Positions 1 to 64,000 of a stretch of 64,000 nucleotides of DNA are shown here, piece by piece. Numbering within the stretch: the stretch's first letter is position 1; each line of letters starts with the position of its first letter. The DNA comes from Isurus oxyrinchus (Eukaryota), in assembly GCA_026770705.1 (NCBI GenBank), contig JANJGN010000026.1, positions 3,162,001 through 3,226,000 of the forward strand, read 5' to 3'. The notes under the pieces were generated by a model. The model saw only the letters and a program-made list of their open reading frames with translations. It was not told the DNA's origin and searched no databases. The position numbers and the translations under genes were made by a program.

Positions 1-951
1 TGCTTGCTCCATTCATTTTGGGGCATTTTCGAAACAACATATTTGCATTGGAAAGTGTGCAGCAAACATTTGCAGCCATACTGAAGTTGATCAGAGGCAT
101 AAGTTATTTGGTAAGTTTGCATTTGATTATATAACGTTGAGAGATGGCTTGATATATTTACATAATGCAGGGATGGTCTAGGTTATATGCATATAAGTTA
201 CATACCCACGTACAGCACCCAGAATGAGAGAGCATGATTTTATAATTATGCTGGATTGACGGAAGGAAACACTTGCTCAGAACAATAGTGAACATCCAGA
301 AAATTCCCTTCAGGTGGCTATTGATACGGGAATGGCCTACAATGTTCAATGTTGATACCAGCAGACACATGTTAGACAATGCATCCATGGACATGCTATG
401 GTTCCAAGGAAATTAACCCAGGGCACAATTTCACTATGATCTCAAATAATCACAGAGAAGCTCGTGCTGTTGAATGGTGCCCGCTGTTCCGAGGTTTGCA
501 TTCACTTTAATAAACAAAATCTCGACATGACAAATGTAGCCAGCTAATTTCCACCTGTATCTACTTGGACAAACCAATCTTGTAACGTTCTGTATCTCTG
601 CAACTCCTACAACTTCCTCCAAAGCTGCTTATTCTTCCCTCAGTGACAGGCCCTCCTCCTGCTTAAATTAGTATGAACTTTCTTACGAACAAATGTTACT
701 GAACGTTTGCAATGTTGTTCCTTGTCTCCCCTTCTCCACCACATCATCGCTATTTCAGTTATGAAGTCTTCCATTATGTGTAGTATTTGGCTCTTCAATA
801 AAGTATTTATCCTGTGACACAGTGCAATTCATATTCAAAAGCATGAGCTAAAATTGGTCAAATGGTAAACAGTTAAACTATATGTTTATCTAAGTAACTG
901 ACTAGAAAACAGATGATGTATCTAATTGCCCGCCTGGAGATTTCCACTAAG

Positions 952-959
952 TATAAATA
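952..959 (+). promoter_or_regulatory. TATA box upstream of GPCR pseudogene exon 1
   Basis: TATAAATA ~80 bp upstream of ATG 1041; the same motif lies upstream of the paralog at 27766. Confidence 0.45.
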
Positions 960-1040
960 AGATGCTGACTCAAATGGTTCAACCAAACACTGACTGATGC
1001 TGTTGACTGCAGGGCAACACACCGGGGATTCTGACTGAGA

Positions 1041-3864
1041 ATGCTTGGGTCAGAAACTAGCCCTCTTGATGCATTTTATTATCGCATTCTGGCAGCTATT
1101 GGCATTTCCGGTGATTTAATACAGTGTTTTGATTTTCTATACAAATGTTACATTGTCTGTAGTATTTTTTTCACCACTGATACACCGACATGCATACAAA
1201 CAATTTGTTGAATGAAGATTTTCGAAGTTGGTTCATTATTGGGGGCCAAATTGATAATGATGGATTTCTGGTTTATAGCAGAATGGAAATAAATCTGCTG
1301 GGCCATTGTTTTTGAGACCAGTTCATGGTCTAACTGGGAGACTTGGAGCCAATCAGCGTCCCAATCAATGGAAATCGACTCAGGGTTTATATCAGAATTG
1401 GGAAGCTAGTGCCAGGCCGAGTAAAGGAGGTAGATGCATGGTTTAGATCAGCTTTAGGGAGCGAATGTTGGTTGGAGTTTTAAGGGGATAAGGACGTTCC
1501 TTAGATACGAATTAGAGAACAATTGCTCTCATGAGGCTATAGTGATGCACACGTCGTTCATATGTAAGTCTGATACAGGAGGAACATACGAATGTGTGAA
1601 GAAATGCATTGCAGCAGGAATAGGCTGTCAGGTGTCTTGACACTGCTCCACCATTCAATAACATAATGGCTGGTCTGATTGTAACCTCAACCCGACATTC
1701 CTGCCTACACCAATAATCTTTCATTCTCTTGCTTATCAAGTATCTATGTGCTCCTGCCTTAACGACATACAGTGCCTACTTCCACTGCCTTTTGTGGTGA
1801 CTCACGACACTCTGAGAGAAAAATCAAACCTGCTTACCTCTGTCTTAAATAAGTGACAACTTATTTTGTAAAGAGCGATACCTAGCTCTATGTTCTCCCC
1901 CCAGAGGATCAATCCTTTCCTCATCTAACCTGTCACTACCCCTTAGGATCTTATATATTTCAATCAAGTTGCTTCTTACTCCTCTGAATTCCTGCCAATA
2001 CAACCCTCACCTGTTCAACCAGTGCTCAGAAGACAAATTAGCCATTCCTACTATTAGTCTGGTAAACATTCTCTGAACTGCTTCCAATGCATTTACCTCT
2101 TTCCTTTAAAACAGAGACCAATACTAGACATTGTACTCCAAATGCAATCTCAACAATGCCATCTAGAAGTGAAGCGCAACCTCTCTACCATTCCTATCAA
2201 TTCATCTCACTATAAATGATATTACTTGGATGCTACCAAATTTACTCTCCGGAGCAAAAAGTAAATATAGTCCTTTATTTTTCAAATTTATACGTTATTT
2301 ACTATTAATTATGCAGTAATTGAAGAATATTATCTGCTTTCACAACTTCACGATTCAGGGGAGAACATGGTCAAGTTTATAAGAAGAGACCAGAGGCTCA
2401 AAGCATGGAGCAAGGATGTCAGGGATCCTCTCTCTGAAGAGCATTCAGAATCTGGGACTCAAGTCACCTGAAATACCTTCACAGTTATCAAGAATGTTCT
2501 TTAAAAGTATCAGAGCAAAAGAAAAAAAAATGCTTCTACCAGAGAGTCAGTAAGGAGAGTGGGCGAAGTTATCAACATTGAAAGAAGCAAAGGCAACATT
2601 AGGGCACAAAGAATGTGATATTGCAGTTTTAAAAGGAGGCAGGAGTTCTGCTTGCAGCCCGCTCAGTATTCACCCCTCAAACGACATTACAGTATAACTG
2701 GCCACTAATTTCATCTCACTCCAGTTCGTGGGATTTCAGTTCCAGTCGGCAACTTCAAAACATCTTAGAATGCATGATTGGGCTACTAACTAAAAAAGTA
2801 ATGATCTAAATGCAACCATGGTTCCAAATTTCTTAATCAGATTCTCAAACACACACACAGAGGTCGACAGTCGATCAAAATGTACAATAAAGAGCAAGTA
2901 CTTGGCAGTCGCCTATTAGTTGCATTAATTTTTGTTTCTTCAGCCTGTGAATAGCGAACCTAATGTCCTTTGTGATCCTGCACCGAGGCAAATACGGTCT
3001 CTCCACATGCATCACTCGTTACCTGGTGTCCATGGCAGTCACTGATCTCCTGGTTGTTATCACCGCTCAGCTGCTGAGTCCAATCAGTGGTATTTATCTG
3101 CCGGTCACTTTCCTGTCCACCACTCCCGCTTGCGGCATCAGCACGGTGCTCATCTATGCATTGTGAGACTGTACCATCTGGCTTACTGGCGCCTTCACTT
3201 TCGATTGATTTGTAGCCATTTGCTTCCAGAATATGAAAACAAATTATTGCACTGGAAAAACGACTCGTGTGGTCATATGCTCTGTTTGTGCCCTGGGTAC
3301 ATGGAAAAGCATCCCATAGAACTTTGTGTATGAGCCAGTCAATGTGATTGACCGATTGCCCTAGTTTTGTAGAATTAAGTTAGGCTTTTACCTTCATTTG
3401 CATGGACAGGCTTCAACTGGTTCGACTGTGTGTTAACGCCCACAACCCTGTTCCTCCTGGTTTTACTGCTGAATTCTCTGACTGTCAGAAACATTGTAGC
3501 CACCGACAGAGCCCGAAGGAAACTCCAGAGCCACAGCAATTGAAAGAGTGGGAGTGACACAGAGATGGAGAGCTAGAAAAAATCCATCATTTTACTCTTT
3601 ATTATATCAGGCAATTTCATCACATTATGGACCACCTATGTTGTGAATGTTATGTATGTGCGCATTACAGACTGTTCTTATTTCATAGGGTTTGTTTTCA
3701 AAATTGCTACATTTATTCTAGAAGAAAGTGGAAACATGCTACTACTTCTGAGCTGCTGCATCAACACGTGTACATATGCAGTGACACAGGCTAAGTTCAG
3801 GCAGGAGTTAAAGAATGCTCTGAAACAACCACCGTATCTCATTGTTCAATTGGTCAATAAGTGA
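1041..3864 (+). pseudogene. GPR139-like: Class A GPCR pseudogene, GPR139/GPR142-like shark-expanded family; exons 1041-1110 and 2955-3864
   Basis: Exon 1 encodes MLGSETSPLDAFYYRILAAIGIS with a GT donor at 1111. Exon 2 follows AG at 2953-2954 and reads ANLMSFVILHRGKYGLSTCITRYLVSMAVTDLLV...SCCINTCTYAVTQAKFRQEL, colinear with the intact copy at 28413. In-frame stops at 3164, 3206 (Arg of the DRx motif), 3317, 3362, 3541 and 3574, plus a 1-nt frameshift near 3392. Confidence 0.9.
1600..2230 (-). mobile_element. Degenerate CR1-type LINE 3' fragment in GPCR intron
   Basis: Reverse complement resembles the CR1 ORF2 C-terminus/3' UTR seen in better-preserved copies in this window. Confidence 0.55.
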
Positions 3865-4108
3865 AAAGGCGAAATCATTTAGTAATGACGCTCTGTCCCA
3901 TATTCCTTCTGGAACCATTTATATTCTTATTTGAAACATGGCATGTTGCCATGTGATGCTACACCTCAAATGACCCTCCCCAACTCCAGCACACAAAAAT
4001 GCACACAGACAGACAGAATCAAACAACCTCAAACACACACTTACACGCACAATAATACACACAGCAAACAAACAGACAAACTCATACGCGTGCACACCCA
4101 CACGCCCA

Positions 4109-4252
4109 NNNNNNNNNNNNNNNNNNNNNNNNNNNNNNNNNNNNNNNNNNNNNNNNNNNNNNNNNNNNNNNNNNNNNNNNNNNNNNNNNNNNNNNNNNNN
4201 NNNNNNNNNNNNNNNNNNNNNNNNNNNNNNNNNNNNNNNNNNNNNNNNNNNN
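4109..4252. other. Assembly gap (N run)
   Basis: Run of N. Confidence 1.
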
Positions 4253-5084
4253 TGTTGTTTTATTTTTTTGTTTATTTCTGTTAGACTGTGAATTTAAATC
4301 TACAATGGCTGACATTTAAAATACATATCTACTGGAACAGAACCAGAGATATATCCAAGGTTGTTGTCCTGGAACATAGAGTGCCCTGAAAGACAAACTG
4401 TGCCAGACAATAGTTCTGAACAAATGGAGCTGCCTGATAGACAACAGAACTTTAATTGGCTCCTGTCCAGGCGACCAGTTTTGTGCGGTGGCAATGCAGC
4501 AGATAAGCTCCTCGCCTGAGAAGGAAAACAATGTAGAACTTCTTACTCCTGTGCATGTAAGATTCCAGTAATTTTACAACAATAATTAGCTGGCTCTCTT
4601 AAACCCCTTTCAAGAGGAAAAAAGGAAAATCATCGTTAGAGACATTGGAAAGCAAGTGTTCAAACAATGAGTTAAAAACTGAAGGTTTTCATGCCATCAA
4701 CAATGATACTAAAGGAATTTGGAAGACATCAATCAAATTCAATCATCCGAATCCTGTACTCCAGAATTGGTGCTATTGAACTTTTTTACCCCGCCCTTAA
4801 AATCCAAGTGTTTTTTTGTGTCTTATGTGGCTTGTTTGTGTGCATATTGTGGTTGAAGAAGGGATAGAGTTTAGGTTATAGAATTAGACATTAGCAGTTG
4901 ATGTCTCTTTCTTTTGCCACTGGTTAAAGACAATTCATTCAATAAACTCTTATTTACTTTTTTTAAGTTTACAGGCCCCGTGATTTTATTATTTAGCCTA
5001 AATTTAATAATTAGGTGGTTTGATCAAATGTTTCCCATTTGTCGCAGTTTGGGGTGCAGTGGGGTTTGATATTGCAGCACACGA
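4253..5084 (+). mobile_element. Probable solo-LTR/LTR remnant between two gaps
   Basis: Non-coding, LTR-like composition with AATAAA (~4941) followed by a T-rich U5-like tract; both ends hidden by gaps. Confidence 0.3.
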
Positions 5085-5233
5085 NNNNNNNNNNNNNNNN
5101 NNNNNNNNNNNNNNNNNNNNNNNNNNNNNNNNNNNNNNNNNNNNNNNNNNNNNNNNNNNNNNNNNNNNNNNNNNNNNNNNNNNNNNNNNNNNNNNNNNNN
5201 NNNNNNNNNNNNNNNNNNNNNNNNNNNNNNNNN
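5085..5233. other. Assembly gap (N run)
   Basis: Run of N. Confidence 1.
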
Positions 5234-8200
5234 TTGTCCAATGATGTCCATGGAACCATTGTCGATTGCTATAAAAACCCACCTGGTTCTCAACTATCCT
5301 GTAGAGAAGCAAACCGGTTTTTCTTACCTGGCCTGACTGACCCGTGACTCCAGACCAACAGCAACGTGGCTGATTCTTAGATAAAGGCAAAATACTGGAA
5401 ATGCTGGAAATCCAAAACAAAAAAAAAGTGCTGGAAAAGCTCAGCAGGTCTGACATCTGTGGAGAGAAAGACAAGATTTCATTTCGAGTCTGTATGACAC
5501 TTGTACACCCCCACTAGGGTCGTCTGCCACTTGCTCATTCTGCTTTCCACTCTTAATGTCACCTTTAGCTCCACCTTTAGCCAGTGTGGCCACCTCCATC
5601 ACCCCTTTGGCCTTTTGTTTATGGCATCTTTTGCAACTTCTCTTTCGCCTCCAACTATCACTAGCTTTCTATCCACCTGTCCCACCCCCCTTAAGCAGTA
5701 TATATCTCACGAGATTTCTACTTCTATTTAGTTCCGTAGAAGAGTCATGCAGACTGGAAACGTTCACTCTGTCTTTCTCACCACAGATGCTGTCTGCCCT
5801 GCTCAGTTTTTCCTTTGTTTTTGTGGCTGACACTTAAACGGTCTCTGAAATGGCCTAGCAAGCCACCCACTTGTAACAAACAGCTACAAAGCTACAAAAA
5901 AATAATTGAACCAAATGGATCGACTGGCACCGACCTTGGTGCAGGAAACAACAACGGCAACATCAGCCCTGCCGAACAAATAAATTCCTCCTTACTAACA
6001 TGTGGGACTCGTGCCAACATTCAGAGAGCTGCCTCACAGACTAGTCAAGCAACAGCCAGACATTGTCATCCTCTTGGAATCATATGTTACAGATAATGCC
6101 CCAGACACCACCAGCATCATCGCTGGGTATGTCCTGTCATATCAACAGTACAGACCCTGCAGAGGTGGCAGTACAGTGGTACACAGTCGGGAGGGATTTG
6201 CCCTGGGAGTCCTCAACATCAAATCCAAACCCTGTTAGGTGTCATGACATCCAGTCAAATATGGGCAAGGAAGCCTCCTGTTGATTTCCACATACTGCCC
6301 ACCCTCAGCTGGTGAATCTGTTCTCCTCTATCATGAACAGCACCTGGAGGAAACACTGAGGATGGCCAAGGTGCAGAATGTGCTCTGGATGGGGGACTTC
6401 ACTGTCAGCACCATAAGTGTCTCAGTAGCATCACTACCGAACTAGCTAGCCGAGTCCTAAAGGACATATTTGCTAGAATGGGTCTGCGGCAGGTGCTGAT
6501 GGAACTAAAAAGAGGGAGAACCATACTTGACCTCATCCTCACCAGCCTGCCTACCGCAGATGCATTTGTCCATGACAGTATCAGTAGGAGGTAGCAATGC
6601 ACAGTCATTGTGGACACGAAGTCCCACCTTCACGTCGAGGATAACTTCCATCGTGTTGTGTGGCACTACCAAAGTGCTAAATGGGATAGATATCGAACAG
6701 ATCTAGCAACTCAAGACTCGGCATCCATGTGGCACAGTGGGCCACCAGCAGCGGCAGAATTGTACTGAACACAACCTGTTAACTCACGTCCCAGCATATC
6801 CCCCACTCTACCATTACCATAAAGCCAGGGGATTAACAATGGTTCAATAAAGAGTGCAGAAGGGCATGCCAGGAGCAACAGCAGGTATGCATAAATTGAG
6901 GTGTCAACCTGATAAATCTATAACACATGACTACTTGCATGTCAAACAGCATAAGCAGCATGTGATAGGCAGAGCTAAGAGATCCCACAACCAACTGATC
7001 AGATCTCAGATCTACAGGCTTGCTGCATCCAGCCATGAATTATCGTGGGCAATTAAACACTCACTGGAGGAGGAGGCTCCATAAATATCCCTATCACTCA
7101 TGATGGATGAGCCCAGCACATCAATGCTAATGATAAGGCTGAAGAATTTGTTACAATTTTCAGCCAGAAGTGCTGCGTGAATTGTTGATCTCACACTGCT
7201 CTGGAGGCGCCCAGTATCACAGATGCCAGTCTTCAGCTAATTCGATTCACTCCTCCAGGTGACATCATGGAACTGCTGAAGGCACTGCATACTGCAAAGG
7301 CTGTGGGCCCTGACGACATTCTGGTTATAGTACTGAAGACTTGTGCTCCAGAGCTTGCCGCGCCCCTAGCCTAGCTGCTCCAGCACAGCTACAAATTTGC
7401 ATCCACTGAGCTACGTTGAAAATTGCCCAGGTATGTCCTGTACACAAGAATCAGGACAAATCCTACGTAGCTAATTACCACCCCATCAGTCTATACTCGA
7501 TTATCAGTAAAGTAATGGAAGGGGTCATTGAGAGTGTTATCAAGCTATGCTTGCTGAGCAATAACCTGCTCGCTGACACCCAGGTTGCATTCCGCCAGGG
7601 TCACTCAGCTACTGACCTCTTTACAGCCTTAGTTCGAACATGGACAAAAAAGTTGAACTTACAAGCTGATGTGAGAGTCGCTGCCCTTGTCATCAAGGCA
7701 GCATTTGACAGAATATGGCATTAAGGAGCCCCAGCAATACTGGAATCAATGGGAATCAGGGGGGAAAACACTTCGCTGGTTGGAGTCATAACTAGCACAA
7801 AGCAATATGGCTGTGGTTGTTGGAGGTCAGTCATCTCAGCTGCGGTCATGGTGGCAGGAGTTCCTCAGGGTAGTGTCCCAGGTGCAACTATCTTCAATCG
7901 CTTCAGGAATGATTTTCATTCCATCATAAGGTCAAAAGTGTGAATGCTCGCTGATGATTGCAAATTTTTAACACTCTCCATGAGTCCTCAGATGCTGAAG
8001 CAGTTCATGTCCAAATGCAGTGTGACCTGGACAATATTTACGCTTGGGCTGACAAGTGACATATAACTTAAGCGACACATAAGCGTCTGGCAATGGCCCT
8101 GTCCAGCAGGAGAGAACCCAACCATTGCCCATGACATTCAATGGCATTATCATCAGTAAATTCCTCCACTATCAACATCCTGGGGGGTTACCATTGACCA

Positions 8201-8775
8201 GAAACTGAATCTGACTAGCCATATAAATACTGTGGTGACAGAGCAGGTTAGAGGGTAGGAATCGTGTGACGAGTAACTCATATCCTGACTCCCCAAAGCC
8301 TGTCCCCTATCTAGAAGGCACGAGTCAGGTATGTGATGGAATACCCGCACTTGCCTGAGTGAGTACATCTGCCACAGCATTCAGGAAGCATTACATCATC
8401 CAGCACAATGCAGCTCGTTTGATAGGCAACACATCCACAAACACTCACTCCCTGTACCACTGACGCACAGCAGCAGCATGTACCATCTACAATGCACTGC
8501 AGAAATTCACCAAGGCTCCTTTGACAACACCTTCCAAACCCACGACCACTAGCATCTAGAGGGACAAGGGTAGCAGTTAAATGGGAACACCACCCCTAGA
8601 AATTGCCCTGCAATTCACTCACAACCCTGAATTGGAAATATAACATCGTTCCTTCACCGTTGCTGGGTCAAAATTCTGTAACACCCTTCCTAACCACATG
8701 GGCTGCAGCGGTTCAAGGAGGCAGCTCACCATCACCTTCTCAAGAGGCCAATTAGGGATGAGCAATAAATGCTCA
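5234..8775 (+). mobile_element. Near full-length degenerate non-LTR retrotransposon (CR1/L2-group LINE): APE endonuclease + reverse transcriptase
   Basis: Endonuclease remnant QQPDIVILLESY...RGGSTVVH (6002-6238); RT remnants NYHPISLYSIISKVMEG...KAAFDRIWH (7416-7724) and GVPQGSVPG (~7857). 3' tail ...caattagggatgagcaataaatgct is shared with other copies. Many stops and frameshifts. Confidence 0.85.
5381..5822. mobile_element. Penelope-derived non-autonomous element with inverted ends, inserted in the LINE 5' region
   Basis: Left arm (ctggaaaagctcagcaggtctgacatctgtggagagaaag) is inverse-complementary to right arm (tctttctcaccacagatgctgtctgccctgctcagttttt); imperfect TSD gtggctgattctta (5366) / gtggctgacactta (5823); arms match the 3' end of the Penelope fragment at 43490-43625. 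Confidence 0.7.
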
Positions 8776-11700
8776 AAAGCACACACACATGCACTCACGC
8801 ACACACAAAAACGCAGACACACTCACATGCACACACATACACAGAAAAACCTGCATGTGTACACACACATCCTCAGAGATGCATGCACATAAAAGCAGAT
8901 ACACATTGATACACACAGAAAAACACATATAATCACACATGCAAACACACACACACACACACATAGATAAACACACAGGCACATGCATACATGCACATGC
9001 AAGCACACACAAACAAAAATGCAGAACCATAGGCACAAACACACAAACACGCATACACAGAGACACACACACACAAATACGTGCATACAAACACACATAC
9101 ACAACTGACACACACATAAACAAGCATGCATAAACTCATACAGACCTGCACACAAACAAGCACACGCAAACAAATACAGGTACACACACTATCAAATATG
9201 CACACAGAGGCACACACACACAATTATGAACAAACACTCTCAAATGCACATGCATGCACACACATATTCATACACACACAAACACCCACATGCAAATGAG
9301 CATGCACATACGACACACATGCACGCACACACTCAAACACACAAATTGACATGTGCACACACACACACACACACACACAGACACACAAACTCATAGTCAC
9401 ATGCACACAAATACACATTCACACAGATATTCACTCACACACACACACAACCTCATACATTCAAGTGCGCACAAACATGCACACAAAATTACACAAATAT
9501 AAACACATACACACAGGCACAGGCACACATGTGCACGCAAGAACACACACGTACACATGCAGACTTAATCACAAACACGCACACATGCACACATATGCAT
9601 ATACACAGACACATACACACAAACACTCACATCCAGATGTACAACACATGGGCATAATTATTCACATGCACACAGGCACGCATGCACACAAATACACACA
9701 CAAAGATGCGCACACACACAGATGTGCACACAGACATAGACACACAAATAAACGAACACAGGAACAATCACACCACAGGAACACACAGGCATAAACCGAT
9801 AGTCACACATGAACAAACACTCTCAAACGCACACACAACACACACATACACACACAGCAGCACATGCACACATGCACAAACACAAGCACTCAAACAAACA
9901 CACAAACACACACATAAACACACAAATGCACACACATAGCCCCCCGGCACATACATGCACACTAATAGAAAGTAAAACACCCTCATAGATGCACACACAA
10001 ACAGCATGAACGCACACTTATTCACACACACCCAACACACAAACACAAACACACAAATCTACATGCACACCATACACATATAAATATTAACATACACACA
10101 GGAACTCATACAAGCAAACACACACAAAAAGACACACATACACATACACACAAATACATGAACGCACGAACAAACATGCAGAAACACACACATACATACA
10201 CACACGGGCAGACACACAGACACACACAGCAGGACATGCACACGTACAAGCAAACAAACATACAAAAGCACATACACACACAAATGCACATACATATACA
10301 CTCACAGAAAGTCAAACACCCTCTCACATGCACAAACAAAGAGCATGCATGCAAACTTTTTCCCACACACACTGGCATGCATACACATGAATACACCCAC
10401 GTACACACAGATATGCACACACAGGCAGAGCCAACACACAAAAACACAGACAAACAAACATGCGAATGCACAGACTCACACGCATGTACATGCACAAACA
10501 CACACACACACACACAAACACACACGCAAACACACACATAGATACGTGCACACAGACATACCTGCACAGCTGACACACAAACAAACAAGCACACACAAAC
10601 TCATACAGAGATAAGCACACAAACAAATACACATAAATGCATACAGACACACACAAGTGCACACATGTGCACACATACATATCCTATACATATGTATACA
10701 GACACAGAAGGACAAACACATACACATATGCACACACACACAAACGCAATTGCACATACACATGCACAAACACAGAGATACATGTACACAGGCACACATG
10801 CACAACTGACACACACACAAAACAGCACGCACTAACTCATACAGACACACAAAGACCAAAGAAGCACGCACAAACACAAGCACGCAAACACACACACACA
10901 CACAAATATGCACAAAGAGGCTCACACACACACAATTGCGAACAAATGTGCTCAAATGCACACATGCGCACACACATTTTCCTACACACACAAACACACA
11001 CACAAATTTACGCACGCATATGCACACACATGCACGAACACACTCAAACAACCAATCCACATGCACCTGCAGACCCCCCCACACACACAAAAACACACAC
11101 ACAGATACGTGCACATAGACATACATGCACAGCTGACACACACAAACAAGCACACGCAAACTCATACAGACACAAGCACACAAACAAGCACGCATAAATG
11201 CATGAAGACACACGCACACAAATGCACACATGCGCACACATACACACCCTGTACATACTTATATAGACACAGAAGGACAAACACACACACATTTGCACAC
11301 AAACATGCATGAACACACACATATTCATAATCACACAGACATGCCAACACACGAAAACACACACACAGATATGCAAACACAGGCACACCCAACACACACG
11401 AACAAAAATGCAGAAACACCGACACAAACACACACACATATGCACACACACACAGACACAGTCGCGCATACACATGCACAAACACACAAAAACATGTACA
11501 CAGGCATACATGCACAACTGACACACACACAAAACAGTGCGCACAAACTCATACAGACACAAAGACCAAACAAGCATGCACAAGCACAAGCACACAAAAC
11601 ACACACACACACATACACACACACATATACACACACACACAAATACACACAAACGCACTCACACACACACAATTGCAAACGAACATGCTCAAATGCACGC

Positions 11701-14700
11701 ATGCGCACACACATTTTCCTACACACACAAACAAATTCATACTTGCATACACACACACGTGCATGAACACACTCAAACAAACAAATCCACATGCACCTGC
11801 AGACCCACACACGCACACACATATTCACATGCATAGAGACAGGCAAGTACACATTGAACATACACACAGATACCCATGGACAGGTAAACATGCATACACG
11901 CACACAATCACACAACCTCATACATTCATGCACACTCTAACACATACACAAGCACACACATACATACAAACACATAAACACACAGGCACATGCAGACATC
12001 AACACAAACATGCACACACATATGCACACATATGCATACCGACACACACAGGCACACAAACACACACAAACGCACATGCAGAAACACACACATCCACATG
12101 CACACCACACACATATCAATATTAACATACACACAGGAACACATACACGGAAATACACACGCAAAGATACACACACACATATGCACAAATACACAAACAC
12201 AAGAAGAAACATGCAGAAACACACACAAACACACACACACAAACACATACACACACACAGGCACACAAAGGCACAAAGAGACAGGCACACATGAACAAAC
12301 ACACTCAAGCACACACGCACATGGGCACACACATACAGACACAGCAGTACATGCACATGCACAAGCAAACAAAGATGCACAAAAACACATACACACACAA
12401 ATGCACATACATGCACACTCACCGAAAGTCAAACGCCCTCTCACATGCACACACAAGGAGGATGCATGCAAACTTATTCTCACACACCCTGTCATGCATG
12501 CACATTAATACACACAAGTATGCACAGAAATGCACACACAGGCAGACGCAAAACACAAACACACACACAAACAAACATGCGAATGCATAGACTCACACAC
12601 ATGTGCACACACGAACACACACATACACACCCACACACAAACACACGCATAGATATGTGCACACAGACATTCATGCACAGCTGACGCACACAAACAAGCA
12701 CACACAAAGTCATACAGACACAATCACACAAACAAGCACACATAAATGCAGGTAGACACACGCACACAAATGCACACATGCACACACATACACACCCTTT
12801 ACATATGTACATAGACACAGATGGACAAACACACACATTCGCACACAAACATGCATACACACACACATGTTCATAATCACACAGACATGCCAACACACAA
12901 ATACACACACACACACACAGATATGGAAACACAGGCACACCCAACACACACGAACAAAAATGCAGAAACACCGACACAAACACACATACGTATGCACACA
13001 CACACAGATGCAATTGCACATACACACACACAAACACACAGATACATGTACACAGGCATACATGCACAGCTGACACACACACAAAACAGCGCACACTAAC
13101 TCATACAGACACACAAAGACCAAACATTCATGCACAAACACAAGCACACAAAACACATACACACACACACACACACATACACACGAATACACACAAACTG
13201 GCTCACACACACACAATTGCGAACAAACATGCTCAATTGCACATATGTGCACACACATTTTCCTACAGACACAAAGACACACACAAATTCACACATGCAT
13301 GTGCACACACATGCACGAACACACTCAAACAAACAAATCCACATGCACCTGCAGACCCACACACACACACATATTCACGTGCATAGAGACACATACACAC
13401 AGATACCCATGGACAGGCAAACATGCATACATGCACACACACACACACACACACACAACCTCATACATGCATGCACATGCTAACACACACACAAGCTCAC
13501 ACATACAAACACACACACACACACAAGCACATGCAGACATAAACACAAACACGCATACACACATGCACACATATGCATACAGACACACACAGGCACACAA
13601 GCACACAAAAACACAAACATACACATGCACATCACAAACGTATAAATATTAACAAACACACAGGCACACATAAACGCAAATACATGCACAAAGAAGCACA
13701 CACATACAGACGCACAAATACACGAACTGACGAACAAACACAGAGAAACATGCACACACATACACATACACACAGCAGCACATGCACACATGCAGATCCA
13801 GAAGTACACAATCACACACAGCACAAATGCACAAAAATGCACACTCACAGAAAGTCAAACACCCTCTCACATGCACAAAGAGCATGCATTCACACTTATT
13901 CACACACACATGCACGCATACACACGAATACACACACGTACACACAGATATGCACACATAGGCACACCCAACACACCAACACTCACACACAAACAAATAT
14001 ATGTTAACACAGACAAACGCACGCACAAACTGACATGCACACACGGACAAACACACACACACATGCACACACGCACACAAATGCAGAAACATTACATGCA
14101 AACAAACATCCACACACACACTCAGGCACATGCACATGGAAGCACACATACAAACACACACATACAGGTATACACACACAAACATACACACACATAGGTA
14201 CACACCCACATACATGCACACCCTACACACAAGCACACACACACATATCCACACACACACAGACACGCATAAATACATACACACAGGGATATGCACACAC
14301 AGGCATACTCAACACACAAACACACGCACACAAACAAACATTCATAAACACACACACACACACACACATACACTTGCACACCCAGATATATGCACAGAGG
14401 TGCAAATGCACAACTGACATACACACAAACAAGCACTCACAAACTCATACAGACACACGCACACAAACAAACATGCAGAAACTCATACAGACAGATACAC
14501 ACAAATGCACACACATATGCACCCTGCACATGCATACACAGACACAGGAATAGATATGCATTCACACATGCACACATAAACACTCGTGCACTCACACATA
14601 TTCACACACACAGAGACATGCTTCACACATACAGATATGCACACACAGGCAGCCCAACACATACNNNNNNNNNNNNNNNNNNNNNNNNNNNNNNNNNNNN

Positions 14701-15048
14701 NNNNNNNNNNNNNNNNNNNNNNNNNNNNNNNNNNNNNNNNNNNNNNNNNNNNNNNNNNNNNNNNNNNNNNNNNNNNNNNNNNNNNNNNNNNNNNNNNNNN
14801 NNNNNNNNNNNNNNNNNNNNNNGCATGCACAACTGACACACAGAAACAGTCATGCACAAATTCATACAGACACACAAACACACAAACAATCACGCACAAA
14901 GACATGCACACAGGCATGTACACAAACACACAAATACAAACAGATAGGCACACACACAGACACACGCACAATTGCAAACAAACATGCTCAAATGTGCATA
15001 TGTACAAACGTACATATTCATACACACAGAAATGCACACAAAAAATTC

Positions 15049-15079
<31 letters not shown>

Positions 15080-16367
15080 TACATACACACACACAGGCAC
15101 AAATTACAGGCACAAATGAACAAAAACGCTCAAACACATGCGAACATGCCCACATATACAATCAAACACAAACACAAGAACACGCACACCATTACATGCA
15201 CACACATACACAGTCAAACTCATGCACATATACACATTCTCAAGGGCACATACACAACACATACACACAGACACAGATACGCACAAACACACATACACAC
15301 AGGCACAAACTGACATGTACACAAGAACAAATGCACTCACGCACACACACACAAACGTACATACACAAATGCATTCACACTCACACGCACAGACAAATGC
15401 ACACGAAATCAGATGCACATACATACAAATGCACACACACACAACCTGACACATGCATGCACAAAAAAGCATACACACAGCGGCACATGCATACATGCAC
15501 GTACAAGCACACACACAAACACATAAACACACACACACACACAAACACATGCAGATATGCACACACAGAAAGACGGACACACTCAAATGTGCACACACAA
15601 ACACACATGAACACACACATGTTCACACACACGCAGAAACACATAAACACAAATGCATATACACCCACACAAACACACACACATATGCGTGCACATACAC
15701 ACACAGTTATATGCACACACAGGCATACACATGCACGTACCAACACACTGATACGTGCACACAGGCACACATGCACAACTGACAAACACACAAACAAGCA
15801 GTCCCAAATTCAACAATAACACAGCCACACACATAAGCATACACAGGCACACACAGGCATAAACAGACACTCGATGACATACAGACACTCAAAAACACGC
15901 TCAAGCACACGCACACACAACCTCACACACGCATGAACATACAAACATACACACTGAAACACGCACATACATGCATACAAACACACAAACACCCAGGCAC
16001 ATGCACACTTGCATCCGCAAGCCAACACACAAAACACGCACACACATACATGCAGACATACACACAAAAATACACAGATATACACACATGCAAATTCATG
16101 CACACAACCCCGCAAATACATGCACAAACACACACGCACCCAATCACTCACAAACAGAAACACACACACAGACATTCACATGCACACACTCATGCACAAT
16201 CAATTTCACATGCATTCACACACACAGAGACAAACTCAAACACACACATAAACAGACACGCACACACATGCAAACACAGACAGATGAACACTCAAACATG
16301 CATGCACACACATATTCACATGCAGACAGACACAGGTACACACAAATGCACACACACAAATACAAAG

Positions 16368-16406
<39 letters not shown>

Positions 16407-19060
16407 TGTGAATATATCGGCACACAAGCTCACACACACAGGAACAAACATGCAGAAAAAGACACACATGCACACATATGCATACACAATCAATAACATT
16501 TACAGATACAATCATACACATAGGGATACACAAGCACAGACACACCCACTCACGCAAAAACATATAGGCAACGTGCACACACATGCGCACACACAAACAT
16601 AGATGCACTCAAACACACATGCACACATATGCAAATACACCAGCACATTTTTACACACATATACATGCATGCTCATACACACACTCACAGGCAGAGCACA
16701 CAGATAAACATGCACATGCACAAAACACATAGGTACACACAGATACACACACAAACGCAAACACACACAGGTACACATAAATGCACACACACCCGCACAC
16801 ACTCACTCACAGACACACACACGCACAAACCATACACACATGCAAACAAACACAAAGCACATGCACATACAAGCACACACACAAGCTCACAAACAGACAC
16901 GCGGCACATAACACATGCGCACTTACAGGAAGTCAAACACCCTCACACATGCACACACAAACACGCATGCACACACACATTCACTCGCACACAGACATGA
17001 ATACACACAAACACACACACATGCTTGCACACAGAAATGCATGCACAGGCACACCCAACACACAAACTAACACAGACCAACAAAAATGCAGAAACACAAA
17101 GACACAATCACGCACAAACTGACATGCACAGGTGAAAAAACACGCTCAACACACGCACACACATGCACAAAAACGCAGACACACTCACATGCACACACAA
17201 ACGCACATACACACACAGGTATACACACACACCATCAGGCATGCATGCACACACAAGCACACGCACACACTGATACTCACACATACAAACACATAGATAT
17301 ATATATGTAAACACACACACACTCACACACACACACACACAAACACACGCACAATCGGACAGTCACACATGCACAAAACGCTCACACACACGTGCACACA
17401 CACAACACAAACGTACACACACACACAAATTCACATGCAGTCACTTGCATCCACATAGACTTGCACAAACACACACATCCTGATACATGCATGCGCACAC
17501 AAACACACACACAGTGGCATATTCGCACATACACATGCAAGCACACACACAAACACATAAACACACATACACAAGTGCTCATATGCAAATACATATGGTG
17601 CACGCACATGCATGCACACACACACAGAAAGACAAACACTCAAANNNNNNNNNNNNNNNNNNNNNNNNNNNNNNNNNNNNNNNNNNNNNNNNNNNNNNNN
17701 NNNNNNNNNNNNNNNNNNNNNNNNNNNNNNNNNNNNNNNNNNNNNNNNNNNNNNNNNNNNNNNNNNNNNNNNNNNNNNTGCATACACATGCACTCAAAAA
17801 CATACAGATAAGTGCACACAGACACACATGCACAACAGACACACACACAAACAAGCACTCACAAACTCATACAGAAACACAGACACACACGCACAGGCAT
17901 ACACAGGCACTAACTGATACACTCAAAATCACGCTCAAACACTCACATATGTGCACACACATACACACACACACGCACACACAGGCATACACAAGCACTA
18001 AGTGACATGCACACACTCAAAAAACAGTCTCAAACACACACACACGCACACACAAACTGACACACGCATGAACACACAAACACACACACTCAAACGCGCT
18101 AATAAACACATAAAAACAGACAGACACACAGAAACAAACACACACAACCAGGCACATGAATACTTGAACGCAGAAGCAAACACATTCCACGCACACACTT
18201 ATGTATGCAGACATACACACACAAACGCACACAGACACACGCACAAACACATGCACACACACACAAATACACAGACATGCACACACACAGAAATTTACAT
18301 GCACACCTCCGCAAATGCATGCACAAACACAGGCACATCCAAGCACTCACAAACACAAACACACAGGCATTCACATGCACACACGCACATGCACAATCAA
18401 ACTCACACACATGTACAAACACAGACACAGAGAAACACAAACACACACATACACAGACACACAGCCACATGCAAACACTCGCACATGAACACACAAACAT
18501 GTATGCATACACATATTCACCTGCAGACAGGCACACACACAAACACACACACACACACAAATGCACACATATGCAGATGTGCACACACCGTCACACAAGC
18601 TCACAAGCACAGGAACAAGCTTGCAGAAACACACACACATGCACACATATGCAAAAACACACACGCATACACATACACACACGCAGACATGCACACACCG
18701 GCACACAACCTCACACACACAGGAACAAACACGCTGAAACACACACACACACAAACACACAAGCACACATACACACACACACAAGAACAAACATGCCAAA
18801 ACTTTTACACAAACATGATCACACAGATATGCACACTTAGGTGCACACAGGCACAAACTGACATGCGTATGTGAACAAACATGCACAAAAACACATGTAC
18901 ACACATCTATTCACAAACACATACACACATATTCACTCACACAAACAGACCTTCACACGTGCATGCACACACAATCACTCACACACAGTCACACACACAC
19001 ATATTCACACACATACACACACACGCACACACACACACGCAGACACACTCACATACACAG
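8776..19060. repeat. ~10.3-kb complex CA-rich (TG on - strand) satellite with internal higher-order duplications
   Basis: Continuous degenerate (CA)n with CATG/CAAA variants and recurring unique anchor motifs; contains N gaps 14665-14822 and 17645-17778. Confidence 0.95.
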
Positions 19061-20011
19061 AGTTAGGAAATAGTGATATTTTAAGAAGAGCAAAGGCAAC
19101 AGATAGCCAGTCCCAAGCTAAAAGGAATACAAGCCAAAAGCAGACTTTCTAGGCAAGGGGAGTATAGGAAACCAGAAAAGGTCAAGTTAAGAGAAGTTAA
19201 TAATGAAGGGCTGAAGAAAGCCTCCAAGCTTCAATGTTAAAGTTTCAAGCTGCAGAAAGCAGATTTAAAGCGATAATATCTTCCAAGAGTCAAGAAGTTC
19301 CATAGAGATGGCTCAAGGTCTGTAATTCTTTGCTATGTGCATGTGAAGCATTGCATTGTTCACAGCTGAGTCGGTGAGAAAGAGTGCGTGGGAGATAACT
19401 TCAATCCAAGTGGAGACCCGGGGGAATGAAAATCTGAAGGAGAGTTTGAAACACTGGAGGTGAACCTTGCAGAACATGTCTGAGAAAAAGCATCGGTTTG
19501 GGAGAAGACTCCAAGTCAGGGTCTTGGAAAGTGGAGTTTGGAAATCCTTGTGTATAAGAGGGAGTGCTGTGAGACCGTTTAGTTCATGGTGTGGCAAGTG
19601 TCTGTTGGGTGTTGGTGAGCTTCATTGCATCTTTTTGAGGTGACAGCTGTCACTTGGTTTCAGGGTGCGGTTTGTCTGACCACAAGATGCCTATTAGATT
19701 AGACGGACTGTGTATCATGAATGTGAAAATTAAATGTTAATGTAGCTTTTGCAACATGTGTTATCTTTATAATTCTGGATATATCTGAAAACGCATAGTT
19801 GTGGGTAAAGCTGTATTTTAATATAATTAATTATTTCTTGCTGAATAAACGTTCTATTCTTTTGTTAAGAGTGCTTCAGCTGACTCTTGTATCTTTGTTC
19901 AGTAGCTTCTCTGTATGTATCTCAACAAACAAATAAATGTTAGAATCTATCAGTTTGGGTTCGCCTTGGCATCAGACTTGCTCAGGGGAGATCTCAGCTG
20001 GGATTGTAACA
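19061..20011 (+). repeat. 5' LTR (5'-truncated)
   Basis: Aligns with ~24950-25853 (e.g. tctgagaaaaagcatcggtttgggagaaga in both); ends ctcagctgggattgtaaca. Confidence 0.8.
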
Positions 20012-22564
20012 CATTCAGGGCTGCTGTGGGACTAGAAATACGGACGGGATGATTGGACTGGGAATAATAATTGGTTCGGAATTACCATTATAAAGTGGGA
20101 TTTGAAATCATTGAAGATTGCTGGGATATGGGAACCCTTATAACATGAGTACGTGGAGGTAAAGAGGTTCCAGACATAAGAACCAGAGTTGTTGTGAGGT
20201 ATAATATATAGCTTTAAATTGTAAGTGCATTTCGATGTTGCTAAGGGTTTTTTTTAAATTGGAAAATGTAACCCGAACTGGTTTGCACACATTAACCAAG
20301 TAAGTTCATGGATTTGCTGGATAAACTGGAGTTGGTATTATCTGAAGTAACGAGTGGAGTAGACATAGTTGGGACAATAGCTCAGCGTTTGGAACTGGAA
20401 GGGATAGCAGAGAGATGAATTTCTCCAGGCGAAAGGAAAATAAAATGAAAAGGCAGAAAAGGAAAAAATACAGAGGATTTCAAAGATCAGTGGAAATGTG
20501 ACAACCCGGCCTCCAGAGGCAGCAGTTAGCAATGAAGGAAGGAGAGAAGGAACGAGAAATGGAACACTGGCTCAGAAGTCTGGAGCTCAATAAAAGAGAG
20601 CTCAAGTGCTGAGGAAAGTTCTGAAGATGAAAAAACCTTCAATCTAAAACACAGTGTGTAGATGCTTAATTTTGTGCAACTCTCCTAAAATTTGAAGGAA
20701 GGGAAGTAGATTCATTCTGTGTCTCGTTTGAAAACATGGTGAGGCAAATGAAGTACCAAATATAAACCTGGACATTGTTTTTACAGTCTAGCTTGGTAGG
20801 TGGAGCCCATTAGGTTTATACTTTACTTTCAGAAGAGGGATCTGTCAATTATGATGCAGTAATAACAGCTTATTCTGAATGCATGAATTATCTGCGAGGC
20901 AGAAATTTTGGAATATATGAGAACAGCCTAGAAGGCCTATATTGAGCTTGAGAGGGCAATGCCAAGTAATTTTGAACGTTGGATATGAGCACTAAAGGCA
21001 GGGACAACATATCAAGCTCTGAGGGAAATAATTATTTTGGAGGAAATTAAAGGTTCACATGCTCTTGTAGTTAGAACACATGTTGAAAACCAGAAGGCTA
21101 AAACAGCCAGTTCGGCAGTGGGGATGGCTGATGGTAATAAACTGTGCCATGAATCTAAATCTTTTTTCCATTGTGCCCATAAACCCGGGAAGGAAAGAAG
21201 ATGGGAAGGTGAAAGGAAGGCAAATAGCCACGGAAGAGAAGGGACAATCGGGAATTCTTAGCAAACTTCTCCTCACAGCAGAACACAAGGTGTGTGGATG
21301 GCAGTCACATTCAAAACTCTAAATGTTTTCAAAGTAACAATGTGGGACATGCTATGGAGGATGGCTGGAAATTAATTTAGTAAAGCCAAAGGAACCCGCA
21401 GAATATCTTGCATGAGAAAAGGAAATGTATATTAAAATATAATAGTGGTACAGGTGAAACCTGCCCCATCAGAACAAACAGGAAAAGGGAATATGGTTCA
21501 ACCCGGTCCGGAAAGTTTTTGATTACCTGTGAAGGAAGCCAGGGTAACAGGTGGTCTGCATCATTTAGTGCTGAAGGGAGAATTGTCGCTTTACTCATCC
21601 AACAGAATAGTAAACAGATTAAAATTTTAAGAGATAAATGGGCAGATAAGTCATTGGTAGTGGCTTATGGTGCAATTTTTGTACCAGGTAGTTTTATGAA
21701 AGATGAAGTACTGATGAGATATTAGTGGAATTTATGAATTTGTTTCCTTGTGTTAAGTTGACTTACAGTCACTTTGTAAATGGAATTGTTGCAGTGCGGA
21801 TTATTTATAAATCACCTTTTGAATAGGTGGATTTTCTTCTTGTTAATGATTTTTCCAGTGGAGACAGTAATCATGTTGATGTTAGCCAACTTCAGAAAAC
21901 TATTGCAGCCAAAGATGGAACAGTTATTTCCATTAACAATAAATTGAAAGGCAACACGATTCAGGTAGAAAATCAACTTTCATGAACGAAAGAGGAACTT
22001 GCTTATGAAAGAACGGAATTGGTGAGAACCATTGAGAAGGTAGAAGACTTGACTGTGGGCTTGAAAAGTCTAAATGATAAACTTGTAGAAACAAATTCAT
22101 CACAGGGCAATCTTCAGTTAAAAATTGATGAGTTTCAAGCAGCATGGGCAACTATGAAATATCAGTGAAATGTTTACAGGAAAAGGATTTGTTGGTGAAT
22201 CAGAATAATTGATTCAGTGGAGAAGTAAAGAACTAAAGAACCGTTAGAACTTTGTCAAGTAAAGAGTAAAAAGGATTCTTGAACTTTAATGCAATCTGGA
22301 GAAGATGAAATGGAAATTGCTTGATATGGAGTGTCACCTTTCCAAAGCTGCTCCTGTGCAAATAATCATTTCTGAATTGTCGTCCAGTTGAGCAAAGAAC
22401 TGATGCAGACAAAATTACTGATATATTAAGCTCAGTGGTGGACAATATCAAAACAACTAAAGTGCATGTAGAATCGGAAATCACGACATGCCAACAAAAA
22501 GAATTGAAAGTTCAACGGGGTTGGCAGGCTTAAAAGAGGACACATTTCCAGGTATGGATGATTT

Positions 22565-23799
22565 GTGTCCCAAATTTGATTGCATTTTTTGAGGAGGTTA
22601 CCAGGTGTGTAGATGAGGGTAGTGCAGTTGATAGAGTTTATATGGATTTCAGAAAAGCCTTTGACAAGGTCCCACATGGGATAATTATAAAGTACGCAAA
22701 AGTACATGGGATGCAGGGTAACTTGATAACGTGAATTCAAAATTGGCTTAGTCGTAGGAGACAGAATGTGATGACAGAAGGATGCTTTAGTGACTGGAAG
22801 CCAGTGTCTAGTGGTGTACCACAGGGATCTGTGCTGGGTCCCCTAGTATCCATCATTTATATAAAGGACATAGAGGGCTGTGTGGGAGGTAGGATTAGCA
22901 AGTTTACTGATGGGACAAATATTGGCCGGGTGTTTAACAGTGAGCTTGAGTACCTTTGGCTACAGGAAGATATAGATGGGATTGTCAAACGGGCAGATAA
23001 GTGGTAGATGGAATTTAACCCTGAAAAGTGTGAGGTGATACACTTTGGAAGGAATAATTTGACATGGAAGTATTCAATGAACGGAATGACACTAGGAGGT
23101 TCTGAGGGGCTAAAGGACTTTGGCGTGAGTGCCCATAAGTCTCTGAAGGCGGAGGGGAATGTTAGTGGGGCGGTGAAAAACGTATATGGGACACTTGCCT
23201 TTATCAATCAAGGCATAGGTTACAAAAGTAGGGAGGTCATGTTGGAACTGTATAGAACCTTGGTAAGGCCACAGCTGGAGTACTGTGTGAAATTCTGGTC
23301 GCCACATTATAGGAATTATAATGATTGCACTGGAGGGGTGTGCAGAGGTGATTCACCATTACGTTGCCTGGGATGAAATATTTAAGTGATGTAGAGAGGT
23401 TGGATAGACTTGGGTTATTTTCGTTGAAGCAGGGAAGACTGAGGGGCGACCCTGAGAGAGCTGTACAATATTATGAGGGGCACGGACAGGGTGGATAGGG
23501 AATAGCTCTTCCCCTTAGTTGAAGGGTCAGTCACGAGAGGACAGGAGGTTTATGGGGGATGTGAGGAAGTTATTTATTACCCAGAAGGTAATGCGCTGTA
23601 TGGGATGGTGGTGGAGGCGGGTTGTCTCACATCTTTTACAAAGTACCTGGATGAGCACTTAGCACGTCATAACGTACAAGGCTATGGGCCAATTTCTGGT
23701 AAATGGCATTAGGTAAGTAGCTCAGGTGTTCCTCACGTGCCAGACTCGATGGGCCGAATGATCTATTCTGCACTGTGTGATTCTGTGATTCTGTGATTC
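22565..23799 (+). mobile_element. 5'-truncated CR1 LINE nested in the LTR element
   Basis: RT motifs MDFRKAFDKVPH, SGVPQGSVLGP, MEFNPEKCEVIHFG, LYRTLVRPQLEYC; 3' (attctgtg)n tail at 23775-23799. Confidence 0.9.
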
Positions 23800-24603
23800 A
23801 AAATGGCTGGAAATGTCAATGACCAGATTATTGATTTACAAATGCTTGTCGGTGCTAATATACAAAATACAGCATTTGGAATTCAGGAATGTGGACAGTT
23901 TGCAAAAGATCTTTCAAAGCATGTAAAATATTGGAACGGTATATTTTGTAGATTATTTAAAGAAACTGAAGGGTTGGAATGAACTATGACACTCCAAGCA
24001 GAATATCGTTGATGTTGCTCAAGGAGAAGTGGAAAAGATCTGTTCATAATGAGATGTGGAGAAACAACAATATCATTTAAAAAAACATATGAATTAAATC
24101 AGGCAGTAGTATGAAACCCTTTTGAATGAACAGAAGATGAAATGCAATAACATTGTTTAAATGGCGAAGAAATCATGACCAGAGAAGAAATTCGATGTTA
24201 ATGCCGAAAAAAAATATCGTTTTGACACCGATAAATCGAAGTAAGAATTTACAGCATTCGATTTTGGAAAATGAGCTTGAGGATAAAATTATGGCTACAG
24301 TGAACAAAAAGGACAATTGGGCTGTAGACTTAAATAAAGTATTATTTTCTGAGTTAAAGAACGGGATTAAGACGAAAAGAAACATAAGTGTTGAGTTTTG
24401 TTGATTATATGATGTATACATTCTGCTAATCTTGTTACATGTATTGACTTTATGTGCGTTTTGTAATTGTGCAACACGATGTGCAGTTGTGAATGGAAAT
24501 GTGAAATTAATTTGTATAATAGGTAATAAACTACTGTTAGAGGTTTATTATGTAAACTTTGTGTCAGGTGGATGTTAGTCCATTCTAAAGAAACCTTGAA
24601 CGT

Positions 24604-25853
24604 TGTGATGTTTTCTTTCCTGGTGCTGGTCTACGTAAGTTATATTGCTATTTGTAGGTTTGAGGAATGAGTTTTAGATTTAAAGTTTAAATTAATTTAT
24701 GTTTCTGTATTTGTGTGTTAATAAAGTTATAATTGAGCTTCAGCTTCACTTTAAAGGGTGCCTGCATTTCTAACGAGCTGTTTATAACTTTTTAAGCTAG
24801 CATAAACAAACAAGTGTAGAAGAATTGGGCTGCTGCCTAGCAGCAGCGGACTTGAAAAGTCCCTCCCGCAGACACAAGAGGTAAATTAAGGAAACAGCAG
24901 CTTGAAAGTCAGCACTGAATATATTTGCCAGGCAGAAACAGCCTAGAATGTTCAAATAAACTGTTTTAAGCCAAAAATAAACCACAATGGAGTGTACAGA
25001 AGGAAGTCCCACATAGAAATTTTAGTCAAAGGAAGAACATGAATCTAGAAATGTTCCGTTAAGTGAAGGTAAGTCTGAAGGACAGAGCAAAGCTCCTAGC
25101 TTCAAGTCTAAAATTAAACATGCAGAAAGCAGGTTTCAAGGGGGAAAAGCTTGCAAGAGGCAAGAAGGTCCAAAGAGATGGCAGATGGACATGTGAGGCA
25201 GTGGTATTGTTCACGGCTGAGTTGGTGAGAAAGAGTGCATGAAAGACAGCATCAATCCATGTGGTGACCCAGGAGGGATGAAAATCTGAAAGAGAGTTTA
25301 AAAGCCTTGAGGTGAAAACTTGCAGAAGGCATCTGAGAAAAAGCATCGGTTTGGGAGAAGATTCCAAGACAACACCTTGGTGCGTGGGAATTGGAAATCC
25401 TCGTGTGAAAGGCGAAGTGCAGTTAAACTGGTTGGCTCATGGTTTGACAAACGTCTGGAGGGAGTTTATGAGATCCATAGCATCTGCTTGAGGTGGCATC
25501 TGCCACTTGGTTTCAGAGTGTGGTGTGTCTGGCTACAGGTTGTCTATTGGTTTAAATGAATTGTGCATTTACTGTGAATAGAACTAGAAAGGATACCTTT
25601 TGTAATTTGTGTTATCCTTATAAATTTGAGTATATCTGTAAAGGTGCAGTTGCAGGTGAATAAATATTTTCATCTTTCTTGTTGAATGAATATTTTATTC
25701 TTTCATTCAAAGTTCATCAACTGACTCCTGTGACTTTATTCAGTAACCACTCTCGTCGTAAAGAAACAAACAAATAAAAGTTGGGATCGACTAGGCTGGG
25801 TTGCTCCCTGGGAATAGGTTTGTCCAGGAGGAATCTCAGCTGGGATCATAACA
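24604..25853 (+). repeat. 3' LTR
   Basis: Begins TGTGATG and ends CATAACA (TG...CA with an imperfect terminal inverted repeat); homologous to 19061-20011. Confidence 0.75.
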
Positions 25854-25874
25854 ACACACACAAAGACACATACA

Positions 25875-25938
<64 letters not shown>

Positions 25939-25975
25939 TAAACACACAAAGAAATCTGAACACACACACGTACAC
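25854..25975. repeat. (CA)n microsatellite, continuation of the satellite after the LTR element
   Basis: Near-pure CA run. Confidence 0.9.
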
Positions 25976-25984
25976 GAGCAGGGA

Positions 25985-27580
25985 GACTTTCATGTGAGAC
26001 CATGGTGCAGTGACGTCAAAAACCACAATGTGACCTGAGTGCAGGGAAAGCCGTTGATTGGTGAGAAGGATTTGTGAGTATTTCTTGTCTTTAAAGTAAA
26101 GGAAAGGTCTTTAGCTTGTATTTATGTCTCTCGTGTTTTTCACGTTTTCTGAAAAAAAGCTTGTTAAGTATAACATCAAAACTGGTGTAAATAAATACAA
26201 TAAAGCATGAATGACAGTGGACTCTTCAAGTGTAATGGGCAGGGTTAGTAAGGTAATTAATTAATCATTTAAATAACGTACAAATAGTGATGGCAGGATG
26301 GGTAATGTGTTGCTGTGCAGCATGTGGGAGCTTTTGGACACCAAGTTGGTCCTTACCTGCAGTAAGCATTTGCAGTTCGATGAACATCCAATCCGAGTTG
26401 AGGAGCTGGAGTCCAAGCTGCAAGCCTTGCACCACATCAGGGAGAGGGAGAGTTACCTGGACATTTTGCTCCAGGAGGCGGTCACACCCCCTCAGAATAG
26501 TAAAATCAAACTTGGTTTGTGATCAGGGTCAGGAGGGTCTGACTGCAAATGAGGCAGGTGTGGGGACCCAGGGGTAGCGTTGGTGGAGCCTCAGCCCCTG
26601 CAATGGTCCAACAGTTTCGAGGTCCTTGCAAGCTGTGAGGACGAGAAAGGGGACTGCAGAGAGTATGAGCAAACTGAACAAGGCAACATTTTACAGGAAG
26701 CCATGGAAGTGGGGTAAGGAATAGGAACTTAGTAGTGTTAGGGGACAGAATAATTGGGGTGATAGATACTGTTCCCTGCATCATTGATGCCCGAAGGCTG
26801 TATATTCTGACCGGTTGCAGTGTTAAGAACATCTCCTCAGAGCTGGAGAGGAACTTGCAGTGGGACGGGACTGATCTAGTTACTTTCATCGACATTGACA
26901 CCAACGTTGGGACTAGAAAGGAGGTTCCACTGAAAGAATTTAAACAGTAGGGAGCTAAATTAAAAAGCAGAACCTCCAAGCAAATAACCTCGGGATTACT
27001 ACCTGATCCATAGGCAAACTGGCATAGGGTAAATACAGTCAAGGGGTTAAATGCGTGGCTCAAAGTTTGGTGTGGGAGGAATGGGTTTCAGTCTGTTAGG
27101 CACTGCCACCAGCACTGATGTAGAAGGGAGCTGTTCTGCTGGGATGGGTTTCTTTTGAACCGTTCCTGGACTAATGTCCTGGCAAATCGAATAACTTGGC
27201 CTGTAGCGGCGGCTTTGTCCTAAATAGAGCGGGGGGTGGTCCTGGAAAGAGGATACATAGGCTTAAAGAGCAAAAGGAAATGGCAGCTTTGCAGGGCAGC
27301 TATTAAGGTAATGATACCCAGAGTGTGACAGGAAGGGACAGAGTGTGCACACATAAACAAAAATACGGCAGTAAATAGTGTCAAGGTGCAGGGAGGAGTG
27401 GAGGTGGAGGTTGATGGTGAAATGGCAAAATTAATGGCTCTTTACTTAAATGCATGTCGTATTCAGAACAAAATAAACAAATTAGCACCAAAAAGAGAGG
27501 CTCTGTGTATAATATAATTGGGATAATGGAGACATTGTTACAAGGAAATCAAAGCTGGGAACTAAATATTCAGGGGCATA
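25985..27580 (+). mobile_element. CR1 LINE 5' portion (5' UTR, ORF1 zinc-finger/esterase remnant, start of ORF2 endonuclease), 3'-truncated
   Basis: CSMWELLD...RVEELESKLQALHHIRERESYLD; SGNH-esterase-like VVLGDRIIG...IDTNVG; APE start ALYLNACRIQNK (~27437). Confidence 0.75.
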
Positions 27581-27765
27581 CCAAGACCAGGCAATATTTA
27601 GTGGTGCAGTTACAGGAATGGCACAAAAAATCATACAAGAACTTGTAAGTATGAATTACCACGAAGGAGAGCAAGTGTGCAAATGAATGTCGTAACTTGT
27701 TTGTTCAGAATACTGGAACTAACATTGATGATGATGAAACCTGCCTCATTTGACTTCGCATCAGA

Positions 27766-27773
27766 TATAAATA
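27766..27773 (+). promoter_or_regulatory. TATA box of intact GPCR gene
   Basis: TATAAATA ~55 bp upstream of ATG 27829. Confidence 0.45.
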
Positions 27774-27828
27774 CAAGAGAATTTATAATTCTTACACACC
27801 ACTCAAGGCTTCCTACTCGCTTGCTGAA

Positions 27829-29320
27829 ATGCATGCTCGTGTAAACGGTGTCGTGTTTGCCATCTACTACCCAGTATTTGCAGCTTTTGCTGTTTCAGGC
27901 AAGGGACCACAGTTCAGTGTGTATTGCATAAGTCTCGAGCTACTTACATTTTGCATAAAATATTACACACTGCATTGATTGTACATCTCATTGTTACTTT
28001 GAGGATTTCATTGTGCAAGTTTCTAGTTCAAAGTGTTGTTCCACCATGAAAACGTGTCTCCAAGCAATGTTTACTATACTAATCTTTAGTTTAGGTTATT
28101 TATGATTGGCAAGTAAGGGAGGTGTTTCTGTGCAAGGCTTTGCATCAGGTAAATAGTTGCTGCTGATGTATTAAAAATAGCTATACATTGTTTCATTGTT
28201 CATTGTTTCAGGCATTAATGTGCTGGGGAGGCTTTACAAGGGTCATTTATTGCCCATATATTTTAAGCCATGATTGTTGCAGCTAGGTTGCGACAGAAGG
28301 ATACTTATTTTAAAAAAATATCTGCTTAAGTTAACACTCTTCTAGGAACTGATGAATTCGTTGGACCAGTAAGGTGTAATTCAGCACTAATCCCTTTTTC
28401 TCTTCTTTCCAGGCAACTTGGTGACAATTATGATCCTGTCCCGAGGAAAGTGTGGCCTCTCTGGATGTATCACGCGTTACCTGGTATCTATGGCAGTGTC
28501 AGACCTGCTGGTCATTATCACTGGGGTAATCTTGAACAGGATACGTGGTATTTATTTCCCAGTTAGTCTTCTAAGCACCACTCCAGCCTGCAGTGCAATC
28601 GCTGTCCTGATTTATGCAGCCAGAAACAGTTCAGTCTGGTTGACAGTCGCTTTCACCTTCGATCGTTGTGTTGTCATTTGTTACCAAAATCTGAAAAACA
28701 AATTTTGCACAGAGAAAACAGCGGCTGTGGTTGTAGGGACCGTCTGTGCTTTCAGCTGTATTAAAAACGTACCCAGTTATTTTATCTATGAACCACTGTT
28801 TGTAATGAACAATGTGCCATGGTTTTGCAACATCAAGTCGATATATTATGCTTCAACTGGCTGGGCAGCATATGACTGGCTGGACCGTATTCTTACCCCA
28901 TGTGTACCTTTCGTTCTAATTATTATATTCAATGTTGTGACCATCAGGCACATTCTAGTAGCCAACACAGCCCGCAAGAGACTCCGGGCCCAGAGTGATG
29001 GAAAGAATCTGAGTGACCCCGAGATGGAGAGCCGGAGAAAGTCTATCATTTTACTGCTGTCTATATCAGGCAGCTTCATCCTGTTCTGGATGGTATATGT
29101 TATAAATTTGGTATATGTGCGAGTTACAAACAGTAAGTATTCAGCGGGCACCAATTTAACTGACCCAAGGTCCATTCTGCAAGAAAGCGGATATATGCTA
29201 CAACTGTTCAGCTGTTGCACAAACACGTGTATTTATGCAGGGACACAGAGTAAATTCAGAGCGGAGTTAGTGAATGCTGCAAAATCTCCATTTAAACTCA
29301 TCCCAAAAATGATTAAATAG
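27829..29320 (+). CDS. GPR139-like: Class A (rhodopsin-like) orphan GPCR, GPR139/GPR142-like shark-expanded family; join(27829..27898,28413..29320), 325 aa
   Basis: Exon 1 MHARVNGVVFAIYYPVFAAFAVS splices in phase 1 (CAG|GCAAG donor, ttctttccAG acceptor) to GNLVTIMILSRGKCGLS. Seven hydrophobic segments; TM1 GN, TM2 MAVSDL, TM3 FTFDRC, TM6 FILFW, TM7 NTCIY, helix 8 SKFRAEL; open to TAG at 29318-29320. Family member, not claimed to be the GPR139 ortholog. Confidence 0.88.
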
Positions 29321-29934
29321 TTTAATTTCAAAAATCATCTCAGCGTCAACGTGTTCCTTCTCATGTTTTTTTCATCCTCTCTCAACGCTGGCTGCCCATT
29401 GGATATTTTGCCCGTATCCCATCCCATTTGTTTACTTCATCACCAGTGTGAATACATCATGTGGACTCCATCCCTCTGGATCATGGAATGGTGCCTTTGA
29501 ATTGCTAAACTCTGGAAGTTACTCCATTATTTAGAAATGGTGGCTAGAGGAAATTGGTCACTGGAGTCGTCTCTTTTTAATGCTAGTGAAACGCGATTAC
29601 TGAAATCTATGAAAAACGATGAAGTGACCAAGTACAAACTGAGCAAATTGTCACTTTAGACATGTGACCAGTGGCAGCACGGGTTCTAGGAAAAAGACTC
29701 AACACCAAGTTTTAGGCCAATTAAATGGAGAATAAATGTTCGTCCTCCCAGCAAAATGCGTTTCTGGGTAATTAATTAGGAAAAAAATATCACTGCCAAA
29801 CAAATTCCATGGCAGATATTGCACTGCCTTAGAGCTATGAGACCTGCAACATAGAGACTATTGTCTCCACATTCAAACTCATTTATTTCCTTTATCATCA
29901 AGATTGCAACAGCCTTTTTACATTCTTGACTTCG

Positions 29935-30545
29935 TATTCATTTATGGGATGCCAGCCTGTCTGGCTAGACCAGAGTTTATCTCCCATCTCTAGTTGCCCG
30001 TGTGAAGGTGGTGGTAATCTGCCTTGTTGAGCTGCTGCAGTCAATGTGATGTAGGTACATCCAAAGTGTAGGTAGGGAGGGAGTCCCAGGATTTTGGTCC
30101 AGCGACAGTGAAGGAACGGCGGTATATTTCCAAGTCAAAATGATGAGGGACTAGCAGGGGCACGTGCAGGTTGTCGTGTTCCCATATATCTGCTGCCCTT
30201 GACCTTTTGTATGGTAGTGGTTGTGGAATTGGAATGTGTTGTCAAAGGAGCCTTGATGAATCGCTACAGTATATTTTGTAGATAGTACACACTGCTGCTA
30301 TTAGTGCCTCGGTGAAGGGTTGAGTGAGTATGTGTGGGAGAGGTGCAAAACAAGGGGGTTGCTTTGTTGTGGATTATGTGAGGTTTCTTGGATGTTGTGG
30401 GAGCTGCACTCATCATGGCAAGTGGGGAGCATTCCATCACACTCCTGATTTGTGCCTTGTAGATGGTGGGCTGGATTTGGGGAGCCAGGGGGTGAGTTGC
30501 TCACCGCAGGATGCCTAGTCACTGACCTGCTATGGTAGCCACAGT
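29935..30545 (-). mobile_element. LINE 3' fragment (same family as 5234-8775)
   Basis: Reverse complement matches ~8230-8775. Confidence 0.75.
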
Positions 30546-30924
30546 GTCATTAGAGACCACTGAGTATCTTAGATTGCATTACTGGGATGAAGGTGGAAGG
30601 TAATTCTGCTTGCCTACAGTGGCCCGGCTCTGAGTTTAACAAAGACTATAGAGGTGTGTCAGGCAGAAGGTGGCAATGATAGTCCTGTGACCTGTCTTCT
30701 TAAGTCTAAGGTCAAAGAAGGCTGGTCTCAAGAACATCTAACTGCCACTTTTATGTGGATACGAATGTGTTGCAAATTGCCATGGGGAAGATGACAGAGG
30801 ATGCTATTTTTGACGTCACGTTAAAGGCTTGACTAAAAATCAGCGAATACCGAAAACAGGCAGAAGCACTTTGCAGTCACTAAAGGTTATAAGCTCCGTA
30901 GAGCTTTACAGGCTTAGCATGGTG

Positions 30925-31490
30925 ACTTAGCCCCTGACTCCTTGCTGCCTGCCCACAATCAACAAGTCACAATTCAGAAATGTGATGGAATACTCCCCAT
31001 TTGCCTGGATGAGTGCAGATCCCACAGCACTCAAGAAGCTTGACACTATCCAGGGCAAAGTAGCCGCATGATTGGTGCCACATGCACAAACATTCATTCC
31101 CTCCATCACCACGCACGATGACACAGTGTGCACCATCTACAAGATGCACTGCAAAGGTCACCAAGGCTCCTTCGACAGCACCTTGCCAACCCACGACCAC
31201 TACCATCTAGAACGACAGGAACAGCAGACACATGGGATCACGACATCGAGACGTTCCCCGCCAAGACACCCACCATCCTGACTTGGAAAAATACCGCCAT
31301 TCCTTTACTGTCACTGGGTGAAAAATTCCGGAACTCCTTCCCTAACTGCACTGTGAGTATACCTACATCACATGGATTGCAGTGCTTCAAGAAGGCAGCT
31401 CACTATCAGCTTCACAACGGCCACGAGGGATGAGCAATAAATGCTCATCCAACAACAGTTGCCCACCTCCTGTGAATGAATAAATGAAAG
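30925..31490 (+). mobile_element. LINE 3' fragment (same family as 5234-8775)
   Basis: Matches ~8280-8775; ends gcccacctcctgtgaatgaataaa. Confidence 0.8.
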
Positions 31491-32579
31491 AGGGAATGCT
31501 GGAGGGAGACAGTCTCTCTTCCAAGAGATGCACAGAAGATTCCAGAACAGGTCACATGACTCCATTATTTTATCTTCATTGTAAAGCTAAACTACCACAT
31601 TAGAATAATGTGATAAACCTCTTCATAACAAAACAATTCACTTACTCTGTCCTTTTGTTTTATTTTTCTGCTTCCAAGAGACATATCCTGCAGCCAAGTA
31701 AGGATTCATGTATGGGGACGGTAAGGGGGTAAGGGAGGGGGCGGGAGTGGCCAGGGAGTGCAATGAATTATTGGAACAGCGTTACCGCTGCTGGTAGATT
31801 TAAGAATCTCTCTGAAATCTCAGGATGGCACCTTAGGAATGGACACTCGACTTCCATACTCGGCACAAGGGGATACGGAAACCCACTGGAAGCTGAAGTC
31901 AACTGTCCATTGTTACTCAAAGGCTTGTCAGCCACGTGGAGCCTGGGAGTGTCGGTGGGTAGACAAAGGAAAAGGACACTTTTTGCAAGATAAAGTGTAA
32001 GTTCCCTCCAAAATGTAACAAAGTGTTTAGTCGTCTGTTACAAAAAGATTTTTTTAAAGTATATGAAAACGGCTTGCTTCATTTTACAACAGGTATTTGG
32101 AAGTTTGAATTTAATTTTAACAGGTAATGGTCTTTGCAGAGATTGAAAGTTCAATGAATTTATTTCCAATACGGAATAGTTTGTTAATGGTGACACGATA
32201 AATATGTCGCCGGGAGGAGACTCAGATACAAGGGGGAAGGAAGGTGCCTTGTTTCATCTTATGCACCCTGGGTCAGTTCAGGACACCAAAACTTCTCCAA
32301 ACGAAGACAACAACCAAAGCCTTCCAGTCCATGGAGTAGGGGACATGTGGCCCAAGATGTGCGTCGAAGCATCATGGAGGCCCTGACTTGCTGAGCTCCC
32401 TATGGATTGCCTGGGAAGTTCAGAGGTCCAAAGGGAAACTTGCATGCTCCACAGCACCTTCCATTAATGTCTCTGATCCTGAGCTGGAGCTGGAGGATTC
32501 ACCCAGTTCTGATGCACTTGCCTGAATAATTACCAAGGAATAATTAGAAATATTAAAACGTAGTCTAACTTCAGGGTAA

Positions 32580-33900
32580 TGACACAACTGGCCCGTCACT
32601 CACTCACACTGATCACTCGAATCTCCCCTCGCCCAGCCGATGACCCTGGGGCCAACCCTCCTGAACCCCTGACACCCCATTTGACAAGCCGTTTGACTGA
32701 CCCGACCTGACCAGACAAAAATGCCCGACAAACTGATGATCCCAACCTCCAAAACATTCCCCCGACCACATCTGACTACCCCATCAGAACACGCTGCCCA
32801 CCAACAAGTTGACTAACCCCCGCCAGAACTGACGCCTTCCTGCCGAGCACACTACTAACTCGACCTGAATGGCCGCTGAGCTGACCACTCATCCAGAACC
32901 CACTGTCCTCCGAACTACCTAAGTAGACATCATCTACCCACATGCTCAAGTCATGAACTTGCCACCTTATCCAATTTCCACCTCCCACACCTGCCTTGCT
33001 AACCACCTACCACCCCCATCTACCCATCTCCACAACCAAATGACTTTCTGAAATCTGCCATCTCACTCACATGCTACCATGTCCATCCACAAACTCAACC
33101 AGCTGCCAACTTTACCAACTACCACTTCCCCCAACTACCACTCTAGCAATGCATCACCCTTTCTCTGCCACACTGCCTAGGTGCAGTTCAGCCACGCAGT
33201 CCACCTGACACCTGACCCATCTACCATTCGTCCCATCTTTTACCTCACACACTTGCCCACCCTGTCCACATGTCACATGACCCATCTGTCGCTCTTCCCA
33301 TCTTTACCCTCCACCCACCTGTCACCCTGTCCAGCTAACATATCACAAATCTGCCATCCTAACACCCTTCCACATCATCCACCTTCCACTTCACCCACCT
33401 GTCACACTGCACAGATGCCATCTTTACCCACCTGTCATGACAACCCCCTGTCACTCTATACAGCTAGCACGTCACCCAACTGCCACCTACCACTTAGCAC
33501 CCCACACACCAGCACCTCACCCAACTGCCAACTCGCCCGCTTTCATATTGCCCAGCTGCCACTCCTAAACAACCTTCAACTCTGCTTTAGAGTCGACAGC
33601 TCTGGAGGGCACTTACTTGTTTCCTTGGAAGGTTACCCAGGGAATGTTGGACACAGAAGGCCTTGTCTAGATGATGTGTTACATAGCTATTAACTCACAA
33701 TAACACCTCCACTAACCAACAGGCCCAATAGTCCCGACCACGTGTACCATGAAGAACCCCCCCGAAGTTCCGACACCGCTCGAACCCCCGACCTAACCTA
33801 GATACCCCCCTCAACCTGTCTATTCCAGAAGATTCTACCGATCGTACCCTCTGACCGCACACCCGCACACCCTGGAAACCACCCTTGCGCAATCCTAAGC
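32580..33900. repeat. C-rich low-complexity tract (cccacctg/cccgac-like motifs)
   Basis: Strong C-over-G skew; the Pro/His/Thr-rich ORF 33181-33693 is compositional. Confidence 0.55.
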
Positions 33901-34479
33901 CAAAATGGCCACCTGTCCCATCTCCATAGATGCTCTGGGACCTGCTGAGTTTTCCAAATGCTTCTGATGCTTTTCCCCCTTAAAGTCATCTCTGCTCTTC
34001 AACTCTGCTATATGGCAAGGTCCATATTCTGTTCACTCTCTATATAAGGAAACAAATCCTGATTGCCCAACTGGTTGTTTGGGTCATCATGCAAAAATAT
34101 GACGTCCAGTAGAACCTATCAACGACCTCTGTTCTATCAGCATTCTGCTATCCCTATTTGTACAGAAAAGACTGCCAGATATGCCGTCAGCCTTATTAGT
34201 TATAAATTCCATTCTTGCATCGAGGTTACAAGAAGATTTTTCTCCTTCTCCAGTCCACCTCCGTCATTTTTTTGATTTGCAGGTCAGCCCTGCCTCCAGT
34301 GCATTAAGAGTCACATGGAGATCAGAGATGCAACTGCTGCATTAAATCTAACATGAAGGCCTCAACTATTCATCACAGTCGAAGTCTGGTTTAACTGATG
34401 TATTTCAACAATTTCAACATATATTGTTTCCTAGTAACAGATTCCACCTCCCCTATATTTTAAGATGATGCTATATTTG

Positions 34480-34700
34480 CGAGGGATGTGGGCGCCGCTG
34501 GCTGAGCTAGCATTTATTACGCAACCCTAATTGCCCCCTGAGAAGGTGGTGGTTTGCTGCTGTCTTGAACCGCTGCAGTTGATGTGATGCAGGTACCCCC
34601 ACAATGCAGTGAGGGAAGGATTTCCAAGATTTTGGACCAGAGGCAGTGAAGGAACAGCGTGGAAAAGTGCTGTCAAAGGAACCTTGGCGCACGGCTGCAA
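34480..34700 (-). mobile_element. LINE 3' tail fragment
   Basis: Reverse complement of the family tail (gggatgtgggcg...ccctaattgcccc...aaccgctgcag). Confidence 0.7.
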
Positions 34701-37700
34701 GGATTCTTGCAGATGAGTCACCCTGCTGCCACTTTACATGTTGCCAGCCAAGCAGGAAACTTTATCCTGGCTCCTTGCTCCAGTTAATCCACCTCCCTGA
34801 TCCCCATGTGCCTCCAATTCAGATCTCGTGTGCATTGTCAATTTTCTTTCTTTCATGGGATGTCGCTCCAAAATTTCCATTTAACTTATACCTTTCCAGG
34901 CCATGGTGGAAGGCAGTTTAAACTCAGACAAATTGGTGTGGATCTGGAGTCTCATGTCGCCCAAGACATGTAAGGATCTCAGATTTCCTTCCTGAAGCGT
35001 CATTAGTGAACTATATCTTTTTAACGGCAATCAATTATAGTTTTCTGGTCACTATTAGCAAAGCTATCATTAATATTACTAGTTCATTGACATCACCACT
35101 ATGCCACCATCTTGCTATATCCACTAATAGAGTATGTGACTTCAGCTCTCCGAACATTAAGCTCCAGAAATGTATTATTAACTCTGTACACTACTTTAAC
35201 CTATCTCTGCTACTTCAAGAAGTGCTTTAAAGCAACGTTATTTTGCAAAGCTTTGGGTTAGTTGACTTGATAGGATCTTACTTGACTTGGCATCAGATGT
35301 TGTCTGATTTTGCTCCTATGAAGCTCGCACGATTAATTTGCTGTAAAACTGGAACTTCTTGTTGTGCAGTGAACTATCGATATCTGCAAATTCCAAAGGT
35401 CGCATTCGGAGATATGCATTGACTTTGAAATTATCCTCGTACTTTTTTTTTAAGTTACCTCTTGTATCATTGATATTTTCCTGCCTTCTAAGTCAGATGA
35501 TTGTGGGTTCGATCTCCTTTCCACAATTCTGCCATTTGATCGAGGCTCATAATGCACCCTAACAGTCTGAGGGGTGCTGAAGTCTCAGTGTTGCTGGGTT
35601 TTAATTGAGTGGCTTATTTTTGGCCCGATCCGAGAGTTCAGGTGCATGTTGAAGATTCCATGGAGAATTGCAGGAGCAGTGATATATCCCAGAGTCTATT
35701 AAATGTATTCTGGCCAGAAGCAGCATTGTTTAGACTGGCTTCGTATTTGCTCATTTTATTTTCTTTATTGGTATTATTTTAGCTTAATTGGATATGGAAT
35801 CAGACAATTTAAAGTGTAATTATTTCCCTGTGGAGTGTATGGGAAATACTGACTCTGTGAAAGGTGACCTATGAAGCAGAGTATGTCTTTCTTGCCATGA
35901 TCGTCAACCTGGCTAAACTCACACAATTTAGCCACTGTCACAGCACAGAGAGAGCAGGATCTGTCCGTATATCCAATGTGAAGCAAAGGCACCGAGAGTT
36001 GATTATTCAAAGAGAATCTCAGTCTGCAGTAAATCAACTGATCGGATTTGTGTCACCAATAATGGCACTTTCATTTTTCCCCCTTCCTAAGTGTATCAGG
36101 CCACTATTCTGTGCAGCCTGTTGAAAAAAAACGCTGAAGCTAATGGCGAGGTTTGAAAGATTGTTAGTAGGCCTCCTTACCAAGCAGTCCACAAACAATA
36201 ATTACACTCTGAAAAAGAACCATTAAAGTTTCAATGGGCAAAAAAAAAAATACATGACAATCAAGTATCATTGCATGGTTTACCGACTGGACAGTGCAAT
36301 CTGGCGTAGCTTTCTTTTGTACCTGGTGGTTCTGAGTGAAGCACAGGGCAGGAGTCCAACAATTCATTAATCGTTGCTATGCCATCTCAGCCATGTCATG
36401 GAAAAATGTATTTGTGGTCATGTCAGAGAATATGTGTCTAGGTGATGTACCTGCCATGACTGACTGACACAGAGTTAAGCAAATCTTGCTCAGTCTTGGA
36501 ACAGCCAATAGGTGGAGCTGCTCTTTTGTGCTGTGGGATCGTTCCATGCTGGGAAACGTCTCGCTGAGTGAAGGATGCAGTCTCCCAATGGACCGGGTAG
36601 CTATCCATGCTGTGAGCTCACAGAGTAGTAGTCAGTCCGTCACAGAAGGAGGCTATTCGGCCCATGATTCCTGCAGCGAGTCTTGTTGAAGTAGTCATCT
36701 GTGTATATTATCCTCAATAGCCCTTCTTTGTACACACTCAGCTGCACCAAGTTATTGAATGCAATTTATATCCATGCTTCGCACAGTCTAAATCTTTTAA
36801 TTATCCCAGCATGGTTCACTTGCGATGACTCAAGCCCAGATGAACAGCATAAATTGCTGCTCTTGCTTAAGTGAAGATCTTTCCATCGGCTGCCTGATCC
36901 AACAATACACCTTCAGCTCCTATTGATGAAAGGCGCATGGCCGGGTATAGTTCAGGATAGAGGAGGTATAGCAGGATCAACACTCACTTTCCAATTGCAA
37001 AATTGAATGATCTTGGTTAGTTGTCAGGAATATGATATTGTTCAATTCAATGAGCTCGCGTACACAAGAAGCAAGCATTCCAGGATAACAGTGAATTTTT
37101 TACATGACAAAGTTTACTCTGTTGTAGGACAGTTACTCGTAAAATTATGATGCTTCTGAATTCACTAAAGCCACATGCGCTCCATCCAACTAGAAATACC
37201 AGCCAGGGTGCGACAGGTTGCAGAATTAGGGACTTGATAGTAGTGACACCTTCAGGGGGTTGAGGGAATTGTTAATGTCATTTTTAATCCAGCCGCTCAC
37301 AGTTCTAACCCACAGGGTAACCACCCCTATGGTGTTACTATGGCAGAATGCTGGAGCTGCCATAGGAAATATACGATACAATGTATTACAGATTTCACAG
37401 AATTTTAATAACCAAATAAACAGAGAATTGTAACCATAATGAATCACAATAGTCGTAGCGAGCCTGATGGGATGTCAATGCTGACATCATCAATAGCAAC
37501 AAAATCTGATGACAGTGGGGAAAGGCTAACGTCGCTGTTCAGATTATATTGTCAATATATATGCACGTTAACTGGTTAAAATACTGTGGAATCATTTGTT
37601 TGTACCGGCGACTAACCTTTTCTGTAAAATGTCAATAACTTCTGAAAGGCAAACATAAACCGCGCCAATCAGGCACAGCTGAATCTTGAGCTAAAATGTG

Positions 37701-38155
37701 ACTCCGCCTTCATTTTCCTGATGTTCTCTTAGCTTAGTTTAGCCTGTGAACTGCAAGTGATTCGAGCCTGAGTCCACCCTTCCAATCAGATTGGGGCCGA
37801 GGTCACCTTCTGAATAGATTTTTGATTATTTTGTTGTTATCGGCTCCTAAAAAGCAATGAAAATAACTTCAACCACGTGTGATTGATTCTCTTTTTTCCC
37901 CCCATGGAAACTTGTAAATGATGTACACGTCATCATTTAAAAGCGCTCCTCTGTCCTAGGTGCCCTGTTTGGCCACGATTGTCATCACCCAACAAGTATC
38001 CCTATGTTTTTTTGAAAATTACTTGAGTCGTCTTTTCATGTTCCATTATTTTGACTTCCAATGCAATGTACCCCTGCCAACTGCCGTTGTTGTGTAACAT
38101 CTAGCCTATATTTAACATGTTCTCAATAATAACAAACTCCATCTATTGATTCTAG

Positions 38156-38313
38156 AAACCCCTCAAATAATGGAAGGTCTGGAAGACCAATTGGTAGAGG
38201 AAGGCGGATCAGAAAACTTCGACGAGGATGTAGGCACTGCATCAACTGTAGTCACTTTCGTCAACTTGTTTATTCTCAGTATGATGTATAGCTCATACTT
38301 GACAGTCCTTAGG
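38156..38313 (+). CDS. Immunoglobulin heavy-chain transmembrane exon (TM1), isolated; IgNAR/IgW-like
   Basis: Phase-1 acceptor (ttctAG) and phase-0 donor (AGG|GTAATG), as in IgH TM1 exons. Acidic spacer (E)TPQIMEGLEDQLVEEGGSENFDED followed by ASTVVTFVNLFILSMMYSSYLTVLR, matching the antigen-receptor TM (CART) pattern TF..LF.LS..YS...T. Confidence 0.8.
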
Positions 38314-38387
38314 GTAATGACAGCTCACAATAGTACAGTGAAATTGTGTAACTTTATTCAGAACTTCACTTGGCACTCCCCCAGACA

Positions 38388-38681
38388 GTAGTGGCGTCGT
38401 GGTTTTCTCACTGGACTGGTAACCCAGAGGTCCAGGTTTCGAACTCCACCACAGCAAATGGTAAATTCAATAAAACACCTTGGAGCAGAAGTTGAAAGAT
38501 GACCATGAAATCATTGTTGATTGTCATGAACACATATCCTATTCACTAATGCCCTTGAGGGAAGAAATTGTGCTGCCCTCACTTGAACAGACATGTGGTT
38601 GACTCTTAGAAATGCCAACTGAGCAAGGGCAATTAGGGGATAGACAATTAGCAACGCCCACATCCCAAGAGCGAAAAAAAA
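38388..38681 (+). mobile_element. tRNA-derived SINE
   Basis: A box tggcgtcgtgg, B box ggtttcgaactcc; 3' tail gggcaattagggga...gcccacatccca + A-run shared with the LINE family. Confidence 0.8.
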
Positions 38682-40989
38682 TCACGCCCACCTCAAAGTG
38701 CCCCTGCCTGTGTGATCCCCGCCTCACTGGGCCTGACTGCAGTCTCAACCACACGGCTGCAGCAGAGTGTTCTCTTTCATAGGATGAACCTAACATCAAT
38801 GTTCCCTTCCCCAGATGTATCTCGCCATTGTCACAGCCCAATCCACACTGCTGCACCGTGACTGCCTTGACTCACCAGTGCCTCTCGCATACTGAAACAC
38901 TCAGCCGCACATCACAGGTACCACTCCCAGTTTGAACCACCAGGAAGATCCCTGTCCCAGGCTGCAGCAAAGATTCTCCACCTCAGCAGCCCCGGCCCTT
39001 GACTGGAGCAGATTTTTTTTCACATCACCAGTCCAGACTGGACCGCACTGTATCTCCTCACCAGTCCCTACCCCAAGATATCACAAACACTCTCCATCTC
39101 ACTGGTCACTGCCTTTGACTGAACTCGACTTCCTCAAATCACCAGTTGCTGACCTAGTGTGAACAACATGGCCAAACCTCTCTGGCGCCTGCAGCAGAAT
39201 AGAGCAACTTTCCGGTCGATAGGCCAGGAAGCAACATCCGCCGCCCAGCTTACCAAAACTTAAAGGCAGTGTTAAAGTGCTGGAAAGACGACATTTAGCC
39301 TCCATCCCCAGTAACCCAGAAAAAAGCGGTGCCGAGGGAAGCAATATACAATGCTGTGAACCCATTCAATAGGGCTTAAGATTCAATTGGATGTATTTTA
39401 CTGCAGACACATAGAGGAGAAACTGACTAGGGAACGTCCGTTCAGACCACTGCAGGCAATTAATCAACCAACTGATACTAGTCACAGATGTTTTCTTTAT
39501 AAATATTTTACCAAAGCAGACCTACACGTTTCCAGAATTATTGACATGACCTTTTCAAATGTGTGTCATATAATTTGTCCTAGCTGCATCTGAATTATTC
39601 TTCCCCGATATTAATAACGTGTACAATAAGGATTCTGTATAATTTAATAGCGTCCTCATTTTCACGCATAAACTTACTGAGTTCACTGCTAGTTAGCTTC
39701 TGTAATGAGGTTGTAGCATTGCGGTGGCAGTGTTTTTTGAAGGCACAAATCCGTAACTTTTCATTTATAATGTTGCTCCAAATACTATGATCCTTTCCCC
39801 ATACACAATTTTTCAGCCAGTTCTCGCTTTTTGTCAGAACATTGGCTCTACCAAAATGGAAAGCCAGCCTGGCCTGCATGGCTGCCACCGTGAAGTGCAT
39901 TCCTCTTCATTACAGTGTAAGTGAGTGTTTAATTGAAGCCTGCCATTCCAAATCCATCGGTCCATGCCTCCCTCACCTGCCCGTAATATTGAGTAACTTT
40001 TGCATGCGTCATTCATGGCACTAATTGTAATGTCAGTGAGATTCAACAGCGGCGCCAACCCTCAACCTAGTATCACAGTCCCAGTTACTTCCGCTCCTTA
40101 TGATACGTTTTTTTGGACAGAACGGAAATGTTACCTGTGTTGGGAAGATCCAATTATTTCCTGAAGATACCTTCGCTTATAATGAACACTGGTTGTAACT
40201 TATAACCGGTAAAACTTCGGCGCCTGATTGAACACACACCCCTTTCTGGCATTGGGCTTTTCATCGAAACAGGCACCCCAGAGCAGCACAAACAGAGTGC
40301 TGTAGTGCCCCTTAACTTTGTGATAAGGTGTTAAACTGAGGGCTAATTCAAAGTGGATCTACAATTCCCCATGGCGGAAGGTTGGATGTTTATCTTCACC
40401 ACCTAACAGAACATAACTTGTTATTCCTTAGAAATCCTACACCATTGACTCAAGAGAGATAGGTAAATATGTTTAAAGAGGCTACTTGAAAACATGTGCA
40501 TGTGGCAAATTCAGTGACACTGGCATGAGTTCACCCTGAGAACAAAACACTTACAATATTATCGACGGAGTTTACAATATCCGCAATAACTTCATCCTGA
40601 TTGTACCTGTAATTCTTTCTTCCTGACAGCAGCAACGACATTGCTGACCAGAGTCTGAAGATCACAGAGAACTCTGCACTTTTCTGGAATGTATTGCCGT
40701 TCAGTATGATTTCATTCAGTGTGCACATTAGTTTACGGTGAAATGCGAACCTGCTGAATGCATAATACGGTTAATTAGAGGCAGCAGTGTTGCTGGAGAG
40801 CTATACGATTCCAATTGTTGGAGAGAAAGGAGTTCAGTGATGAGTCGAAATCAGATTCGCAACAATTGGTGGGAAGAGTGGTGTGAAGGGTTGGAACAGA
40901 GTGCGGCAGTGAGATCCCACAGGCCACTTTGTCTTGGGCTGGTGGCATATTTATATGTTCCGGGGGGCTGGGAAATAAAAAAAAACAGA

Positions 40990-41335
40990 TAAATATATTA
41001 TTGCATTGGCATTGCGCTTTTCATGACCACCAGCCCCCTCAAAGCTCTCTGCAGGCACTGACACACTTTTGTAGCGTTATCCCTGTTGTAATGTTGGAAA
41101 TGTCACGGCCAATTTGCGCAGTGCAAGTGCCAAAAAAACAGCAATTTAACAATGGCAGTGTAACCTGACTTTGTGACGTTTATTGAGGGACAAATGTGGG
41201 CCAGGACAGCGGGGATACCTCGCCTCATCTTCTTTAAAATGGTGCCATGGGATCTTTTAACTTCCCCCGGGATGGCACATGAGGCCTTCATTTAATATTC
41301 ATCCTAAATATGGCACCTCAGACAGTATATCCTTT
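40990..41335 (-). mobile_element. Deu-domain SINE (SacSINE1/AmnSINE1-like) remnant
   Basis: gccaggacagcggggata...gtgccatgggatcttttaac...ggcacctcagacagt resembles the reverse-complement DeuSINE core as I recall it. Confidence 0.6.
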
Positions 41336-41379
41336 GCTCAGCTCTCAGATTGAGTGACAGGCGTTATGTTTGCTTTTGT

Positions 41380-41730
41380 TATTATTTCACGGGATGTGGG
41401 TGCTGCCGGAAAGGCCATCAATTGTTACCCACTCCTCATTTCCCTTGAACTGCGTGCTTGCTAAGCCATTGTTGTAGCTCTTGACTCACATGTAAATCAG
41501 GCTGGGAAAAGATGGCGGGTTTTATTTCCTGATGGACCTTCAGGAACCAAAAGTGTCTTCATGATAATCGCTGATAGTTGTCATGGTCACCATTACTGAG
41601 GCTAGCTTTCAGTTCCAGGCTGTGTTAATCGAATTTAACTTCCACCAGCTCCCAGGGTGAGATTTCAACCCAACATTGGCTTGGGCATCTGGGTTACTGG
41701 TCCAGTGAGATAACCAATATGTCACCATCT
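41380..41730 (-). mobile_element. tRNA-derived SINE (same family as 38388)
   Basis: Reverse complement of head (ctgggttactggtccagtgag) and tail (gggatgtggg). Confidence 0.7.
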
Positions 41731-41984
41731 CACCGTCAAGACCTGTACTCAAGAGGTGGATTAGGACATGAAACGGGGACCTTGTGACTGGGAGGCGAGA
41801 GCGCTCCAAACTGAATCATGGCCTGTGAAGCTTTGGAAAAGAATGCAGCAGCTTCTGGCCCTGCTCAACATCTTGCAAGGCGCTGAGGATTGGCCATGCA
41901 CATCGCTGCCAAAACACCACTAACAGCCCAAACGCTACTTACATCGAGCTCACAACTATTGAAATATATGAAATATAAACGGAC

Positions 41985-42846
41985 GATCTAGCATCCATGT
42001 CCAAATACTGCAAGCCCTGGAAAATATCTGGCCTTGGGCTGACAAGTGGCCCATAACAATCGCGCCACATAAGTGTCTGACAATATCCAGCCACAACAAG
42101 AGAGAACCTAATCATCGTTCTGTGGCATTTATTGGCATTGCCATCGATGAATTCCCCACTATCAACATTCTGATAATTACCATTGACCAGAAACTGAACT
42201 GGAGCAGCCATATTAATACTGTCGCTACACGGGCGGAACAGAGGCTAGGAAACCTGCGTGAGTAACTCGCCTCCTGACTCCGAAAGCCCTTACAGCATCT
42301 ACGAGACACAGGCCAGGAGAGTCATGGATCTTTCCCCCTTTGCCTGGAAGAGTTCAGCTTCGACAACACAAAATAGGCTTGACTCTATGCAGAACAGAGC
42401 AGCCCGCTTGATTGACAAACAATCCACAAACATCCACTCCCTCCAGCACCAACGCACAATAGCAGCAGTATGTACTACCTAGAAGATGCACTGCAGTAAT
42501 TCACCAAAGCTCCTTCGACAGTACATTCCTAACCTACTACCATTACCATCATGAAGGACAAGGGCAACAGACACATGGGAACACAATCACCTGGGACTTC
42601 CCCTCCAAATCAATCATCATTCTGACTTGGAAACATATCATCATTCCTTCACAGTCAATGGGTTAAAACCCTGGAACTGCACCCTCCCCCACTCCTTCAC
42701 CCCTAACAGCACTGTGGGGTTACCTGCACCAGATGGACTGCAGCGGTTCAAGAAAACAGCTCACCAACACCTTCCCAAGGCCAATTGCTGATGGGCAATA
42801 AATGCTGGCCTACTGAGCGATGCCCATATCTTATGAATGAAAAAAA
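41985..42846 (+). mobile_element. LINE 3' fragment (same family as 5234-8775)
   Basis: Matches ~8000-8775; ends gcccatatcttatgaatgaaaaaaa. Confidence 0.8.
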
Positions 42847-42961
42847 TGCAAGTTGAGAGGTAATGTTCGCCTGTTTGCTAACATTTGGTCATTTCGTATC
42901 AATTGGTCGTGAATGACCAGATTTTTTTCTCACTCCTGCAACAACACTAAATGTTGCCAAC

Positions 42962-43638
42962 ATCAATGTGTTGGCTTGCTGCATTGTTCCAGTGAAGCCC
43001 AACGCAAACTGGAGGAACAACACCTCATCTTCCGACTAGGCACCTTACAGCCTTCCGGTCTGAATATTGAGTTCAACAACTTTAGGTCGTGAGCTCCCTC
43101 CCCCATCCCCACCCCCTTTCTGTTTCCCCCTTTTTCCCTTTTTTTCTCTTCCCTATAAATTATATAGATTTTTCTTTTCCCACCTATTTCCATTATTTTT
43201 AAATATTTTAAAATCTTTTATGCTCCCCCCACCCCCACTAGAGCTGTACCTTGAGTGCCCTACCATCCATTCTTAATTAGCACATTCGTTTAGATAATAT
43301 CACCAACTTTAACTTTAACACCTATGTGTTCTTTTGTACCATTGTTGCTGACATCTTTTGATGATCTGCTTCTATCACTGCTTGTTTGTCTACACAAGCA
43401 CCTCTGTCTCTCTCTATCTCTCCGCCCCCCCCCCACACACACACCTTAAACCAGCTTATATTTCAACTTTTTCTTGGACTCGAAATCAAGTTCTGTCGAA
43501 GGGTCATGAGGACTCGAAACGTCAACTCTTTTCTTCTCCGCCGATGCTGCCAGACCTGCTGAGTTTTTCCAGGTAATTCTGTTTTTGTTTTGGATTTCCA
43601 GCATCCGCAGTTTTGTTTTGTTTTTATCAATGTGTTGG
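42962..43638 (+). mobile_element. 5'-truncated Penelope-like element (GIY-YIG C-terminus + 3' terminal repeat) with 13-bp TSD
   Basis: Uninterrupted VGLLHCSSEAQRKLEEQHLIFRLGTLQPSGLNIEFNNFRS* (42970-43092); flanking direct repeat atcaatgtgttgg at 42962-42974 and 43626-43638. Confidence 0.85.
43489..43527 (+). ncRNA. Minimal type I hammerhead-ribozyme-like motif in the Penelope terminal repeat
   Basis: Stem I AGTT/AACT; core CTGTCGA(A); stem II GGGTC-ATGAG-GACTC; GAAAC-GTC. A6 of the CUGANGA core is U. Confidence 0.55.
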
Positions 43639-43964
43639 GTTTGGATTATGGGAACAGACATCCCAGTTGATTAATACTTCTTTCCACAAATATGCTCAAT
43701 AACGTGTATGCGAGCCCTTCTCGAATATCTCTACATCCAAAATAACAAAACATTTTATCTACTCAGTGTCTGCAAGGTGAATAACTCTATCCACTAGCAC
43801 TCGACACCAAGTACAAACAGCACACATTCATTCCTGCCGCAGTTGCAGTACTAACACTTCACACTGAGGAGCTCAGGGGTTAAAATACAACTCCAGAAGC
43901 TTCAGCACTTTTTCTAGACTGACGATCCATTGCAGTACTGAGGGATTGCAAACTTTCCGATCAG

Positions 43965-44960
43965 AAGGAATTTCTTCTCTCAGAGGGTGGTTAATCTGTG
44001 GAAGATTTTTAACCAGTAAGGGAATCAAGGACTATGGAGAAAAGGCAGGGAATGCATTTGAGGATTATCAGATCGGCCATGATCTCATTGAATGATGGAA
44101 CAGACTCGATGAACCGAACGGCCTATACCTGCTGCTACGTCGTATGGAAGTGAAGCAAAGGCCTATTAACCCTCGTTAGTCATTCTGTCCATTAAGTCTA
44201 AGCCCACTTTCCATGGAGCAATGCAATCCCATTTCTCCCTTTATCCACTTAATACTACAGCTTAAATTATTTCAAGTCCCCATTGACTTTCCTTTTGAAA
44301 TCATCATTGGTCCCTGCTTCCAGCACCATTGTGGGCAGTGGGTTCAGGCCCTTGCCACTCGCTGCATTGCAAACATAATGTGTTCCTATCATTTCTCCTG
44401 CGTCTTTTGCCCAAAACCTTGAACTTCTGCCTGATAGTTCCTTTCCCATCAAATAATCTGGAAAAGCCCTGGCCTGCCGCCTCCAAACATGCTATAATTT
44501 TTCACAATGGTATCCCTTCTCAATCTTCTAGGTGCCAAGAACCCCAATTTCCCGAACCTAAACTTGTGGCTAACATCCTTCAACCCCGCCCCCGCCCCCC
44601 ACCCACCCCCCACTCCCCAGCCCTAAATCCCTGCAATCTTCCTGGTAAATCCTCTATGCACCTTCTCAGGGACCATGAAATTCTTGCTAACATGTGATGG
44701 CTGGAACTCGATGCTATATTTTAGTTGTGGTCCAACAAGATCTGTGCAATTTCCATGTTTCTGAACACAATGTTTCTCTTTCTGAATGTCAAGATCCCAT
44801 TGCTTCGCAATGCAATTCAGTCTCTCAGTAAGTCATGTTACCTTCAAAGGCTAATGCACATGCACCCTCAGGACCCTCTGCCCCTGCGCACTATTGAGAA
44901 CTTCGCCACGGTATTGATATTGCATTTCCCTACCTCTTCTGCCTAAACACATTCCCCTAC
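43965..44960. mobile_element. Degenerate CR1 fragments (3' end on + at ~43965-44150; - strand remnant ~44150-44960)
   Basis: aggaatttcttctctcagagggtggttaatctgtgg...atcggccatgatctcattgaatgatggaacagactcgatg is a CR1-type 3' end. Confidence 0.6.
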
Positions 44961-45352
44961 ATTTCCGCTTGCTGCTTTTATCAAATGCTGGGCAGGAATA
45001 ATTTCAGAATCAACAACTTGCACACTGTTCTCAACATTAATAAACACTGCACTAATCTATCTGATTTGTTAATTGAATTTAAAGTGCACCAGCTGCTATG
45101 TTGCAATTTGAACCAATGTCCCCAGAGCATAAGCCTGAGCCTCTGGTTTATCAGTCAAGTGAGTTTACCATTACTGCAGTGCCTATCTCCCCGGCCCACC
45201 AAAAGTCCATTATATTATGCCATCGCAGTAAGAAATAGGGAGGCATTCCATGCTAGTTAATAAAATTTCCATTCACAGATTTCTTTATTTGTCACTTTCA
45301 CAGAATAATATAATCATGGAATTCTAAATCCTCCAATCTCACGTACGCCAGT

Positions 45353-45388
<36 letters not shown>
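45353..45388. repeat. (TC)n microsatellite
   Basis: Direct observation. Confidence 0.9.
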
Positions 45389-48300
45389 AAAGATATTCAA
45401 GAATTTCCACTTACCTCCACTTTACCGACACCTCTGCAAATATTATTTTCTAATTATATATCCAGTTTTCATTTGAATCATACTGTTGCATCTGCTTGCA
45501 CTACCATTTCAATCCAAACCACAGCACACTATATAACAAAAATAATTTGGCCCCTTGCTCTCTGTTTCTTTACCATTTATTTTGAATTTGCGTTCCAACA
45601 TTACTTACCCTCTTGCAAGTGAAGCGCTTAATCTTTTTCGAGCCTATCCAAAGCTCTAATCATTTTGAGCATCTTGATTAAATCTCCTTGTAACCTTTTT
45701 TATAAGAAGAACAGGCACAGGTTTCCTAATCTCCCCACAAAATTGAAATCCATAACCGTTGTTAAATCTCAGTTTCGAAACATTGATATTGTTCCTAAAT
45801 TGTGTACCTGGAATGAAATGCAAAACTGCAGCGGATGCATAATCATTGATTGATAAAAAAGTTAGTGGAAATTCTGCTGTGATCTATAACTATTAATAAA
45901 ACCAAAGATCGCTTTTACCCTATGAACAAACTCCTCACCTTGTGACTGTTCTTTAAATATTTACCTCCGTGAATCCCTGGACCACTTCTTCCTGTCCCCT
46001 CTTCAAATTGTATCCCCGCATGTTACACCCTATTTTGTAGCACAACATTCCGCCAAAGCAGCCCCTTGGTAGAAAATAGTGTTTGTGTCATCAGCCGATT
46101 GTGTCATTAATAGTCATCTTCACCTTCTTGGAGATTTCAGGCGTGACATTGTTCCATTGCACCTTTCGGTACTTCCTGCTTGCCGTCCATCTGTGCGAAC
46201 CTGCTCCAAATTTACATGGTTCACAAGAAAGCGGCACAGAAATATCAGTGTGAGTTGCAGGTGTTAAAACTACTGGACATTGGGCGGCTTCGCCCCCAAT
46301 TTACATATTTTAAGTTTTTTTTCAATACCAGCAGAAAATCAGTAATAAATACTTAGTCGTAAGTTCCGCCTTGCCTTAAAAATGATAATATAGACTTGTT
46401 CGATCAACTCAGCTGAAGTGAGATTAATTAATAGACAGTAACAATAGTTGTTAATATGTGGGTTTACTTGCGTGTCTGTAAGCAAATATAATCATTTATG
46501 ACCTAACCTTTAGGTGGAAAACGCCATCAGTATGCTGAAAAATAGTGTTCAGTTCCCCGAATGCAAGGTACTCACCCGTAACTGAGCACGGATAAGCAGC
46601 CATCTGGCTCATCTCGGTAAATTGTCACGTAGAGCAGAACAATACAAGGGCTGCTATCGATAAGAGATTGAATTAAAATTTCTGATTCTATTGTGATAAT
46701 TTATTGCAAATTCTTTGATCGATTTTCAAGTAACAAATATTTGAATCTTCATCAGGATGTGCTTCCTGCTAATCCGCTTTTAAGCGCTCGCATGTATTTC
46801 GTTCAGCTGTGAAATGTGTTATCCACTATCTTCAACTATTTTGCACAAATAAATTGCGGAACCGAGATGTTTACAATGTTATTTTTAGTTCTCTCCTCCA
46901 TATTTGGACCATGATGTCAACCTGTTTTGAGCGCAATTTCTGGCTGAGAACTTGTGTGAGAAACTGAATCAATATTCAATATTTGGTTTGCAACGTCAAT
47001 GTCCCAGATATGAGCAAAAACGTGCAAAAGCTGAGATAACTCCATCCCAGAGATAAGGGCACGACGTAGAGCAGTTTGCGATGTATGACATCGTCTTAAC
47101 CCGTCTCTACCTAAAGTCAACGGTATTTTAATAAATTGAGAGGAGTGTTCTGAAGGGTGGCTGAAGTGGGGGACAGATTATCATTACCAGTTTGCAAAAT
47201 GGAAAAGAGGAGATAATGGCAACTACATGAAAGGAAAAAGTCAGTTCCTTGTTTTAGTTCCTTATGATACTAGAGCTGCGGGTTATTAGTGACATCGGGG
47301 CGAACCCCGCCTGTGTGTTGCGGTGAAGGTCAACGGCAATGATTGGCTGAACTCAAGATTGCTCAATTCGTTGTGATATGTTTATGTATGTGCGTGTTTC
47401 TGTCTGTGTGTGTATTTATAGATGTGTGCGTGTGTGTGCGTGTGGAGTAATAACTGGTATTTACGTAAAATAATGTACTTCCATTTCTATAGCACCTTTC
47501 CCCACCGTATGACACTTGAAATCATTTCACAGGCATTGAGCACTAATTGTTTAGTCGCTGCAGTGTAAAGTGCACGTGTATAGGTAATGTTCACGCCTCA
47601 GCACTTAAGTTAAGCAATTGCATCGCCTTTCATTTGGACTTCCGTTCGTTGATTTGTGTTCCTGAAACAACATGCATAAATCAAAGGTGCATTGGAACTT
47701 GGGCACTGTAAGATTATCCCCGGGATTAGCACTAATTCGGGCTGTGATTGTAGCCGGTTCCTTACTTGGTCCTCACTTGAAAGCTGATTATTTCTTGTAG
47801 GAGATTTAAAGGCAGTGACCTCACATGGAACCTGAATCCAGCTAGAGTGATCGGACTTCAGAGAACATGAGGAACATATGATCTGGATTAATATGGTTGT
47901 TGACGTTGACGTTCGGGTTCCACGCACGGCACAAATTAACTTAAAATCCCAGACATACGTTAATTGGCTGGCGAATCGTTGTCAAGCGCCTCTTACCCAA
48001 ATGTCAGTAAAACTTCCCTGTCCAATGCGAAACCAACAAGGGGTGGCACTAGTTCTGGTGGGGAATTCGGGAAATTTAGACTTCGTGTCAATATGAAAAA
48101 AATAAGGGTATTCGTTATGTTAGGCATGCCTTTGCCAAGTGTGTCAATATAACAGTTACTGGAGTTAGTAATGACGAGGCTGATATCATTCAGCCAGACA
48201 GGAAACAAACGAAAAAATGAAAGAATTCTCTTGATTCACCTGTGCTTATAAACCCCAGCAAACTCTTGCACCATTTACAGATTTTACTTCCACATCCCTA

Positions 48301-49919
48301 CCAGACGATCATTCCATGGATTTCTTATTTTTTAGTATATAAAGGTTCTATCTAACATCAGTCCTAAACGCGCGCCTTTTACGAGTTTGTTCCTGGGTTT
48401 CATTGACATGCACTCAATTTAAATTGGCTCTCCGGCTTAATCTTTTCTGTTACGTTCGTAGATTCGCGTCATTCATAGGTCAATAAATTCAGAATTTTCT
48501 GATGTCTGTTAATATTCTGATCCTCTGACTGTAGAAATCTCCTCTGTCACGACGCCTGGCACCATTGCCAGCGCTTGGAACTTACTGTTGTATCACAACG
48601 ACCCGAGTTAAAATCTAGATTCAAAGCCTGGCCTGAAATGTTCAAGATGTCAGGTTAACTCAATAGGCTTAGAGGACTAGCCTACCAAGGTGGCGGGATG
48701 GATTAGAAAGCATTACTTTATCAAACAAGGCTCCGACTTCTACGAAATTTCCAGGAAACAGTGTTCACCTTCAGCACCAACCAAGATAGAATGGCTTGGG
48801 TGACGGAGAGGAATCAACCACTATTAACCACAATGGTAAGAAAATAGGAAGCATTTCTCTACCAAAGTGCCAATCTCGCATCCGATTTTCCGCCTTTGGC
48901 TGGCTGAATTATGCCCCATAATGTAAAGACACAAACTCGGCCCCTACTCCCATCCATTTCAGCTTCCTCATCATCCTCGAGGGAACGCATTCCATATCAT
49001 TATCTCAATATTAATTGCTCGTATTGTATTTAATTTATCCTAGTCTTATCCTAACTACCCCCCCAGTAATCTACTAATTGGGTGGTTAAATAATTTCCAA
49101 TACATTTCTTCTGCGATCTGGGCCAGCTTGCACTCCTTTCTGAATTTAGATCGCTTGAATAATGTAGGAAAATTGACCCCCATCCTTGGGCATCCCATCT
49201 TTTTTAACATTAAATGACAACCCTAACTAGTATTGAATACTTACCGTACTTCATCGAATTGCTACGCCATTTTCAACTTCTATCCATGACACTAATGAAT
49301 ATTATAGCTTAGGCAGGTGCAAAGTGGGCTGGCGAATCGTTGTCACTAGGTTTTTACCCAGCAGTCAATAAAACTTCCATCCCACAATTCTTTAATCCAC
49401 TGCTACAGCCTTTGATGTGGAACCTCATGGAAAGCTTCTGTTGAAACTAGGTGCACTTCATGACCAGGCTGTCCAACATCCACTGTTTGTGTAATTTCCT
49501 CACAAAATGTATTTAGCTGAGAAGATCTGCTATGACACATGAATCTATTACTAATAACTGTAAACTGGTACAAAACTGAGTCGAATTTTGCGTTACCATG
49601 TTCTTGAAAATTGTCATTAAACCACGTTTTCATTTTTCAATCCTGAAGTGTTTCCACGGATTCACTCATTATAGCATCTGCATTGGGAGCTACATCTTTC
49701 TTGCACTGAGTGCGATTGTGTGTGCAATGGCTCTCCCTAGAAACTTATTGCTTTGGGTATCTACAGCCTGTATAGAAAGCGACATAAAAATGACAAGGTC
49801 ATCATGATAGATTTAGAGGATATGTAGTGACTTGCACAAATGATGATTCAGTTAATTTTGTTCTTGGGTTTTGAAAGTGTTGAAAATCTGCAATATAACA
49901 GGCTTATCAGCAATGATAA

Positions 49920-50700
49920 TGCCTCTGTATAAAAGGCACAGTGACAGACTGGGTCTGAAGTTGGATGAGTGACAGATAAGAGGCAGCAGTGCTGAATGAT
50001 GACTTATTTTTCTAACTGGAGGAAAGCATACAACAGGGCTCTCCAGTAGCAGATATCAGGAGAACTTGTTTCCTTGATATATATTAAGGACGTGGATTAG
50101 GGTTTGCAAGGAAACAATTTCAAAATTGACACCTATTGCAAATCCTAGAAGTGTTGTAATCTTGTTAGAAGGATGGCCATCGATTTGAAGAGGACGTGGG
50201 CACACTGGTGGAATAGGTGGACAAGTGATAGATGTAACTTACTTTAGACAAGATTGAAGTGGTAATTTTTGGCAGGAAGAACGAGGCGAGGAAATGAAAA
50301 AATAAGGACACTTTCTTCCGGGGAATGAAGATACAGAGGGACCTGGGGATATATGTGCATAAAACAATTGATGCAACAGGACAAGTTGAAAATGTGGTTA
50401 AAAACGTATAGCTGATCCTGGCCTTCATAATTAGAAGCATATGGTGCAAAAACAAGTAGGTTGTCATAAGCCTTTGAAAAAAGGTTTGACAATAATTGGA
50501 ATATTATGCTCAGTTCTAGGATCTGCACATTCATAAGGATGAGGAGGCATTAGCTAGGGCACCGAAGCGATTTTGAAAAACGGTTCCAGAGATGAGATAG
50601 TTCCGTTGTACAAGTGGTTTGAAGAAACTGGGGCTGTTCAACTTGGAGAAAGGAAGGACGAGAGCAGATCTTATAGAAGGGTTCTATAGTATGGACAAAC
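49920..50700 (+). mobile_element. Highly degenerate CR1 ORF2 3' fragment
   Basis: Colinear with the RT C-terminal part of 22565-23799 (e.g. gagggacctggggatatatgtgcataaa). Confidence 0.65.
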
Positions 50701-51039
50701 TGAAATCTTTACGTGCGGGAGCGAAAAACAAATGAGTGCATTAGGGGGTATTCTTTCCATGAATCAAATGCAATGATTGTAACCAAATCATTATACAACG
50801 ATTTCAGTAAGACTGTTTCAAACTTGGGTATGTGGTAGAATACAAGAGCACAGAAGTGTGTTAGTAGAGAAACAAAGTAGATACATCCAGGAATGTGTTA
50901 TTTGGTGTTTTGAGCCTGCTCCGCAATTCTACAAGATCATGTACTTGTATATCAACTTCCCCCTCCATAATCTATCCACCAATTCTTTGATTCCATAGTG
51001 GAAAATATCTATCTTTCCCAAAATTCCTAACCTCAGCTT

Positions 51040-51202
51040 TTATTTATTCGTTCATGGGATTTTCGTGTTCCTGGCTAGGACATTATTTATTACCAATCCA
51101 AAGTTGCCCTTGAGAAGGTGGTGGTGAGCTGCCTTCCTAAACCACTGCAGTCCATGTGGTATAGGTGCACCCACAGTGATGTCAGGAAATGATTTCTACC
51201 CA
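51040..51202 (-). mobile_element. LINE 3' tail fragment, split by the CR1 insertion (continues at ~53743-53795)
   Basis: gttgcccttgagaaggtggtggtgagctgcc... resumes as gattttgacccagcgacagtgaagga. Confidence 0.7.
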
Positions 51203-53745
51203 AACTAAGCCACGCAGGTAGAACTTAAAAACAGAACAGGAGCAATCACATTGCTGGAAGTAGAGAAATAGAAGAGCAGATATATATAGACAAATTTCAG
51301 AGAAGTGTAAAACTAATTGGGTAGTAATGGAGGGGGATTTCAACTTCCCCAACATTAAGTGGTTTAGTCATAAGTTTAGAGGTAGTGGAATTCTTAAAAT
51401 GCATCCAGGAGAGATTTTTAAATGAGTACGCAGAAGGTCCTGGGCTTACTTTTAGGGAATGAAGCCAGGCAAGTGGTAGAGGTATCAGTGGGGGAATATT
51501 TTGTAGATAGTGATCAGAACTCCATTAGATTCAAGGTTGTTATAGAAAAGGACAAGGATGGGGCAGAAATCAGAGTTGTAAATTGGAGGAATGCCGATTT
51601 TAATAAGATCAGATATGATTTTGCCAGAATGGATTGGAAGCAGCTACTTTTAAATAAATCTGCGTCAGAGCAGTGGGGATCATTCAAGAAGGAAATAGGG
51701 AGAGAACAGGGTCAACATATTCCAGTAAAGACAAAGGGCAGGACCAAAAAATCATGGGAACCCTGGATGTCGCAGGATATACCGGATTGGATAAAGAGGA
51801 AAAAGGAGGCTTTGGGCAGATTCCGAGGGCTCAAAACAGCAGATTCCCTAGAGGAGTATAGAATGTATAGGGGGAACTTATAATGGAAATTAGGAGAGTA
51901 AAAAGGGGCATGAAAAAACAGTGGCAGGTAAAATGAAGAAAAATCCAAAGTTATTTTACAAGTACACTTAGAGCAAGAAGATAACTAGGGAAAGAATAGG
52001 GCTCATTAAGGGCCATATTGGTAATTTATGTGTGGAGCCGGATGACCATAGGTAGGGTTCTAAATTAATACATTGTGTTGGTGTGCACAAGTGAGAGGGA
52101 CAACGTGGGTATGGAAATCAAGCAGAATGACTGTGATATGATCAAAGAAATTAACATAGAAATGGAGGAGGTTCTAAGTGGTCTGGCAGAGTTAAAAGTA
52201 GATAAATCTCCAAGCTTGAATGAAATATATCCCAGGCTGTTAAATGAGGCAAGGTAGGAGCGCGGGCAATAATTTTATAACTGGAGGACTGGAGGACAGC
52301 CAGTGTGCTACTGCTATCCAAGAAAGGAGGAGGCGATAAACCAGGGAACTACAGGCCGATCAGCCTAACAACAGTGGTGGGGAAACTAATGGAAGCAATT
52401 TTGAGGGGCAGGCTTAATCTACACGTGTAGAGGAAGGGATCAATCAAGGACAGTCAGCATGGTTTTGTTAAGAGGAGGTCATGTCTGACCAATTTGATTG
52501 AATTTTTCGAAGAGGTGAGCAGGTGTGTAGGAGAGGGCAATGCATGTGGGGTCTACTTGGACTTCAGCAAGGCTTTTGATAAGGCTTCCCATGGGAGACT
52601 GATAACGAAGATAAGAGCCCATGGGATCCAAGGCAATTTGGCAAATTTGATCCAGAATTGGCTGAGTAGCAAGACGCAGAGTTTGATTGTCAAAGGGTGT
52701 TTTTGTGACTGGATGCATGTGTCCGGTGGCTTTCCTCAGGGCTCGGTGTTGGGTCCCTTGCTGTTTGTGGTATATATAAATGATTTAGACTTGAATGTAG
52801 GAGGGCTGATCAGTAGGTTCGCGGGTGACACGAACATCGTTGGGGTGATAAGTAATGATTAGGATAGCTGCAGTTTACAGGAGGACATAGGCGGGATTAT
52901 CAGATGGGCGATCAGTGGTAAATGGAATTTGATCCAGATAAGAGTAAGGTGGCGTACTTGGGCAGGACAAACAAGGCACGGGAATACAAGATGAATGGTA
53001 GGACCCTGGCAAGTACTGAGGATCAAGGGCACCTTGGTGTACATGTCAACTAGTCCCTTGCTGTAGCGGGACAGGTAGATAAGGTGGTTAAGAAGGCATA
53101 TGGGATACTTGCATTTGTTAGCCAAGGCACAGAATATAAGACAGGGAGGTTATGCTGGAAGTGTATAAAGCACTGGTGATGTCACAGCTGAAGTAATGTG
53201 TGCAGTTCTGGAATCCGCATTATAGGAAGGATGTGATTGCACGAGAGAGAGTGCACGTTAGATTTACCAGGATGTTGCCTGGGCTGGAGGGTTTTAGTTA
53301 TGAGGAGACATTGGATAGACTGGGGTTACTTTTCTTGGAGCAGAAGAGATTGAAGGGGGACATGATTGAGGTGTTTAATATTATGAGGGGCATAGATAGG
53401 GTAGACAGGAAGGAACTTTTCTCCTTGCTGGAAAGATCAATGACAGGGGCAATAGATTTAAACTCAGGGGCAGAAGATTTAGGAGGGATTTGAGGAAGAA
53501 TTCTTCTCACCCAGAAGGTTGTGGTAACCTAGAACTCGCTGCCTGAAAGGGTGGTAGTGGCATAAACCACCATAACATTTAAGAATTATTTGGATGGGCA
53601 CTTGCGATGCCATGGCATACAAGGCTATGGCTTTAGTGCTAAAAAATAGGATTAGAATAGTGAGGTATTTGTTTGGCCGGCGCAGACTCGAAGGGCCGAA
53701 GGGTCTTTTTCTGCGCTATAGACCTCCATGATTCTGTGACTGTGA
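51203..53745 (+). mobile_element. 5'-truncated CR1 LINE, ORF2 (endonuclease C-part + RT) with stops and frameshifts
   Basis: MEGDFNFPNI, DSDQNSIRF, YLDFSKAFDKASH, GFPQGSVLGPLLFVVYINDLD, RFAGDT; 3' attctgtg tail. Confidence 0.92.
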
Positions 53746-56389
53746 TTTTGACCCAGCGACAGTGAAGGATCGGGGATATAGTTCCAAGCCAGGATTTTTA
53801 TTCTCTAAATGAAGATTTTTGTTTTTTAAACATCACAGTATTAAATGACCGGCCACTTACCGGAGAAAATGTATCCCAATTCTAGACTGTCCCAACAGAA
53901 ACATTTTAGCATTTACCCTATAAATCTCCCTAAGAGGGCTATTGTTTTGTCTTTCAATGCAATTACCTCTCAATCCCGAAACTTCAGAAAGTATAGGCTA
54001 AATTTATTGTTATATGAAATTCCTCTCATAACTGAAACAAACTAGCGAACGTTAGATTCACTCCCACTAGGAGAAGTATATCTTTCCATTAGACCGGAGG
54101 CATAAACAGCACACACTGCTCCAGACTTGGCCTCACCAATGCCCTTGATTAATTCCATCCACGGTGAAAATATATCGACAGGCACTAGACGCGTTCAGCA
54201 ATTTAAAATTCAGAGGGAAAACCGCGGAGTGAATGGACATCGGTTTGTAAATTGGTTCACTTTATGACTTCCGCTCCCACCCGGGAAGACGTCCAGCCGT
54301 CAAGAGATACTGGCCAATCCACTGGCCGGCAACTCTCCAATGCCAGCTGCAGAAACTGGTGGAGCGCCGACGGCTCCGACTGCAGCCAGTGCCCAATGGA
54401 ACGCAGAGCTGGAGCCGGATAAGAATTTGAGTGGAGAGGGGTGCGGGAGGCGGTGTGAGCCCGAGGTTTGCGGGTGAGTAAATTGGGCTTGTGTGAGTGT
54501 TTGTTGTGAACCGTGATCGGGAGGACAGGGAAATTTTGAATTTAATTCCATTATTTAAAATGGCTGGAAGAGAATACGCAAGAAACTGTAGGCCTTGAGT
54601 TCATATCTAGATAGATATATGTATCAGAGATTATTAGGAATGATGAGAAAGCAATTTTCCATGTTGCACTTAAACTTACATCGAGGGTTGTCCATTTTAG
54701 ACATAACATACTCCACAGTTTATTCTAGTCGCATGTAAAATGGTAAACATGTTATTAAGCAATATTCATCATTGTTGTATCTGCCTATCTACTCTTAATA
54801 GATCGGTTAGCTGTACAGTATCTTTGCTCGTCTACATTTAGTTATCTCTGTTGAAGTCTAATATTGTCCGAGAATTTACTATAAACTCCGAAATATTAAG
54901 AAGGAGATTGAAAAGCAAATTTGGAGCCAAATTACAGAAAGAACATATGATTACATTGTAGTAACAAACGGGACTTCAATTATCATAATAGTGGCAATGT
55001 GAAGTGCGAAGAGGGAGACGAATTCCTGAAATATGTATAATTTGTGTTGCCAACTCACGAAGAAATGGAGCAAAGTTATAAGTATGTACCCATTTGATAT
55101 ATTTATAACTTGGATGGGAGGTAGGAGAAAGAGTTGAGATTAAAGGATATGTATTCAGGTTGATAGGAGTTATACGTTGCTGCCGTGATCATTATGAATG
55201 GAAAACACTGCTGTTACTGCGAATGAATATTCGGTATATTTTTCGGCTTCCTTGTCCAGTATGGAGCCGAGCTTCGTTATGATTGTTGGAAGTGTACTGA
55301 TCCAGTCAAGAAGAGATATTTCATCACATTCCTTACTCGTACCTCGACGAAGGTTTACAGGCTTTTTGGGGGTTCGGGGTGTGGGGAAGTTGTCATGAGA
55401 TGAGTTACTCACCTCGGAATTCCCAGTCAATCATCTGCTTTATTTTGTATTTACTTTATATACATAGTTGGTCCAATTTAGTGTCTGATGAATGGTGATC
55501 CCCAAATTCTAAACTCGATGCTGTTATGATGATATTATGATTCCTGTGTCCGAAATATTTTCCCAGTGAAACATGCTCCGCTAGCAATATTTCATTTCCT
55601 TGAACGAGATCCATTGCAGCGCCCTTCCTTCTTGAGATGGAAAGACATGATTTGTACATATCTCATAAATTCCACTCCCTCTTTGCTCTTTACATTGCCA
55701 ATATCTTGGATAATGTTACAAACCGGCGGAAGTTAGATAATGTGGAGGAGCGAAGATATGACAGTCAAGCTTACGATTAATTAAAGACGTGTAGGCAGAT
55801 CGAAAAAACAAAGGAAATTGCTTAATTGTATGTTTACTGTTCCACATTTGGCTGAAATATAAAGGGGAGCGTGTTATGATTCAGTGGCACTGACCCTTAT
55901 AAGTTCAAGCGCACCGGGTCGAATAGCAATAGCAAGCATTTTTTAAAATAGATAATTCCATATTCTGTATTAAAACCGACGTGCACCTGCACAATTCGCC
56001 CCCAACACGCTCTGTGATTGAGCTATATAATGTCTAAGGCGGTAAGTCTTACTATGTTGAAGACAGTGTCTCGTTTGCCGTCCATTAGAAGGGAAATGCA
56101 ATAAGAGGTATGTAGTCATTTATTCCATAATACAGGTGTGGGCGGAGAAGTTGTGCAGACTTCTACATGTGAATGAATAAGGCTTCAAGGAATAACGTAT
56201 GTGTGGAACGCTGGGGAGCAACAACACCCACATATATCAAAACATTAACACTCAATGGCAGCAGCTCAACATTAAAGAAGCTCACTGATGAATAGTATTG
56301 TGTTAGAGGCACGCATTATCCTGTGCATCTAAATATAAAATACATTTAGCACACTGGAGCTCACGGGACATTTGTAGATATCTGGATAT

Positions 56390-56690
56390 GTGAGCATTTT
56401 AGAATTCTATTTCTGGTTTTCAAATCCCTTCATGACCTCACCCTTTATTATCTTTCTAATTTCCTTCACGCTTACTACCCGTCGAGATAAATGAACGCCA
56501 CCAAATCGGACCTGCTGTACACCCTCAATTTTAATCACTCCATAATTGTGCCTTTCGCGAGTAAGGCCCTGGGCTCTCTAATTCCGTCCCGAACCATCTC
56601 CACATTCCTACAGCTATTTCCCTTCTTAAGGCGATTCTTAATACCAAGCACACTGACCAAACATTTTTTTACATCTATCCAAATATCTCC
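56390..56690 (+). mobile_element. L2-type LINE 3' remnant
   Basis: ttttcaaatcccttcatgacctcacc...ttcttaataccaagcacactgaccaaacattt resembles an L2 3' region. Confidence 0.45.
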
Positions 56691-56694
56691 TCAT

Positions 56695-56916
56695 GAGAAA
56701 GCAAAATACTGCGAATGCTGGAAACCTGAAACAAAAACGGAGAATACTGGAAGCACTCAGCAGGCCTGGCAGCATCTGTGGACAGACAAACAGAATTAAT
56801 GTTTGGAGTCCATATGACTCTGAAGAAGGGTCCTACGGACTAGAAGCGTTAACTCTGTTTCTTTCTCCGATGCTGCCAGACCTGCTGAGTACTTTTTCAA
56901 CATTTTCTGTTTTTAT
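56695..56916. mobile_element. Palindromic (fold-back) Penelope-derived short element
   Basis: ctcagcaggcctggcagcatc...acagaattaatg is inverse-complementary to gcgttaactctgt...gatgctgccagacctgctgag; centre carries CTGAAGA-GGGTCC-TAC-GGACT. Confidence 0.75.
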
Positions 56917-56999
56917 ATCCTTACGTGATTTGTTTAGGTTCCCCTTAATTAACACGTTAATATTCGATTCAGCCTTGTGGTAGCGAGTTCTGAATTTTC

Positions 57000-57625
57000 A
57001 TCACTGTTTGGGTGAATAAATTTATTTTGAATTACAGGCCGGATTTGCTGCCTCTCTTATAATGATAGCCTCTAGTTATGTTATTTATCAACAAATAAAG
57101 CATTTCCTTCATATAAAATCTATCCAAATATTTCATACATAATGGCCTCTATTATGTTATAATGCCGCCTTCTTTTCAACAAGGGAGAAGTGACGCTGAC
57201 TGCTGAGCCCTTCCTGATATGTATATCGACGCAATTCTGGTAACATCGTTGTGCATTTTCTTTTCACTCTTAAGTGCTTCTATACCCTCTAATTTTATAA
57301 CACGGTGACCAGAACTGCACCCACTACTCCAAGTGTAGTTGAACCAAGGTTCGGTACAAGTTAAGCATAATGTTCCTGCTTTTCATTTATAACCCTCCAT
57401 ATAGAGCTCCTAATGTTTTTTTTAATAGTCTTCCTAATCTGTGGCACAACTTTTACACAACAATGTATTAACACACCACGATCATGCTGGTTTCTGCCTT
57501 TACCCCATCATGACTTACACCTTCCAAGTTATAAGTGACCTACATATTTAAATTACCAAAATGTGTTCCTTCACATTTATCTGGGATCAACTTCATTTGC
57601 CCAATGTGTGTCCACTTTTTCAAGT
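57000..57625 (-). mobile_element. Degenerate CR1 3' fragment
   Basis: ggtgaccagaactgcacccactactccaagtgtag and the minus-strand ORF QMKLIPDKCEGTHFG are CR1 RT-tail motifs. Confidence 0.6.
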
Positions 57626-60189
57626 TTATTAAGGAAAGACAGGAATTAGCTAAAATTAGGTGCTCGCTCCTACATGGTTTGGTGATGGCGATTATTAATA
57701 ATAAACTTAAGGAGACGTTAGAGCACATGTTGGAGGAATGCTTGAAGCTTATGTTGATTTATTGACATGACATAAGGTGGAAAAAGGCTTTTGTGGGGAA
57801 TCAACAACCGCATAGATCTATTTGTCTGAATAACCAGTAATTGCACTTTTATGCTGTCTTCAATTATGGTCAATAAGAATCAATACAACTCTAGCCTTTT
57901 TTTCTGATTCGCTGTTGCACCTATGTACAGATTTAACGATTATGTAGAGTGGGAAATCTCTTTGCTCCTCCTCTGCAGCATATAGTTGTATCAGAATGTA
58001 GAAGTCATCTCGAAATATTTGTCTTGCATGAAAGCAAAGTGACCTCGCACTTACACAAATTCATCTCCATCTGCCGGGCTTTCAGCTGAACTCCTAATCT
58101 GTAGATGCCCCTGTGCAATGCTGTGCTCCCATTTGCACTATTTACTAGCGCACATGCTTCCAACTCTCTGCAGACTTAGACAGTTAAATCTTTATTCTTG
58201 CATCCAAGGCATTGAATAAAGATGACGGGAATTTGAAAACCCAGAACACGATCCTGGGGAACCACCACATGTCAGAAACCATCAATCCGAATGTTTAACA
58301 TTTATTACAACTTTCTGTGCCGTCCTTTTTGCTTCTTTTTGAGTGTCTGTGGGCCTTATGTGAGGGTTTCAGTCAATCTATATGGCTAATATCGCTGGAT
58401 ACACTGGTTTCTACTTCTTGGTACCATCCTCAGAATTAAATTAGTAGATCCACCACACTCTTAAGAATGCAGAGCGAACACTGGAAATTTTGGCCCTCCC
58501 CGCCGACGGGATTTTCCGGTCCCACCAAATTCAATGGACTCTTCAACGGATTGTCACATTTTAGGGCCCATTCCCCGCAGTGCTTGATTAATTTAATGGA
58601 TACGTTTAATCAAACCAATGCGAAATCTTTTAGGGGAATATAGAATAGAATTTGGGATAATCGAGCATCAAAGTCAGGAGAATAGCGTAAGTCTCACACT
58701 GTTGTAGACCGAATCAGGAATGTGGGCTTTAGTGGAAATGGGTATTAAAGGGGAGTGGGGAATGGAGGACACACACTGCCATTATGCTCCTGATCATTGA
58801 GCTAAGGTTCAGCTGCCAGTACATTTCATTCAACCAACTCTACGTCACATCTTACCTTGCTGCCATGTGTGCAATTGTACTCACTGACACATTCTCAATT
58901 GTATTCTCTGAAAGCTATATTACACCTTCAGTCTGTACGTAGCACGGGAAAAAATCCATGTACAGTATTGCAGCTCGCACATACACAGCAGATGATTAAT
59001 AATTGAAAGTGGGCTGAAAGAAATCAGCGTGACGAACTAGGATCCCCATAATGTTCCTAATCACATTTCGTAACTGGGTTATTCTTCTGTTTAACATAAA
59101 CCAATTAAAATCTATGTTCATCAGCGAATGAAAATGGTTTCCCAATGCTCTCAATGTTGGTTTGCCAACGTCATGAGCATTAATATGCAAATGTTACACG
59201 TCAGCTGCTCATGATGCCAGCAATTAGAAATAGTACAGTTCTCATGTCAGTTATTATCAAACCGACGCTGTTTTCATAATATGAACTTCATCCATGCCTA
59301 TTAACACTATCATGTTGCCAGCTTAAGTACATGACCAAATTAAGGACAACCAACCCTCGGTAGGTGAAAACTCGTTGATCACATGGGCATTGCTCTTGCG
59401 TGAATCGAATTATAAGGCCCAAGTTCTAACAATTATGAATCACAAATGATTGCGATGCTGATGGTTCGGGAGATTGTTGGCAAGTTTGTATCAAAGTACT
59501 TCAGGACGGTGATTTACTGGCCATAGATATTAATGATCGAGAATCACGAGACGGGATGCAATTATGACGATTTGAGTTAGAAAGCCTTTCGGGAAGAACA
59601 CCGGCGGAAGGTGCATTCTTTGAAACTTGCACGTTTGACCTTACAGTTAGTCCTCCCATGTATGCCGTTAGGCTCGACTATTGGAGGACTAAAAGTGTAC
59701 CATTCCCTGCTTTCAAGGGATATATCCACTTGTGCCTTCCAAACTGAACATGGTTTTATGCTTTCCATGAGGTAATGCACGTTTATGTCCGTCAGAGGCA
59801 ATGCATCTGGCTCCTTGAGCTCTGTTCAGGAGATGGAAAAGGGATTTCAACTCCAAACGTGTTCCAAACTAATTGTACTTCTATGTCCACAAAGCTCATG
59901 AATCAAGCATTAAACTTGTTCGTAAATCTTGCAGCCCCACAACTTTCTGTATGAATACTTTACACTCGATCAATTCTTAAAATCTCCCAAATTTAATATT
60001 GTCCTCTCCTTGATCCATTAACTATTAATAACGTTCTACTTACATTTATCTACCCTGCCCCATTCTTTGACATTTTTAAACAGTTTGTTTTATGGACTCA
60101 TAACGTAAGATTCTTTAAAAGGTAAATGAACAAGTTTATTGTTTTTTTTTTATTCCTATTTACATATCATCATACCTGGCATCGTTCTA

Positions 60190-60625
60190 GTCATCAAGAA
60201 TGGCGACAGAGTGATTACGCTACAGAACAAATAGGCCAGAAGGCAGGCCTAATAATACAGAAGCATGAGTTCAAATACCAAAGCAGCCACTTGGGAATTA
60301 ACGTTCAGTAAATTTAATAAAGCTGCAATTAAAACACTACGATAAGCAAAGTTGACATGAAACTACCGGATTGTTATAAAGGCCAGCCCTTTCGTTTTAT
60401 CATGTCCATTAGGGAATGATACCTAGTATTTTCACCCGGTCTCACATACACAAAACCCCAAATACCCAACAATGTAACTGACTTTTAACTGCTCTCTGAA
60501 GTAATCAAGTAAGTCATCCATGTCAAGCAAGAGGCTCACCAACACTTCCCAGGGGCAATTAGGGACAGTCAATAAATCTTAGTTTTGCCAGGGATACTGT
60601 ATCGTGTGAATGAATAAAGCAACAA
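60190..60625 (+). mobile_element. tRNA-derived SINE (same family as 38388), degenerate
   Basis: B-box-like gagttcaaatacc; tail ggggcaattagggacagtcaataaat...gtgaatgaataaa. Confidence 0.65.
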
Positions 60626-60929
60626 AAAATGTTTTGCACAATTTTTAAAGCCTCAACGTCCATACGATATTGGAGAGCCGACAGTATTTACGCTCTGTAC
60701 TCTGCCTCAAATCCGAGCTAATTTCCTTTCCAAGTATCTTTTCCAGCGTCTTTTACAACCTGCATCATCTCAAACTTATTGGCACTGAATTTCACCTCCC
60801 ACCTATTTGCTCTTTATCGCATATTAACCATTTCCATCTGGTCTTCTAAATATTAAATGCTATTTTTTAAGTTGCGTACACCTTTCAGAAAACTCTCATC
60901 GCGGCAATAAGCACAAAATAATTTTTAAA

Positions 60930-61570
60930 AGTACTAATGTAGCGTCCATCAACAGCCTAAGGCGCTTCCCCAGTGCTGTGTTAAATAAAGAATGACAGCA
61001 AGACACATAAGGAAACACTGGGTCAGATTACCAAAAGCTTCGTCAAACAGGTAGTTTTAATTAACATCTTAAACAAGGAGAAAACAAGACAGAAAGGCGG
61101 AGAATTGTAACCATTGCATCTCAGAGTTTTTGACTCGGGTGGTTGATGGCACGGTCACCAATTGTGGAGCAATTAAAGTTGGGAGCTTTCAAGGGGCCAG
61201 AAAAAAAAGGAGAAATCTTGGAGGGTTTTGGGGTTGGAGGAGAGTACAGATGTAGAAAGGGGCAAGGCTATGAGGATTATGACAACAAGGATTAGAATAA
61301 TACATCAAAGGTTGCTTGGCCAGAATTAAATGTCAGTTAGTGAGCAAAGGGGTGATGGGGGAATGGGACTTGCTGTGAGATAAGGCGAGGGCGCCAGAGT
61401 TTTATGTGACCTCAGGTTTACAGTGGGTAGAATTTGGGAGAAATGAGTGGGTTGAAATAATCGAATCTAGAGTTAATGAAGGCAAGGATGAAATGTTCAG
61501 CACAAGTTGAGTAGAGACAGGGGCGAAGTCGAATGATGTTTTGGCGTGGGAAAAGTGCATCTTACAGATA
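60930..61570 (-). mobile_element. L2-type LINE remnant immediately upstream of the Ig promoter
   Basis: Reverse complement resembles the L2 3' region at 56390-56690. Confidence 0.45.
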
Positions 61571-61640
61571 CACACTGTGGATATTAGAGTTATAACCTCG
61601 CCTATCGCAAACCGTCGGCAACACACAAATGGTCAATCAC

Positions 61641-61682
61641 TCCGCCCTATGCAAATTCGCCAAGCCTTTTGAGGTTTATAAG
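61641..61682 (+). promoter_or_regulatory. Ig V promoter: GC box, octamer ATGCAAAT (61649-61656), TATA-like TTTATAAG (61675-61682)
   Basis: Perfect octamer ~18 bp upstream of the TATA-like box and ~120 bp upstream of the leader ATG. Confidence 0.75.
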
Positions 61683-61774
61683 GCCGGTGTTCTGCTACAC
61701 ACCATTACATACAACAGTTGGTGTTGAGGTCGAGATTTCGTTCTGCTTATGTTTTCCACATTGGTGAAGAAACA

Positions 61775-61817
61775 ATGAATATTTTCTGCCTTTCGCTGTT
61801 CTTAACCAGGTTACCAA
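61775..61817 (+). CDS. IgNAR: IgNAR leader exon (MNIFCLSLFLTRLP), splice donor mutated to TT
   Basis: Matches the IgNAR-type leader MNIF.LS..L..LP; phase-1 junction is followed by TTAAG instead of GTAAG at 61818. Confidence 0.8.
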
Positions 61818-61944
61818 TTAAGCGCTTTTCATGGAAAAACATGTGTTAACTGGATACAGTTTGCATTTAGATTTTTCTATTGTTTCAGACCTGCAATATG
61901 CATTTATTTATTAAATGTAACATTTATTTTTTTTAACCATTCAG

Positions 61945-62216
61945 GTGCCTTCAGTATATGGGTGGACCAAACACCAAGAACGGCACCAAAAATGATAGGC
62001 GAATCCCTGACCATCAACTGCGTCCTAAAGGATCCTAGCTTTGGTTTGTGCTCTACAGCATGGTGCCACAAAAACCCAAGAACAACAGATTGGGAATGGA
62101 TAACCATTGGCGGCCGATATGTTGAATCAGACAACAAGGGAAGCAATTCCTTTTCCCTGCGAATCAATGGCCTGACAGTTGAACACAGTGTCATGTTTCA
62201 CTGCAGAGCTCGAGAG
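61945..62216 (+). CDS. IgNAR: IgNAR variable (VNAR) germline segment, unrearranged; possibly pseudogenic
   Basis: After the ttcAG acceptor: AFS-IWVDQTPRTAPKMIGESLTINCVLKDPSFGLCSTAWCHKNPRTTDWEWITIGGRYVESDNKGSNSFSLRINGLTVEHSVMFHCRARE. C22, W36 and C83 at VNAR positions; short C'/C'' region (no CDR2) typical of VNAR. Confidence 0.93.
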
Positions 62217-62254
62217 CACAATAATGAGTTTGAGCTTCCATTCATACAAGAACA
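62217..62254 (+). other. V 3' recombination signal sequence (22-bp spacer)
   Basis: CACAATA-22-ACAAGAACA. Confidence 0.85.
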
Positions 62255-62451
62255 CCCCCGAATCTTCTGTTGAATGAAATACGAATTGTTTCGCTCTTTT
62301 CCCTCAAACTTTCATTTTGCAGGTATTGATTCCCATCTGAGACAGGTGGAGATGTGTAAATAACTGGTGACAGTTTCAGGATCAGAAATCCCCGCATTGA
62401 GAAAGTGGCTTTAAAGTGCGGTTGTTCAATTTACAGTCTCGCAAGTGAACC

Positions 62452-62534
62452 TCTTTGTGCACTGGGCTGTACCACTGTGTGCATACTATAACAGCCACAG
62501 CAATCGAGAAGACGGTTCCTGTAATACACAAACT
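62452..62534 (+). other. IgNAR D1 segment (62480-62495, tgcatactataacagc) with 12-bp 5' RSS and 23-bp 3' RSS
   Basis: tctttgtgc-12-CACTGTG [D] CACAGCA-23-ACACAAACT. Confidence 0.85.
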
Positions 62535-62731
62535 ACCAGCAGAGATTCTGTTTTAAAAGTGACAACAAAGTCACCAATTCTCAACGAGGTTAGGAGCAAG
62601 TTATTGGTTACCCGGTGATTTGGAGGGGTAACACGTTTCGTTATAAAAGGCTGGAAAAAAACAACATTGTGATGTGTATACAGATTGTGGTTTACGTCAA
62701 AACTGAGAGCCTTGTATTACTGCACGTGCGA

Positions 62732-62809
62732 CCTTTTTGCATTGATCCCTATGATTGTGTACCTGGCGGACCACAGTGATGAATCCTGGATACTCATAAT
62801 ACATAAACT
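62732..62809 (+). other. IgNAR D2 segment (62760-62771, tacctggcggac) with 12-bp 5' RSS and 22-bp 3' RSS
   Basis: cctttttgc-12-GATTGTG [D] CACAGTG-22-ACATAAACT. Confidence 0.85.
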
Positions 62810-63124
62810 TCCCCACACCTCTTAAGGCAAAGCGAACAGATGTCACTTTCTGAGTGGCTAAGATATTTCATGGCTAAATATTTATTATCTTCGTCAGACA
62901 GTGCTTGGTAAATTAAAGGCTTTTTCTCTAATTATTTAGGTGGTAATTTTATACATTTTATAAATGTCATCTTCATAATAGAACACTTTAGATTCACCAG
63001 GACTTTTCGAGTGGGTGAGAATTATAGGCACCTAAGGGATCCTAACATATAGGCAACGATTTGCTACATTTTTCAATCAATTTCGTGAATATTTGAAGGA
63101 TTTTTGTAAAGTTTTGGACAATGG

Positions 63125-63192
63125 ATTTATTGTGTTGGGGTGAATTGATGTGTACCTGCGATGACACAGTGCCTCGGGCCACAGCACAAACC
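63125..63192 (+). other. IgNAR D3 segment (63153-63164, tacctgcgatga) with 12-bp RSS on both sides
   Basis: atttattgt-12-TGATGTG [D] CACAGTG-12-GCACAAACC. Confidence 0.85.
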
Positions 63193-63506
63193 TCCCCGAC
63201 AGTTATTTATTTTACTACTCATGAATGTGGCTGAATAATCTACTTTCCTACACTTGATCTCTCGCTGCACAGAGGTTGAAATCAGTTCCTGATCGGCTTT
63301 TGGTTGGAACTATCCGCATTCCCAGTAACATTAAAATACTGGATTGTCTTTTTCAGTGTTACAAAAATTCACATCGCTCATACGAACTATCGGCACGGAC
63401 AGAAACTGACAGAAAATAAAGATTTATTAATGAATAAAAAGTATACAAGATGTCCTTGCATCCGTCTTGCTTTGAAATATTTATTACCAAATTATTCTTC
63501 GTTGAC

Positions 63507-63593
63507 ACTTTTTGAACTGGGCTGACTGGGAGATGACTGACTGTGACTATAACTACTACGATGAGTTTGGCACTGTGCTGACCGTGAACTCAG
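63507..63593 (+). other. IgNAR J segment (63546-63593, YNYYDEFGTVLTVNS) with 23-bp RSS and phase-1 GT donor
   Basis: actttttga-23-GACTGTG, then ac tat aac tac tac gat gag ttt ggc act gtg ctg acc gtg aac tca g|GTAAGT. Confidence 0.88.
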
Positions 63594-64000
63594 GTAAGTG
63601 ACCTTTCTTTCTACTTTCTCACTACGATTTTGTACATATAGGATAAGAAGAATCAATGTTCTCATTAAAATCGGCTGAAGCAGGTTTGTGATGGTCGCAG
63701 CTCCTTTCCAAGACCTGATTAGATTGACTGTCAGTCAACTTCGAACGGGCTTAGAACTTTGTTATTTCAAAAGATATTTTGTTCGAAAATATAGTGAAAT
63801 TGGTTTTAAGTATATAACTTATTTGTCACATAACACTTAAGATAGTTATTAAGAAAGATGGTGAATGTTTTAATACTTAAAACGGAACCAAATTTGCAAA
63901 GTTCCACCTTAATGATTTGTTCCTTCACAAATTAGAGAGATAACATTTCTAGTGCGAAAAAATTAATACAATTTTTCAGTGAGGAATGGCTTCTGAAAGC

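What the first reader, a model, noticed from the sequence alone, without database searches (positions are those of the whole stretch)
38156..38313. Orphan Ig heavy-chain transmembrane exon with intact frame and splice sites but no constant exons
Seen: a clean TM1 exon (acidic spacer + CART-type helix, phase 1/0) lies 8.8 kb downstream of a GPCR gene and 23.5 kb upstream of the VNAR leader. I find no Ig C-domain exon in the 38 kb upstream and no convincing VK* TM2 exon downstream. It cannot serve the downstream V-D-J in cis order. The helix has an unusual Asn (FVNLF). Inference: the 3' tip of a preceding IgNAR/IgW cluster left by partial duplication or deletion, or the end of a cluster whose very long intron nests the GPCR genes, or an exapted exon.
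Basis: partly seen in the sequence, partly recalled or inferred. Interest (0 to 1): 0.7.

Follow-up and report, generated by a model that had tools for sequence, protein, structure and literature searches.

The report
Dead IgNAR membrane-anchor exon relic
This is a real but ordinary leftover: a 3.6-kb piece of a shark antibody (IgNAR) gene carrying the membrane-anchor exon, likely dead for tens of millions of years, whose reading frame is open here but broken by a stop codon in a close relative.

Summary
The exon is real (38156-38313, AG/GT, open frame) and is IgNAR TM1: 82% identical to the 11 intact TM1 copies elsewhere in the genome. It lies in a 3.6-kb relic (about 34660-38362) made of C5-TM intron, TM1 and 49 nt of the next intron, fused at 38362/3 to the 5' flank of an IgNAR cluster. 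There is no C exon in 138 kb upstream. The relic's intron is 78% identical to all extant clusters, which are 89-99% alike, so it likely comes from an older, lost cluster. It is not the TM1 missing from the downstream cluster, a pseudogene that lost TM1 separately. A basking shark gene model shows the same GPCR-TM-IgNAR order. The two relic copies differ at 11 of 52 residues, like non-coding DNA (17 of 101), versus 4-5 of 52 for working TM1. In one run of a related organism the exon has a stop and Thr instead of Asn. An open frame is expected by chance about 45% of the time. Verdict: an ordinary pseudogene fragment.

The parts
38156..38313 (+). Relic IgNAR TM1 exon (acidic spacer plus TM helix), frame open, AG/GT intact in this genome
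34733..38155 (+). 3' part of the IgNAR C5-to-TM1 intron, 78% ungapped identity to all extant clusters (measured over 34733-37600)
34483..34734 (+). Interspersed-repeat copy holding the left breakpoint; same family, orientation and register as the repeat inside the IgNAR C5-TM intron
38314..38362 (+). First 49 nt of the TM1-to-TM2 intron, then a sharp junction with about 1 nt of microhomology
   Evidence: junction spanned by contigs of runs X1, X4, X5
38363..61774 (+). 5' flank of an IgNAR cluster, colinear with the flanks of other clusters (80-89%)
61775..61817 (+). IgNAR leader exon of the downstream cluster; splice donor reads TT where paralogues have GT
61945..62216 (+). VNAR exon of the downstream pseudogene cluster; RSS heptamer reads CACAATA where paralogues have CACAGTA
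63546..63593 (+). J segment of the downstream cluster
27829..29320 (+). Two-exon rhodopsin-family GPCR gene (27829-27898, 28413-29320), a neighbour with its own stop codon; synteny anchor with the basking shark model

Best explanation
It is the membrane-anchor (TM1) exon of a shark IgNAR antibody gene, with 3.4 kb of its own upstream intron, and is likely the dead last piece of an older IgNAR cluster that once stood here. Shown: its identity, the limits of the 3.6-kb fragment, its greater age than the spread of today's clusters, and a stop codon in a relative's copy. Inferred: two breaks made it. On the right, a non-homologous join 49 nt after the exon fused it to the 5' flank of another IgNAR cluster and cut off its TM2 exon. 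On the left, recombination between two copies of a common repeat removed V-D-J and C1-C5. The exon was likely under selection while its cluster worked, and has drifted since about the split from the basking shark lineage. It would make no product: it has no C exons to receive a splice from and no TM2 of its own. Odds: dead relic of any origin about 0.9; this in-place, two-break route about 0.65.
For: Identity: 11 intact paralogues at 80-82% aa, 10 of them about 5 kb behind an IgNAR C5 exon. Limits: homology to the C5-TM intron from 34733 to 38362-66, then to cluster 5' flank from 38363; the junction is the only full-length match among 40 scored candidates; three other clusters, including the divergent C126 one, are continuous across that point; the left end lies within a repeat shared in register with the intron. 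Age: 0.775-0.786 ungapped intron identity to 11 of 11 compared copies, which are 0.89-0.997 among themselves. Past selection: 5 replacement changes among 10 private ones, against 15.8 expected if neutral all along, P(<=6)=0.004. Present drift: window versus basking shark relic 11 of 52 aa, non-coding control 17 of 101 (Fisher p 0.52), working TM1 4-5 of 52; CAA to TAA at 38188 in run X5; Y-S-x-x-x-T becomes Y-N-x-x-x-T in basking shark (motif from PMC9860311 passages). Staying open: 0.45 by simulation at 0.05 substitutions per site with 0.05 frameshifts per substitution; the flanking intron gives 0.038-0.055.
Against: In this genome the frame, both splice sites and the Y-S-x-x-x-T motif are intact, whereas all 11 second-copy TM exons of the other clusters show a stop in the match (8 of 11 aligned). 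The exon (88%) is more conserved than its intron (78%), pairwise dN/dS is 0.34-0.44, and private changes are slightly short of replacements (p 0.045-0.10); known-dead second copies give a similar 0.42-0.47. The 11 versus 4 of 52 contrast is not significant alone (p 0.09). The stop was seen in one contig (depth 12) of one run; the table for the other runs was cut (66 rows not shown). The basking shark evidence is a predicted protein, not DNA. No trace of the older cluster's 5' part was found, so its former presence here is inferred.
Confidence: 0.65

Rival explanations
1. Equally dead, but copied in from elsewhere: the 3.6-kb piece was duplicated from a now lost or overwritten IgNAR cluster and inserted between the GPCR and the cluster flank.
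For: No V, C or 5'-flank remnant was found upstream. C-less TM duplicates arise in this genome: C42:6224047 onward is a 99.97% copy that starts inside the C5-TM intron, and every cluster TM1 has a tandem second copy.
Against: It sits in the same orientation, exactly at the edge of another IgNAR cluster's duplicated block, and the sequence to its left is unrelated to the left flank of the other clusters; a plain insertion would leave that flank in place. The left end in a shared repeat fits a deletion.
Confidence: 0.25
2. The exon has been recruited into another transcript (GPCR read-through or an unknown upstream exon) and makes a small membrane peptide.
For: Open frame, intact splice sites and dimer motif here; mild excess of silent changes. 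NCBI's basking shark model splices the GPCR to this exon.
Against: Stop codon in run X5's copy; motif broken in basking shark; divergence at the non-coding rate. The window's GPCR has its own stop at 29320. The NCBI model also strings in sequence that is interrupted by a stop in this window and a whole IgNAR gene, which looks like a prediction artefact.
Confidence: 0.05
3. It is the TM1 exon of the downstream cluster, cut out and moved upstream.
For: The downstream cluster is the only one of 11 C5-bearing clusters with no TM1 behind it.
Against: That cluster still holds its own copy of the intron stretch 34738-37601 (at window-equivalent 86148-89067, partly inverted), only 75-78% identical to the relic. 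The basking shark model has both the relic and an intact downstream TM1.
Confidence: 0.02
4. It is the working end of a distant upstream cluster whose very long intron holds the GPCR genes.
For: Intact splice acceptor with 3.4 kb of native intron.
Against: No C exon in 138 kb upstream; the nearest upstream IgNAR C5 found is 2.5 Mb away and has its own TM1; no TM2 of its own.
Confidence: 0.01
5. The junction is a mis-assembly among near-identical clusters.
For: The clusters are repetitive, some 99% alike.
Against: Contigs of runs X1, X4 and X5 (two studies) cross 38362/3 without a gap; the relic is 22% diverged from every cluster; basking shark shows the same order. The left junction was not covered by those runs.
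Confidence: 0.02

Closest known systems
IgNAR heavy-chain TM exon of elasmobranch IgNAR clusters (V-D-D-D-J-C1-C5-Sec-Tm; PMC8692893 and PMC5192425, passages read)
   Same: Exon size, phase, acidic spacer, helix and upstream intron; 80-82% aa to the genome's cluster TM1 exons.
   Different: No V, D, J, C or Sec upstream, no TM2 of its own; about 22% diverged intron; stop codon in a relative.
Incomplete IgNAR clusters (3 of 7 in white-spotted bamboo shark, PMC8692893 passages) and duplicated Ig pseudogene pieces (catfish IgH, PMC5192425 passage)
   Same: Broken by-product of cluster duplication and loss.
   Different: Reduced to one exon; shared with basking shark, so old. No description of this particular relic was found in searches.
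Dead second TM1(+TM2) tandem copies 18.4 kb behind each cluster TM1 in this genome
   Same: TM1 without its own C exons; similar pairwise dN/dS (0.42-0.47).
   Different: They lie downstream within clusters, start only about 460 nt before the exon, and all show stops or frameshifts.
Mammalian membrane IgM/IgG TM helix with the Y(small)xxxT dimer motif (PMC9860311 passages; PDB 7WSO, 8E4C)
   Same: F-x-x-L-F-x-L-S-x-x-Y-S-x-x-x-T pattern aligns (weak E-values 0.17-1).
   Different: Asn where human IgG1 has Thr; no ectodomain.

Membership tests
IgNAR TM1 exon (homology) | Sequence closer to TM exons of V-C1-C5 IgNAR clusters than to other IgH classes | tested here: met
   80-82% aa to IgNAR-cluster TM1 versus 45% to the C88 (IgW-type) TM exons; cluster class from the 'immunoglobulin NAR' hits
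IgNAR TM1 exon (homology) | Phase 1 acceptor, phase 0 donor, 158 nt | tested here: met
IgNAR TM1 exon (homology) | Y(small)xxxT dimer motif in the helix | tested here: met
   YSSYLT in the window; YNSYVT (not met) in the basking shark relic
Functional IgNAR cluster | V-D-J and C1-C5 upstream in cis | tested here: not met
   none in 138 kb upstream
Functional IgNAR cluster | TM2 (VK*) exon about 8 kb downstream | tested here: not met
   intron broken 49 nt after the exon; only TM2 homologue is 57 kb away behind the next cluster; TM2 identified by motif and conservation, not by RNA
Functional IgNAR cluster | Open frame kept in orthologues | tested here: not met
   stop at 38188 in run X5; open in the basking shark model
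Functional IgNAR cluster | Spliced transcript | tested here: inconclusive
   only contigs of runs guessed to be RNA were available
Ig pseudogene fragment | Divergence at the neutral rate since loss | tested here: met
   11 of 52 aa versus 17 of 101 for a non-coding control, protein level only, small sample

The most novel reading that the evidence does not exclude
In this one lineage the exon is still used: an upstream promoter or GPCR read-through splices into it, and on to the TM2 that the downstream pseudo-cluster kept after losing its TM1, giving an ectodomain-less IgNAR anchor peptide that could pair with CD79 and dampen B-cell receptors.
Probability: 0.04. Interest if true: 0.65.

Novelty: new member of a known kind. 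Interest (0 to 1): 0.15.

Why it matters
Little for function. It is a dated marker of birth and death among shark IgNAR clusters: it records a cluster lineage older than the 11 present ones, and a rearrangement shared with basking shark. It is also an annotation trap, since it leads NCBI's basking shark model LOC144673922 to fuse a GPCR, the relic and IgNAR into one protein. It shows that an intact frame and splice sites in a slowly evolving shark genome are weak evidence of function.

Tried and rejected
Pfam gave no family for the TM peptide. PDB sequence search gave only weak membrane IgG/IgM matches (E 0.17-1.7). The look-up of sequencing runs: no RNA holder listed. Of the 14 runs listed, 8 were laid (X1, X4, X7, X8; X5, X9, X10, X12): no splice joint at 38156 or 38313 was listed, but these are contigs of guessed-RNA runs, tables were cut, and X9, X10, X12 had no cover of the exon at 94% likeness, so this is no evidence on expression. 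A GTAAAATGA 'VK*' at 51928 was rejected as TM2: it lies at the end of a repeat-derived frame and lacks the conserved TM2 context. 31500-34480 matched only scattered repeats at 65-81%. A second protein search found no further membrane-form IgNAR protein. Earlier findings: none returned. Paper searches: (listings); passages only were read in PMC5192425, PMC12227049, PMC8692893, PMC4034164 (no use) and PMC9860311; no supplements were opened, and figures of cluster maps could not be seen. No structure or complex prediction was run, as it would not bear on the question.

Full report
Observation. The exon is as described: AG at 38154-55, 158 nt, GT at 38314-15, an open 52-codon frame with an acidic spacer and a hydrophobic helix. 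The GPCR gene ends at 29320 and the IgNAR leader starts at 61775.

Identity. A search of the window's own genome (G000; window = C26:3162001-3226000) gave 39 matches among 40 scored candidates: the exon itself, 11 intact copies at 80-82% aa, 11 copies with a stop about 18.4 kb behind them, and 45-47% matches on C88. Three clusters read in full (C26:0.63-0.73 Mb, C42:1.02-1.12 Mb, C126:0.80-0.89 Mb) show V, C1-C5 and then TM1 about 5 kb behind C5; their class is IgNAR by the named protein hits. The C88 clusters have more C exons and are read here as IgW-type (label from my own knowledge). A conserved acceptor plus GTGAAATAG (V-K-stop) about 8.2 kb behind TM1 in two of the three clusters is the likely TM2; the third reads V-V-stop there.

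Anatomy of the relic. Window 34733-38362 aligns with the last 3.4 kb of the C5-TM intron, TM1 and 49 nt of the next intron. From 38363 the window is colinear with the 5' flank of IgNAR clusters up to the V. The right junction has about one base of microhomology, is the only full-length match among 40 scored candidates, and the three other clusters are continuous across it. Contigs of runs X1, X4 and X5 cross it without gaps; I take these runs as DNA because they read through intron and junction, but their kind is not on record. The left end falls inside a common interspersed repeat that also sits, in the same orientation and register, in the C5-TM intron of the four clusters aligned. No C exon exists in the 138 kb upstream, and a C5 DNA search found no IgNAR C5 on C26 between 0.70 and 3.25 Mb (lower-bound search).

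The downstream cluster. It is a pseudogene: leader donor TT, altered heptamer, C1 and C4 without their second Cys, a stop in C3, a frameshift in C5. It lacks TM1 because of a 1.6-kb inversion plus a deletion of about 1 kb at window-equivalent 87.5-89.1 kb, but keeps TM2 at 95218. The relic is not that lost piece: the cluster still has its own copy of intron 34738-37601, only 75-78% identical to the relic.

Age and selection. Over 34733-37600 the relic is 0.775-0.786 identical to 11 of 11 compared copies, which are 0.89-0.997 identical to each other (the C42:6227k copy was left out because it starts later). The exon is 87-88% identical. dS to intact paralogues is 0.24-0.29, about the intron distance, and dN about 0.10. 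Ten bases are private against six representative copies, five silent and five replacing; neutrality over half the intron distance predicts about 16 replacements (P(<=6)=0.004), so the exon was constrained for much of its separate history, with an implied neutral stretch of about 0.05 substitutions per site. These are rough counts on 156 bases.

Relatives. The one protein hit for the paralogue TM1 was a basking shark model, LOC144673922. Its pieces map in order on this locus: 21827, 27664, the GPCR, a TM piece, V, C1-C5, and a second, intact TM. The upstream TM piece differs from the window's exon at 11 of 52 residues; model pieces that I treat as non-coding differ at 17 of 101 (p 0.52); working TM1 copies differ from the basking shark's downstream TM at 4-5 of 52 (11 versus 4, p 0.09). 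The basking shark relic has F-to-S and Y-S to Y-N changes in the helix; PMC9860311 (passages) gives Y(small)xxxT as the mIg dimer motif. In run X5 (organism A, 2-3% different from the window, species relation unknown) the single contig over the exon's 5' part has C to T at 38188, turning CAA into TAA, and 38264 reads C, giving Thr for Asn; the Thr is also in X1 and X4. Simulation gives 0.45 for keeping frame and splice sites at 0.05 substitutions per site and 0.05 frameshifts per substitution, and 0.14-0.20 at 0.10-0.12. Open in two lineages and broken in one fits drift.

Mechanism. Shown: identity, limits, relative age, absence of C exons and own TM2, stop in a relative. Inferred: an older IgNAR cluster stood behind the GPCR; a non-homologous join fused its TM1 to the 5' flank of another cluster, and repeat-mediated recombination removed its V-to-C5 part; the order of the two events is unknown. 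Insertion of a copied fragment is the main rival. Either way it likely makes no product. Against this reading: the intact frame, splice sites and motif here, the slight excess of silent changes, and the stop resting on one contig of one run. Expression could not be tested.

Comparison and novelty. Incomplete IgNAR clusters are known (3 of 7 in bamboo shark, PMC8692893 passages), and this genome has other C-less TM copies. Searches listed no paper on this relic, but most subscription papers are not held. It is a new example of a known kind, an Ig pseudogene fragment, of low interest.

Noticed in passing
window 61775-64000 and G000:C26:3226001-3257300: The downstream IgNAR cluster is a pseudogene (leader donor TT, C3 stop, C5 frameshift, lost Cys in C1 and C4) whose TM1 was removed by a 1.6-kb inversion plus about 1-kb deletion while TM2 remains.
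   Followed up: yes
L013-L020, e.g. G000:C26:719613 and C42:1100950: Each of the 11 intact TM1 copies has a broken second TM1 about 18.4 kb downstream, from a tandem duplication that in the three clusters read also includes TM2; the window's downstream cluster lacks this duplication.
   Followed up: partly
G000:C42:6224047-6252000 (L063, L088, L089): A second C-less TM1: a 99.97% identical copy of 6147605-6175559 that starts inside the C5-TM intron; very recent duplication or assembly duplicate.
   Followed up: partly
G000:C126:815000-890000 (L070-L077): Mosaic IgNAR cluster: 5' flank to C1 region only 66-79% identical to the other clusters, C4 onward 84-95%; its old 5' half is of similar or greater age than the relic's lineage.
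   Followed up: partly
P0001 (basking shark LOC144673922): NCBI model fuses a GPCR, the relic TM exon and a full IgNAR into one 1113-aa protein; likely an annotation artefact.
   Followed up: partly
G000:C26:707965 region (L048): In this cluster the first TM2 reads V-V-stop instead of V-K-stop, while the tandem second copy keeps V-K-stop.
   Followed up: no
G000:C88:532450 and 535871 (L078): IgW-type cluster with two near-identical intact TM1 exons 3.4 kb apart and duplicated C-exon pairs.
   Followed up: no
window about 8800-19000: About 10 kb of degenerate CA-rich simple repeat; a broken GPCR paralogue lies near 3000-3900 and more GPCR paralogues lie upstream of the window.
   Followed up: no
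G000:C26:642600-644440 and C42:1025140-1029140: A 68-bp minisatellite of variable length lies about 115 bp left of the point where the window's cluster block begins.
   Followed up: no

Follow-up and report, generated by a model that had tools for sequence, protein, structure and literature searches.

The cassette in this stretch of DNA is a real, unrearranged germline IgNAR minicluster with the order L-V-D1-D2-D3-J-C1-C5-secretory tail, and in this haplotype it is very probably a pseudogene. Its leader splice donor is broken, its constant region carries a stop codon and three frameshifts, and the TM exon has been deleted; because of the defective splice signal, the stop, the frameshifts and the missing membrane anchor, a dead gene is the most likely reading. 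The window, i.e. the whole stretch of 64,000 nucleotides, corresponds to C26:3162001-3226000 (contig JANJGN010000026.1 of Isurus oxyrinchus), and 160 kb from V onward were examined. Coordinates without a contig name refer to the window.

Gene segments and identity of the cluster

An Ig promoter, consisting of the octamer ATGCAAAT (61649) and a TATA-like box (about 61677), was located at 61649..61682 (+) and is kept in all ten paralogous clusters of the assembly. The leader exon (61775..61817, +) starts with the ATG at 61775 and comprises 14 codons and one base, ending in phase 1. The VNAR exon (61945..62216, +) has an open frame with both canonical cysteines and a CDR1 cysteine (type II-like). 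It is of the VNAR type, being short and devoid of CDR2 strands. The best 30 of 80 PDB matches were VNARs, the top one being VNAR 3B4 (E 1e-28), and the best two alignments were ungapped.

The V exon is followed by its RSS, CACAATA-22-ACAAGAACA, with a 22 spacer (62217..62254). D1 (62480-62495) lies between a 12-RSS and a 23-RSS (62452..62534), D2 (62760-62771) between a 12-RSS with the heptamer CACAATC and a 22-RSS (62732..62809), and D3 (63153-63164) between a 12-RSS with the heptamer CACATCA and a second 12-RSS (63125..63192). A 23-RSS (63507-63545) precedes J (63546-63593), which has an intact GT donor at 63594 (63507..63595); all these elements are on the + strand. The RSSs were scored with the generally known consensus. 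The preliminary description, made from the letters of the window, had listed V-22, 12-D1-23, 12-D2-22, 12-D3-12 and 23-J, and all segments and spacers were found as claimed, as was the essential CAC in 8/8 heptamers. The same three D cores and spacers were present in all ten paralogues, nine of which also share the D3 5' heptamer CACATCA.

In 5000 dinucleotide shuffles of 62261-63500, scanned with the same loose thresholds as the real D region, the three-D-core pattern did not occur once (4793 shuffles gave no core, 196 one and 11 two). A scan of 41.5 kb of the window upstream, also with loose thresholds, gave two D cores. Candidates for extra or fossil D segments at 62630-62700 and 63370-63407 were rejected, as they held no D core and were not conserved as RSSs. 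Pre-joined Ds were found in none of the 11 clusters of the assembly. The 12/23 logic permits the skips V-D2, V-D3 and D1-D3, as had been proposed. The further statement that the spacers force D3 before J holds for deletional joins and fails for inversional joins to the 5' 12-RSSs, which are permitted on paper.

The C exons were mapped with named shark IgNAR chains of basking shark (P0001), Triakis (P0002) and Heterodontus (P0003). C1-C5 and the secretory tail lie outside the window at C26:3237354-3246610, 12-21 kb past J, and the prediction of C exons beyond base 64000 was borne out. The exons C1, C2, C3 and C4 start at C26 positions 3237354, 3241243, 3241654 and 3245452, respectively, and C5 with the secretory tail occupies C26:3246226-3246610. 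The nearest named protein to the cluster is that of basking shark, and C1-C5 with the tail were 83-90% identical to this model (P0001). The best PDB match of C2 was the IgNAR structure 4Q9B (E 4e-39). The five C exons and the secretory tail with a terminal cysteine, which define IgNAR membership, are present but broken. Together with the segments and spacers, these exons confirm the IgNAR layout and the 12/23 logic put forward earlier.

A NAR-TCR cassette, in which the V(D)J would splice to a supporting TCR-delta V, is an exceedingly improbable reading. The NAR-TCR V is described as related to VNAR (PMC3457774), and many distant V segments lie on the same contig as the window cluster. However, the next exons past J are IgNAR C1-C5 with a secretory tail, no other V exon was matched in the 160 kb from V onward, and the distant V segments (33-43% identity) are at least 20 Mb away. 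In a NAR-TCR, J would be followed by a leaderless supporting TCR-delta V within the TCR alpha/delta locus, whereas here the next Ig exon is IgNAR C1. The preliminary description had named a TCR-delta V/C downstream, or a lack of C exons, as grounds for giving it up; both were looked for, and IgNAR C1-C5 were found instead. Since C1-C5 and the secretory tail sit past J, the cluster is assigned to IgNAR and not to NAR-TCR.

About 105 distant V segments of 33-43% identity, probably TCR alpha/delta V, were counted on C26 (23-40 Mb), C140, C151, C152, C210, C242 and C301. Many of them share contig C26 with two IgNAR clusters, and the occurrence of IgNAR and many distant V on one contig fits the antigen receptor complex as outlined in PMC12227049.

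Lesions of the window copy

The leader splice donor of the window copy is TT at 61818..61819 (+), whereas GT is found in 10/10 paralogues. The cassette, previously called complete, is so in its segments and not in its function. Without splicing, the reading frame of the leader ends at codon 25. The only cryptic donor nearby, at 61810, was rejected because it is in the wrong phase and leads to a stop after about 30 codons.

The constant region was compared with paralogue a. The second cysteine is lost in C1 (TGC>TAT) and C4 (TGT>AGT). In C3, the core tryptophan is replaced by a stop through two substitutions in one codon (TGG>TAA), and an 8-bp deletion was also detected. C4 and C5 each carry a +1 insertion. 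Past C5 there is a 1.6-kb inversion, next to which the window copy lacks 1.0 kb of paralogue sequence with the TM exon in it. No TM exon of the window cluster turned up in the 160 kb that start with V or in a search of the genome, so that the inspection for C1-C5, secretory and TM exons proposed earlier succeeded for all but the last. The features of a functional cluster, i.e. a TM exon after C5, a spliceable leader and open C exons, were not present.

Changes were also determined in the V and J. The framework substitutions WFR>WCH, EDS>EHS and YC>HC affect residues that are unchanged in 10/10 paralogues, and the J motif is E-F-G compared with G-x-G in all ten. At position 5, the V RSS heptamer (CACAATA) and the D2 5' heptamer (CACAATC) differ from the CACAGTA and CACAGTC of 10/10 paralogues. 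The V branch length in the V tree was 0.33-0.38, ten times the median of 0.033. The ratio of synonymous to non-synonymous private changes in C1-C5 was 9:21 for the window copy vs 12:28 for the intact cluster h, and this comparison, based on three paralogues, did not separate the two. The window copy retains its promoter, the open V frame, the RSSs and the C splice sites, which counts against a pseudogene. The working cassette that the preliminary description implied is not supported, as the leader, C3, C4, C5 and TM are disabled and the V and J lack residues kept by 10/10 paralogues.

Read-derived contigs of four runs (X1, X5, X6 and X18; 24 listed) were compared with 61560-63700. The contigs of X1 equalled the window without differences at 61560-61791, 61762-62127, 62101-62396, 62531-62793, 62881-63137 and 63485-63670, and one of them, 366 bp long and free of differences, bears out the T of the leader donor. 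X1 is probably the assembly's own sample and hence not independent. That the cluster is functional and its lesions are assembly errors is very improbable. The read contigs covered the V-D-J region, so the C-region and TM lesions are taken from the assembly sequence, and three of them are small indels. In contrast, the X1 contigs agree with six stretches, TT included; among the lesions are an inversion, the loss of 1 kb and base substitutions, two of which hit the same codon; and the ten paralogues, assembled together with the window copy, are free of them.

The CDR3 of IgNAR is described as the product of as many as four joins that RAG makes inside a single cluster (PMC4622739, PMC5192425). 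RAG could still cut the window cassette, since all eight CAC are kept. The joined V(D)J could not splice to the leader, translation of the C region would not get past C3, and a B-cell receptor would lack its membrane anchor without a TM. For want of a spliced leader, a full C region and a membrane form, no B cell would be selected on the window cluster and no clone would be founded by it; the ten intact-looking clusters would supply the IgNAR repertoire. In nurse shark IgM pseudogenes, rearrangement is reported as not seen by Southern blot (PMC2435157).

An orphan IgNAR TM exon with an open frame (38155-38316) was located, together with 3.6 kb of its upstream intron, at 34733..38361 (+) and is 75% like those of the paralogues. 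It lies 23 kb upstream of the leader and therefore cannot serve the window cluster, and no C5 was found before it in the window or in 60 kb further upstream. A circular permutation, in which the upstream TM would be the cluster's own, was rejected, because the orphan is 75% like the paralogues compared with 86-88% for the cluster, and because the cluster's own intron flanks remain downstream. A second TM-like exon lies about 18.5 kb past the TM exon of each intact cluster (e.g. C42:6169328 and C26:719554) as part of an old tandem duplication, about 85% alike. Its use as an alternative membrane tail was rejected due to a frameshift or stop in 11/11 copies.

Ahead of the orphan TM exon, at 28391-29317 (+), there is a GPCR-like ORF of the rhodopsin family (Pfam 7tm_1), and a broken GPCR copy lies at about 2954-3412. 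The GPCR family is very large (1793 candidates in the genome) and its members flank many IgNAR clusters. At about 8800-19000, a degenerate CA-rich simple repeat of about 10 kb with strong strand skew yields spurious long ORFs and RSS-like matches. Four N runs are present in the window, at 4109, 5085, 14665 and 17645.

Paralogous clusters and possible allelic variation

DNA searches of the assembly gave 11 V regions and, at corresponding positions, the same number of C2 exons; both counts are lower bounds. The same 11 V were obtained above 67% identity in a protein search, the next match being at 43%. Besides the window copy there are clusters at C42:6123k, C42:1055k, C38:12760k, C38:13944k, C38:7644k, C38:2931k, C38:13278k, C100:788k, C26:671k and C126:836k. 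All ten are fully split with the same layout and a GT leader donor; their C1-C5 are free of stops and keep both cysteines as well as the AG/GT sites, and about 5 kb past C5 an open TM exon follows. By identity over V-D-J, seven of them group together (94-99.6%), as do two others (98.4%), and one stands by itself. The window copy is 87-88% identical to nine of the ten and 75% to the remaining one. Some of the ten may be alleles or assembly duplicates. At C42:6224047-6250000, at least 26 kb are 99.97% identical to the 3' part of cluster C42:6123k; this copy contains both TM exons and no C exons, and represents a very recent duplication or an assembly artefact.

The window copy, being dead, is a poor VNAR scaffold source, and the proposal of a new one is not supported for it. 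The other ten clusters, which have the same layout and open exons, are the scaffold sources instead. Two adjacent cysteines were found in the CDR1 of three of them (L012, L015 and L017). The ten intact-looking germline clusters of three lineages (seven, two and one), with differing CDR1 cysteines, are the more useful by-product of the analysis and could be drawn on to design primers for VNAR libraries from this shark group.

Run X5, which has the same species label and comes from another sample and study, showed 0 differences from the window at 61956-62071, 62141-62286 and 62257-62396. It also holds further contigs that are about 97% alike, one of which (178 bp) has G at 61818, i.e. a GT donor; the paralogues differ from the window by 32-44 substitutions over the X5 contig span. 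In organism B, G at 61818 was found in one contig of run X6, and run X18 gave a 1343-bp unrearranged contig about 96% alike. The latter spans V-D1-D2-D3 (window 62117-63494), and as the run is guessed to be RNA, it would be a germline transcript or DNA carry-over. As contigs of X5 and organism B carry G, the donor lesion arose after the locus itself and is perhaps not fixed. The one GT-donor contig of the other sample suggests that there may be a sister haplotype with less damage.

It is accordingly conceivable, although unlikely, that the locus is polymorphic, with a dead haplotype here and an intact allele or a very close sister copy working in other individuals. The window-identical X5 contigs beside those of about 97%, compared with the far more different paralogues, agree with such a locus, as do the GT and the unrearranged contig of organism B and the basking shark P0001, in which GPCR, TM, V, C1-C5 and TM follow each other with open frames. 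However, the GT evidence in X5 is one contig of depth 9 with the site 10 letters from the contig end, and the run might represent a pool or bear a wrong label. The eight separate lesions, spread over 27 kb, point to a long decay rather than a fresh allele, the contigs of the GT-donor sister type cover the V-D-J region only, and trees do not place P0001 as sister to the window copy. That the locus is dying, with a fully disabled haplotype segregating beside a working sister haplotype, is quite doubtful; if true, an entire antibody cluster would be polymorphic for presence or absence in a shark with about ten intact IgNAR clusters.

Comparison with known systems

The IgNAR system is known and its layout is textbook; the window copy is a further, dead cluster, one example of cluster decay. 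In openly accessible main texts, no account was found of IgNAR clusters in the germline of mackerel sharks, nor of a duplication of IgNAR TM exons.

As far as the cited accounts go, the window copy resembles the canonical minicluster of nurse shark (PMC4622739, PMC5192425) and bamboo shark IgNAR1 (PMC8692893) in V, three D, J, five C and the secretory tail. The white-spotted bamboo shark clusters are given as V-3D-J-5C-Sec-Tm with 12-, 22- and 23-bp spacers (PMC8692893). The likeness to IgNAR1 extends to the single-domain V and to the spacer lengths of 12, 22 and 23, which come from a figure legend and are matched as lengths and not by order. In contrast to the canonical minicluster, the leader donor, C3, C4 and C5 are disabled and the TM exon is deleted. 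The pre-joined D reported for bamboo shark IgNAR2/5/6 and nurse shark type III is absent from the window cluster. The NAR-TCR, a doubly rearranging TCR delta (PMC3457774, PMC12227049), has a rearranging V of the VNAR type in common with it, and differs by the supporting V-delta downstream in place of IgNAR C exons.

Basking shark LOC144673922 (P0001) has the same order of GPCR, orphan TM, V and C1-C5 as the window. Its identity to the window copy is 76% in V, beside the 83-90% in the C exons, and its GPCR part is 89% identical to that of the window compared with 57-67% for the five other copies scored. We infer that P0001 is a probable orthologue of the window cluster, while the trees did not resolve it as orthologue or sister. 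The IgNAR part of P0001 has an uninterrupted frame and a TM exon at its end, whereas the window copy is broken and without TM. P0001 is an automatic model, named 'uncharacterized protein', that fuses the GPCR to an unrearranged IgNAR; loci of this kind are overlooked or fused by ORF tracks and automatic models, and the present analysis is of use for their annotation.

Four IgNAR clusters are reported for nurse shark (PMC4622739), and three of the seven of bamboo shark are described as incomplete (PMC8692893). The approximately ten intact-looking clusters found here are more than twice the four complete ones that these accounts give for either species. Dead or incomplete IgH clusters are likewise described among the bamboo shark IgNAR (3/7) and the nurse shark IgM groups 6-8 and G2C (PMC2435157), and dead clusters among working ones are, by these accounts, a known product of cluster birth and death. 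Unlike those dead clusters, the window copy keeps the whole V-D-J with its eight RSSs, but is broken in the leader, the C region and the TM.
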